A stretch of DNA of 32,000 bases from Candidatus Nanosynbacter lyticus (GTDB lineage Bacteria; Patescibacteriota; Saccharimonadia; Saccharimonadales; Saccharimonadaceae), in contig NZ_CP124549.1 in NCBI RefSeq assembly GCF_030253515.1, positions 210,001-242,000 of the forward strand, in the 5' to 3' direction. Positions 1 through 32,000 of this stretch are shown here, piece by piece. The position numbers and the translations under genes were made by a program. The notes under the pieces were generated by a model. The model did no database searches. It was not told the origin of the DNA and worked only from the letters and a program-made list of their open reading frames with translations. The first letter of the stretch is position 1. The number at the start of each line of letters is the position of its first letter.

Positions 1-1138
1 TATCGTTGACGCGGCTGGCGATAAAAAAGTAATTATGGTCAATAAAAAGATTGAAGCAGATAAGAAAGATAAATTACCAGAATATGGCAATTCGGCAGAA
101 GAAGCTGACAAAAATAAAGCATCGGCGGCGCGCAGCAAATATTTGCTCAACGACAAGGATTTGGAAAAGATCCGACGAACACCGCACGTAAAAACGGTAA
201 CGCCGGCGTATTCGACTGATGGCGTGGCGTATGCTAAAAGTTCAGCGAGTGATAAAAAATTTGCACTGACGGTGGGTGTTAAAATGGATAGGACTCGGGC
301 GGAATTGGCAGCAGGAACCCTGGAGGATTTTATGCCAAAACCGGGCGAGATTATCATCCCGAATGATTATGTGAAGCAGTTAGGCTTTAAGGATGCGCAG
401 TCGGCAATTGGCCAGACGATAACCTTGGGTGTGCGTAGCGCAGCGCAGGGCGGCAATGTCGCCAAAGAGGTATCATTCAAGATCGCGGCGGTGGACAAAA
501 AATCAGACACCATTTTGTTTTATGAACCAATGCTGAGGATTTCGACGGCTGATGCCAAGGCTATTTATGAATTCAGCCACGACAAGAGTCAACCGCATCA
601 GTATTCAACGGCGATTGCTATGGTGGATGATGAGAAAAATGTTGATACCGTGAAAGACGAAATCAATAAAGATTACAGTGCGTATTCGATTCAGGATATT
701 CGAAAAACGTTGCTGACAATGGTCAATGTGGCTCAAGCGGCACTGGCGTCATTTGGTGGATTAGCATTGCTGGCCAGTGTGTTCGGGATTATTAACACTA
801 TGTATATTTCGGTGCTGGAGCGTACCAGCCAAATTGGTTTAATGAAGGCGCTGGGGATGCGTGGTCGTGATATTGGTAAGTTGTTCCGTTATGAGGCAGC
901 GTGGGTTGGCTTGTTAGGCGGACTGATTGGCGTTGGGCTGGCAAGCTTGGTGACGCTATTAAACCCAGTAATTACCAGTGTCTTAAGATTAGGTGCCGGG
1001 ACTAATTTGCTAGTAATTGATCCGCTGCAAATCGGGCTACTGGTCTTTGGACTAGTGGTGATGGCGGTAATTTCTGGCTGGCTGCCAAGCCGCAAAGCAA
1101 CAAAATTAGACCCAATTGAGGCATTAAGGACGGAATAG
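1..1138 (+). CDS. ABC transporter permease, MacB/FtsX type (5' end outside window)
   Basis: The frame is open from base 2 through the first ATG at 35. The product lacks the N-terminal TM helix present in the paralog at 5417-6775. A long hydrophilic region is followed by an FtsX-type C-terminal TM bundle. It shares identical runs with the paralog: ISVLERT, QIGLMKALG, LFRYEAAWVG, KLDPIEALRTE. Confidence 0.9.
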   Translation, partial: IVDAAGDKKVIMVNKKIEADKKDKLPEYGNSAEEADKNKASAARSKYLLNDKDLEKIRRTPHVKTVTPAYSTDGVAYAKSSASDKKFALTVGVKMDRTRAELAAGTLEDFMPKPGEIIIPNDYVKQLGFKDAQSAIGQTITLGVRSAAQGGNVAKEVSFKIAAVDKKSDTILFYEPMLRISTADAKAIYEFSHDKSQPHQYSTAIAMVDDEKNVDTVKDEINKDYSAYSIQDIRKTLLTMVNVAQAALASFGGLALLASVFGIINTMYISVLERTSQIGLMKALGMRGRDIGKLFRYEAAWVGLLGGLIGVGLASLVTLLNPVITSVLRLGAGTNLLVIDPLQIGLLVFGLVVMAVISGWLPSRKATKLDPIEALRTE

Positions 1139-1148
1139 GAGAGAGGTC

Positions 1149-1847
1149 ATGATTGAACTAAAAGATGTAACGAAGATTTACGGCAAAAAGAAAAACCAAT
1201 TTACCGCGCTGAAAAATGTCAGCTTGACTATTCCGACAGGAGCCAGCGTGGCAATCCTCGGCAAATCTGGTTCTGGAAAATCGACGCTGATGCACGCGAT
1301 TTCCGGGCTGGACAGGCCGCAGCACGGCCAGGTGATCATCGACGGGCAAGACATCTTGCAGCTGAAGCCGAAGCGCGTCGATGAGTTTCGCGCCAAGAAA
1401 ATCGGCTTCATCTTCCAGAGTTTTTTTGTCCAAGGCAATGAGAGCGTGGTTGATAACGTTAGCTTGCCGCTGGAAATTGCCCGGTTGCCGCGCAAAAAGC
1501 GAGCGCACAAAATTAACGCGGCGCTTAAGGCGGTGGATTTGTACGATAAGCGCAAAAACCGTGCCAAAGATTTGTCGGGCGGGCAAAAGCAGCGCTTGGC
1601 GATTGCTAGGGCGATTGTCGGCGATCCGCAAATCATCTTTGCCGACGAGCCGACCGGCAACCTGGACAGCGAAACTGGTGCTAAGGTGGAAGGATTGCTA
1701 TTTGATTATAATAAGCAAAAGGGTGTCACGCTGATTGTAGTGACACACGACGTCGACCTGGCGAAGAAATGCGATTATCAGATCATAATTAAAGACGGGC
1801 GGGTTGAGAAATCGACCGTGCCAGAGGAGAAAAAGCATGGACGTTAG
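1149..1847 (+). CDS. ABC transporter ATP-binding protein (MacB/LolD-like)
   Basis: Walker A GKSGSGKST, Q-loop FIFQSF, signature LSGGQKQR, Walker B IIFADEPTGNLD, H-loop VVTHD. AGGAGAG lies 5 nt upstream of ATG 1149. Confidence 0.95.
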   Translation: MIELKDVTKIYGKKKNQFTALKNVSLTIPTGASVAILGKSGSGKSTLMHAISGLDRPQHGQVIIDGQDILQLKPKRVDEFRAKKIGFIFQSFFVQGNESVVDNVSLPLEIARLPRKKRAHKINAALKAVDLYDKRKNRAKDLSGGQKQRLAIARAIVGDPQIIFADEPTGNLDSETGAKVEGLLFDYNKQKGVTLIVVTHDVDLAKKCDYQIIIKDGRVEKSTVPEEKKHGR

Positions 1848-2181
1848 TGCTTACGCCGAAAGCTTAGCGATTCAGCTGCGTAAAGGTTTTTTGGTGTACT
1901 GCGTACTGTTAGTGTGTGCTAAACAACCACAGTACACTGGTGATATCGTCAAGCAACTGAGCGAGTCGGAGCTGATGGTGGTTGAGGGGACAATTTACCC
2001 GCTGCTCAGCCGCTTGCAAAAATACGGCTATTTGCAGCACGAATGGCAAGAAAGCGAACAGGGACCGCCGCGCAAATACTATTCACTCACCGACACCGGT
2101 GCACAGCTAGTAAATGAATTGAAGGATCGTATAAAAATGTTGAACACTTCGCTAAAAGATCTTGAGAAAGGAGCAAAGTGA
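1837..2181 (+). CDS. PadR-family winged-helix transcriptional regulator
   Basis: PadR-like motifs YTGDIVKQL ... GTIYPLLSRLQKYGYL ... RKYYSLTDTG. I moved the start from the track's TTG 1804 to ATG 1837, which has GAGGAG (1824-1829) 7 nt upstream. It overlaps the upstream ATPase gene by 11 nt. Confidence 0.85.
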   Translation: MDVSAYAESLAIQLRKGFLVYCVLLVCAKQPQYTGDIVKQLSESELMVVEGTIYPLLSRLQKYGYLQHEWQESEQGPPRKYYSLTDTGAQLVNELKDRIKMLNTSLKDLEKGAK

Positions 2182-3464
2182 TGAAAGAAATAACCAGAAT
2201 CCATTTGGCAAAAACGCCGTTTAGTGTGGAAGTTGATGCTAAAAAATCATTGGAAAAATACCTGAATTTAATCCAGAAAAACATGCATGCCGAGCCAGAA
2301 GCTATGCGCGAAATTGAAGCGCGAATGGTGGAGCTTTTGGCGGAGCGCGGCGTGTCGAAGGACGGCGTGATCAGTCACGACGACGTTTTGGCAGTGCAAA
2401 AACAAATGGGCGAACCGCGCGATTTTTCGGATGATGACGAGGCGGTGGAGACCGATGACGAGCCCGAGCGTTCAGAGCGACGGCTGATGCGTGATACGGA
2501 ACATGCGCTGATTGGTGGCGTGTGTGCAGGCATCGCTGCCTATTGGGGAACCAATCCTTTGTGGGTACGGTTGTTGTTCATTTTTTCGCCATTTATTACC
2601 TTTGGCGCAGCGGTACTGATTTATATCGTGATGTGGCTGTCAGTTCCAGAGGCGCGGACTGCCTCTGATAAGCTCCAGATGCGCGGCAAGGCGGTAACGT
2701 TTGATTCGCTGAAGCGTCAGGCCAGTCGGAATGAGTCATCCGTAGGGCGGAATAATAACACGGGTCATACGGCAGCAAAAGTGTTTCGATTTATTCTTGG
2801 TGTTGGTATTCTCATGGTAACGCTGGGGCTGTTGGTGGCGCTGATCGTGGGGGCGATCAGTGGCATCGCGGTGATTGGTTTGCTTGATGGATTCTATGCA
2901 CAGCCGTGGGCGTGGGGTCTGTGGGCATCCTTACTCGTTGGTGGCGTGGCGGCGGTATGGCTGGGCGCGATATTGAGCCACAGCGCCTTTACGTGGACAT
3001 TAAAGCGGCTATCGGTGGTTATGACGGTGGTGGCGCTAGTTGTGGGAGCGCTATCGGTTTCGGGAATGACGCTGTTTGGTGTCGGTATGGCGAATGAGCT
3101 AGCACGTGACGAGGAGCGCTTGACAAAAATCGTGCCGGTTGAACTGCCAAGTGATATGAAGGGCGTGAAGTATGTCCACGTCGAGGGTGGAAGTGTCCCG
3201 TTACATTTTGGGGATACGACCCGAGGTGATATCAAGATTGAACTGCGCTATATAGACCTCAAGGGCAAGCGCCAGCAGCCAAAGGTGTCGGCGGTACGTG
3301 ACGGTGATAAGCTTGTGCTCAGAGTTGAAAATCAGCGTAGTCGCTGTCGCACAACGTGGTTTGGCCTCTCGCCAGAGCTTGACGTCGACTGCTTCGGGTT
3401 TGTGCGATTGCACGTGTCTGGGCCGCTGTCGCCATCGCCCGTACCACAATCAAGCAACGCATAG
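2178..3464 (+). CDS. PspC-domain membrane protein with DUF1700-like N-terminal domain and beta-rich C-terminal domain
   Basis: PspC signature LIGGVCAGIAAYWGTNPLWVRLLFIF and about 4 further hydrophobic helices. The N-terminal ~85 aa has the helical pattern seen in PadR-partner DUF1700 proteins (recalled from memory, not searched). The start (GTG 2178 or ATG 2181) overlaps the PadR stop TGA at 2179-2181. Confidence 0.8.
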   Translation: MMKEITRIHLAKTPFSVEVDAKKSLEKYLNLIQKNMHAEPEAMREIEARMVELLAERGVSKDGVISHDDVLAVQKQMGEPRDFSDDDEAVETDDEPERSERRLMRDTEHALIGGVCAGIAAYWGTNPLWVRLLFIFSPFITFGAAVLIYIVMWLSVPEARTASDKLQMRGKAVTFDSLKRQASRNESSVGRNNNTGHTAAKVFRFILGVGILMVTLGLLVALIVGAISGIAVIGLLDGFYAQPWAWGLWASLLVGGVAAVWLGAILSHSAFTWTLKRLSVVMTVVALVVGALSVSGMTLFGVGMANELARDEERLTKIVPVELPSDMKGVKYVHVEGGSVPLHFGDTTRGDIKIELRYIDLKGKRQQPKVSAVRDGDKLVLRVENQRSRCRTTWFGLSPELDVDCFGFVRLHVSGPLSPSPVPQSSNA

Positions 3465-3533
3465 TGAGCGTGAAGGTTGGCGAATGCTTACTGAGCTGCT
3501 ACACTGAAGGGATGAGAAGGAGCTATTAAGCAA

Positions 3534-4376
3534 GTGGCGTGGTGGCAGGCGATTATCCTCGGCATCATTGAAGGCGTAACGGAGTTTCTGCCAGTTTCTT
3601 CGACGGGGCACTTGACGATTGTCGAGAAGTTGATGGGGATGAGAATTGATGATCCGAGCCTGACGGCGTTCACGGCAGTAATTCAGATCGGCGCGATCTT
3701 GGCAGCGATCATCTATTTCTGGGGCGATATTTGGCGGGTGCTAAGCGCCTGGTGGCGTGGGCTGTGGTGGAAGCGGGCGCGGCGACAGTTTGATTATGTG
3801 TATGGCTGGGCGATTATTATCGGTTCGGTGCCGATCGCAGTGATTGGACTACTGTTTAAGGATCAGGTCGAGACGGTGCTGCGTAGTTTGTGGTTTGTGG
3901 CGGTGGCGTTGATCGGCTGGAGCCTGGTGATGTGGTGGGCCGATAGGCGTTCAGAGAAAGCCAGTCACCGCAGCGAGCAGCAAACGACGTGGCGAGATAC
4001 GCTGGCGATTGGTGTGGGGCAGTGCCTGGCCTTGATACCGGGTATCAGTCGGTCGGGAGCAACGATCTCGGTGGGGCTGCTGCGGGGATTTGACCGAGTG
4101 ACGGTGACGAAGTTGAGCTTTTTCCTCGGTATCCCGGCGCTGGTGGCAGCGGGGCTGCTGGAGATGCTGACCGCCTCAAAGCACATTGCCGGCGGTGTCG
4201 GCTGGACAGCGACGGGACTTGCGACAATTGTATCGTTTGTGGTTGGCTACCTTGCGATATCGTGGCTGCTCAAGTTTGTGGCGCGGAATGACTTCTCGCT
4301 ATTTATTTGGTATCGAGTCGGGCTGGGCGTGCTGATCATTGCTTTGCTGATGAGTGGCGCGATCGGTGCGGTTTAG
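3534..4376 (+). CDS. uppP: undecaprenyl-diphosphate phosphatase (BacA/UppP)
   Basis: N-terminal GIIEGVTEFLPVSSTGHL and later PGISRSGATI motifs, polytopic membrane protein of 280 aa. GTG start with AAGGAG at 3517-3522. Confidence 0.9.
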   Translation: MAWWQAIILGIIEGVTEFLPVSSTGHLTIVEKLMGMRIDDPSLTAFTAVIQIGAILAAIIYFWGDIWRVLSAWWRGLWWKRARRQFDYVYGWAIIIGSVPIAVIGLLFKDQVETVLRSLWFVAVALIGWSLVMWWADRRSEKASHRSEQQTTWRDTLAIGVGQCLALIPGISRSGATISVGLLRGFDRVTVTKLSFFLGIPALVAAGLLEMLTASKHIAGGVGWTATGLATIVSFVVGYLAISWLLKFVARNDFSLFIWYRVGLGVLIIALLMSGAIGAV

Positions 4377-4574
4377 CTCGCCGTTAAAAGCGTATGGTCA
4401 CTTTTCATGCTGCTACCTCGTATTCTTTGGATTGGGCGACTACGGACGCGACTAGGAAATTATAAGTTTTGATCACATTCTTCATTCTATGATACGATTG
4501 TAATATAGAGGTCAGGCTTGGTTATGACATCTTGTCCTTGTTACGACGAGAAACTGCAGGAGTTAGGAGGGAGA

Positions 4575-5420
4575 ATGATAGAGGTCAAACATATTACCAA
4601 GACGTACGGCGGCAAGAAAAATGCTTTCGTGGCGTTAGATGATGTTAATATCGAGATCGCGGATGGGGCGAGTGTGGCGATTTTAGGAAAATCTGGTTCG
4701 GGCAAGTCGACGCTGATGCACGCCATCTCGGGATTGGATAAGCCTGAGCGGGGCGAAGTGTTGATTGATGGCGAGGATATTTTGTGCCTCAAGACGTGGG
4801 CAATAGATAGATTTCGCGCCGAGAAGATAGGCTTTATCTTTCAGAGTTTTTTCGTCGAAGGTGATGAAACGTGTTATGACAATGTCAGTTTGTCGCTGGA
4901 AACTGCTGGCGTCCCTCGTGCTCGGCGCAAGCGGCGCATCGAGTCGGCATTAAAAGCGGTTGATTTGACTGATAAGACCAGGGTGCGTGCTAAACATCTC
5001 TCTGGTGGGCAAAAGCAGCGCCTGGCGATCGCCCGGGCTATTGCCGGTGAACCAGCGATCTTGTTCGCCGATGAGCCGACCGGCAATCTTGACTCGGTAA
5101 CGTCGGCGATGATTGAAGATCTGTTATTTGAGTATCAAAAACAGCACGGCGCAACCTTGATTATCGTGACGCATGATGAAGATTTGGCGAAACGATGTGA
5201 GCGGATTGTTCGTATCAAAGATGGTCGAGTTGAATCTGATTCGGCGATTGAAGACGCAATTCGGATCGCTCAAGGTAAAACGGTGGCCTCGAGGGCTCAT
5301 CGTCATGCCGCCACGGTGACAATTGCTGCCGCAGCTCCTCTACCTGAGCCAAAGAAGCCTCGTCGCCAGACGAAACAGTTAAGAACCACGAAAGCTATCA
5401 AGAAGGAGGCGAAGAAATGA
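4575..5420 (+). CDS. ABC transporter ATP-binding protein, paralog of 1149-1847, with basic C-terminal tail
   Basis: It shares GASVAILGKSGSGKSTLMHAISGLD, KIGFIFQSFFV, LSGGQKQRLAIARAI and FADEPTGNLDS with the first ATPase. I moved the start from 4518 to ATG 4575, which aligns with the paralog's MIE(L/V)K and follows AGGAGGG. An extra ~60-aa Ala/Pro/Lys/Arg-rich tail is present. Confidence 0.93.
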   Translation: MIEVKHITKTYGGKKNAFVALDDVNIEIADGASVAILGKSGSGKSTLMHAISGLDKPERGEVLIDGEDILCLKTWAIDRFRAEKIGFIFQSFFVEGDETCYDNVSLSLETAGVPRARRKRRIESALKAVDLTDKTRVRAKHLSGGQKQRLAIARAIAGEPAILFADEPTGNLDSVTSAMIEDLLFEYQKQHGATLIIVTHDEDLAKRCERIVRIKDGRVESDSAIEDAIRIAQGKTVASRAHRHAATVTIAAAAPLPEPKKPRRQTKQLRTTKAIKKEAKK

Positions 5421-6775
5421 AAACGCTAGATATCGTGCGTCGGGCTGGGCGGAATCTGCGGCGAGCTAAGATGCGCACCTTGCTCACTAGTATCGCCATC
5501 GCGGTGGGTGGCTTTGCGATTACCGCCAGTTTGATGGCTGGCGAGGGTGCGCGGCAATATATTGACAGGATCATCAGCAGTAATATTAATCCTCAAGGAT
5601 TGATGATTGGCAAGGCGAGTGAGGCGTTTACCGGTCGCAGCAATAAGCCACTTAAGGAGTATAAGCCGGACACTGGTACACATCGTGGCGCAGAAGTTGA
5701 GCTATTGACTCTTGATGATATAGCCAAACTGAAGGCGCGCAGTGACTTGAAAGATGTGACGCCGCTATATCAATTGAACCCAAAATACCTGACGTTTAGT
5801 ACCAAGTCTGATAAAAAGTACACGGGCGAGGTAGCGATGCGCGATAGCGGTATTCGTGTTGAGACAGTAGCGGGCAAGGCGATGTCTAAGGGTACTCAGT
5901 TGGGGGATAATGAAGTGATAATACCAGAGTCCTACCTTGAGGAATTGGGAATCTCTGCGGACAAGATCATCGGTAGCAAGTTGACGCTCACCGTTGAGCA
6001 AGCGCCGCAGAAAGTCAGTGAAGAGGACATTGCCAAGGCGTATCGGCAGCGCGGCGAGGCTGGCGTGCGTGAACTAACAAGTAGTAAGTTGAAGCACAAA
6101 GAGCTGACCATTGTAGCGGTATCAAAGAAATCGCCGGAGCAAGCGACGAATACACCAAATACCTATGTCAGCCCAGAGACTGCCAAGGAGCTGACTGAAT
6201 TTGCAACGCTCGGTACGCCGCAGTACCAAAAGTATATTACCGCTTCAGCAACGGTGGCTGATGGTAAAAAGCCCGAAGACGTCAAGAAAGCTCTTAAAGA
6301 TGAATTGAACCTGTCAGTGGTAACTTCGAAAGATATCCAGGAGCTGCTCTTTACGTTCGTAAACTTGCTGCAGTGGATTGTGTTTGGGTTTGGTGTGTTG
6401 GCCTTGGTGGTGAGTATATTTGGCATCGTCAATACTCAATACATTTCGGTGTTGGAGCGAACGCAACAGATTGGACTAATGAAGGCGCTTGGTGCTAGTC
6501 GGCGTGATATTGCCAGGCTGTTCCGTTACGAAGCAGCATGGGTTGGCTTCCTGGGTGGTGCACTCGGAGTGCTCGGCGCGTGGGGAATTGGTGAGTTGTG
6601 TAACCCAATGATCTCTAAGGCGCTTAATTTGGGGGAACATTCACTCCTGATATTTGTACCAATTAGCGGTCTCGTCATTGTCGTCGGGTTGATGTTAGTA
6701 GCAATTATTGCGGGATTCTTGCCGAGCCGCAAAGCGGCGAAGCTTGACCCAATTGAGGCGCTGCGTACGGAATGA
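5417..6775 (+). CDS. ABC transporter permease, MacB/FtsX type (full length)
   Basis: N-terminal TM helix (LLTSIAIAVGGFAITASLMAG), a ~270-aa extracytoplasmic domain, then the FtsX C-terminal bundle. The ATGA start/stop overlap with the ATPase gene suggests translational coupling. Confidence 0.93.
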   Translation: MKTLDIVRRAGRNLRRAKMRTLLTSIAIAVGGFAITASLMAGEGARQYIDRIISSNINPQGLMIGKASEAFTGRSNKPLKEYKPDTGTHRGAEVELLTLDDIAKLKARSDLKDVTPLYQLNPKYLTFSTKSDKKYTGEVAMRDSGIRVETVAGKAMSKGTQLGDNEVIIPESYLEELGISADKIIGSKLTLTVEQAPQKVSEEDIAKAYRQRGEAGVRELTSSKLKHKELTIVAVSKKSPEQATNTPNTYVSPETAKELTEFATLGTPQYQKYITASATVADGKKPEDVKKALKDELNLSVVTSKDIQELLFTFVNLLQWIVFGFGVLALVVSIFGIVNTQYISVLERTQQIGLMKALGASRRDIARLFRYEAAWVGFLGGALGVLGAWGIGELCNPMISKALNLGEHSLLIFVPISGLVIVVGLMLVAIIAGFLPSRKAAKLDPIEALRTE

Positions 6776-6859
6776 CTGGCTCATACTACTTAATTATAGC
6801 TGACCTGTCGTAATTACCCGCGATTTTTGATAAAAATTATGGCTTTTAGAATGTGCTCA

Positions 6860-6868
6860 TGCTATAAT
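6860..6868 (+). promoter_or_regulatory. extended -10 box TGCTATAAT upstream of the collagen-like gene
   Basis: Exact TGCTATAAT lies 48 nt upstream of ATG 6917 in an AT-rich intergenic region. A second TATAAT (6906-6911) and a TACAAT (6911-6916) abut the start codon. Confidence 0.5.
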
Positions 6869-6916
6869 CGTGCTAAATAGGCGTATAGCAAGATCAAATA
6901 GGGGATATAATACAAT

Positions 6917-8962
6917 ATGAACGAGCGCTCAGATAAAACATATGCGAGTCGTAAACTGGTAATATGTTTATTTATCGTCACGATACTGATTATTCTACTG
7001 CTGTGGTGGTGGCCGTGGGGCGGCGGTAATCGCTTTTACAAGGGGGTTCGTCCAGATCAGATTAGCCTACGCCAAAGCAATGGCAAGGTACAGTGGCAGT
7101 TTATGGATGGCGACTGGCAGGATATTGTCTCTCTTTCTGAGTTGCGAGGTGATAAGGGTGAGAAAGGCGACAAGGGTGACAAAGGTGACACTGGTGAGGC
7201 CGGAGCTGCTGGTAAAGACGGTAAAAACGGCGTAAGTACAGGACAGCGTGGAGCTAACGGTCGGGATGGAGCGAATGGTAAAAACGGTGCGACCGGGCCA
7301 AAGGGCGATACCGGTGCTCAGGGTCCAGCTGGTCCACGGGGCCAAAAAGGCGACAAGGGCGAGAAGGGCGATGCCAATGGTGTCGTCGGTCCGGCTGGCC
7401 CACAGGGTCCCAAAGGTGATACTGGCCCACAGGGTCAAAAAGGTGATAAGGGCGACAAAGGTGATACTGGCGCCAAGGGAGATAAAGGAGACGCCGGCGC
7501 TAAGGGTGACAAGGGCGAGAAGGGCGATGCCGGCCAACAGGGTGCTAAAGGTGATACCGGAGCGACGGGCGCACAAGGCCAAAAGGGTGATGCTGGTAAC
7601 GATGGGCGAGAGATTGAGTTACAGAAAACCGCGTTGTATATCCAGTGGCGCTACAGGGGTGATGCTACTTGGAACAACCTCATTGCATTATCTGACTTGA
7701 AGGGTCCGAAGGGCGATAAGGGTGATACCGGTCCACAAGGTCCCGCTGGCCCGCAAGGTGCAGCAGGGTCTCAAGGTGCAACCGGTGCACAAGGTTCTCA
7801 GGGGCCTGCTGGTCCACAAGGCCCGAAGGGCGACACTGGCCCTGCTGGCCCACAGGGCCCAGCTGGTCCCCAAGGCCAAAAGGGTGAGAAGGGTGAAAAA
7901 GGTAATGATGGTCCACAAGGTCCTGCAGGTCCTCAGGGAGCTAAAGGTGATACCGGTCCGGTAGGTCCAGTCGGTCCCGCTGGCCCGCAAGGACTCAAAG
8001 GCGCTAAAGGCGATACTGGAGCGACAGGTGCTCAAGGTCAAAAAGGTGACAAAGGTGACACTGGCCCAGTAGGTCCTCAGGGCCTGCCCGGCCCCCAGGG
8101 TATACCAGGTGTTAAGGGGGATAAAGGTCCTATCGGCCCACAGGGCGCTAAAGGTGACACTGGCCCAGCGGGGCCACAGGGTCCACAGGGCGCTAAGGGT
8201 GAGAAAGGCGAGCCAGGAGCCAAGGGCGACACCGGCCCTGCCGGCCCGCAAGGAGCTAAGGGAGATGCCGGTGCACCTGGAGCTAAAGGCCCGAAGGGCG
8301 ACGCTGGTCCCCAAGGACAAAAGGGTGATAAGGGCGAAGCTGGTGCAAATGCAACAGTTAATGTGACGAATAGTACTCAGCCATGTTCGACTGGCCTTAC
8401 TGTCACGGGCAGTGGTACGCCGAATATTGGACTGACATTTACCGGATCAAACATTCCGGCCGGTGGGTCAATTGGTCAGGTGCTGATGAAAAAGTCGGCG
8501 GCAGATTGTGATGTTGCGTGGAGGAGCTTGCCGCAGGAAACAATGTTTGCCGGTTCCATCGGCGTCGGTAATGGTAACATCACGGCGGTGAATGTTAATG
8601 CTGACACTTATACAGCCATTCCGATGACAACGATCACCACGAATACCGGCGGCGGTACCTGGGATCCGGTGAATCACACGTATACCATTCCAAGCGACGG
8701 TGTATATTTCATCCGTTCCAGTATTCGTACCGTTGACAACTCACCTATGCGTAACATTTACCAAATTGTTAATGACGTGAATGGTGATCGCCCAGAGGGC
8801 ACGTGGTCGTCTAATCAAGCCGGCATTCGCCGTTCGACGCTGCCGTATTCACGGATGATGCGGGCGACAGCTGGTACCAAGCTAAAGTTGATCGTCGTAT
8901 CAGACCTCCAGAGTGTGCAACTCAGCGATGCAAGCCTGACAATTACCAAGCTTTCGAACTAG
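6917..8962 (+). CDS. membrane-anchored collagen-like triple-helix repeat protein with globular C-terminal domain
   Basis: N-terminal hydrophobic anchor ([19 protein letters not shown]) and two Gly-X-Y tracts (aa 78-230 and aa 263-476). A ~200-aa non-repetitive, beta-rich C-terminal domain follows. Confidence 0.9.
7148..7606 (+). repeat. collagen-like Gly-X-Y tract 1 (48 triplets, two single-residue interruptions)
   Basis: Counted by hand. Gly falls at every third residue from G78 to G230, apart from the breaks GVSTG (aa 105-109) and GDANG (aa 151-155). It is dominated by [12 protein letters not shown] triplets. Confidence 0.9.
7703..8344 (+). repeat. collagen-like Gly-X-Y tract 2 (71 uninterrupted triplets)
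   Basis: Counted by hand. Gly falls at every third residue from G263 to G476, and the tract is rich in GPQ/GPA/GDT/GAK. Confidence 0.9.
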
Positions 8963-8992
8963 TGAAGTTAGCGAGATAAATTATCGTATATC

Positions 8993-9001
8993 TGCTACAA
9001 T
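8993..9001 (+). promoter_or_regulatory. extended -10 box TGCTACAAT, leaderless-type promoter of serS
   Basis: Six nt (gatacc) separate the hexamer from ATG 9008, and there is no Shine-Dalgarno sequence. Confidence 0.6.
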
Positions 9002-9007
9002 GATACC

Positions 9008-10303
9008 ATGTTAGATATTCGCTTTATTCGAGATAACGCCGAAGCGGTGCAAGCTGCGGCGAACCACAAGGGGTGTGACGTGTCTATTGCGACATTGTTG
9101 CAATTAGACGACGAGCGTCGTGAGGCGCAGCGGCAGGTTGATGAGTTGCGCCAGCAGCGTAACGAGATTGCTGCGCAGATGAAGGGAGGCAAGCCCGAAC
9201 CAAGCCTGATTGAGCAGGGCAAGGCCATCAAGGCCAAGTTGAGCGGGCTTGAGGCTCAGCTGAGCGAGGTCGAGGAACGCTACATAACGCTACTAAAGCA
9301 GGTTCCTAATATGCCGCACGCCGACGTGCCAGTTGGTCTGAGTGAGGATGAAAACGTTGAAGTAAAGGTCGTCGGTGATATCCCAGCCTTTGATTTTATG
9401 CCGAAAAATCACTACGAAATCGCCGAGGCAAAAGGCTGGCTCGACAAAGAGCGCGCTGCCAAGGTTGCTGGCGCTCGCTTTGCTTATATCATGGGTGATT
9501 TGGTGTTGTTGCAACAGGCAATTATCCAGTTTGTGATCACATCTCTCACCAACCCAGCGGTGATCAAGGAGATCGCCGAAAAGGCTGGCCTTGGTGTCAA
9601 TACAAAACCATTCATCCCAGTGCTGCCGCCATTGATGATCCGTACCGAGCCGTATGATCAGATGGATCGTCTCCAGCCGAGTGATGATCGATACAAAATT
9701 GAAGGCGAGGAACTGTGGCTACAGGGGAGCGCTGAGCATGTGCTCGGTAGTATGCATGCGGGTGAGATTTTTGATGCGAAACAGTTACCACTTCGATACC
9801 TGGGCTTTGCAACCAGCTTCCGCAAAGAAGCAGGGACGTACGGCAAGGATATGGAGGGGCTGATCCGGATGCACCAGTTTGATAAGCTCGAGATGGAGAG
9901 CTTCACCGAGGCGAAGGATAGTTATAACGAGCACCTGCTATTTATCGCGATTCAAGAGTGGCTTTTGGCTCAGCTCAAGCTACCGTACCATGTCCTGATG
10001 AAATGCACCGCTGATATTGGTAAACCAAATGCGCGCGGTGTTGATATGGAAGTATGGTTACCGGGTCAGGGCAAGTACCGCGAGACGCATACTGCTGACT
10101 ATATGACTGACTATCAGGCGCGTCGTTTGATGACGCGGGTGCGCACGGACAACGGAGTTGAATTGATCCACACGAATGATGCGACGGCCTTTGCGCTGGG
10201 GCGCTGCATGGTGGCGATTATTGAGAATTATCAGACCGCAGAGGGTGATGTCATGGTGCCAGAAGCACTTCGCCCGTATATGAATGGCCGCGAGATGATA
10301 TAA
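9008..10303 (+). CDS. serS: seryl-tRNA synthetase
   Basis: N-terminal coiled-coil arm and class II motif 2 (FRKEAGTYGKDMEGLIRMHQFDKLEM). Motif 3 region TNDATAFALGRCMVAIIENYQ. Length 431 aa. Confidence 0.95.
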   Translation: MLDIRFIRDNAEAVQAAANHKGCDVSIATLLQLDDERREAQRQVDELRQQRNEIAAQMKGGKPEPSLIEQGKAIKAKLSGLEAQLSEVEERYITLLKQVPNMPHADVPVGLSEDENVEVKVVGDIPAFDFMPKNHYEIAEAKGWLDKERAAKVAGARFAYIMGDLVLLQQAIIQFVITSLTNPAVIKEIAEKAGLGVNTKPFIPVLPPLMIRTEPYDQMDRLQPSDDRYKIEGEELWLQGSAEHVLGSMHAGEIFDAKQLPLRYLGFATSFRKEAGTYGKDMEGLIRMHQFDKLEMESFTEAKDSYNEHLLFIAIQEWLLAQLKLPYHVLMKCTADIGKPNARGVDMEVWLPGQGKYRETHTADYMTDYQARRLMTRVRTDNGVELIHTNDATAFALGRCMVAIIENYQTAEGDVMVPEALRPYMNGREMI

Positions 10304-10321
10304 TGGAGTCTAGGAGGGTAT

Positions 10322-10564
10322 GTGGCACTGACGAACGATGACAAGCAATGGATCAAGGGCGCGATCGCTGATGGCGTGGTCGAAAGCAGACTACAGGCAC
10401 TGACAAACGACATTAAAGAGATATATGATGTTATTTACGGCAAGCCGAACAAATCGTTTATGAGCGCCAGCTTTGCCAAAATGTCATCGAAAGAAAAGCT
10501 GCTCGTGATTAACGAAGAATTACTAAAAATGGCGAAGGATGCGGGTGTTGTCTTGCCGCGCTAA
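10322..10564 (+). CDS. hypothetical small protein (80 aa)
   Basis: GTG start directly after AGGAGGG (10312-1018 region, i.e. 10312-10318). It fills the serS-hpf gap in the same orientation. I recognised no motif. Confidence 0.45.
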   Translation: MALTNDDKQWIKGAIADGVVESRLQALTNDIKEIYDVIYGKPNKSFMSASFAKMSSKEKLLVINEELLKMAKDAGVVLPR

Positions 10565-10586
10565 CGTATACATAAAAGGAGGAACT

Positions 10587-10961
10587 ATGATCAAAGATAT
10601 TACCATTACTGGCGTCAAATACGAATTGACGGACACCACAAAGAAATACGTTGAGCGCAAAATCGGTGCACTGGGTAAGTACTTGCCGCGGCATGCCCGC
10701 AAGAGCGCGACCGCTGATGTAAAGATCAAGCAGATTGACAACCCTGGCGGCAACAAGTACGAGGTTGAGGTGATTATCAATGTACCGGACAAGAAGATCA
10801 CCGCTAAAGATTCGACGATGAACGTGCTAGCAGCCGTCGATATCGTTGAGGCGAAGCTGAATGGGCAGCTACGTAAGTATAAGGATGATGTGTTGGTGCA
10901 CGTTGGCAGCAGCCGCGGCGTACTGGCACGGTTCAAGCGCGGTTTCCAGCGCGAGCAGTAG
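10587..10961 (+). CDS. hpf: ribosome hibernation-promoting factor / RaiA family (short form)
   Basis: The sequence MIKDITITGVKYELTDTTKKYVERKIGALGKYL ... VEVIINVP ... MNVLAAVDIVEAKLNGQLRKYK matches the HPF/YfiA pattern. I moved the start from 10539 to ATG 10587, which follows AAGGAGG. Confidence 0.85.
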   Translation: MIKDITITGVKYELTDTTKKYVERKIGALGKYLPRHARKSATADVKIKQIDNPGGNKYEVEVIINVPDKKITAKDSTMNVLAAVDIVEAKLNGQLRKYKDDVLVHVGSSRGVLARFKRGFQREQ

Positions 10962-10989
10962 GGGGTTTAAATCAACCCCTTTAATTTTC
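10961..10989 (+). terminator. rho-independent terminator after hpf
   Basis: Stem GGGGTT (10962-10967) pairs with AACCCC (10974-10979) around a 6-nt loop, followed by TTTAATTTT. Confidence 0.6.
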
Positions 10990-11002
10990 CAACCCTGCAC
11001 GG

Positions 11003-11008
11003 TATAAT
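11003..11008 (+). promoter_or_regulatory. -10 box TATAAT of secA (leadered transcript)
   Basis: GGTATAATAT lies ~47 nt upstream of ATG 11055. GAGGGAG Shine-Dalgarno at 11038-11044. Confidence 0.5.
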
Positions 11009-11054
11009 ATATACAGTTTTTGAAAATGCCTGAAAGTGAGGGAGTTTTGAGTTT

Positions 11055-13685
11055 ATGGCAATGACACAACAAAAGGCGCTGAGTAAGATTTTTGGCGATC
11101 CGCAGAAGAAGATTTTGAAGCGGCTGCAGAAGCAAGTTGACGTAATTAACGGTCTGTCTGGAAAGTACGAAAAACTGTCAGACAAGGAGTTGCAGGCGCA
11201 GACAGAGGCGCTGAAAAAACGTCTGACGAAGAAAAACGTAACGCTGGATATGATTTTGCCGGATGCCTTTGCGGTGGCTCGTGAGGCAGCCAAGCGCGTC
11301 ATCGGCGAGCGTCCGTACGACGTTCAGCTAATCGGCGGCATGGTCCTTCATGAGGGCAATGTTGCCGAGATGAAGACCGGTGAAGGTAAGACCCTGGTGG
11401 CGACGCTGCCGACCTATCTCAACGCACTGGAAGGCAAGGGTGTTCACGTGGTGACTGTCAACGACTATCTGGCGCAGCGTGACGCTGGCTGGATGGGCCA
11501 GGTGTATGACTTTTTGGGCTTGACTACTGGTGTGATCATCAACGAAGCGTCATTTGTCTATGACAAAGAGTACGATAATGAGCATCACGACGATCCGCGC
11601 ATGCGCAAGCTCCGTCCGGTCACTCGTAAAGAAGCTTATGCTGCCGACATTACGTATGGCACTAATAACGAGTTTGGCTTTGACTATCTACGCGACAACA
11701 TGGTGAACGACGTTGACTTATTACGTCAGCGCGAGCTGAACTTTGCTATCGTTGACGAGGTGGACTCAATTCTGATCGATGAAGCGCGCACGCCGCTGAT
11801 CATCTCGGCACCAGCAGCAGAGAACCCAGACAATTACTACACGTTCGCTAAAGTTGCCAGTAAATTAGTGCCAGAGGACTATGTTCTGGATGAAAAGCGC
11901 CGCAGCGTGGCGCTGACCGACGAGGGCGTGGAAAAAGTCCAAAAACTGCTGGGAATAAAAAATTTGTACACGCCAGACCACGTGCGCAGTGTGTATCATA
12001 TGGATCAGGCTCTGCGAGCACAAACATTGTTCAAGCGCGACAAAGATTATGTAGTGACCAACGACGGCGAAGTGATCATCGTCGATGAGCACACTGGTCG
12101 TTTGATGCAAGGACGCCGTTACAACGAAGGTTTGCACCAGGCAATTGAGGCGAAAGAAGGTGTGCCAGTGCTGGAAGAAAGCATGACGCTGGCGACCATT
12201 TCGTTCCAGAATTATTTCCGTTTGTATAATAAATTGAGCGGTATGACTGGTACGGCGTTTACTGAAGCTGAGGAGTTTCAGCAAATTTATTCACTGGACG
12301 TTATCCAGATTCCACCGAACAAGCCAGTGATTCGCGACGATAAAGAAGACCTGATTTTCAAGACTGAAAAGGGCAAGTTGAAGGCAGTTGCCGAAGCCAT
12401 CAAAGATTATCACAAGCAAGGCCGGCCGGTGCTGGTTGGTTCTGGTTCGATTGCCAAGAACGAGCAGATTGCTAAATATCTGGAAAAGGAAGGCATCAAG
12501 TTTGAGATTCTAAACGCCAAGAACAATGAGCGTGAGGCGGCCATCATCGAGAAGGCTGGTGAAAAGGGCGCGATTACACTGGCGACAAACATCGCTGGGC
12601 GTGGTACTGACATTAAGCTCGGCAAGGGTGTCAAGGAACTGGGCGGCCTGGTGGTGATTGGTTCGGAGCGGCACGAATCACGACGCATCGACAATCAGCT
12701 GCGCGGTCGTGGCGGTCGTCAGGGCGACCCGGGCGAGACCCAGTTCTACGTATCGACCGAAGATGATTTGATGCGAATTTTCCAGGGCGAGCGTATCGCG
12801 GCGTTGATGGATCGGCTGGGTGTCGACGAAGATACGCCGATTCAAAACCGCGCTGTGTCAAAGACGCTGGAAGCAGCGCAGAAGCGCGTCGAAGGCTATA
12901 ACTTTGATACGCGCAAAAATGTTGTTCAGTACGACAACGTCATTAATCGTCATCGCCGCGTGGTCTACACGATGCGGCGAAAAATCCTTGAAGGCGACAA
13001 TATCCAGCCGGAAATTGAGCGGTTGTTGCGGGACAGAGTCAAAGAGTTAGTGACGCTACCAACCAAAAACAACCCAAAGTTTATCGAGGAATTTACGTCG
13101 GCCTTTCCAGTCGATGAAGCGGCAGTGCGCAAGGTTGGTCTCGAGAAGAAAGACCGTCTGCGCCTCCAAAAAGCCCTAAAACTAGCACGTCAGGCCTACC
13201 AGGAAAAAGATGAAGAAATCGGTACTGAAGAGTTGCGCGGCGTGGAGCGTGAGGTGTATATGGCGGTGCTCGACACCCTGTGGATGCAGCACCTAGAGAA
13301 TATGCAACACCTGCGCGAAGGGATCCACTGGCGCAGCGTTGGCCAGCGCGATCCATTGGTAGAATACCGGGCGGAGTCACAAAAATTGTTCACTAGCCTT
13401 CAGGAAAATCTGCGTAACGAAGTTCTGAACACAATTTTTCATATTCATAAATCCGACGCAGTAATTCGCCAGTCGCAGGATGATGAGTATGACACCGAGC
13501 TAACGCGCCTAGCCGAAAGCGCAGTTGAGCGTGGCGTTAATGAAGTTGGTACGGGCGAGGAAAATCGTGACGGTGACTTTTCGGTGAAAAAGGGTAAATC
13601 TAACGCCGAGTCGAACCGCGCTAAAAACCAAGCACGCAAGAAGAAAAAAGCGCAGCGCCAAAATCGCAAAAAGAATCGCAAATAA
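11055..13685 (+). CDS. secA: preprotein translocase ATPase SecA
   Basis: DEAD-like motor motifs (MKTGEGKTLV, VDEVDSILIDEARTPLIIS, TNIAGRGTDIKLG) in 876 aa. The C-terminus is a Lys/Arg-rich tail with no Cys-containing zinc-finger motif. Confidence 0.97.
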   Translation: MAMTQQKALSKIFGDPQKKILKRLQKQVDVINGLSGKYEKLSDKELQAQTEALKKRLTKKNVTLDMILPDAFAVAREAAKRVIGERPYDVQLIGGMVLHEGNVAEMKTGEGKTLVATLPTYLNALEGKGVHVVTVNDYLAQRDAGWMGQVYDFLGLTTGVIINEASFVYDKEYDNEHHDDPRMRKLRPVTRKEAYAADITYGTNNEFGFDYLRDNMVNDVDLLRQRELNFAIVDEVDSILIDEARTPLIISAPAAENPDNYYTFAKVASKLVPEDYVLDEKRRSVALTDEGVEKVQKLLGIKNLYTPDHVRSVYHMDQALRAQTLFKRDKDYVVTNDGEVIIVDEHTGRLMQGRRYNEGLHQAIEAKEGVPVLEESMTLATISFQNYFRLYNKLSGMTGTAFTEAEEFQQIYSLDVIQIPPNKPVIRDDKEDLIFKTEKGKLKAVAEAIKDYHKQGRPVLVGSGSIAKNEQIAKYLEKEGIKFEILNAKNNEREAAIIEKAGEKGAITLATNIAGRGTDIKLGKGVKELGGLVVIGSERHESRRIDNQLRGRGGRQGDPGETQFYVSTEDDLMRIFQGERIAALMDRLGVDEDTPIQNRAVSKTLEAAQKRVEGYNFDTRKNVVQYDNVINRHRRVVYTMRRKILEGDNIQPEIERLLRDRVKELVTLPTKNNPKFIEEFTSAFPVDEAAVRKVGLEKKDRLRLQKALKLARQAYQEKDEEIGTEELRGVEREVYMAVLDTLWMQHLENMQHLREGIHWRSVGQRDPLVEYRAESQKLFTSLQENLRNEVLNTIFHIHKSDAVIRQSQDDEYDTELTRLAESAVERGVNEVGTGEENRDGDFSVKKGKSNAESNRAKNQARKKKKAQRQNRKKNRK

Positions 13686-13718
13686 ATCTAAAACCGGTGG
13701 GCAGAGAGCGACAGACAG

Positions 13719-14996
13719 ATGAAACATACGGTCAAAGAAATAAAATTGAAAAATGGTGCGAAAGGCCTGTTCATTGATGTGCCAGACGCGACAGTGATGA
13801 GCTTTCAGGTGCAGTTCCGGGCAGGCAATCGCTACGTCCGCGACAAGGATATCTACGAGACAGCGCACATCATGGAGCACATGGCGTTTGGGGCGAATGA
13901 GAAGTTTCGTTCGGAGCACGCCTATGAGCAGGAGTTTACTAAGAATGGTGCGTACCATAATGCGTTTACCTCTGATTATTCAATAGTGTACGAGGCGGCC
14001 TGTGCGGATTTTGAATGGGATCGGATTTTGGAATTGCAGCGGTTGGCGATCACCACGCCGCGCTTTAACGCCGAGGAACTAGAGGCCGAGAAGGGCAATG
14101 TCCGGAGCGAGCTGACCGGCTATCTGAACAATCATAACCGAGTCATGTGGCCACGGGTGCAGCAAGCGCTGGGCGAGGATATTTTGACGTATAATCAGCG
14201 GCTGAAAACGATTGACGCGATTACCCTAAAAGACATCAAGGAGCATCATCGGCGGACACATACGCTCAACAATATGCGATTTGTGGTGGCGGGCAAGTTG
14301 ACTGGGCGGATGGCGACGATTCGTGAATCGCTGGAGCAGTGGCAGCTAGAGCCGGGCGAGCGGTTTACCATTCCGCACGATAAACTGTCGAGTGCCGCAC
14401 CGATTTTTGTCCGCCGCAAGGAGGCCTCGAATCTGACATTTGGCTGGTCGATGAATTTGCCGCGTGAGCTGAGCGATGAGGATTCTGACGCTATGGGCTG
14501 CTTGAATCATATCTTGACCGGGACGATGAGCTCGCGGATTTTCGGGGCGGCGCGTAAGAAGGGGCTGGCTTACGGCGTGTTCAGCGACACCTCGGTTGGG
14601 TTTTATGATTCGGCCTGGGACTTTGGCGGCCAGGTCAACCTCGAGACAGCAGAGGCGCTGTTCGATATCATCGTGCGCGAACTGCGCCGAGTACTGAACG
14701 GGACGATCACCTCGGAGGACATCGAGAATGCCAAGTCATATGCACTGGGCCGCTATCAGATGGGGGCACAAACGGTGGCACAGGTCAGCAATTTTTATAC
14801 CGGGCGTTATTTTGCTGATGATTTCGTCAAGGATTATGAGGGCGTACCGACGGCAATTTTGGCGGTGACTGCTGATCAAATTGTTCGGGTGGTGCGAGAG
14901 TTTTTTGCAGCAAATACCTGGGTGCTTGCTGGCGTGAGTAGCGGTGATAAAGAACTGCTCGGGCGACTGCAGGAGAAGCTTGAGGGGCTGTTTTAG
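13719..14996 (+). CDS. M16-family (pitrilysin/insulinase-like) zinc peptidase
   Basis: The inverted zinc motif HxxEH is present (AHIMEHMAFG), with a downstream Glu in EKGNVRSE. Length 425 aa. Confidence 0.85.
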   Translation: MKHTVKEIKLKNGAKGLFIDVPDATVMSFQVQFRAGNRYVRDKDIYETAHIMEHMAFGANEKFRSEHAYEQEFTKNGAYHNAFTSDYSIVYEAACADFEWDRILELQRLAITTPRFNAEELEAEKGNVRSELTGYLNNHNRVMWPRVQQALGEDILTYNQRLKTIDAITLKDIKEHHRRTHTLNNMRFVVAGKLTGRMATIRESLEQWQLEPGERFTIPHDKLSSAAPIFVRRKEASNLTFGWSMNLPRELSDEDSDAMGCLNHILTGTMSSRIFGAARKKGLAYGVFSDTSVGFYDSAWDFGGQVNLETAEALFDIIVRELRRVLNGTITSEDIENAKSYALGRYQMGAQTVAQVSNFYTGRYFADDFVKDYEGVPTAILAVTADQIVRVVREFFAANTWVLAGVSSGDKELLGRLQEKLEGLF

Positions 14997-15006
14997 TAGT
15001 GCTCAA

Positions 15007-15015
15007 TGCTATAAT
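15007..15015 (+). promoter_or_regulatory. extended -10 box TGCTATAAT, leaderless-type promoter of the murD-like gene
   Basis: Six nt (aaacct) lie between the hexamer and ATG 15022, with no Shine-Dalgarno sequence. Confidence 0.6.
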
Positions 15016-15021
15016 AAACCT

Positions 15022-16383
15022 ATGAAGATCATCATCGCTGGCTATGGCCTTGAGGGTATATCAAGTTTGAGATATTTTCGGCAGGCTTTTCCTGATGCTG
15101 AGTTTGTGATCGCTGACCAGAAAGCGGTTGAGAATGCGCCGGACGGGGTGGCGGTGCGGACTGGTGAGTCGGTGTTCGCTGAGCGGTTGCAGGATGCCGA
15201 CATGGTGGTGCGAGCACCGGGTGTGCCGCCGCGGCTACTCAAAACGTCGGGCAAAATATGGTCGGCGACCAATGAGTTTTTTGACAAGTGTCCGGTGCCG
15301 ATTATTGGCGTGACGGGGACGAAAGGCAAGGGTACGACCTGTAGTCTGATCGTGGCGATCTTGCGGGCGGCTGGTCAGACGGTGCATCTGGTTGGGAACA
15401 TCGGTGTGCCGGCACTGGACGCGCTGCCAAACATCACAAAGGACGATTTCGTTGTGTACGAGCTATCAAGTTTTCAGCTGTGGGATCTCGAGAAGTCGCC
15501 GACCATTGCCGTGGTGTTGATGATCGAGCCTGATCATTTGGAGGTGCATACGGATTTTGCCGAGTACCTCGATGCCAAGAAAAATATTCGTCGCCACCAG
15601 GGTATTATTGATACATGTTTATATCATCCAACGAATAAATATTCGGAAGAAGTAGCTGCTACGCCTTTTAATGGACTATTGGATGAGCAGGGTCATGCGA
15701 CGTGTGAGTATTGCGGAGATGATGCACTAGATTTTGCGCACCGCTATGCCGTTCCCGACGAGGATCAGGTGTATGTCCGGGATGGTTACTTCTGTGTGCA
15801 AGATCGGCGGATTTGTCGCACCGATCATTTACGGCTGCCGGGCGCGCACAACCTCGAGAATGCGTGTGCGGCGATGAGCGCGGTGACAGAATTGCCGATC
15901 ACAGTGACCGACGAGCAGTACGCGGCTGGACTAGAGAGTTTTACGGGATTACCGCATCGATTAAAATTTGTTGCTGAGAAAAACGGCGTGAAGTATTACG
16001 ATGACAGTATCGCTACCACGCCAGGCAGTGCCATCGCGGCGCTGCGGGCGTTTGAGGCGCCGAAAGTGCTGATCGTCGGTGGGTACGACAAGGGGGCGGA
16101 TTATGATGAAATGGCCACGGAGATTGCCAAACAAACGGTGCGGGCGGTGATCATTATCGGGGCCAATGCGGCAAAGATTGAGCAGTCGCTGCATCAAGCA
16201 TCGGTGACGGCGACAACAGTGGTGCTCGGCCAGACGACGATGGTGGATGTCGTCGCTCAAGCCAGTCAATTATCTCGCCCGGGCGATGTTGTCATCCTCA
16301 GTCCAGCGGCCGCCAGCTTTGGTATGTTCAAAAATTACGTCGACCGCGGCGAGCAGTTCGTGACGGCAGTGGAGAATCTCTAA
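15022..16383 (+). CDS. murD: Mur ligase family protein, MurD-like (UDP-N-acetylmuramoyl-L-alanine--D-glutamate ligase)
   Basis: N-terminal Rossmann-like IIIAGYGLEG, P-loop GVTGTKGKGTT, EPDHLEVH, GAHNLENA, GLPHRL. I moved the start from 14944 to ATG 15022. Confidence 0.75.
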   Translation: MKIIIAGYGLEGISSLRYFRQAFPDAEFVIADQKAVENAPDGVAVRTGESVFAERLQDADMVVRAPGVPPRLLKTSGKIWSATNEFFDKCPVPIIGVTGTKGKGTTCSLIVAILRAAGQTVHLVGNIGVPALDALPNITKDDFVVYELSSFQLWDLEKSPTIAVVLMIEPDHLEVHTDFAEYLDAKKNIRRHQGIIDTCLYHPTNKYSEEVAATPFNGLLDEQGHATCEYCGDDALDFAHRYAVPDEDQVYVRDGYFCVQDRRICRTDHLRLPGAHNLENACAAMSAVTELPITVTDEQYAAGLESFTGLPHRLKFVAEKNGVKYYDDSIATTPGSAIAALRAFEAPKVLIVGGYDKGADYDEMATEIAKQTVRAVIIIGANAAKIEQSLHQASVTATTVVLGQTTMVDVVAQASQLSRPGDVVILSPAAASFGMFKNYVDRGEQFVTAVENL

Positions 16384-16919
16384 TTTTGATAGATTTCTGG
16401 TTTCAATACCCCGATATATGGCAGATTGCGGTATTGTTGGCGGAAATCTAGGCCGTAGCCGACGACGAATTCGTTAGGAACTGATAGGCCGATGTAATCG
16501 GCGGTAACGTTGACGATACGTCGTTCGGGTTTGTCGAGTAGTGAGCAGACTTTGACTGAGGCGGCACCGCGACCGGCGAATAATTCTAGCAATTTTTCCA
16601 ACGTTCGGCCGGTATCGACGATGTCTTCGACCAACAAAACATGTCGCCCAGTAACGTCGCTATCGATGTCCTTGAGAACGGTGACCGCGCCGGATGATTC
16701 AGTCGCGTCGCCGTAGCTGGAGACGTCGATGAAATCAATTTCCAGATAGCAATCCATGGCGCGTACCAGATCGATCATGAACGGTGCCACGCCACGCAGG
16801 ACGCCGATGACGAGCGGATTCTTGTCACGATACTCTGCTGTCAGCTCCTGGCCCAGCCGCGCCACCGCGTCATTAATTTGTTCAGTAGTTACGAGGATGG
16901 TAGCGATATCTTGATTCAT
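16380..16919 (-). CDS. hpt: hypoxanthine phosphoribosyltransferase
   Basis: PRPP-binding motif HVLLVEDIVDTGRTL and a C-terminal FVVGYGLD. I moved the start from 16997 to the ATG at 16919, which sits behind a -10 box. Confidence 0.92.
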   Translation of the reverse strand: MNQDIATILVTTEQINDAVARLGQELTAEYRDKNPLVIGVLRGVAPFMIDLVRAMDCYLEIDFIDVSSYGDATESSGAVTVLKDIDSDVTGRHVLLVEDIVDTGRTLEKLLELFAGRGAASVKVCSLLDKPERRIVNVTADYIGLSVPNEFVVGYGLDFRQQYRNLPYIGVLKPEIYQN

Positions 16920-16925
16920 AGGGGT

Positions 16926-16934
16926 AGTATAGCA
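16926..16934 (-). promoter_or_regulatory. extended -10 box TGCTATACT (minus strand), leaderless-type promoter of hpt
   Basis: The reverse complement of 16926-16934 is TGCTATACT. Six nt separate it from the ATG at 16919. It is divergent from the prfB promoter. Confidence 0.6.
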
Positions 16935-16972
16935 TGTTTTGTATTTTAGCTGAGTGAATACACACCGATATC

Positions 16973-16981
16973 TGCTAAAAT
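16973..16981 (+). promoter_or_regulatory. extended -10 box TGCTAAAAT, leaderless-type promoter of prfB
   Basis: Six nt (atatcc) separate it from ATG 16988. The context ATATCTGCTA.AAT...CCATG is nearly identical to the serS promoter. Confidence 0.6.
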
Positions 16982-16987
16982 ATATCC

Positions 16988-18067
16988 ATGCAGCCACTCA
17001 AAAAGCGCATCCAAACTCTGCGGTCAGAAGTAGAACAGGCCAAGGCGGCGCTGGATTTTGCGGCGCTGGAGCAGGAGCTGGCGGCGCTGGACGAGCGGCT
17101 TAATCAGCCGGAGATTTGGCATAATCCGGACGAGGCGCAGGCGCTGGCGAAAAAGGCGGCTAGCTTGCGCCAGACAGTTGAGCCGTGGCAGACGCTCAGC
17201 GTGCAGCTCATGGATATCGCCGAGTTGATGGAGCTGGGCGATGATGATTTGCTGCCGGAGTTTGAGGCGCAGGTGGTGGCGCTGGAGCAGGAGTTTACTC
17301 AGCGCAAGACCGATTTATTATTCAGCGGCCCATACGATAACCGCGAGGCGGTGGTGCGGATTTCGGCCGGTGTAGGCGGGCTGGATGCTCAGGACTTTGC
17401 GGCGATGCTGGAGCGGATGTATCTGCGCTGGGCGGAGAAGTCGGGGATGAAAGCCGATACACTGGAGCGTTCGACCAATGATGACGCTGGGATAAAGACG
17501 GCGGTGCTGGAGATTTCTGGGCCGTTTGCCTATGGAAAATTGCGCTCAGAAAATGGTGTGCATCGGCTGGTGCGCCTCAGTCCGTTTAATGCTGATAATT
17601 TGCGCCAGACTAGCTTTGCGCTGGTGGAGGTGTTGCCAAAGATTGATACGCCGGATGAAATTGCGATTGACCCGAATGATCTGAGGATTGATGTGTATCG
17701 TTCGGGCGGTAAGGGCGGCCAGGGCGTCAATACCACTGATTCGGCGGTGCGGGTGACGCACGTGCCGACGGGAATCACGGTGGCGATTCAGAACGAGCGC
17801 TCGCAGATCCAGAATAAAGAGACGGCGCTGAAGATCTTGCGCTCCAAGCTGCTGGCGATGAAGCTGGAGCAGCACGCCGAAACCCTGTCTGATCTCAGGG
17901 CTGGCGAGTCAGCCAACTGGGGCAGCCAGATTAGAAATTATGTCCTGCACCCATACACACTGGTCAAGGATACCCGCACCAAGCACGAGAACCGCAATGC
18001 CCAAGGGGTGCTGGACGGGGATATCGATGGGTTTATGACGGCTTATTTGCGTGAGTCGCGTGGCTAA
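16988..18067 (+). CDS. prfB: peptide chain release factor 2 (single ORF, no programmed frameshift)
   Basis: The SPF tripeptide (RLSPFNA) and the GGQ motif (SGGKGGQGVNTTDSAV) are present. The ORF is uninterrupted at 359 aa. Confidence 0.93.
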   Translation: MQPLKKRIQTLRSEVEQAKAALDFAALEQELAALDERLNQPEIWHNPDEAQALAKKAASLRQTVEPWQTLSVQLMDIAELMELGDDDLLPEFEAQVVALEQEFTQRKTDLLFSGPYDNREAVVRISAGVGGLDAQDFAAMLERMYLRWAEKSGMKADTLERSTNDDAGIKTAVLEISGPFAYGKLRSENGVHRLVRLSPFNADNLRQTSFALVEVLPKIDTPDEIAIDPNDLRIDVYRSGGKGGQGVNTTDSAVRVTHVPTGITVAIQNERSQIQNKETALKILRSKLLAMKLEQHAETLSDLRAGESANWGSQIRNYVLHPYTLVKDTRTKHENRNAQGVLDGDIDGFMTAYLRESRG

Positions 18068-18109
18068 ATAAAGAGCCAGTATATACCTATTCGCACCATC
18101 CTTAAAATC

Positions 18110-18118
18110 TGCTATACT
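18110..18118 (+). promoter_or_regulatory. extended -10 box TGCTATACT, leaderless-type promoter of ftsEX
   Basis: Seven nt (agtagaa) separate it from ATG 18126, with no Shine-Dalgarno sequence. Confidence 0.6.
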
Positions 18119-18125
18119 AGTAGAA

Positions 18126-18809
18126 ATGATTTTGTTAGATAGGGTTACCAAAACGTATGGCAAGGATAACAAGCCGGCCTTGAACCGGGTTAGTGTCCAT
18201 GTCAAACCGGGCGAGTTTGTGATCCTGGTCGGGACGTCGGGTGCGGGGAAGTCGACGCTGCTCAAGCTGCTGACCCGCGAGGAAAAGCCGACTGGTGGCA
18301 AGATTGTTGTCGGTGGGATTGATTATGACACGCTCAAGGACAAGCATATCCCGCTGCTACGGCGCAAGATCGGCGTGGTGTTTCAGGATTTCAAGCTGCT
18401 ACCAAACCGGACGGTGTTTGAGAATGTGGCCTTTGCGCTGGAGATTGCCGGGATGACTAATCGCGAGATCAAATCAACGGTGCCAAAGGTGATTGAGCTA
18501 GTGGGGCTGAAAGGTAAGGAAAAGAATTTCCCAAACCAACTGTCTGGCGGTGAGCGCCAACGGGTGGCGATTGCCCGGGCAGTGGTTCGGCAGCCAAAGA
18601 TCTTGATCGCTGACGAGCCGACTGGTAACCTTGACCCAAAGCATAGCTGGGATATTGTGCGCTTGCTGGAAAAAATTAACAAATACGGCACCACGGTGCT
18701 GTTGACCACGCACAACGTCGATATTGTCAATAAGCTCAAGCGCCGGGTGATCACCATTGATCACGGTAAAATCACCTCTGATCAAGCCAAGGGGAGTTAC
18801 AAACAATGA
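18126..18809 (+). CDS. ftsE: cell division ATP-binding protein FtsE
   Basis: Walker A GTSGAGKST, signature LSGGERQR, Walker B ILIADEPTGNLD. It pairs with the downstream FtsX through an ATGA overlap. Confidence 0.92.
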   Translation: MILLDRVTKTYGKDNKPALNRVSVHVKPGEFVILVGTSGAGKSTLLKLLTREEKPTGGKIVVGGIDYDTLKDKHIPLLRRKIGVVFQDFKLLPNRTVFENVAFALEIAGMTNREIKSTVPKVIELVGLKGKEKNFPNQLSGGERQRVAIARAVVRQPKILIADEPTGNLDPKHSWDIVRLLEKINKYGTTVLLTTHNVDIVNKLKRRVITIDHGKITSDQAKGSYKQ

Positions 18810-19807
18810 CCGATATCTCACGTAAAGCCGCCGCCAAGGCGCGCGTCGATCCTAAAGTTCTCAAGCGCACGCGGCAGCGTCGCCGTCGGGTGCTGACGTT
18901 CTGGCGAATGTGCCGGTATGGTATCAATAATTTTAGCCGTAATACCTGGCTGACGATCGCAGCGACTGCGGTGATGGCGGTGACGCTGCTCATTATTGCC
19001 GTTACTATGGCTGCTCGCCAGGTGCTGGTTGACTCGGTCGATACAATTTCGCGCAAGTCCGATATGTCGATTTTCCTCAAAGGCTCAACCGAGCAAAAGG
19101 TGATCGACGAGCTGACATCGCGCCTGAGCAAGCTCCAGAATGTCGAAAAGGTGACGTATATCTCGGCAGAGCAGGCGCGTCAGGAGCAAATCGAGAAGTA
19201 TAAGAATGATCCAGCAACTCTCGAGGCGATCAAGGAATCAAGTAACGAAATGCCAGCATCGCTTCGGGCTTCGCTCAAGGATTTAAACGATCAGCGGGCA
19301 CTGATTGAGTTTACGAAGCATGACGAGCTGTATAAGAAGCACAAAGATCCGACCAAAGAACCGTCGTTCATCGGTGATCGGCGTGATGCGATCAACGCTA
19401 TCGGTGATTGGGTGCGGTTTGCCAGTATCGCCGGCTCGATCGCTACCGTGGTGTTCGTGGTGATTTCGTCGCTGGTGGTGTTTAACACCATCAGGATGGC
19501 AATTTTTAACCGCAAAGACGAGATCCAGATGATGAAGCTGATCGGTGCTGATCGTGGATTTATTCGCGGGCCATTTATCGTTGAGGCAATTATGTATGGA
19601 TTTATCGCGGCACTGGTGGCCTCAGGGGTCGGGTATTTGTTGCTGTTTTCGGCACACGACAAGCTGGCGGTGCGGCTGCCGATGGATAACTTGATGAATA
19701 TTGGCACCACGTATGCCGGGCTAGTAGTGCTGGCGATGATTATGATTGGTGCGGTGATTGGCATTGTCTCGTCATTGATCGCGACGCGCAAATACTTAAA
19801 ATTATAA
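18806..19807 (+). CDS. ftsX: cell division permease-like protein FtsX
   Basis: N-terminal basic region, TM1, a ~140-aa extracytoplasmic domain, then a C-terminal 3-TM FtsX bundle (MMKLIGADRGFIRGPFIVEA). Confidence 0.9.
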   Translation: MTDISRKAAAKARVDPKVLKRTRQRRRRVLTFWRMCRYGINNFSRNTWLTIAATAVMAVTLLIIAVTMAARQVLVDSVDTISRKSDMSIFLKGSTEQKVIDELTSRLSKLQNVEKVTYISAEQARQEQIEKYKNDPATLEAIKESSNEMPASLRASLKDLNDQRALIEFTKHDELYKKHKDPTKEPSFIGDRRDAINAIGDWVRFASIAGSIATVVFVVISSLVVFNTIRMAIFNRKDEIQMMKLIGADRGFIRGPFIVEAIMYGFIAALVASGVGYLLLFSAHDKLAVRLPMDNLMNIGTTYAGLVVLAMIMIGAVIGIVSSLIATRKYLKL

Positions 19808-19851
19808 GTTATTTTGTCGCTGACCCCTGAATATTTACTGAGCCAAGGCGC

Positions 19852-19881
19852 TTGACGTCCATATGTCGCTTGTGCTAAAAT
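19852..19881 (+). promoter_or_regulatory. sigma-70-type promoter: TTGACG, 18-nt spacer, TGCTAAAAT
   Basis: -35 TTGACG at 19852-19857 and extended -10 at 19873-19881. Eight nt separate it from ATG 19890. Confidence 0.65.
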
Positions 19882-19889
19882 AAAAGGCA

Positions 19890-21023
19890 ATGAAGATACG
19901 GTCCACCACACCAGTTTCGACATCACGAGCCACACGGGCAGCTCTCGTGGCGGTTAGTGCTGTTGTTTTGGGCGCTGGCGTGTTCCAGCTCGGCCCACAT
20001 GTATTCGCGCGTGACTATGAAGCGGAAATTAACGCTCTCAACCAACAGGCGCAACAGGCGCAGAACGAGGCCAATCGTCTCGGGACGATGGCGGCGACGC
20101 TGGAGGAAGAGCTCGGGCGCATCAACGCGCAGATTGATTCGATCCGAGCGGAAATTGCCAAGAGCCAACAAAAGCACGACGCATTGGTTGCGGAGATTGC
20201 TAAAAATAAGCTAGCGATTGAAAAGAGCCGCAAGGTCATGGGTAAAATCCTCTCAGATATTTACCTCGATGATCAGATCTCGCCACTCGAGATGCTGGCG
20301 AGCTCCAAATCAATCGGCGATTATGTTGATAAGCAGGAGCAACGTAGTAGCTTGCGATCCTCACTGAACGATAAGATCAAGGAAATTAAGGCGCTGCAGG
20401 CGAAGTTAGAAGAGAATAAAAAGTCAGTTGAGAATGTACTCAAAGACCAGAAAGCTCAGCAGTCGCAACTGGCGTCCAAGCAGGCAGAGCAGGCCAAGCT
20501 CGTCAATGACACCAAGAACGACCAGAATGCCTATGCAGCTCTCGCAACGCAGCGCAATAACCAGGCAGCGAAACTACGCGAAGAGCAGGCGGCGGCTAAC
20601 CGACGAGCGCTTGGCGGGGTGTCAATTCCGGGTGGTATCCCGGGCGGTGGTGGCTATCCAGGTGTCTGGGCGAATGCACCACTAGATGCTTACGTCGATC
20701 CATGGGGCTTATATACACGTGAGTGCGTGAGCTATGTGGCCTGGAAGATCCACAGTACCGGTCGGTTTGTGCCGCATTTTGGTGGGGCTGGTAACGCTAA
20801 TCAGTGGCCATCAACAGCGGCGCGATACGGCATCCAGAGCGGTTCGACACCAAAGGCTGGCGCGGCGGCGGTCATGAATGTTGGCTATTATGGACACGTG
20901 ATGTACGTCGAGTCGGTTAATGGTGACGGCACAATTACGGTCAGCGACTATAACTTGGCGTGGGACGGTCTGTACCGAAAGTATACGCGTTTAGCCTCGG
21001 GCTTAACCTACGTGTATTTTTAA
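19890..21023 (+). CDS. PcsB-like secreted peptidoglycan hydrolase (coiled-coil domain plus C-terminal CHAP domain)
   Basis: Signal peptide or anchor, ~200 aa of heptad-rich Q/A/K/E coiled coil, and a Gly-rich linker (GGIPGGGGYPG). The CHAP domain has a candidate catalytic Cys (ECVSYVAWK) and His (GHVMYVESV). Confidence 0.85.
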   Translation: MKIRSTTPVSTSRATRAALVAVSAVVLGAGVFQLGPHVFARDYEAEINALNQQAQQAQNEANRLGTMAATLEEELGRINAQIDSIRAEIAKSQQKHDALVAEIAKNKLAIEKSRKVMGKILSDIYLDDQISPLEMLASSKSIGDYVDKQEQRSSLRSSLNDKIKEIKALQAKLEENKKSVENVLKDQKAQQSQLASKQAEQAKLVNDTKNDQNAYAALATQRNNQAAKLREEQAAANRRALGGVSIPGGIPGGGGYPGVWANAPLDAYVDPWGLYTRECVSYVAWKIHSTGRFVPHFGGAGNANQWPSTAARYGIQSGSTPKAGAAAVMNVGYYGHVMYVESVNGDGTITVSDYNLAWDGLYRKYTRLASGLTYVYF

Positions 21024-21040
21024 TAGTACGATGAGTCAAT

Positions 21041-21067
21041 AAAACCCTCGCATCAGCGAGGGTTTTT
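21041..21067 (+). terminator. rho-independent terminator after the PcsB-like gene
   Basis: AAAA, then stem CCCTCGC (21045-21051) pairing with GCGAGGG (21056-21062) around the loop ATCA, then TTTTT (21063-21067). Confidence 0.8.
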
Positions 21068-21070
21068 GTG

Positions 21071-21076
21071 TACAAT
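21071..21076 (+). promoter_or_regulatory. -10 box TACAAT (preceded by TGTG), leaderless-type promoter of ctp
   Basis: Six nt (agatac) separate it from ATG 21083. The track's GTG start at 21068 lies inside this promoter. Confidence 0.5.
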
Positions 21077-21082
21077 AGATAC

Positions 21083-22261
21083 ATGACAGAGCAACGGAGG
21101 GTAGGAATGCGGGCTCGCTTGTTTTTGGGCGGGCTGCTGATCGCGATTGTGAGTTTTGCGGCCGGGACGCGGTCGGATCTGATCGTGGCGCAGGTCGGGT
21201 CGCTGTTTGGTCTCAGAACAGCAACGGGGTCGCTGGATTTATCAGCGGTGCAGCGCGTGTACCGTGAGCTAAAGGCTCATTATGACGGTAATTTGGATGA
21301 GCAAGCACTTACGCGTGGGGCGGCGCGCGGTATGGTGGCAGCGACGGGCGATCCGCACACGGCGTACATGGATCCGGATGAAGCCAAGGAGTTTGAGAAG
21401 AGCTTGTCGGGCAATATTGGTGGCGGTATCGGGGCGGAAATTGCCAAGCGGCATAACGTGCCGACGATCATCCGGCCGCTAAAGAATAGCCCAGCCGAAA
21501 AGGCGGGCGTCAAAGCTGGTGATGCCATCGTCAAGGTCAATGACACGGTGGTGACTAATATGCCGGTTGATCAAGTGGTGCAGCGTATTCGTGGCGACGT
21601 TGGCACGACGGTCAAGTTGGTGCTGTCGCGTGGCGACGAGCGTAAAGATATAACGGTGACACGCGAGGAGGTCGTCGCGCCGGCTGCCGAGTGGAAGATC
21701 GACGGTGAGATCGGTATTTTAACGGTGGGCCGTTTTAATGACGATACCGGCAAGCAAGCGCGCCAAGCCGCCGAGGAATTCCGTTCGGCAGGCGTCAAGA
21801 AAGTCATCCTCGATCTCAGGGGAAATCCTGGCGGTACGGTGGCGGCTGCACAGGCGTTAGCGGGGTTGTGGCTCAATCATGAGGTGGTAATGACCCAACG
21901 GCGCGGTGAGCAGGTTATCTCGACCGAGAAATCAACCGGCCAGCCGCTTCTCGGTGATATCAAGACGGTCGTGCTGATCAACGGTGGTAGTGCCAGCGCC
22001 AGCGAGATCGTGGCGGGGGCGCTCAAGGATCACGGCAAGGCAACGCTGGTTGGCGAAAAAACCTATGGCAAGGGCAGTGTACAGCGGCCGATTGATTTGG
22101 CAGACGGCTCGGTTCTAAAAGTGACCGAGGCGCGCTGGTATACGCCGCACGGCAAGAATATTGACAAGTCGGGTATCGAACCGGATGTTAAGGTCGAGAT
22201 GACGGCTGGGGCGGCAGATAATGGACGCGATCCACAGTTAGAGAAGGCAAAGAGTGTATAA
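21083..22261 (+). CDS. S41-family C-terminal processing peptidase (Ctp/Prc-like) with PDZ domain
   Basis: N-terminal anchor and a PDZ-like segment (SPAEKAGVKAGDAIVKVND). S41 motifs ILDLRGNPGG, GGSASASEIVAGALKD and TYGKGSVQ are present. Confidence 0.9.
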   Translation: MTEQRRVGMRARLFLGGLLIAIVSFAAGTRSDLIVAQVGSLFGLRTATGSLDLSAVQRVYRELKAHYDGNLDEQALTRGAARGMVAATGDPHTAYMDPDEAKEFEKSLSGNIGGGIGAEIAKRHNVPTIIRPLKNSPAEKAGVKAGDAIVKVNDTVVTNMPVDQVVQRIRGDVGTTVKLVLSRGDERKDITVTREEVVAPAAEWKIDGEIGILTVGRFNDDTGKQARQAAEEFRSAGVKKVILDLRGNPGGTVAAAQALAGLWLNHEVVMTQRRGEQVISTEKSTGQPLLGDIKTVVLINGGSASASEIVAGALKDHGKATLVGEKTYGKGSVQRPIDLADGSVLKVTEARWYTPHGKNIDKSGIEPDVKVEMTAGAADNGRDPQLEKAKSV

Positions 22262-22284
22262 GCTCAAAAAGGGAGGGTAAAGAT

Positions 22285-22680
22285 ATGCAACACAGAAAAA
22301 AAATACTACTGGTTGAAGATGACACGGCACTGGCGGCGGTCTATCGGTCGCGGCTGGAGCTGGAGGGCTTTGAGATTCGTGAGGTGCATAATGGTGAGGA
22401 CGCGCTGTCGGCAACGGTGGCGTTTCGGCCGGATCTGATCGTACTGGATGCTATGATGCCAAAAATTAGCGGCTTTGACGTGCTCGATATCCTGCGCAAT
22501 ACGCCAGAAACGACCAATGTGCGGGTAATTATGCTAACGGCGCTGAGTCAGCAGAAGGACCGGGAGCGGGCAGAGGCGCTCGGAGTAGACGAATATCTCG
22601 TCAAATCGCAGGTGGTGATCGGCGACGTGGTAGCGCGAGTGAAGCATCATTTGGGCATGTCGCAGTCGTTTGAAAACTAG
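22285..22680 (+). CDS. stand-alone response-regulator receiver protein (CheY/DivK-like)
   Basis: Acidic pocket VEDD, phospho-acceptor context LIVLDAMMP, IMLTA, and a conserved Lys in YLVKS. There is no output domain. GGGAGGG Shine-Dalgarno upstream. Confidence 0.88.
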   Translation: MQHRKKILLVEDDTALAAVYRSRLELEGFEIREVHNGEDALSATVAFRPDLIVLDAMMPKISGFDVLDILRNTPETTNVRVIMLTALSQQKDRERAEALGVDEYLVKSQVVIGDVVARVKHHLGMSQSFEN

Positions 22681-22706
22681 GTTGGGCCATCCCCGCGTAG
22701 GTAGTT

Positions 22707-22715
22707 TGCTATAAT
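22707..22715 (+). promoter_or_regulatory. extended -10 box TGCTATAAT upstream of the 22722 gene
   Basis: Six nt (aagggc) separate it from GTG 22722. Confidence 0.5.
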
Positions 22716-22721
22716 AAGGGC

Positions 22722-23717
22722 GTGGAATGGTTGCCAAAAATTACCGAAGATACGCTGACAGTACTACGCCGGCCGGTCTCGTTGGCAGAAGCGAGGGAGT
22801 ATCGGCGGCGTATGGAACTTTCTCGTTGGTCGCTGGGGTTTGATACGTCGCTAGCCGACATGGCGGTGCTGGCGGTCGTGTGGGTTATCTTTTGTATCGG
22901 ACTTGCTGTTTTGATGTCACTTGTGCCGCACTGGCTCGTTTTGGTGGTGATGATTGGTATATTGGCCACCACGTCAATGATTGTCTTTTTCCGCGCCTCA
23001 AGGCGGGCGATACGTCGGCATATACGAATGGCTGACTTTGCGTCTTGTTGTGGATTGGAATATGATCCAGTCGGTAAAGCTGACACAATCGGCCCTGGTC
23101 TATTGTTTGATGTCGGCTATTCGCGGCATTATCGCGGCGTGTTGTCGTATGGACGCGACGGACAGCGACTACTGGAAGTCGGTCGTTACGAATATACGGT
23201 TGGTAGCGGTAAACAGCGGCGGACGTATACCTGGTACTACGCTGGGATGCGCCTACCTCGCAGGGTGCCGCACTTGGTGCTGGACTCGAAATCCAACGAT
23301 GGGACTGTGATGGGTAAGGCGCTGATCAGTAATCTGCCGGTGGTGATTTCGAACAGTCAGCGCATCAGTTTGGAGGGCGATTTTGATACGTATTTCACAT
23401 TATACGCGCCAAAGCAGTATGATGTTGATGTGCGCTATGTACTGACGCCGGATGTTATGGCGGCGCTGGTTGACAAGTCATCTCGTTTCGATGTCGAGCT
23501 GGTAGATGATATGGCGTTTTTCTATGCGTTGCAAAACGAGACACCTGATGAGCAAGTACTCGGCGACATATTTACGGCGTTGGCAGTCGTGGGTCGTGAG
23601 CTACATGACCAGATTGATGGGTACGCTGACGACCGTGTCGAAGGCGCGCGTCACAGTAACAAAATCGCAGAGCAGGGCAAGCGGCTGAAAAAACGAACGC
23701 GACCAGCGGCGCTGTAA
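22722..23717 (+). CDS. hypothetical membrane protein, possibly DUF3137-like
   Basis: Two adjacent TM helices lie near the N-terminus, followed by a ~230-aa soluble domain. The segment LEGDFDTYFTLYAPKQYDVDVRYVLTPDVMAALVD resembles the DUF3137 pattern as I recall it (not searched). Confidence 0.6.
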   Translation: MEWLPKITEDTLTVLRRPVSLAEAREYRRRMELSRWSLGFDTSLADMAVLAVVWVIFCIGLAVLMSLVPHWLVLVVMIGILATTSMIVFFRASRRAIRRHIRMADFASCCGLEYDPVGKADTIGPGLLFDVGYSRHYRGVLSYGRDGQRLLEVGRYEYTVGSGKQRRTYTWYYAGMRLPRRVPHLVLDSKSNDGTVMGKALISNLPVVISNSQRISLEGDFDTYFTLYAPKQYDVDVRYVLTPDVMAALVDKSSRFDVELVDDMAFFYALQNETPDEQVLGDIFTALAVVGRELHDQIDGYADDRVEGARHSNKIAEQGKRLKKRTRPAAL

Positions 23718-23730
23718 TAGTTAGTACTGA

Positions 23731-24003
23731 CTAGCCGACGCAAACCTGAGTGCGTCGCTCAGTTTTGCCGGTGAATTTGGTTTTCTTGACCTGTTTGAAG
23801 GTGACGACGCCAGACTTAGCGGCGTGGATAGTGTAGTTGCGGCTCATGTACGCGCCCTCGCCAGCGATTTTTGTGGCGCCTGTTTGGCGGACGAGTACCT
23901 CGCCAGCGTTGACTTTTTGGCCGCCGAAGCGCTTGACGCCGAGGCGTTGGCCAGGGTTGTTGTGGATGTTCTTACTTGAGCCACCAGCTTTGACTTTTGA
24001 CAT
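23731..24003 (-). CDS. rpmA: 50S ribosomal protein L27
   Basis: The sequence GGSSKNIHNNPGQRLGVKRFGGQKVNAGEVLVRQTG matches the L27 core. Length 90 aa. Confidence 0.93.
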   Translation of the reverse strand: MSKVKAGGSSKNIHNNPGQRLGVKRFGGQKVNAGEVLVRQTGATKIAGEGAYMSRNYTIHAAKSGVVTFKQVKKTKFTGKTERRTQVCVG

Positions 24004-24039
24004 TGAAACTCCTTAAATTTTCTAAACCTAATCTGTACC

Positions 24040-24068
24040 AGTATAAGTGACGGCTGATAAAAAGTCAA
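24040..24068 (-). promoter_or_regulatory. canonical sigma-70 promoter of rpmA: TTGACT, 17-nt spacer, TATACT
   Basis: On the minus strand the -35 TTGACT is the reverse complement of 24063-24068 and the -10 TATACT is the reverse complement of 24040-24045. A ~35-nt leader follows, with AAGGAG (reverse complement of 24009-24014) 5 nt before the ATG. Confidence 0.7.
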
Positions 24069-24110
24069 GGGGCTTTACTTGATTAGCCAAGTGTTATATA
24101 ACTAGGGGCT

Positions 24111-24794
24111 ATGAACGAGCAGAATATGACGACAATGGAAGCTATTTTCAACAGACGAGTGGATAGAAGAACGGTACTACTGGGTGGCTTGGGCACCGTT
24201 GGTGCAGTGGCATTCGGTGGTGCTGTGCACGAATCTCGAGAAATGCCTCGTGACGGAGAAGCGCTGCAGGCACTACACGCGGTACAGACGGCGGCGGCAG
24301 AGGTTGCTGAGCGCGGTGTCAATGGTCAGACGACAACGGAAAAGATGATTGCAGCGACACTGCAGCACGAGAGTGGTGCAACGGCAAAGGTTGAGGTGGC
24401 GCTTTCCGAGCCGCTTGAGCAATATATCTCAGACGAGGGGTCATATGCGTCAGCCGGGGCAAATATGGTGGACGGACTGCTGGGTCAGATCGGGCGGGAG
24501 GTGTTTGCTGATACCGATCAACAGATGACGACGGAAATGGCGAAGCAGGCGCGGCCAACATTGGCATTTTTGATCATGGCGTTGAATCAGCAACGCATCG
24601 GCCTGGGCGCTGGAGTTTTACTAGCGACATGTCAGCGGTATTACCGGAATGCAATTGCTCCTCCTGCGGCCGAGCAAGCAGCAGAGGCGCGTCAAGCGCA
24701 GCTTGATCTTTTGGAGAATGAGTTGGTGGGTCATTTGGGGCAGCTCGCAAACTATGATCCGGCGTTACGGCTTAACCGTCCGGTGCTCGGCTAG
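24111..24794 (+). CDS. hypothetical protein with N-terminal twin-arginine-like signal or anchor
   Basis: The N-terminus reads NRRVDRRTVLLGGLGTVGAVAFGGA. The rest is Ala/Gln/Glu-rich and looks helical, with no motif I recognised. A TGTTATATAAC -10-like box (24092-24102) lies 8-10 nt upstream of the ATG. Confidence 0.6.
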   Translation: MNEQNMTTMEAIFNRRVDRRTVLLGGLGTVGAVAFGGAVHESREMPRDGEALQALHAVQTAAAEVAERGVNGQTTTEKMIAATLQHESGATAKVEVALSEPLEQYISDEGSYASAGANMVDGLLGQIGREVFADTDQQMTTEMAKQARPTLAFLIMALNQQRIGLGAGVLLATCQRYYRNAIAPPAAEQAAEARQAQLDLLENELVGHLGQLANYDPALRLNRPVLG

Positions 24795-26091
24795 TCCGCA
24801 AGATCAGTAGCTCGCGGGCGACAGTTTGGTCGGGGCGGCGATAGATGAGCGGGATGTGGTTGAGTTGGTGATAGCCAAGTTTTTGGAGGTTTTTTATTAG
24901 CGGCAGATGAGTGGCCCGGCCGGATGCGTCGTACCACGCTGGCACGGCGATACACAGCGATGTGTTTGGCGCTAGCTGCGGACGGATATTAGTGAGGAAG
25001 CCGGTGATAATGTGATTACAGTTGCCGGCAACTTCTGCTAGTTTTTGGGGTGCGGGCGGCGCAGAAAAGGGCTGGCCGAGGTAGGTTTCGCAGACGACGG
25101 CGGTGAGGTGTTTGCTGCTCGGCCAGTGGTGCGTGGTGGCGTCGGCTTGATGGATATCAATGACGTTGCCGGGTGCAGTGAAGGTCGATTGTAGCCACGA
25201 CAGGTTCTCAGTGGTGTAATCAACCATTTTCTGGCTGAGGTCGGTGCCGACGACATCGTAGCCGGTGAGCAGCGCTTCTTGCAGGACGGTGCCGGTGCCG
25301 CAGAACGGGTCGAGGATCGTCACGGCAGGTCGGCTTCCAGCCGTCTCCTCCAAGTCGAATGCATCCGGCAACGCCGTCCGCAGAACCATCGACTTATCGG
25401 AGAGGCTGGAAGCCGACCCCGTCGCAGAATTGCTGCACGATCTTTGATGAGCTAGCGATCCGGCGCCCAGTGCTAAATTCAGCATAATCTGCGCTAATTT
25501 GGGCGGTAGCATGCCAACGAAAGCGTCGCGCTTGGGACGATGGCGGTCGCGGCGGGTATAGGCGGTGATGTTTTGGACACCGCGGCTCTCGGCGATGATC
25601 AGGCGGCGGTCGGTCGTTTTAACAAGCAGCAGCTCGACTTTATGCGGCGAACCACCGAGCTTGTTATTGTGCGCGGTGGCGGTAGAGAGGGCTGGCTGAT
25701 CGTTCGGGATGAGACGGAGGCTGGTGCCAGATTTTTTGAGAGATGATTTGAGGATGAGGCCGGTTTTTTGGATATCACGGGCGCTCACAGCTAGGCCATA
25801 GGCGCTGAGGCCGAGGGTGATTTTATGCGGCGAGTGCGCCCACTTGGCTTGATAATGCTGGGTGATGAAGCGCGAAGCGGCGAGGAGCGAGGCTTTATCG
25901 GCGCGGCTGGCTGGTAGCTCGGTGATCACTTTGGCGCATTTAACGGTGCCGCCTAAGGTGGTAATGTCAAATTGAGATGTTTGAACTTCGGCACATTGCT
26001 GGCTGATGCGATTGACACAGTCTGCGCCAAACACCGCCGCAAGTTCGGCGAGCGAGATCTCTGGCTGGCGGCCAAGCAGGGTGATGTACAT
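24772..26091 (-). CDS. TRM11/UPF0020-like SAM-dependent (probably RNA) methyltransferase
   Basis: Motif I ILDPFCGTGTVLQEA, an acidic residue after beta2 (VVGTDLS), and the upstream pattern FVGMLPPKLAQIMLNLA typical of THUMP-associated methylases. I moved the start from 26226 to the ATG at 26091 behind a -10 box. Confidence 0.7.
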   Translation of the reverse strand: MYITLLGRQPEISLAELAAVFGADCVNRISQQCAEVQTSQFDITTLGGTVKCAKVITELPASRADKASLLAASRFITQHYQAKWAHSPHKITLGLSAYGLAVSARDIQKTGLILKSSLKKSGTSLRLIPNDQPALSTATAHNNKLGGSPHKVELLLVKTTDRRLIIAESRGVQNITAYTRRDRHRPKRDAFVGMLPPKLAQIMLNLALGAGSLAHQRSCSNSATGSASSLSDKSMVLRTALPDAFDLEETAGSRPAVTILDPFCGTGTVLQEALLTGYDVVGTDLSQKMVDYTTENLSWLQSTFTAPGNVIDIHQADATTHHWPSSKHLTAVVCETYLGQPFSAPPAPQKLAEVAGNCNHIITGFLTNIRPQLAPNTSLCIAVPAWYDASGRATHLPLIKNLQKLGYHQLNHIPLIYRRPDQTVARELLILRTSRAPDG

Positions 26092-26097
26092 GGTTTG

Positions 26098-26106
26098 ATT
26101 ATAGCA
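26098..26106 (-). promoter_or_regulatory. extended -10 box TGCTATAAT (minus strand), leaderless-type promoter of the methyltransferase gene
   Basis: The reverse complement of 26098-26106 is TGCTATAAT, and 6 nt separate it from the ATG at 26091. It sits back-to-back with the plus-strand box at 26116-26124. Confidence 0.6.
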
Positions 26107-26115
26107 AAAACTGCG

Positions 26116-26124
26116 TGATATAAT
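26116..26124 (+). promoter_or_regulatory. extended -10 box TGATATAAT, leaderless-type promoter of the 26132 operon
   Basis: Seven nt (gggcgat) separate it from ATG 26132. The track's ATG 26123 lies inside the hexamer. Confidence 0.55.
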
Positions 26125-26131
26125 GGGCGAT

Positions 26132-27220
26132 ATGGTGTCGAAAGGGATACGGCAACTTTTGGAAGCATGTAAGTCACCACGGACGATCATGAGCCTCGTG
26201 ACGTTGGCAGTGCTGGTGCTGATCATTTTTCTGTCGCGCGCCGAGCTAGCGCGGGCATGGGAGCTACTTGGCCGGGCAAATATCTGGCTGTTGATGCTAC
26301 TGGTGCCGTTTCAAATTATCGTCTATTTTGCGGGCGGTGAGATGATTTTTGCCTATCTTCGTGATAAAAAACTGATCGGGCATATCTCGCGGTTTGAGCA
26401 GACGCGGATTGCGCTGGAGCTAAATCTGGTCAATCACATTTTCCCGTCAGGTGGCGTCAGCGGTATATCCTACACGACGTGGCGGATGCACAAGCTCGGC
26501 GTTAGCTCGGCGCGCTCGACGTTTGCTCAGGTGATCCGTTACGTGACGGGCTTTTTGTCGCTGATGGTGCTGCTGATATTGGCGGTGCTGATCTTGTCAA
26601 TTGATGGGCAGGTCAATCGCTACATCGTGACGTCAAGTTTCTTCTTGGTGCTAGTGGTGCTGGCGCTAACATTTGGGCTGATTTTTATGTTCTCGTCGCG
26701 CAAGCGCATGCACAACACGGCGGTGCGGGTGTCGCGAGTCGTGAATGCAGTGGTGCGTTGGGCGACGCTGGGCAAGATCAAACGGCTGCTGGTTTCGACG
26801 AAAATCGAAGCGTTTTTCGCTGAGATGCATGATGATTTCGTGGAACTGTCAGAGCACCGGCGCCTACTCATCAAGCCGCTGGTCTGGGGCGCAATTTATG
26901 CCATTTTCGATGTGTTGATGTTCATCGTAGCGTTTTGGGCACTGGGTGTGTCGGTCAATCCGGCGGTGCTGATCATTGGCTATGGCGTGGCAGGGCTGGC
27001 GAGTCTGGTGGCCTTTACGCCGGGTGGTGCGGGCGTGTACGAAGCGATTATGATCGTTTTCTTGAGTATGACCGGTGTGGCGCCGGACGTTGCCATTGCT
27101 GGGATTGTGCTGACGCGGGTGATCTTGCTCGCGGGAACGATTATCTTTGGGTATATGTTCTACCAGCACGCGCTGATCAAATATGGGCAGCCAGATGATG
27201 ACGGTGGCGCCGCGGTTTAG
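26132..27220 (+). CDS. UPF0104 / lysylphosphatidylglycerol-synthase-TM-region (flippase-like) family membrane protein
   Basis: About 8 predicted TM helices and the C-terminal motif FTPGGAGVYEAIM, which I recall as typical of this family. Confidence 0.7.
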   Translation: MVSKGIRQLLEACKSPRTIMSLVTLAVLVLIIFLSRAELARAWELLGRANIWLLMLLVPFQIIVYFAGGEMIFAYLRDKKLIGHISRFEQTRIALELNLVNHIFPSGGVSGISYTTWRMHKLGVSSARSTFAQVIRYVTGFLSLMVLLILAVLILSIDGQVNRYIVTSSFFLVLVVLALTFGLIFMFSSRKRMHNTAVRVSRVVNAVVRWATLGKIKRLLVSTKIEAFFAEMHDDFVELSEHRRLLIKPLVWGAIYAIFDVLMFIVAFWALGVSVNPAVLIIGYGVAGLASLVAFTPGGAGVYEAIMIVFLSMTGVAPDVAIAGIVLTRVILLAGTIIFGYMFYQHALIKYGQPDDDGGAAV

Positions 27221-28292
27221 CGTTAGCGATTTTGTAGCGGTCGTCAATCAGGTGCTGGAGACGGCTGTCCCAGTCGTCGAGGTTGAAGGCGAGATCGCCG
27301 AGTTCACCATGCGTCAGCAGAAGTTTGTCTTTTTTACGCTCAGGGACCATGAGAGTGCGGTCAATTGTTTCATGATGGCGTGGCAGCTCAGGACGCCGAT
27401 CGAGGAAGGGATGCGCGTGGTGGTGCGGGCCTCGGCTAAGTTAACTGCCAAGGGTAAGTTTAGCCTGACGGTACAAGAGATCAAGCCGCTGGGCGCGGGT
27501 CACCTCAAGCGCAGCGCTGAGTTACTCAAGGCGAAGCTGGCGGCCGAAGGGTTGTTTGATACGGAGCGCAAGCGCCCCTTACCGCCATATCCTGCTCGCG
27601 TAGCCGTTATTTCTAGTACGCAGGCGGCAGGCTACGCGGATTTTATGAAAATTGCTGGTGAGCGCTGGGGTGGGGTGCAGTTTATCGTTGCTAACGTCAA
27701 GGTTCAGGGCGACGGCGCGGCTGATCAGGCGGTGCGGGCGATTGCCCACTGTAACCAGCTGGCGGAGCCGCCAGAGGTGATCGTGCTGATTCGCGGCGGC
27801 GGTAGCGCGGAGGATCTCGCGAGCTTTAATGACGAATGCTTAGTGCGGGCGGTGGCGGGCAGCCGCGTGCCAGTGCTGACTGGTATCGGACACGAGGTTG
27901 ACGAGAGTTTGTGCGATCTGGCGGCTGATGTGCGGGCGGCCACGCCGAGTAATGCGGCGCAGCTATTATTTCCGGATAAACACGAGGTAAGGCGGCAGTT
28001 AGCGCTGCGGCTGGGCAACGTATCAGAGGTGATTCAGCGGCAGATTAAGGAGCGGCGTCTATGTGCAACAACGTTGCAACAAGCGGCGCTCGAACAGTGG
28101 TCGCACCGCGTTGATATTGCTAAAAATATGGTATTGTCGCAACAACGAATGATTACTGAATACGACCCAGAGATGGCGCTGCGGCGCGGTTACGCGATGA
28201 TCAGCGGCGACTGTCAGATTGGTAGTATTGTAAAGATTACAACAAAAGATAAGATTATGAAAGCGAGGATTGAGAGTAGTGAAAAACGATAA
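27183..28292 (+). CDS. xseA: exodeoxyribonuclease VII large subunit
   Basis: N-terminal OB-fold region (FSVSDFVAVVNQVLE ... VEVEGEIAEF) and a central catalytic region (VIRGGGSAEDLASFNDE, TGIGHEVDESLCDLAAD). The start is ambiguous (ATG 27183, 27195 or 27198) and overlaps the upstream gene. Confidence 0.9.
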   Translation: MGSQMMTVAPRFSVSDFVAVVNQVLETAVPVVEVEGEIAEFTMRQQKFVFFTLRDHESAVNCFMMAWQLRTPIEEGMRVVVRASAKLTAKGKFSLTVQEIKPLGAGHLKRSAELLKAKLAAEGLFDTERKRPLPPYPARVAVISSTQAAGYADFMKIAGERWGGVQFIVANVKVQGDGAADQAVRAIAHCNQLAEPPEVIVLIRGGGSAEDLASFNDECLVRAVAGSRVPVLTGIGHEVDESLCDLAADVRAATPSNAAQLLFPDKHEVRRQLALRLGNVSEVIQRQIKERRLCATTLQQAALEQWSHRVDIAKNMVLSQQRMITEYDPEMALRRGYAMISGDCQIGSIVKITTKDKIMKARIESSEKR

Positions 28293-28488
28293 GACAAACG
28301 AAAAAACGATTGAGCAGATGATGGCGGAGCTGAACGAGCGCATCGCATGGTTTCAGGGCGAGGAGTTTAATCTGGACGAGGCCAAGCAGCGGTTCATTGA
28401 GGCGCGGCAGCTGGCGAAGAAGATTACGGCGGCGCTGGACGATATGCAGCACGATATTACGGTGCTTAGCGAGGATTTTAGCGCGTGA
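28279..28488 (+). CDS. xseB: exodeoxyribonuclease VII small subunit
   Basis: A small helical protein of XseB pattern (ELNERIAWFQGEEFNLDEAKQRFIEARQLAKKI). It overlaps the end of xseA. I prefer GTG 28279 over the track's TTG 28270, but the start is uncertain. Confidence 0.8.
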   Translation: MKNDKTNEKTIEQMMAELNERIAWFQGEEFNLDEAKQRFIEARQLAKKITAALDDMQHDITVLSEDFSA

Positions 28489-29009
28489 CATGGACGCTGT
28501 GGCTTGGTGGCGCGATTCTGATGATCTTTGCGCTGCCAGTATTGATCGGTGCGCCGTATGTGCCGTCACGGTCGCGCGAAGTGCAGCGGTTATTTGCCGA
28601 GGCGTTGCCACTCGGTAAGGGCGACATCGTGCTTGATATCGGGTCGGGCGATGGCGTGGTGCTCATGATAGCAGCCCAGCAGGGCGCGCGGGCGATTGGC
28701 TATGAGATTAATCCGTTCCTGGTGCTAATATCGCGCTGGCGGCTGCGAAAATTACCGGGCGCCCGAGTGCACTGGGCGAATATCTGGCGGCAGCCGGTGC
28801 TTGACAAGGTGACGGTGATGTATGCCTTTGGTGATGGTCGCGATATCGCAAAGATGTTTCAGCTGGCCAGGCGCCAAGCAGCCGCCCAGACCGAGCCGCT
28901 GACTTTCGTGAGCTACGGATTTTCTATCCCTGGCACGCGACCGACAAAAGAATACCACGGCTATTTTCTCTATCGGCTGCCGGGAGGCTTTACATCGCCC
29001 GAAGCATAA
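28485..29009 (+). CDS. membrane-anchored class I SAM-dependent methyltransferase (FAM173/ATPSCKMT-like architecture)
   Basis: An N-terminal TM helix (LWLGGAILMIFALPVLIG) is followed immediately by APYVPS, motif I VLDIGSGDGVV and post-I GYEINP. The GTGA overlap joins it to the xseB stop. Confidence 0.75.
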   Translation: MTWTLWLGGAILMIFALPVLIGAPYVPSRSREVQRLFAEALPLGKGDIVLDIGSGDGVVLMIAAQQGARAIGYEINPFLVLISRWRLRKLPGARVHWANIWRQPVLDKVTVMYAFGDGRDIAKMFQLARRQAAAQTEPLTFVSYGFSIPGTRPTKEYHGYFLYRLPGGFTSPEA

Positions 29010-29024
29010 GCTATACTGATGCAT

Positions 29025-29693
29025 ATGAGTAGAAAAACAGAGATGGAACAGGGATATGTTAATAGCTGGATGATTGTGGCGATTAGTGCGATTGTGCTGT
29101 TCGTGGCGGCTGGTAGCGCGGCAATTTGGGCGTACCTGGCATATTCACAGGAAAAAACTGCGGTCGAGAGTCGGATGGCGGTAGCTTCGGCCAAGGCGCG
29201 CGAAGAGCAATCAAAGGCTGACCGCGAGAAATTTAATGAAGAAGCCAAAAACCCGCGTATTGAATTCGTCGGCCCCGAGCAGTACGGCCGCGTGTCGTTT
29301 ATGTACCCAAAGACCTGGAGTGTTTACGTAGCGGCTGACGGCGGTGATCGCGGCGACTATAAAGCGTATCTCCATCCGGTTATCGTACCGCCGACAAATA
29401 CACATAGTAGCAATCAAAACAAGTTTGCGCTACGCCTCGAGATCCTCAATAGTGACTTCAATAAGACACTGAATCAATATGCCAGCCTGCTGAAAAAGGG
29501 TGATTTGACCTCGAGTAGCGTCGAATACAACGGTAACACCGCCACGCGCATTGACGGTGCATTTAGTAAGGATCTGCGCGGCTCGGTGGTGCTGATGAAG
29601 GTGCGCGACAAGACGCTGCGTTTTTCAACCGATGCTGATACGTTCAAGCCAGATTTTGAAGCTATTCTCAAGACAGTGAAATTTGTACAATAG
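29025..29693 (+). CDS. hypothetical membrane-anchored protein
   Basis: N-terminal TM helix (WMIVAISAIVLFVAAGSAAIWAYLAY), a short charged helix, then a ~150-aa beta-rich domain (VSFMYPKTWSV...). TATACT at 29012-29017 lies 7 nt upstream of ATG 29025, and ATG 29019 in the same frame is too close to the box. Confidence 0.6.
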   Translation: MSRKTEMEQGYVNSWMIVAISAIVLFVAAGSAAIWAYLAYSQEKTAVESRMAVASAKAREEQSKADREKFNEEAKNPRIEFVGPEQYGRVSFMYPKTWSVYVAADGGDRGDYKAYLHPVIVPPTNTHSSNQNKFALRLEILNSDFNKTLNQYASLLKKGDLTSSSVEYNGNTATRIDGAFSKDLRGSVVLMKVRDKTLRFSTDADTFKPDFEAILKTVKFVQ

Positions 29694-29760
29694 TTTTCTT
29701 GGTCGCGGCTGGTGCATGAAATGATACAGAGCGGCAGCGGTTCTTTTTGGCGCCTCGGTT

Positions 29761-29769
29761 TGCTATACT
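29761..29769 (+). promoter_or_regulatory. extended -10 box TGCTATACT, leaderless-type promoter of the kinase-receiver-recO operon
   Basis: Eight nt (agaggtat) separate it from ATG 29778. Confidence 0.55.
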
Positions 29770-29777
29770 AGAGGTAT

Positions 29778-30491
29778 ATGGCGCAGCCACAGTGGAGTGA
29801 TAAGGAGTTTGCCGCGATGCCGAGCATAGCGGTGGCGGCGCATGAGTTGAAGGCGCCACTGGCGTTGATTCGGCAGATGAGTTTATTGATTGAGGACGGT
29901 GGGCTTAGTCCAGTCGAGGTGCAGCAGATGCAGCGACGGTTGACGCTGACGGCGGAGCGCTCGCTGGCCTTGGTGCAGGACTTGGCGCGTACTGTGAATG
30001 TACAGCCGACGCTGTTTCCACTGGAGCCGGTTAATCCGCTGGCGCTGCTAACGCAACTAGCATACGAGTCACGCGACATGCTGCGGCTGTATGACCGGCG
30101 GGTGACGTGGCCGCGTACGGGCAAGAAGCGGCTGGTGGTGACTAATCCGCTGCTGCTTGGGCGGATTATGATGAATTTTCTCGATAATGCGATGCGCTAC
30201 AGCGAGGCTGGGGCGGCAATTCGCGTGACCATGCGCCAGGCGGGGACGATGGTGCGGCTGGGTGTGCGGGATTTTGGGCCGATGATGAGCCTGGCGGAGT
30301 ATCGGCGATTGGTGGATGAAATGACCGTGCGTAAATCAGTCAGAACCCGGCCGGACAGCAGCGGCCTCGGCGTGTATATCGCTGCGACGTTTGCGCGGGC
30401 GATGGGCGGGCAGATCGGGCTGATACGCCACCGAGACGGACTGACGTTTTATGTTGATGTGCCGCTCAGCGAGCAGATGAGCTTGCTGTGA
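29778..30491 (+). CDS. minimal soluble histidine kinase (HisKA plus HATPase_c only)
   Basis: H-box VAAHELKAPLALI, N-box NFLDNAMRYS, G-boxes VRDFGP and SGLGVYIA. It is 237 aa with no TM helix or sensory domain. Confidence 0.85.
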   Translation: MAQPQWSDKEFAAMPSIAVAAHELKAPLALIRQMSLLIEDGGLSPVEVQQMQRRLTLTAERSLALVQDLARTVNVQPTLFPLEPVNPLALLTQLAYESRDMLRLYDRRVTWPRTGKKRLVVTNPLLLGRIMMNFLDNAMRYSEAGAAIRVTMRQAGTMVRLGVRDFGPMMSLAEYRRLVDEMTVRKSVRTRPDSSGLGVYIAATFARAMGGQIGLIRHRDGLTFYVDVPLSEQMSLL

Positions 30492-30856
30492 AAAAGCTAC
30501 TGATCATCGAGGATGACCCGCAGTGGGCGGCAGTGCTGGAGCGGTATGCGCTGGAGGCGGGCTGTACGGCCCGAACAGTGGTGGCGGCTGGACAGGCGAT
30601 GGCGATGATTGATGAGTGGCGGCCGGATGGCTTGATTCTCGATATGCTGCTGGCGGGTGAGACGGGAATGGCACTACTGAATGAGCTGCAAAGCCATGAG
30701 GATCTGGCGCGGCTGCCAGTGGTGGTGTGCAGTAATGTAGCGCTTGATCTGGATCAGCTGCGGCCGTTTGGCGTGCGGGCGGTGCTTGATAAGGCGCGAA
30801 TGACGCCCGATGACGTGCGAGCGGCGCTCAGCGTGCTAGGTGAGGAGGCTGAATGA
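30488..30856 (+). CDS. stand-alone response-regulator receiver protein
   Basis: IEDD acidic pocket, phospho-acceptor context LILDMLL, VVCSN, and a conserved Lys in LDKA. It is 122 aa with no output domain. The GTGA overlap joins it to the kinase stop. Confidence 0.85.
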   Translation: MKKLLIIEDDPQWAAVLERYALEAGCTARTVVAAGQAMAMIDEWRPDGLILDMLLAGETGMALLNELQSHEDLARLPVVVCSNVALDLDQLRPFGVRAVLDKARMTPDDVRAALSVLGEEAE

Positions 30857-31530
30857 AAGACGGTGAGCGACTCAAGGCGATTGTGCTACGGCGGACGGAT
30901 TATGCGGAAGCTGATCGGGTATTGCAGTTACTAACGCCCCAGGGGCGGCGGGCGGTGATCGCCAAGGAGGTGCGCCGCGAGCGGAGCAAGCTGGCTGGCG
31001 GCATTGAGCTCCTGGCGCTGTGCGACGTGGTGATTCGTTCGGGCCGTGGTGAGCTGGGGCTGCTGACCAGTGCCAGGCTCAGCGCGTTTTATCGGCATAT
31101 CCTCGAGGATTATGAGCGGATGCGGTTTGCCTACCAGGCGCTCAAGCTGGTGGCGCAGGCGACCGAGACCGTTGACGGGCCGGAGTGGTTCGCGGTACTC
31201 AGTCAGGTGTTGGCGTGGCTTGATCGGCCGGCGGTTGATCGGCTGCTGGTCGAGACGTGGTTTTATATGCAGTACGCCGGGCTGTTGGGTGACGAGCTTA
31301 ATCTACGCACCGACGTGGCCGGGCGGACGCTCACGAGCGATAAATCATACATGTACGATCCAAGCGAAAAAGCCCTAAGGCCAAGCGAGCAGGGCGATTT
31401 AACGGCCGATCACATCAAGCTGCTGCGCCTCATCCAAGCCAAGCCGCTAGAAAATCTCACCCACATCGGCGGCCTCGGCCCGGTCATCGCTAGTTGCTGG
31501 CTGGTGACTAGGCAGCATGCGGCGGTGTAA
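30853..31530 (+). CDS. recO: DNA repair protein RecO
   Basis: The N-terminal OB-fold pattern (LKAIVLRRTDYAEADRVLQLLTPQGRRAVIAK ... RSKLAGGIELL) and a length of 225 aa fit RecO. The ATGA overlap joins it to the receiver gene. Confidence 0.85.
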   Translation: MKDGERLKAIVLRRTDYAEADRVLQLLTPQGRRAVIAKEVRRERSKLAGGIELLALCDVVIRSGRGELGLLTSARLSAFYRHILEDYERMRFAYQALKLVAQATETVDGPEWFAVLSQVLAWLDRPAVDRLLVETWFYMQYAGLLGDELNLRTDVAGRTLTSDKSYMYDPSEKALRPSEQGDLTADHIKLLRLIQAKPLENLTHIGGLGPVIASCWLVTRQHAAV

Positions 31531-32000
31531 CTGTGTCTTGTAGAGCATGCTTCACAATTGCTTTCCGTAGGGGGGAGAAGGCAGATTCCATGAAAGTATT
31601 AGGGTTTTGCCCGGACTCAATATCCGACTGATTAAGCTTGGTGAGTATGTTATGTGTTGAAATATCGGGGTTCTCTTCGGGGTTAATCTCTATCTCTTCC
31701 GAGTATTGGCCACGGAAATATTCAATCTCACGTAAATAGGACTCCTTGCAATATTCCACCTCGAGATCTGGCTTACTTATTTTGATAATCTCATCGGCAC
31801 ATTCCCAGAGCAGGGCAACTGCGCTTCTTTTAGCGTCGTCATCAAATCGACCCATCGCGGCGAGATCGCGTAACGTGCGCGCTAGGAATATTTTATTGAG
31901 GACGGAACTAAAAGAAATATCTATTCTTTTGGTCTGACTGGCGTAAACACTGTGAGCATCTTCTAGTGCTTGATCTAGGAAGGCCACCCTTACTTGGTCG
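31508..32000 (-). CDS. hypothetical protein (possibly extends beyond window end)
   Basis: The frame stays open from the GTG at 31987 to the window edge. I recognised no motif. GC content is lower (about 42% in the 60-nt blocks I counted) than in adjacent recO (about 65%). It overlaps the recO 3' end by 23 nt. Confidence 0.5.
   Translation of the reverse strand, partial: DQVRVAFLDQALEDAHSVYASQTKRIDISFSSVLNKIFLARTLRDLAAMGRFDDDAKRSAVALLWECADEIIKISKPDLEVEYCKESYLREIEYFRGQYSEEIEINPEENPDISTHNILTKLNQSDIESGQNPNTFMESAFSPLRKAIVKHALQDTVTPPHAA

Follow-up and report, generated by a model that had tools for sequence, protein, structure and literature searches.

A permease, its partner ABC ATPase, a PadR-family repressor and a PspC-domain membrane protein are encoded by a conserved unit of four genes, with the permease first, in the 32,000-nucleotide stretch of an oral Saccharibacteria (TM7) genome analysed here (hereafter the window). 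This unit is best explained, with confidence somewhat above even, as a self-regulated operon in which the PadR-sensor pair controls an ABC machine against envelope damage. The type of circuit, a repressor combined with a membrane sensor, was already predicted in 2024. A second pump and the UppP gene lie downstream; both are older neighbours and at most candidate members of the PadR-sensor circuit.

Positions 1-6775 of the window hold seven genes, all on the + strand, with the following features (bit scores refer to Pfam domains).

2..1138, + strand: permease 1, MacB/YtrF-type, with FtsX (70 bits) and a MacB_PCD extracytoplasmic domain (31 bits)
1149..1847, + strand: ATPase 1, ABC nucleotide-binding subunit and partner of permease 1 (ABC_tran, 125 bits)
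1837..2181, + strand: PadR-family winged-helix repressor of the short LmrR-like type, 114 aa (PadR, 71.7 bits)
2181..3464, + strand: PspC-domain membrane protein, the predicted sensor (PspC, 69.5 bits)
2181..2435, + strand: HAAS-like N-domain of the sensor, aa 1-85 (AlphaFold model; HAAS matches in relatives)
2478..2654, + strand: PspC domain of the sensor, aa 100-158 (Pfam)
2751..3122, + strand: transmembrane bundle of the sensor, three long helices, aa 191-314
3123..3461, + strand: beta-rich C-domain of the sensor with two invariant cysteines, aa 315-427
3534..4376, + strand: UppP/BacA, undecaprenyl-diphosphate phosphatase (BacA, 293 bits; NCBIfam NF001392)
4377..4574, + strand: spacer of about 199 nt ahead of ATPase 2 (read from the sequence)
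4575..5420, + strand: ATPase 2, paralogue of ATPase 1 (ABC_tran, Pfam)
5417..6775, + strand: permease 2, MacB/YtrF-type (FtsX, 78 bits; MacB_PCD, 43.5 bits)

The 5' end of permease 1 is cut by the window edge, and about 51 N-terminal residues are missing in comparison to the 429-aa orthologue of locus L003, where positions 5669..6958 hold the gene in full, with its promoter. A 10-nt gap separates permease 1 from ATPase 1, which overlaps padR by 11 nt; the ATG of padR is preceded by an AGGAG site, and padR and the sensor gene meet in a TGATG stop/start overlap. UppP scores 364 bits against an equivalog cut-off of 308 (NCBIfam NF001392), and ATPase 2 is extended at its C-terminus by a basic tail about 55 aa long (nt 5256..5417), which ATPase 1 lacks. 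Almost all genes of the window are closely spaced and lie on one strand. The gene order, junctions, domains and paralogy described in an earlier note on this DNA were all confirmed by the gene map, Pfam searches and pairwise alignments, with FtsX and MacB_PCD found in both permeases, ABC_tran in both ATPases, and PadR, PspC and BacA in the other three proteins.

In 66/66 related loci, namely all those from genomes having enough upstream DNA, the sensor gene is directly preceded by permease 1-ATPase 1-padR, at unchanged spacing. Conservation of the neighbourhood, which the earlier note proposed to test, holds for these four genes, but not for the seven, which are not one conserved unit: among the 69 sampled loci of this clade, ATPase 2 and permease 2 (module 2) are present in only four, and 44 have uppP next after the sensor. 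PadR and its sensor form an obligate pair, joined even where all other neighbours differ, with padR directly 5' of the sensor gene in 66/66 Saccharibacteria loci and in seven of seven places from six distant relatives, whose sensors share about 27-33% identity with the window protein. As had been proposed, the dyad is operonic with MacB-type ABC modules, and this was seen for three clades, in three positions and arrangements; in three distant relatives (L082, L083 and L085) the surroundings of the dyad contain no ABC genes.

The PadR protein matches the solved structure 5h20 (E 7e-29), and its recognition helix and wing are nearly invariant among relatives with only 42-79% overall identity. 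The AlphaFold model of the sensor (pLDDT 88.8) starts with an N-domain of three helices, the third kinked at G77-x-P79, and continues with PspC, the transmembrane bundle and the beta domain; 61 diverse relatives all have G77, and at least 90% of them have P79. The N-terminal region of the sensor gave no match to DUF1700, which was listed among the domains to be checked; instead, the newer HAAS model weakly matches 11 of the 61 relatives (best E 1e-3), while DUF2807 matches 16 and LiaI-LiaF-TM_PspC is also matched. The window sensor itself falls below the HAAS and DUF2807 models. Its C-domain is probably Toastrack-like, given a weak fold match to 4qrk/Toastrack structures (E 0.12-0.28).

The operon promoter is located outside the window, about 190 nt upstream of position 1, and carries an invariant block of about 25 nt with the palindrome CATAGTACTATG, placed downstream of the -10 element and ahead of the transcription start. 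Each of 63 loci has a single copy of the 14-nt palindrome ACATAGTACTATGT, in every case at the promoter of the operon. In eight diverse loci the block ACCTTGTATAACATAGTA.TATGTA is kept while its flanks diverge, the sole exceptions being two single-base changes in L007, and conservation across 59 distinct metagenome versions is confined to TTGAC (-35) and the block. The block also persists 5' of padR in distant lineages, with its centre changed symmetrically from GTAC to GATC in L083. When the whole collection was scanned with a 20-nt motif, 80 loci were found, 70 of them with enough sequence on the 3' side; in about 66 of these 70, permease-ATPase-padR-sensor or padR-sensor(-ATPase-permease) follows directly. 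Throughout about 1 Mb of related DNA, the sole conserved operator-like site is at the promoter of this operon. PadR is predicted to be an autorepressor of its own operon, with the block as candidate operator; because it also covers core promoter elements, promoter function and not repressor binding could account for some of the conservation. The form of the palindrome, ACAT-N6-ATGT, is unlike the ATGT-N8-ACAT site known for other PadR proteins. Within positions 1-9100 of the window, a consensus scan listed no promoter-like site on the + strand.

Adjacency in small, compact and syntenic genomes could produce such a layout with no functional coupling, PadR regulating something else, as the close one-strand spacing of almost all window genes and the same synteny of the housekeeping genes serS, hpf and secA would allow. 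This is highly improbable, however, as MacB-type modules from three clades, in as many positions, have been combined with the dyad, its junctions overlap or nearly touch, this promoter alone has the conserved operator-like site across about 1 Mb of related DNA, and PadR and sensor are inseparable among otherwise different neighbours.

The paralogy of the two modules is far above chance for both subunits, with 67% identity over 227 aa between the ATPases (E 1e-111) and 42% over 361 aa between the permeases (E 3e-70), which share long stretches of identical residues in their C-terminal, FtsX-type portion. Modules 1 and 2 form separate clades: ATPase 1 is 82-98% identical within the oral clade, and ATPase 2 clusters with ATPases adjoining uppP and serS in other Saccharibacteria. 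Permease 2 belongs to an older clade, which throughout Saccharibacteria has the gene order (uppP-)ATPase-permease-serS, and its orthologues have 58-96% identity among the best 120 listed. The layout is mirror-imaged because the window holds both arrangements. Locus L170 has a seven-gene layout identical to that of the window, while module 2 was lost from most oral relatives; in L003 it is deleted and a 115-nt remnant of ATPase 2 survives.

The earlier note had read the seven genes as one lipid II-cycle antibiotic sensing and detoxification unit, in which bacitracin- or lantibiotic-like drugs would induce both pumps and UppP, as in BceRS-BceAB-BcrC. The position of uppP 3' of the sensor in 44 of the 69 loci, only 5 nt after it in L090, is in line with this, but both uppP and module 2 are missing 3' of the sensor in the remaining 25 oral-clade loci, the closest complete genome has module 2 deleted, and environmental relatives have the order padR-sensor-ATPase-permease-serS with uppP absent. 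Similarly, uppP-ATPase-permease are kept together while their flanks change, and in L005 padR-sensor-uppP-ATPase-permease are tightly packed behind the operator, with 12 nt between uppP and the ATPase; yet uppP and the ABC pair also occur in L091 and L092 with no PadR or sensor gene within 5.4 kb and 5.0 kb, respectively, upstream of UppP. The window has no terminator-like site in the sensor-uppP and uppP-ATPase 2 intervals, but the inclusion of uppP and ATPase 2 in the regulated unit is not supported by the motif search, which found no operator-like site 5' of either gene in the window, L091 or L092, nor a PadR operator-like site in the spacer of about 199 nt (4377..4574). The operon of YtrF-type transporters is induced by lipid II-cycle inhibitors, and the gene that comes next in loci without uppP encodes a glycosyltransferase fusing GT2 and PMT_2/YkcB parts, a type which also uses undecaprenyl-phosphate carriers; both favour a common unit. 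On the other hand, UppP may be a plain housekeeping enzyme, and adjacency is weak evidence in a compact one-strand genome because serS, hpf and secA are equally syntenic. A single seven-gene unit is decidedly unlikely, and uppP is a neighbour, possibly co-transcribed by read-through, with unproven membership of the unit.

Among solved structures, YtrF of B. subtilis is the closest to both permeases (9o9x; E 3e-22 for permease 1 and 7e-25 for permease 2), which favours a reading where the circuit is the same, but the ABC modules would be YtrEF/FtsEX-like mechanotransducers tuning wall synthesis or turnover, serving envelope homeostasis of the epibiont and not resistance. The Ytr operon (ytrGABCDEF, B. 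subtilis) responds to lipid II-cycle disturbance, and expression of the Ytr transporter stimulates wall synthesis and turnover, a consistent role in antibiotic survival being unconfirmed (PMC12772383). As in the window, YtrEF has its ATPase on a polypeptide of its own and a permease with four transmembrane helices and an extracytoplasmic domain; unlike in the window, the regulator is the GntR-type YtrA instead of PadR and a membrane sensor, and a second transporter, YtrBCD, is present. Homeostasis would also suit the finding of no membrane-fusion partner among the genes beside either module, and the cell-envelope neighbours UppP, Mur ligase, ftsEX and CHAP hydrolase. We nevertheless consider it unlikely: canonical ftsEX with the CHAP hydrolase is already present at 18126..21023, the moderate likeness to YtrF is mostly confined to the FtsX half, with extracytoplasmic domains, which would define the partner or substrate, diverging strongly even between modules 1 and 2, and characterised PadR regulators mostly control exporters of toxic compounds (LmrR-LmrCD, LadR-MdrL).

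The HAAS-PadR dyad has been proposed as an alternative to two-component systems of histidine kinase and response regulator (Ravi et al. 2024, mSystems, PMC11237479), and the idea that PadR and a membrane PspC protein stand in for such a system agrees with this published proposal. In common with the described dyads, a standalone PadR gene adjoins a membrane-protein gene with no pspA nearby, and the sensor shares with 'theme i' a GxP-kinked three-helix N-domain, PspC, a transmembrane bundle and a Toastrack-type C-domain (PMC11237479). The window dyad differs in being co-operonic with a separate MacB-type ABC module, in its deeply conserved candidate operator, and in a sensor that has diverged too far to reach the HAAS and DUF2807 models of Pfam. 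The same article describes fusions of HAAS to FtsX/MacB_PCD, and Toastrack in company with ABC and a GntR regulator, but not a dyad with a separate MacB-type module, and its main text does not mention Saccharibacteria or other candidate phyla. A partly studied relative of the circuit is the LltR operon of Listeria monocytogenes (lmo0599 PadR, lmo0600 DUF1700 membrane protein, lmo0601 DUF4097 protein), where the PadR-like LltR autorepresses its own operon 100-150-fold, and where liaIH and an ABC transporter are mildly induced once LltR is inactivated (Hauf et al. 2019, PMC6624303). A PadR-type regulator is again encoded with HAAS/DUF1700 and Toastrack/DUF4097 parts, but these are on separate proteins, PspC is absent and the operon contains no ABC transporter. 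The combination had been thought uncharacterised, which is partly right, although the regulator-sensor pair was described computationally in 2024 and the Listeria relative has been studied.

The bacitracin modules BceRS-BceAB with BcrC and BcrR-BcrABD of E. faecalis are alike in concept: a sensor linked to the membrane governs an ABC transporter, and an undecaprenyl-diphosphate phosphatase is found close by, that of bcrABD being a BacA/UppP homologue in the same operon. Unlike the large, ten-helix BceB, the window permeases are MacB/YtrF-type proteins of 429-452 aa with a single FtsX domain; a two-component system or BcrR-type regulator is not adjacent, and UppP is not a constant member. The FtsX + MacB_PCD permease fold is shared with MacAB-TolC of E. 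coli and the Acidobacterial PadR/ADOP pairs (TIGR03433/TIGR03434), but the present system has no fused ATPase, MacA-type adaptor or outer membrane, and its permeases are single whereas those of ADOP are duplicated. Among NCBIfam models, PadR matches TIGR03433 best, and TIGR03434 (ADOP) is best or joint-best for the permeases, tied with lolCE for permease 1, all far below the cut-offs; these two families are genomic neighbours of each other.

Regarding the history of the locus, UppP and ATPase 2-permease 2 derive from an older padR-sensor-[uppP]-ATPase-permease-serS arrangement, to which the oral clade added a different module 5' of padR, under the same promoter, before mostly losing the downstream one. 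Transcription may read through into UppP and module 2, their control by PadR being a candidate only. For the self-regulated four-gene operon that we prefer, the comparisons show the order of the genes, their conservation and that of the promoter/operator, the domain make-up and the history of both modules; we infer the DNA binding, HAAS-PadR signalling, stimulus and substrate as follows. PadR would bind the palindromic operator CATAGTACTATG and switch the promoter off, while the HAAS-like N-domain of the sensor, predicted to be cytoplasmic, would interact with PadR. Damage to the membrane or cell wall, detected by the PspC segment, transmembrane bundle and C-domain, would change the hold of HAAS on PadR and lead to derepression. 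An efflux or detoxification output is the weakest step, because the role of the YtrF operon in antibiotic survival could not be confirmed (PMC12772383). The product of derepression would be a MacB/YtrF-type ABC machine, in which ATP would move the extracytoplasmic domain, most likely to remove or displace, on the outer side of the membrane, a compound that acts on the envelope.

The seven genes of the locus all lie on the forward strand, at the positions and in the order proposed by the earlier note, and are listed here in window coordinates.

Table. Genes of the locus
2..1138, +, permease 1 (about 51 residues cut off by the window edge)
1149..1847, +, ATPase 1
1837..2181, +, PadR regulator
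2181..3464, +, PspC-domain membrane protein of 427 aa, here called the sensor (Pfam PspC)
3534..4376, +, UppP (Pfam BacA and NCBIfam)
4575..5420, +, ATPase 2
5417..6775, +, permease 2

The junctions described for the first four genes were confirmed: 10 nt separate permease 1 from ATPase 1, padR begins behind an AGGAG site and overlaps ATPase 1 by 11 nt, and the padR stop and the sensor start overlap in TGATG. Pfam and NCBIfam returned the expected domains, namely FtsX and MacB_PCD, ABC_tran, PadR, PspC and BacA/UppP. The paralogy of the permease 1-ATPase 1 pair (module 1) and the ATPase 2-permease 2 pair (module 2) also held. Identity is 67% between the ATPases (E 1e-111) and 42% between the permeases (E 3e-70), the long identical runs between the permeases falling in the FtsX half. 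A basic, low-complexity tail of 25-55 aa extends the C-terminus of ATPase 2 (window 5256..5417) and of its orthologues (255-281 aa), and is absent from the 232-aa ATPase 1 clade. UppP is a full-length member of the UppP/BacA phosphatase family by curated threshold, scoring 364 bits against the NCBIfam equivalog NF001392 (cut-off 308), 245 bits against TIGR00753 (cut-off 217.5) and 293 bits against Pfam BacA. Scanning 1..9100 for consensus promoters and terminators gave counts not above those of shuffled sequence and no promoter-like site on the + strand; it only shows that the genes have no obvious terminator between them.

Gene order was mapped by tblastn over 80 related genome loci (designated by L-numbers), 66 of which had enough DNA upstream of the sensor gene and 69 enough downstream. 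The sensor gene is immediately preceded by permease 1, ATPase 1 and padR, always at the same spacing, in 66/66 loci, whereas the downstream side varies: uppP is present in 44 of the 69 loci, uppP together with module 2 in four, and neither in 25. The seven genes are thus not a single conserved unit: the permease 1-ATPase 1-padR-sensor operon is constant, and the presence of uppP and module 2 varies. One further locus, L170, has the same seven-gene layout as the window. Relatives of the sensor protein all derive from Candidatus Saccharibacteria (TM7), and the closest complete genome is that of oral taxon 488 strain 106.1.1 (CP128407, locus L003), with about 91% DNA identity over window 1-4402.

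The presence of two modules in mirrored order is explained by history, an older downstream and a newer upstream module coexisting here while most relatives retain one of the two. In trees and identity matrices the modules fall in separate clades, with between-clade identities of 39-43% for permeases and 65-68% for ATPases, which rules out a recent tandem duplication; the distance from either module to that of the distant relative L081 is similar to the distance between the two. Permease 2 orthologues are common in Saccharibacteria, with identities of 58-96% for the best 120 listed. Two loci, L005 and L006, are without module 1 and read promoter-padR-sensor-uppP-atp2-perm2-serS, with a 12-nt gap between uppP and the ATPase gene, and L090 reads padR-sensor-uppP-NUDIX-atp-perm-serS-hpf-secA; in L091 and L092, uppP-atp-perm-serS occurs with no padR or sensor gene nearby. 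In L003, module 2 is gone and a 115-nt remnant of ATPase 2 is kept (window 4664-4776 corresponds to L003 10220-10334, 90% identical), a gene loss caught in progress; the remnant (10218..10334) joins directly onto the sequence that follows permease 2. The two modules thus show ongoing gene replacement within a reduced genome. Across genomes, permease 1, ATPase 1 and PadR share 91-96% protein identity with a DNA identity of 82-84%, so that recent horizontal transfer is unsupported as the cause. The 91-96% range also holds between the window and L009-type genomes, for which UppP is about 75% identical and serS (window 9008..10303) 44-45%; this points either to replacement of serS in one lineage or to exceptional conservation of the operon.

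The operon promoter lies outside the window, some 190 nt before its first position. In L003 (region 5590..5668) it consists of TTGACA, a 17-nt spacer and TAACAT, followed by a leader with AAGGAG, and the candidate PadR operator in this region is CATAGTACTATG. Each of 63 loci has a single copy of the perfect 14-nt palindrome ACATAGTACTATGT, in every case at the operon promoter, which in L005 drives padR directly. The block ACCTTGTATAACATAGTA.TATGTA is shared by eight diverse loci whose flanks diverge, and only L007 departs from it, by two single-base changes. The block is retained upstream of padR even in lineages whose sensors are only about 27-33% identical, and in these lineages the recognition helix and wing of PadR are nearly invariant; in L083 the centre of the block is changed symmetrically, from GTAC to GATC. 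Scanning a metagenome collection with TTGTATAACATAGWACYATG gave 80 loci. Downstream DNA sufficed in 70 of them, and in about 66 of these 70 the next genes were perm-atp-padR-sensor or padR-sensor(-atp-perm-serS), with padR adjoining the sensor gene. Two of the exceptions look like chance matches and two have no explanation. Among 59 distinct versions, the only positions conserved outside the retrieval motif were the -35 element TTGAC and an adjoining TAC. We infer that the conserved block is the PadR operator, spanning about -9 to +3, and that the operon is autorepressed.

No second operator was found in the window, including before uppP and ATPase 2, nor upstream of uppP or the ATPase gene in L091 and L092; the single match in the window, at 11871 with three mismatches, is at chance level. 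The full 30-nt CCATAGTACCTTGTATAACATAGTACTATG also occurs on two metagenome contigs (L124 2058..2077 and L155 1678..1697, oriented coordinates), in AT-rich DNA that looks unlike that of Saccharibacteria, where a -35 element is missing and neither padR nor ABC genes follow. A leaderless padR starting from an ATG inside the motif was dropped because the N-terminal extensions called from it are not conserved.

The sensor was modelled with AlphaFold from 61 diverse relatives (pLDDT 88.8, about 95 over aa 1-80), which replaced an unusable run on 16 close homologues (pLDDT 52). In the predicted structure a beta-hairpin is followed by three helices, the PspC segment, three long transmembrane helices and a beta-rich C-domain. 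The N-domain helices span 18-35, 39-55 and 66-76, then come G77-E78-P79 and a last stretch at 79-82, so that the third helix is kinked as in a HAAS-type fold with its GxP motif; across the 61 sequences G77 is invariant and P79 at least 90% conserved. This N-domain is near-identical among homologues only 52-55% identical overall, and an exhaustive search for it gave 632 clusters, with PspC present in 10/10 of those sampled. In the 61 family members, Pfam found PspC in 61, DUF2807, which bears on a Toastrack-type C-domain, in 16 (best 1.4e-10), HAAS in 11, all weak (best E 1e-3), and LiaI-LiaF-TM_PspC in three. The window protein itself matches only PspC (69.5 bits), with no hit to Pfam HAAS (PF22564) or DUF1700 at E up to 10 or up to 1; DUF1700, for which the earlier note had proposed a search, was equally absent from ten relatives (0/10). 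A fold search against the PDB returned nothing below E 0.1, the weak matches being 3lyc and 4qrk (E 0.12-0.28), and a family profile search against PDB sequences gave nothing meaningful. A word-index homology search with the 101-aa N-domain recovered short same-family fragments only and was uninformative.

The sensor is not of the PspC orthologue type of the classical PspABC system, since it scores 55.6 against a cut-off of 104 for the equivalog TIGR02978, with only the 58-aa PspC domain matching, and no PspA or PspB partner was found by Pfam among 27 window ORFs (a set without 16380..16997 (-) and a few smaller ORFs). Three features suggest that its C-domain lies outside the cell. These are the loop charges within aa 191-427 (window 2751..3461; net +1 at 272-275, net -0.5 at 235-240), the C-domain cysteines, which are even in number (2 or 4) for 53/61 relatives, and the TIG domain that one relative carries at its C-terminus. 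The PspC segment would then have to be a re-entrant hairpin. Such a placement conflicts with the intracellular one proposed for Toastrack domains, of which 4QRK is cited as an example (PMC11237479).

Pairs of this kind have been described as a "HAAS-PadR-like wHTH" system and proposed as an alternative to two-component systems (Ravi et al. 2024, PMC11237479). In that model, a computational proposal only, a signal alters the HAAS-PadR contact and hence transcription (PMC11237479). In the present family a standalone PadR-like wHTH gene stands beside the gene for the HAAS-like protein, padR adjoining the sensor gene upstream in 66/66 genome loci and in all seven places examined for six distant relatives. 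The nearest studied case is the LltR operon of Listeria, which encodes PadR, a DUF1700 membrane protein and a DUF4097 protein and is strongly autorepressed (PMC6624303). At the present locus, PadR would repress its own operon by binding the operator, and the sensor would relieve this repression through HAAS-PadR contact. The PadR-sensor pairing, and the suggestion of the earlier note that PadR and a PspC protein would replace a two-component system, are well supported by comparative evidence; the idea is not new, having already been published, and the locus therefore adds a member to a computationally defined kind. Saccharibacteria are not mentioned in the main text of the defining paper (PMC11237479), and a literature search on Saccharibacteria with PadR or PspC found nothing on this locus.

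The fold class of the permeases is clear, that of type VII mechanotransmission ABC transporters. Both score above the Pfam cut-offs for FtsX and MacB_PCD, and MacB structures are among their PDB sequence matches. They resemble MacB of MacAB-TolC in the four-helix FtsX arrangement with MacB_PCD between TM1 and TM2, but the ATPases are separate genes rather than N-terminal fusions, the scores against the MacB equivalog NF007826 are 66-67 bits (cut-off 966), and no adaptor gene was found among those called beside the modules in the window or the L003 upstream region. The closest solved structure is Bacillus subtilis YtrF (E 7e-25 for permease 2 and 3e-22 for permease 1; the matches, at query residues 223-452 and 127-378, lie mostly in the C-terminal half to two-thirds), followed by MacB, Spr0695, LolC/E/F and FtsX. 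Among the genes called in the window there is no GntR regulator and no YtrBCD. The ytr operon is a marker of lipid II-cycle inhibition, and its transporter appears to promote cell-wall synthesis rather than give resistance (PMC12772383). The NCBIfam equivalog cut-offs for MacB, LolCE and FtsX are all far above the permease scores, which against FtsX equivalogs reach 36-51 bits (cut-offs 225-255). BceAB-BceRS systems differ in that the permeases here have 429-452 aa and one FtsX domain, not the ten-helix BceB type, and the modules adjoin PadR, the sensor, UppP and a collagen-like protein, with no BceRS-like pair. Nor are the modules cell-division FtsEX, because a genuine ftsE-ftsX cluster (FtsX_ECD) with a coiled-coil/CHAP hydrolase, in a PcsB-like layout, is located separately at 18126..21023; a CtpB-like S41 protease follows the hydrolase, and the whole cluster covers 18126..22261. 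Three FtsX-fold ABC systems thus occur in 20 kb of the window, and the genome of the closest complete relative is about 0.86 Mb.

Across lineages, MacB-type modules from three clades share an operon with the PadR-sensor dyad, and they take three positions. In the oral clade the module lies upstream of the dyad, in L081 and the environmental loci it follows the dyad directly, and in L005, L090 and the window a module comes after uppP. Such repeated association speaks for a genuine functional connection of the dyad with this transporter class; some distant relatives have the dyad with no ABC genes nearby.

UppP and module 2 are neighbours of the operon, and a regulatory link to PadR is unproven; the lipid II-cycle reading of the locus is a reasonable hypothesis. 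Downstream in the window follow a collagen-like protein, serS, hpf, secA, an M16 peptidase and a Mur ligase. The collagen-like protein (681 aa, G-x-y repeat, window 6917..8962, between permease 2 and serS) has a weak BclA_C-like C-terminal domain and is strain-variable, 96-98% identical in L001/L077, 78% in L002-L004 and absent here in most others. In L033, one of the 25 loci with neither uppP nor module 2, the sensor gene is followed by a gene for a 905-aa fusion of a GT2 domain to a PMT_2/YkcB-type glycosyltransferase (9349..14115 region), then by a two-component pair, an OmpR-type response regulator with a histidine kinase; the remaining 24 presumably share L033-type downstream genes. Glycosyltransferases of this type use undecaprenyl-phosphate carriers, and a lipid-carrier theme may recur beside the sensor gene. 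GC skew is positive throughout window 1..32000. Of the long ORFs judged to be real genes, only 24772..26226, with methyltransferase domains, is not on the + strand; 28485..29009 is a further methylase-like ORF, and no tRNA genes were found in the 32 kb.

Saccharibacteria are ultrasmall bacteria that depend on a host and have very few regulators; to our knowledge almost nothing is known of how they sense stress. The locus is not a new kind of system; it is a clean circuit in poorly understood bacteria, and what is new is the dyad in a lineage absent from the main text of the paper that defined it. In the broadest reading, put forward as an unlikely one, the operator-PadR-HAAS/PspC-ABC operon would be the main, perhaps sole, inducible envelope-stress circuit of Saccharibacteria, kinase-free, membrane-tethered and lineage-wide with a near-unchanged operator. 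Its MacB-type output and, in host-associated lineages, UppP would guard the undecaprenyl-phosphate/lipid II cycle against cell-wall-active compounds of actinobacterial hosts or oral competitors, and the downstream-to-upstream exchange of the ABC module in the oral clade would be an adaptation to a new chemical environment. The circuit is compact and testable, comprising a single promoter that bears a near-invariant operator, a single repressor, a single membrane sensor and a single ABC output. With its clear operator and its one apparent target operon, the locus would be a good site for testing kinase-free HAAS-PadR signalling. If the link to UppP is true, it would also hint, speculatively, at how epibionts protect the lipid carrier of their cell wall.

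Follow-up and report, generated by a model that had tools for sequence, protein, structure and literature searches.

How do Saccharibacteria, and other Patescibacteria, choose and hold their host bacteria? Much of the answer is still missing. Host attachment has been linked to type IV pili and to a small number of adhesins (PMC10633639, PMC11623550); the published attachment work credits type IV pili and other adhesins, and the protein described here is not mentioned there. The stretch of DNA that we analysed (32,000 nucleotides, hereafter the window) poses the question in a particular form: what does a collagen-like protein assembled from parts of the phage tail-fibre kind do at a housekeeping locus of a Saccharibacterium? 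The best explanation, and in our judgment a probable one, is that it forms a trimeric surface fibre, anchored as a type II membrane protein, whose receptor-binding tip can be exchanged. Such a fibre is a previously undescribed candidate for surface recognition, e.g., of host bacteria, by Saccharibacteria epibionts. That the DNA comes from a Saccharibacterium agrees with the first-pass annotation of the sequence, which had considered the case of a host-dependent or epibiotic bacterium with a small genome.

The coding sequence is an ATG-start open reading frame on the + strand (6917..8962; 681 aa plus stop). An open reading frame with identical length and triplet counts is found at one metagenome locus (L149), and the frame is unbroken in nearly all genomes. 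Database annotation is limited to "collagen-like protein" or "hypothetical protein," exact-sequence look-ups returned no record for the fibre protein, for SerRS, or for three full-length relatives, and our literature search found no description of this Saccharibacteria protein. The gene had been placed in an AT-rich region, which is wrong: positions 7001-9000 have GC contents of 0.58 and 0.54, against ∼0.53 for the window, and only the 141-nt leader (6776-6916) is AT-rich. Within this leader we read an extended −10-like box, TGcTATAAT (6860..6868, + strand), as a possible promoter of the gene's own; since a consensus scan of the leader found no full −35/−10 promoter on the + strand, the box is a candidate only. 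A purine-rich, Shine-Dalgarno-like AGGGGAT (6900..6906, + strand), also read from the sequence, lies 10 nt 5′ of the ATG. Rfam and tRNA scans of the window found nothing.

The protein begins with what is predicted to be a short cytoplasmic N terminus (aa 1-13; 6917..6955, + strand), in which four basic residues (R4, K7, R12, and K13) precede a single transmembrane helix or signal anchor (aa 14-32; 6956..7012, + strand). This is the one hydrophobic segment of the protein, with a Kyte-Doolittle 19-residue mean of 2.93 against 1.09 for the next best elsewhere, and it bears out the N-terminal membrane anchor proposed at first pass. The anchor is kept in all three family groups and, by the positive-inside rule, would be oriented N-in. 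A Pfam search of aa 1-78 gave no match at E ≤ 10, hence this region is without a virion-attachment domain (e.g., PfN, PF08400). We considered and rejected a cleavable signal peptide or lipoprotein: the h-region of 19 to 20 residues is followed by no A-x-A site, the sequence LVIC is no lipobox, and its Cys is missing in group 2. A type-II-anchored (N-in, C-out) collagen-like protein with a distal globular head is well supported.

Most of the extracellular part consists of two collagen stalks, matched by the Pfam collagen triple helix repeat (PF01391) at E = 1.4e-56 and 188 bits (cut-off, 27.2). Stalk 1 (aa 78-232; 7148..7612, + strand) is made of runs of 10, 15, and 26 Gly-X-Y triplets (aa 78-107, 109-153, and 155-232), separated by one-residue breaks at T108 (7238-7240) and N154 (7376-7378). 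The two breaks are as first described, but the count of 48 triplets is not; the total is 50 to 51, with the junction triplet GRE included in the run of 26. Stalk 2 (aa 263-478; 7703..8350, + strand) has 72 unbroken triplets, rich in Pro at X, or the 71 counted originally if the last triplet (GAN) is excluded. Pro occupies 31% of X and 3% of Y positions, and 37% of the X and Y residues are charged, a composition that is typical of hydroxyproline-free bacterial collagens and compatible with a triple helix. If triple-helical, stalk 1 would be ∼44 nm long and stalk 2 ∼62 nm. A comparison among related strains, suggested at first pass, shows that both stalks differ in length between strains. Stalk 1 has 40 to 59 triplets in relatives and 0 in Nanosynbacter; stalk 2 has 55 to 73 in the group of the window's protein, a fixed 11 in group 2, and 10 to 27 in Nanosynbacter. 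Even strains with necks 95 to 100% identical have 40 to 53 triplets in stalk 1 and 55 to 73 in stalk 2, and the two stalks vary independently of each other. At ∼10 to 27 triplets (∼9 to 23 nm), the Nanosynbacter stalk may barely clear the cell wall.

In their collagen, the stalks resemble streptococcal Scl1 and Scl2 and Legionella Lcl, which are likewise hydroxyproline-free, with Pro in X and many charged residues. The corresponding NCBIfam models match below cut-off (SclA, 263.6 versus 400; SclB, 216.2 versus 325; Lcl, 234.2 versus 500), with the matches confined to the collagen region. Scl1, Scl2, and Lcl are surface adhesins, and the fibre protein may have the same role. Its polarity is opposite to that of Scl, in which the head is N-terminal and the LPXTG anchor C-terminal; reading the translation of the fibre protein, we saw no LPXTG motif.

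Each stalk is preceded by a copy of the same small module. Module A (aa 48-78; 7058..7150, + strand) matches the module HMM and has an orthologous copy in every complete family member, and module A′ (aa 232-263; 7610..7705, + strand) is a three-stranded beta unit common to phage tail fibres; direct reading puts their starts at aa 49 and aa 233. Both lie directly N-terminal to a collagen run, exactly as quoted in the first-pass annotation, and both score 47 to 63 bits against the module HMM in every family member. The two were said to align residue by residue; they do align, but one gap is needed, and identity is 29 to 33% in three alignments with different flanks. An AlphaFold monomer model of module A′ has the strands IELQK, YIQWRY, and NNLIA at a pLDDT of ∼95, so that the module is confidently predicted to be a three-strand beta-meander.

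Where else does this module occur? Searching for it across databases, a check proposed at first pass, showed that it recurs in phage tail fibres and is absent from Pfam, NCBIfam, and the PDB. A module profile found nothing significant in these three databases, and at E ≤ 10 either module had only chance-level matches in Pfam, with Pf2 (PF03406) not among them. A word-indexed search of 5.8 billion proteins gave one match. By tblastn against phages, the module matches tail-fibre genes with E values down to 1e-9 and 50 to 60% identity; these matches are annotated as tail proteins and lie within phage structural clusters. It is also matched by phrog_19976 (E = 1e-5), and a relative is encoded on 180 IMG/VR contigs. 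The viral scan, made with a profile of five closer sequences, counted 150 modules in 80 viral ORFs, with 1 to 8 copies per protein. At least two Gly-X-Y triplets stand before 113 of 122 phage modules and after 97 of 122, which makes the module an in-line unit and not an N-terminal cap. We therefore accept only in part the proposal that the module nucleates the stalks: it adjoins each of them, but it is in-line in phages, and in Nanosynbacter homologues module A is retained without a collagen run behind it. Sole nucleation by the module is also doubtful for stalk 2. The C-terminal domain of BclA and gC1q domains renucleate collagen, as PfC does. PfC is the C-terminal globular domain of a phage homologue, and it trimerises and renucleates collagen (PMC3368898). 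Because C-terminal trimerisation domains can do this, the C1q-like head described below is no worse a candidate for nucleating stalk 2. The 32-aa module is widespread as a repeat in phage tail fibres, has no description in Pfam, NCBIfam, or the PDB, and, if read as a break and restart of collagen triple helices, matters for collagen folding and for the design of jointed fibres.

The overall arrangement is close to that of collagen-containing phage fibres. The Escherichia coli prophage protein EPclB has the order PfN-PCoil-Col-Pf2-Col-PfC, with two collagen domains parted by a small repeat (PMC3368898). Two collagen segments with a small globular repeat between them are shared by EPclB, Erwinia phage S6, Xylella phages Sano and Salvo, Clostridium phage phiCp-D, and the window's protein, although the in-line module here is not the Pf2 of EPclB. 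Other features in common with phage fibres are the 32-aa module itself, a C-terminal head of the receptor-binding type, length change in multiples of three residues, and mosaicism of the head.

The C-terminal globular domain, first estimated at ∼200 aa, is 203 aa long (aa 479-681) and consists of a 57-aa neck and a 146-aa head, a C1q/TNF jelly roll of the kind seen in BclA. The neck (aa 479-535; 8351..8521, + strand) is the signature of the family, with two invariant cysteines (C491 and C532) and identities of 63 to 77% among all groups, irrespective of which head follows. A phage tail-fibre motif weakly matches the second half of the neck, and this type of motif also stands before C1q-like heads in other proteins. 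The head (aa 536-681; 8522..8959, + strand) was modelled by AlphaFold2 with a pLDDT of 95.4 and a pTM of 0.89, and a Foldseek search of the PDB returned ExsFA (5e-8) and BxpB at the top, together with EDA-A1, C1QTNF5, BclA, and C1q; these matches are C1q/TNF domains that occur as obligate trimers. BclA structures (1wck, 2r6q, 3tyj, and 2z5w) matched at E of ∼1e-6 to 2e-6 with TM scores of 0.66 to 0.73 (1wck, 0.69/0.73), and the Foldseek probability was 1.00 for EDA-A1, C1QTNF5, C1QL1/3, C1q, and Caprin-2, with TM scores of 0.61 to 0.77. In sequence, a PDB search with the C terminus as a single sequence or a two-sequence profile gave chance matches only. The profile search of the head recommended at first pass, run with 47 relatives, reached gC1q domains (cerebellin, 3.8e-6; EMILIN gC1q, 0.006). 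Pfam BclA_C (PF18573) matches the head with 25.8 to 27.8 bits (E of 1e-5 to 2.5e-6), below the gathering score of 38, over profile positions 9 to 128 of 128, and it matches 11 of the 47 relatives; Pfam C1q (PF00386) matches 4 of the 47 at E ≤ 0.01 and does not match the window protein itself. A C1q-like domain forms the very C terminus in 126 of 136 relatives. Altogether, the head is confidently predicted to adopt the ten-strand C1q/TNF jelly-roll fold.

BclA is thus like the fibre protein in having a strain-variable collagen stalk and a C-terminal C1q/TNF head, the sequence match to BclA_C being subthreshold. The two differ at the N terminus, where BclA has an exosporium-targeting domain and the protein of this non-sporulating, ultrasmall epibiont has a transmembrane helix. 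(Saccharibacteria are not known to sporulate.) They differ also in the presence here of two stalks parted by an in-line beta module, an additional 57-aa Cys neck, and collagen free of GPT repeats. Among animal type II transmembrane collagens, ectodysplasin A (EDA-A1) stands out as similar in topology: a signal anchor at the N terminus is followed by a collagen stalk with interruptions and, at the C terminus, by a trimeric, ligand-binding head of the TNF/C1q fold. Its structure (1rj7) ranked with the best of the fold matches; collagens XIII and XVII and MARCO/SR-A can be likened more loosely. With EDA-A1 and other animal type II collagens, the resemblance is one of design, with at most a very distant homology restricted to the jelly roll; unlike EDA-A1, the fibre protein is bacterial and has phage-type modules.

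It is tempting to take such a head as directed at a mammalian host, with the stalk and C1q-like head binding human receptors or complement regulators and so modulating immunity or contributing to contact with the epithelium. Integrins and factor H are ligands of Scl1, and complement components are bound by BclA. Orthologues of the fibre protein are found in 64 genomes, all Saccharibacteria, at one locus across many human-associated species (presence among relatives was a further check from the first pass), and several members come from genomes or metagenomes labelled oral or named as oral taxa; this distribution and the C1q/TNF fold of the head speak for such a target. Oral Saccharibacteria also interact directly with epithelial cells (PMC13194787), but the epithelial effect is credited in that study to type IV pili and TLR2. 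The fold, moreover, is generic among phage tips and so is no evidence of C1q mimicry. A Foldseek search of BFVD matched the head to phage tail-fibre and receptor-binding tips with TM scores of up to 0.79. For this head the phage link comes from fold comparison and from a PHROG profile; tblastn against 50,697 phage records gave no match. The second head type of the family has relatives among the tips of phages that attach to envelopes of Gram-positive bacteria. We consider a mammalian target improbable.

This second head type bears on what the distal end may do. Two unrelated heads occur on one conserved neck, some lineages having a phage-type head 2 where others have the C1q head. Homologues of head 2 are found at the tail-fibre tips of a TM7 phage and of phages of Corynebacterium, Arthrobacter, and oral streptococci. 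Head type and N-terminal similarity disagree with the relationships of BacA, HPF, and SecA, so the head has been replaced at least twice. Head change is seen as replacement between lineages only: in group 2, the heads of species representatives share 98% identity, as do their BacA proteins (98%), so that nothing points to rapid divergence inside a lineage. The swapping of heads, together with the homology to receptor-binding tips of phages, is consistent with a role in recognition or attachment, and the object of adhesion may be the host bacterium.

All extracellular parts of the protein (module, collagen, neck motif, and head) belong to types that phages use in their tail fibres. Is the gene, then, simply a phage gene? 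It might be a tail-fibre gene left behind by a prophage, or a fibre domesticated for use against phages or competitors, as a receptor decoy or in superinfection exclusion; the closest relatives of each extracellular part are in phage tail fibres, and a TM7 phage has a tail-fibre domain like head 2. The locus tells otherwise. The neighbours encode BacA, ABC/MacB, SerRS, HPF, SecA, a peptidase M16, a Mur ligase, RF, and FtsEX, and we found no phage genes anywhere in the 32-kb window. The order is bacA/ABC transporter, fibre, serS, hpf, secA, and this synteny is kept across lineages whose SecA proteins are only 73 to 79% identical. In all 60 related loci with sequence past the 3′ end of the fibre gene, serS follows directly on the same strand, at a distance of 48 to 392 nt (48 to 245 nt in all but a truncated locus, L041), which makes the fibre gene core chromosomal and not prophage. 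The first-pass annotation had named a setting in phage gene clusters as evidence against its reading; the setting is one of housekeeping genes in conserved order, although elsewhere the module occurs as a repeat of phage tail fibres. We rejected a prophage origin on these neighbours and their synteny. The frame, intact in nearly all genomes, and the membrane anchor, which takes the place of a virion-attachment domain, also count against a phage element, and we regard the phage-related readings as very improbable. The vertically conserved housekeeping locus and the anchor are likewise what separates this protein from phage fibres.

The surface fibre that we favour would be a parallel homotrimer forming a jointed fibre ∼100 nm long, with the parts in the order stub, transmembrane helix, module A, stalk 1, module A′, stalk 2, Cys neck, and distal jelly-roll head. 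The C1q-like head and the neck would drive most of the trimerisation, and the collagen would zip up from C to N, as in BclA, C1q, and phage PfC. The modules would be small trimeric knobs at which one triple helix ends and the next restarts in register, acting as joints or re-registration nodes and not as the only nucleators. The ligand of the head would lie on a second surface, in all likelihood the envelope of the actinobacterial host, and head exchange and stalk length would tune specificity and reach, like phage host-range determinants.

A fibre of this shape could also act without a specific host ligand, as a nonspecific coat or spacer: a protective hydrophilic brush, like the "hairy nap" that BclA forms on Bacillus spores, which sets surface properties or the spacing of the epibiont. 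BclA has the same overall design of collagen stalk and C-terminal C1q-like head, and the high conservation of heads within a lineage (the 98% of group 2) would suit a coat. We found no terminator in the 45-nt gap between the fibre gene and serS; the two are therefore probably cotranscribed, which suggests constitutive expression. In addition, the codon for the invariant Trp of module A has become a stop (TGG>TGA) in the complete genome of the cultivated Nanosynbacter sp. TM7-008; should this be genuine, laboratory co-culture does not require the fibre, and an apparently inactivated copy fits a nonessential coat. A simple coat, however, leaves unexplained why an unrelated head of the phage receptor-binding type sits on the same neck, and the collagen is without the GPT repeats that carry the glycans of BclA (GAK is among the commonest triplets, and GPT is outside the top 15). 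We think a mere coat rather unlikely.

For the surface fibre with an exchangeable tip, a conserved locus, a predicted ligand-binding head, head exchange, and strain-variable stalks are hallmarks of phage host-range determinants. Tentatively, Saccharibacteria may have domesticated a phage tail fibre on a membrane anchor and may recognise the host in a phage-like manner, with the head, either C1q-like or of the streptococcal/actinophage type, setting the hosts and the expandable stalks providing reach; we hold this further step to be possible but doubtful. If it is true, the fibre is a genetically tractable determinant of host range in epibiotic Patescibacteria. Saccharibacteria are naturally transformable, so this idea is directly testable.

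The open reading frame at 6917..8962 (+) encodes a 681-aa collagen-like fibre protein that runs from an N-terminal anchor through module A, stalk 1, module A', stalk 2 and a neck (aa 479-535) to a C-terminal head (aa 536-681). The first-pass annotation proposed a membrane anchor, and this agrees with the sole hydrophobic segment, aa 14-32, which has a Kyte-Doolittle mean of 2.93 (next-best segment 1.09), with four basic residues upstream and no cleavage motif after it. It is a signal anchor, and we predict that the remainder of the protein is extracellular. The two modules, each of ∼32 aa, start at aa 49 and aa 233, exactly as quoted earlier. In our own parse of the translation (+ strand), stalk 1 comprises Gly-X-Y runs of 10 (aa 78-107), 15 (aa 109-153) and 26 triplets (aa 155-232, including the junction triplet GRE), separated by one-residue breaks at T108 and N154, while stalk 2 is a single run of 72 triplets (aa 263-478, including the last triplet GAN). 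The earlier counts of 48 and 71 triplets were slightly low, but the rest of that description was right. Proline fills 31% of X and 3% of Y positions, and charged residues make up 37% of X+Y; judged from these residues, the composition is that of hydroxyproline-free bacterial collagens. The gene had also been placed in an AT-rich region, but its GC content is 0.54-0.58, and AT-richness is confined to a 141-nt leader, which contains TGcTATAAT at 6860-6868.

The head matches Pfam BclA_C over its full length with a sub-threshold score. A phmmer search with aa 536-681 against 1.84 billion representative proteins (E <= 1e-3) recovered 162 relatives, and the domain is the extreme C-terminus in 126 of 136. 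An AlphaFold2 model, built from an alignment of 47 of these relatives, is all-beta (pLDDT 95.4, pTM 0.89). Foldseek matched it to PDB structures of ExsFA/BxpB, BclA, EDA-A1, C1QTNF5, C1QL, C1q and Caprin-2, as well as two phage tail structures (probability 1.00, TM 0.6-0.77), and to viral models of phage tail-fibre and receptor-binding proteins (TM up to 0.79). The sequence profile also reaches the gC1q domains of cerebellin (3.8e-6) and EMILIN-1 (0.006). Together, the model and the structure and profile matches lead us to assign the head as a C1q/TNF jelly roll. Proteins of this fold are obligate trimers, and the fold sits at the C-terminal end of the collagen stalk in C1q, collagens VIII/X, adiponectin, EDA and BclA. 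The closest head relatives from outside the Saccharibacteria are C-terminal domains of secreted proteins (P0009-P0015, P0022, P0037, P0057 and others); these proteins have no collagen and begin alike, with a signal peptide and then 'AQVGIGT..P', which looks Bacteroidota-like. A short 'G..G.vL.K.s....d..W' motif lies just before the C1q-like head (8450-8521, aa 512-535). Unrelated phage-like proteins (e.g., LPDGGTTGQALVKASNADGDAEW) carry it ahead of their head as well, and it recurs in the tail fibres of many phages; it is a neck element that trimeric fibres probably have in common.

The database search proposed earlier for the module found its relatives in phage tail fibres; Pfam, NCBIfam and the PDB returned no match. 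A query of module A' plus short flanks hits 64 phage records, in genes for tail fibres or 'tail assembly' (50-60% identity, E down to 1e-9), from phages of Xylella, Stenotrophomonas, Erwinia, Pseudomonas, Clavibacter and Clostridium. The module also matches phrog_19976. In IMG/VR, 180 contigs encode a relative; the 80 loci that we kept have 80 ORFs with 150 modules, 1-8 per protein. Collagen (at least two Gly-X-Y triplets) precedes 113 of the 122 complete viral modules, follows 97 and lies on both sides of 89. The junctions are stereotyped, starting ...G-x-D-G-[R/K/A]-x-[V/I]-E-L-Q... and ending ...L-x-G-x-x-G.... An AlphaFold2 monomer of module A' places strands at IELQK, YIQWRY and NNLIA (pLDDT about 95), with low-confidence collagen flanks, as expected for a single chain. 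Given the flanking collagen in phages and the three predicted strands, the module is best described as a putative in-line beta unit of phage collagenous fibres, which would end one triple helix and start the next. Across the viral loci (L069-L148) the 32-aa 'VELQ..THIQWRY.G...W.NL.AL..L.G' unit is a widespread tail-fibre repeat, often with only 2-6 triplets between copies (eight copies in L093, six in L082 and L136, five in L100), and it merits a family definition of its own.

Does each module nucleate the stalk that follows it, as first suggested? The adjacency is compatible with this idea. However, it is weakened because phage modules have collagen on both sides, because Nanosynbacter relatives keep module A without any collagen after it, and because the closest systems are documented, as a rule, to nucleate at the C-terminus. 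The nearest documented analogue of the module is the Pf2 repeat of EPclB, an E. coli prophage protein, which lies between two collagen domains; electron micrographs show EPclB as a rod bearing a bead at its centre, and the PfC domain at its C-terminus forms trimers and renucleates the collagen (PMC3368898). The fibre would be a parallel homotrimer; taking 0.286 nm per residue, stalk 1 would span about 44 nm and stalk 2 about 62 nm. Its main trimerisation nucleus would be the C1q-like head, possibly aided by the neck. Two invariant neck cysteines are the only extracellular ones in the protein, which suggests disulfide stapling there. The modules may be trimeric knobs serving as joints or re-registration points.

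The 57-aa neck is 63-72% identical in three otherwise unlike proteins found with a C-terminal query. A neck alignment, scanned against 185,579 species genomes, gave 64 loci, all from Candidatus Saccharibacteria or Nanosynbacter, including the complete genomes of oral taxon 488 strain 106.1.1 and Nanosynbacter TM7-008. Metagenomes yielded 119 stretches encoding a relative, from which 78 loci were kept; one (L149) encodes a 681-aa protein with 51 and 72 triplets, the same as in the window. In all 60 related loci that reach downstream, serS follows the fibre gene on the same strand at a distance of 48-392 nt (48-245 nt except in the truncated L041), and the upstream neighbour of the fibre gene, where sequenced, is bacA or a MacB permease. 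The remaining window genes are housekeeping (two MacB/FtsX ABC pairs, PspC, BacA, SerRS, HPF, SecA, M16 peptidase, Mur ligase, RF, FtsEX, CHAP hydrolase, CtpA and others). This synteny spans lineages whose SecA is only 73-79% identical, which, with the housekeeping neighbours, indicates a vertically maintained chromosomal gene, not one of a prophage. The module is thus not confined to phage gene clusters, the case that would have spoken against the original proposal. In one locus (L001; GCA_015471965.1, BNJU01000618.1), many genes of the syntenic region appear as two or three fragments, SerRS, SecA, RF and the MacB permease among them. Frameshifts are probably frequent in this assembly, so no biological meaning should be attached to its truncated fibre gene (P0004). 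Elsewhere in the window, two ORFs at 24772-26226 (-) and 28485-29009 (+) have matches to DNA methyltransferase-type domains (N6_N4_Mtase / methyltransferase). Between them lie the genes for the exonuclease VII large subunit and an LPG_synthase_TM-family membrane protein; this may be a restriction-modification remnant.

Each complete member of the family carries two modules, no more and no fewer; the A-type copies are orthologous between groups, and so are the A'-type copies. Group 1 (the window, L005-L011, L149-L173) has proteins of 630-690 aa with 40-54 triplets in stalk 1, 55-73 in stalk 2 and a C1q-like head. Group 2 (L012-L043 and others; about 484-523 aa) has 46-59 and a fixed 11 triplets, and a C1q-like head 52-57% identical to the window's. 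Group 3 (Nanosynbacter; L044-L065 and others; about 387-437 aa) retains module A without a first stalk, having a 4- or 20-residue non-collagen linker at that site, followed by 10-27 triplets in stalk 2 and an unrelated head of about 174 aa (head 2). The length comparison suggested earlier shows that the two stalks vary independently; in group 1 their lengths differ even between strains with necks 95-100% identical. Head 2 has homologues in the tail-fibre tips of phages of the oral Streptococcus mitis group (36-38% identity, E = 1e-25), of Corynebacterium and of Arthrobacter; another homologue is a tail-fibre domain protein of TM7 phage DolZOral124.

The housekeeping neighbours put group 1, the window's own, beside Nanosynbacter (BacA 78%, HPF 87%, SecA 92% identity), with group 2 more distant (60%, 62% and 79%) and L064 outside both. 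In contrast, the window's fibre N-terminal region is 67% identical to group 2 and only 44-48% to that of Nanosynbacter. Groups 1 and 2 share head type 1, Nanosynbacter and L064 share head type 2, and the neck is equidistant across groups (63-77%). Reconciling these sequence relationships requires at least two head replacements. The adjoining serS (9008-10303), compared with L012, L047, L052 and L064, exists in two deeply divergent forms, one common to the window's group and L064 (73% identity) and one to group 2 and Nanosynbacter (67%). The forms are only 44-48% identical to each other, while SecA is 73-92% identical in the same genomes, and their distribution conflicts with the BacA/HPF/SecA relationships, suggesting replacement of serS by a xenologue. 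Directly upstream of the fibre gene, a second ABC ATPase and MacB-type permease pair (4518-6775) separates that gene from bacA, but only in the window, L005/L006 and group 2. L007-L011 of the window's group lack the pair, as does Nanosynbacter, in which the fibre gene directly adjoins bacA. This insertion/deletion follows the same lineage pattern as the fibre N-terminal similarity to group 2, so one recombination event could have moved both.

The head would bind a ligand on another cell. Recognition of the host bacterium is the best-supported putative role: the fibre belongs to an obligate epibiont, its tips are receptor-binding-type domains that have been exchanged between lineages, and its stalks are polymorphic in length. 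Three points speak against this role. Within a lineage the heads are conserved (98% identical within group 2). The literature searched on attachment credits type IV pili and other adhesins and never mentions the fibre protein. In cultivated Nanosynbacter sp. TM7-008 (CP157587.1; L049, 7572-7574), a TGG>TGA change at the invariant Trp of module A separates the TM anchor and half of the module from the rest; either the gene was truly inactivated in culture or the codon was misread in sequencing. Rival readings make the fibre a BclA-like non-specific coat, direct it at complement or human tissue, or see in it a remnant or decoy related to phages; synteny contradicts a prophage remnant. In its collagen stalk and C1q-like head the protein works like BclA, and in its module and swappable tips like phage tail fibres with collagen; all its extracellular parts have phage homologues. 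In topology it resembles type II transmembrane collagens of animals, for example ectodysplasin A. It differs from BclA proper in lacking the exosporium-targeting N-terminus and GPT repeats, and its BclA_C score is sub-threshold. Unlike phage tail fibres, it is not phage-encoded and has no virion-attachment domain. It also differs from Scl/Lcl, scoring below their cut-offs and having opposite polarity. We found no paper describing the protein in the literature searched, and public records name it only 'collagen-like protein' or 'hypothetical protein'. The epibiont is genetically tractable, so the fibre hypothesis is directly testable.
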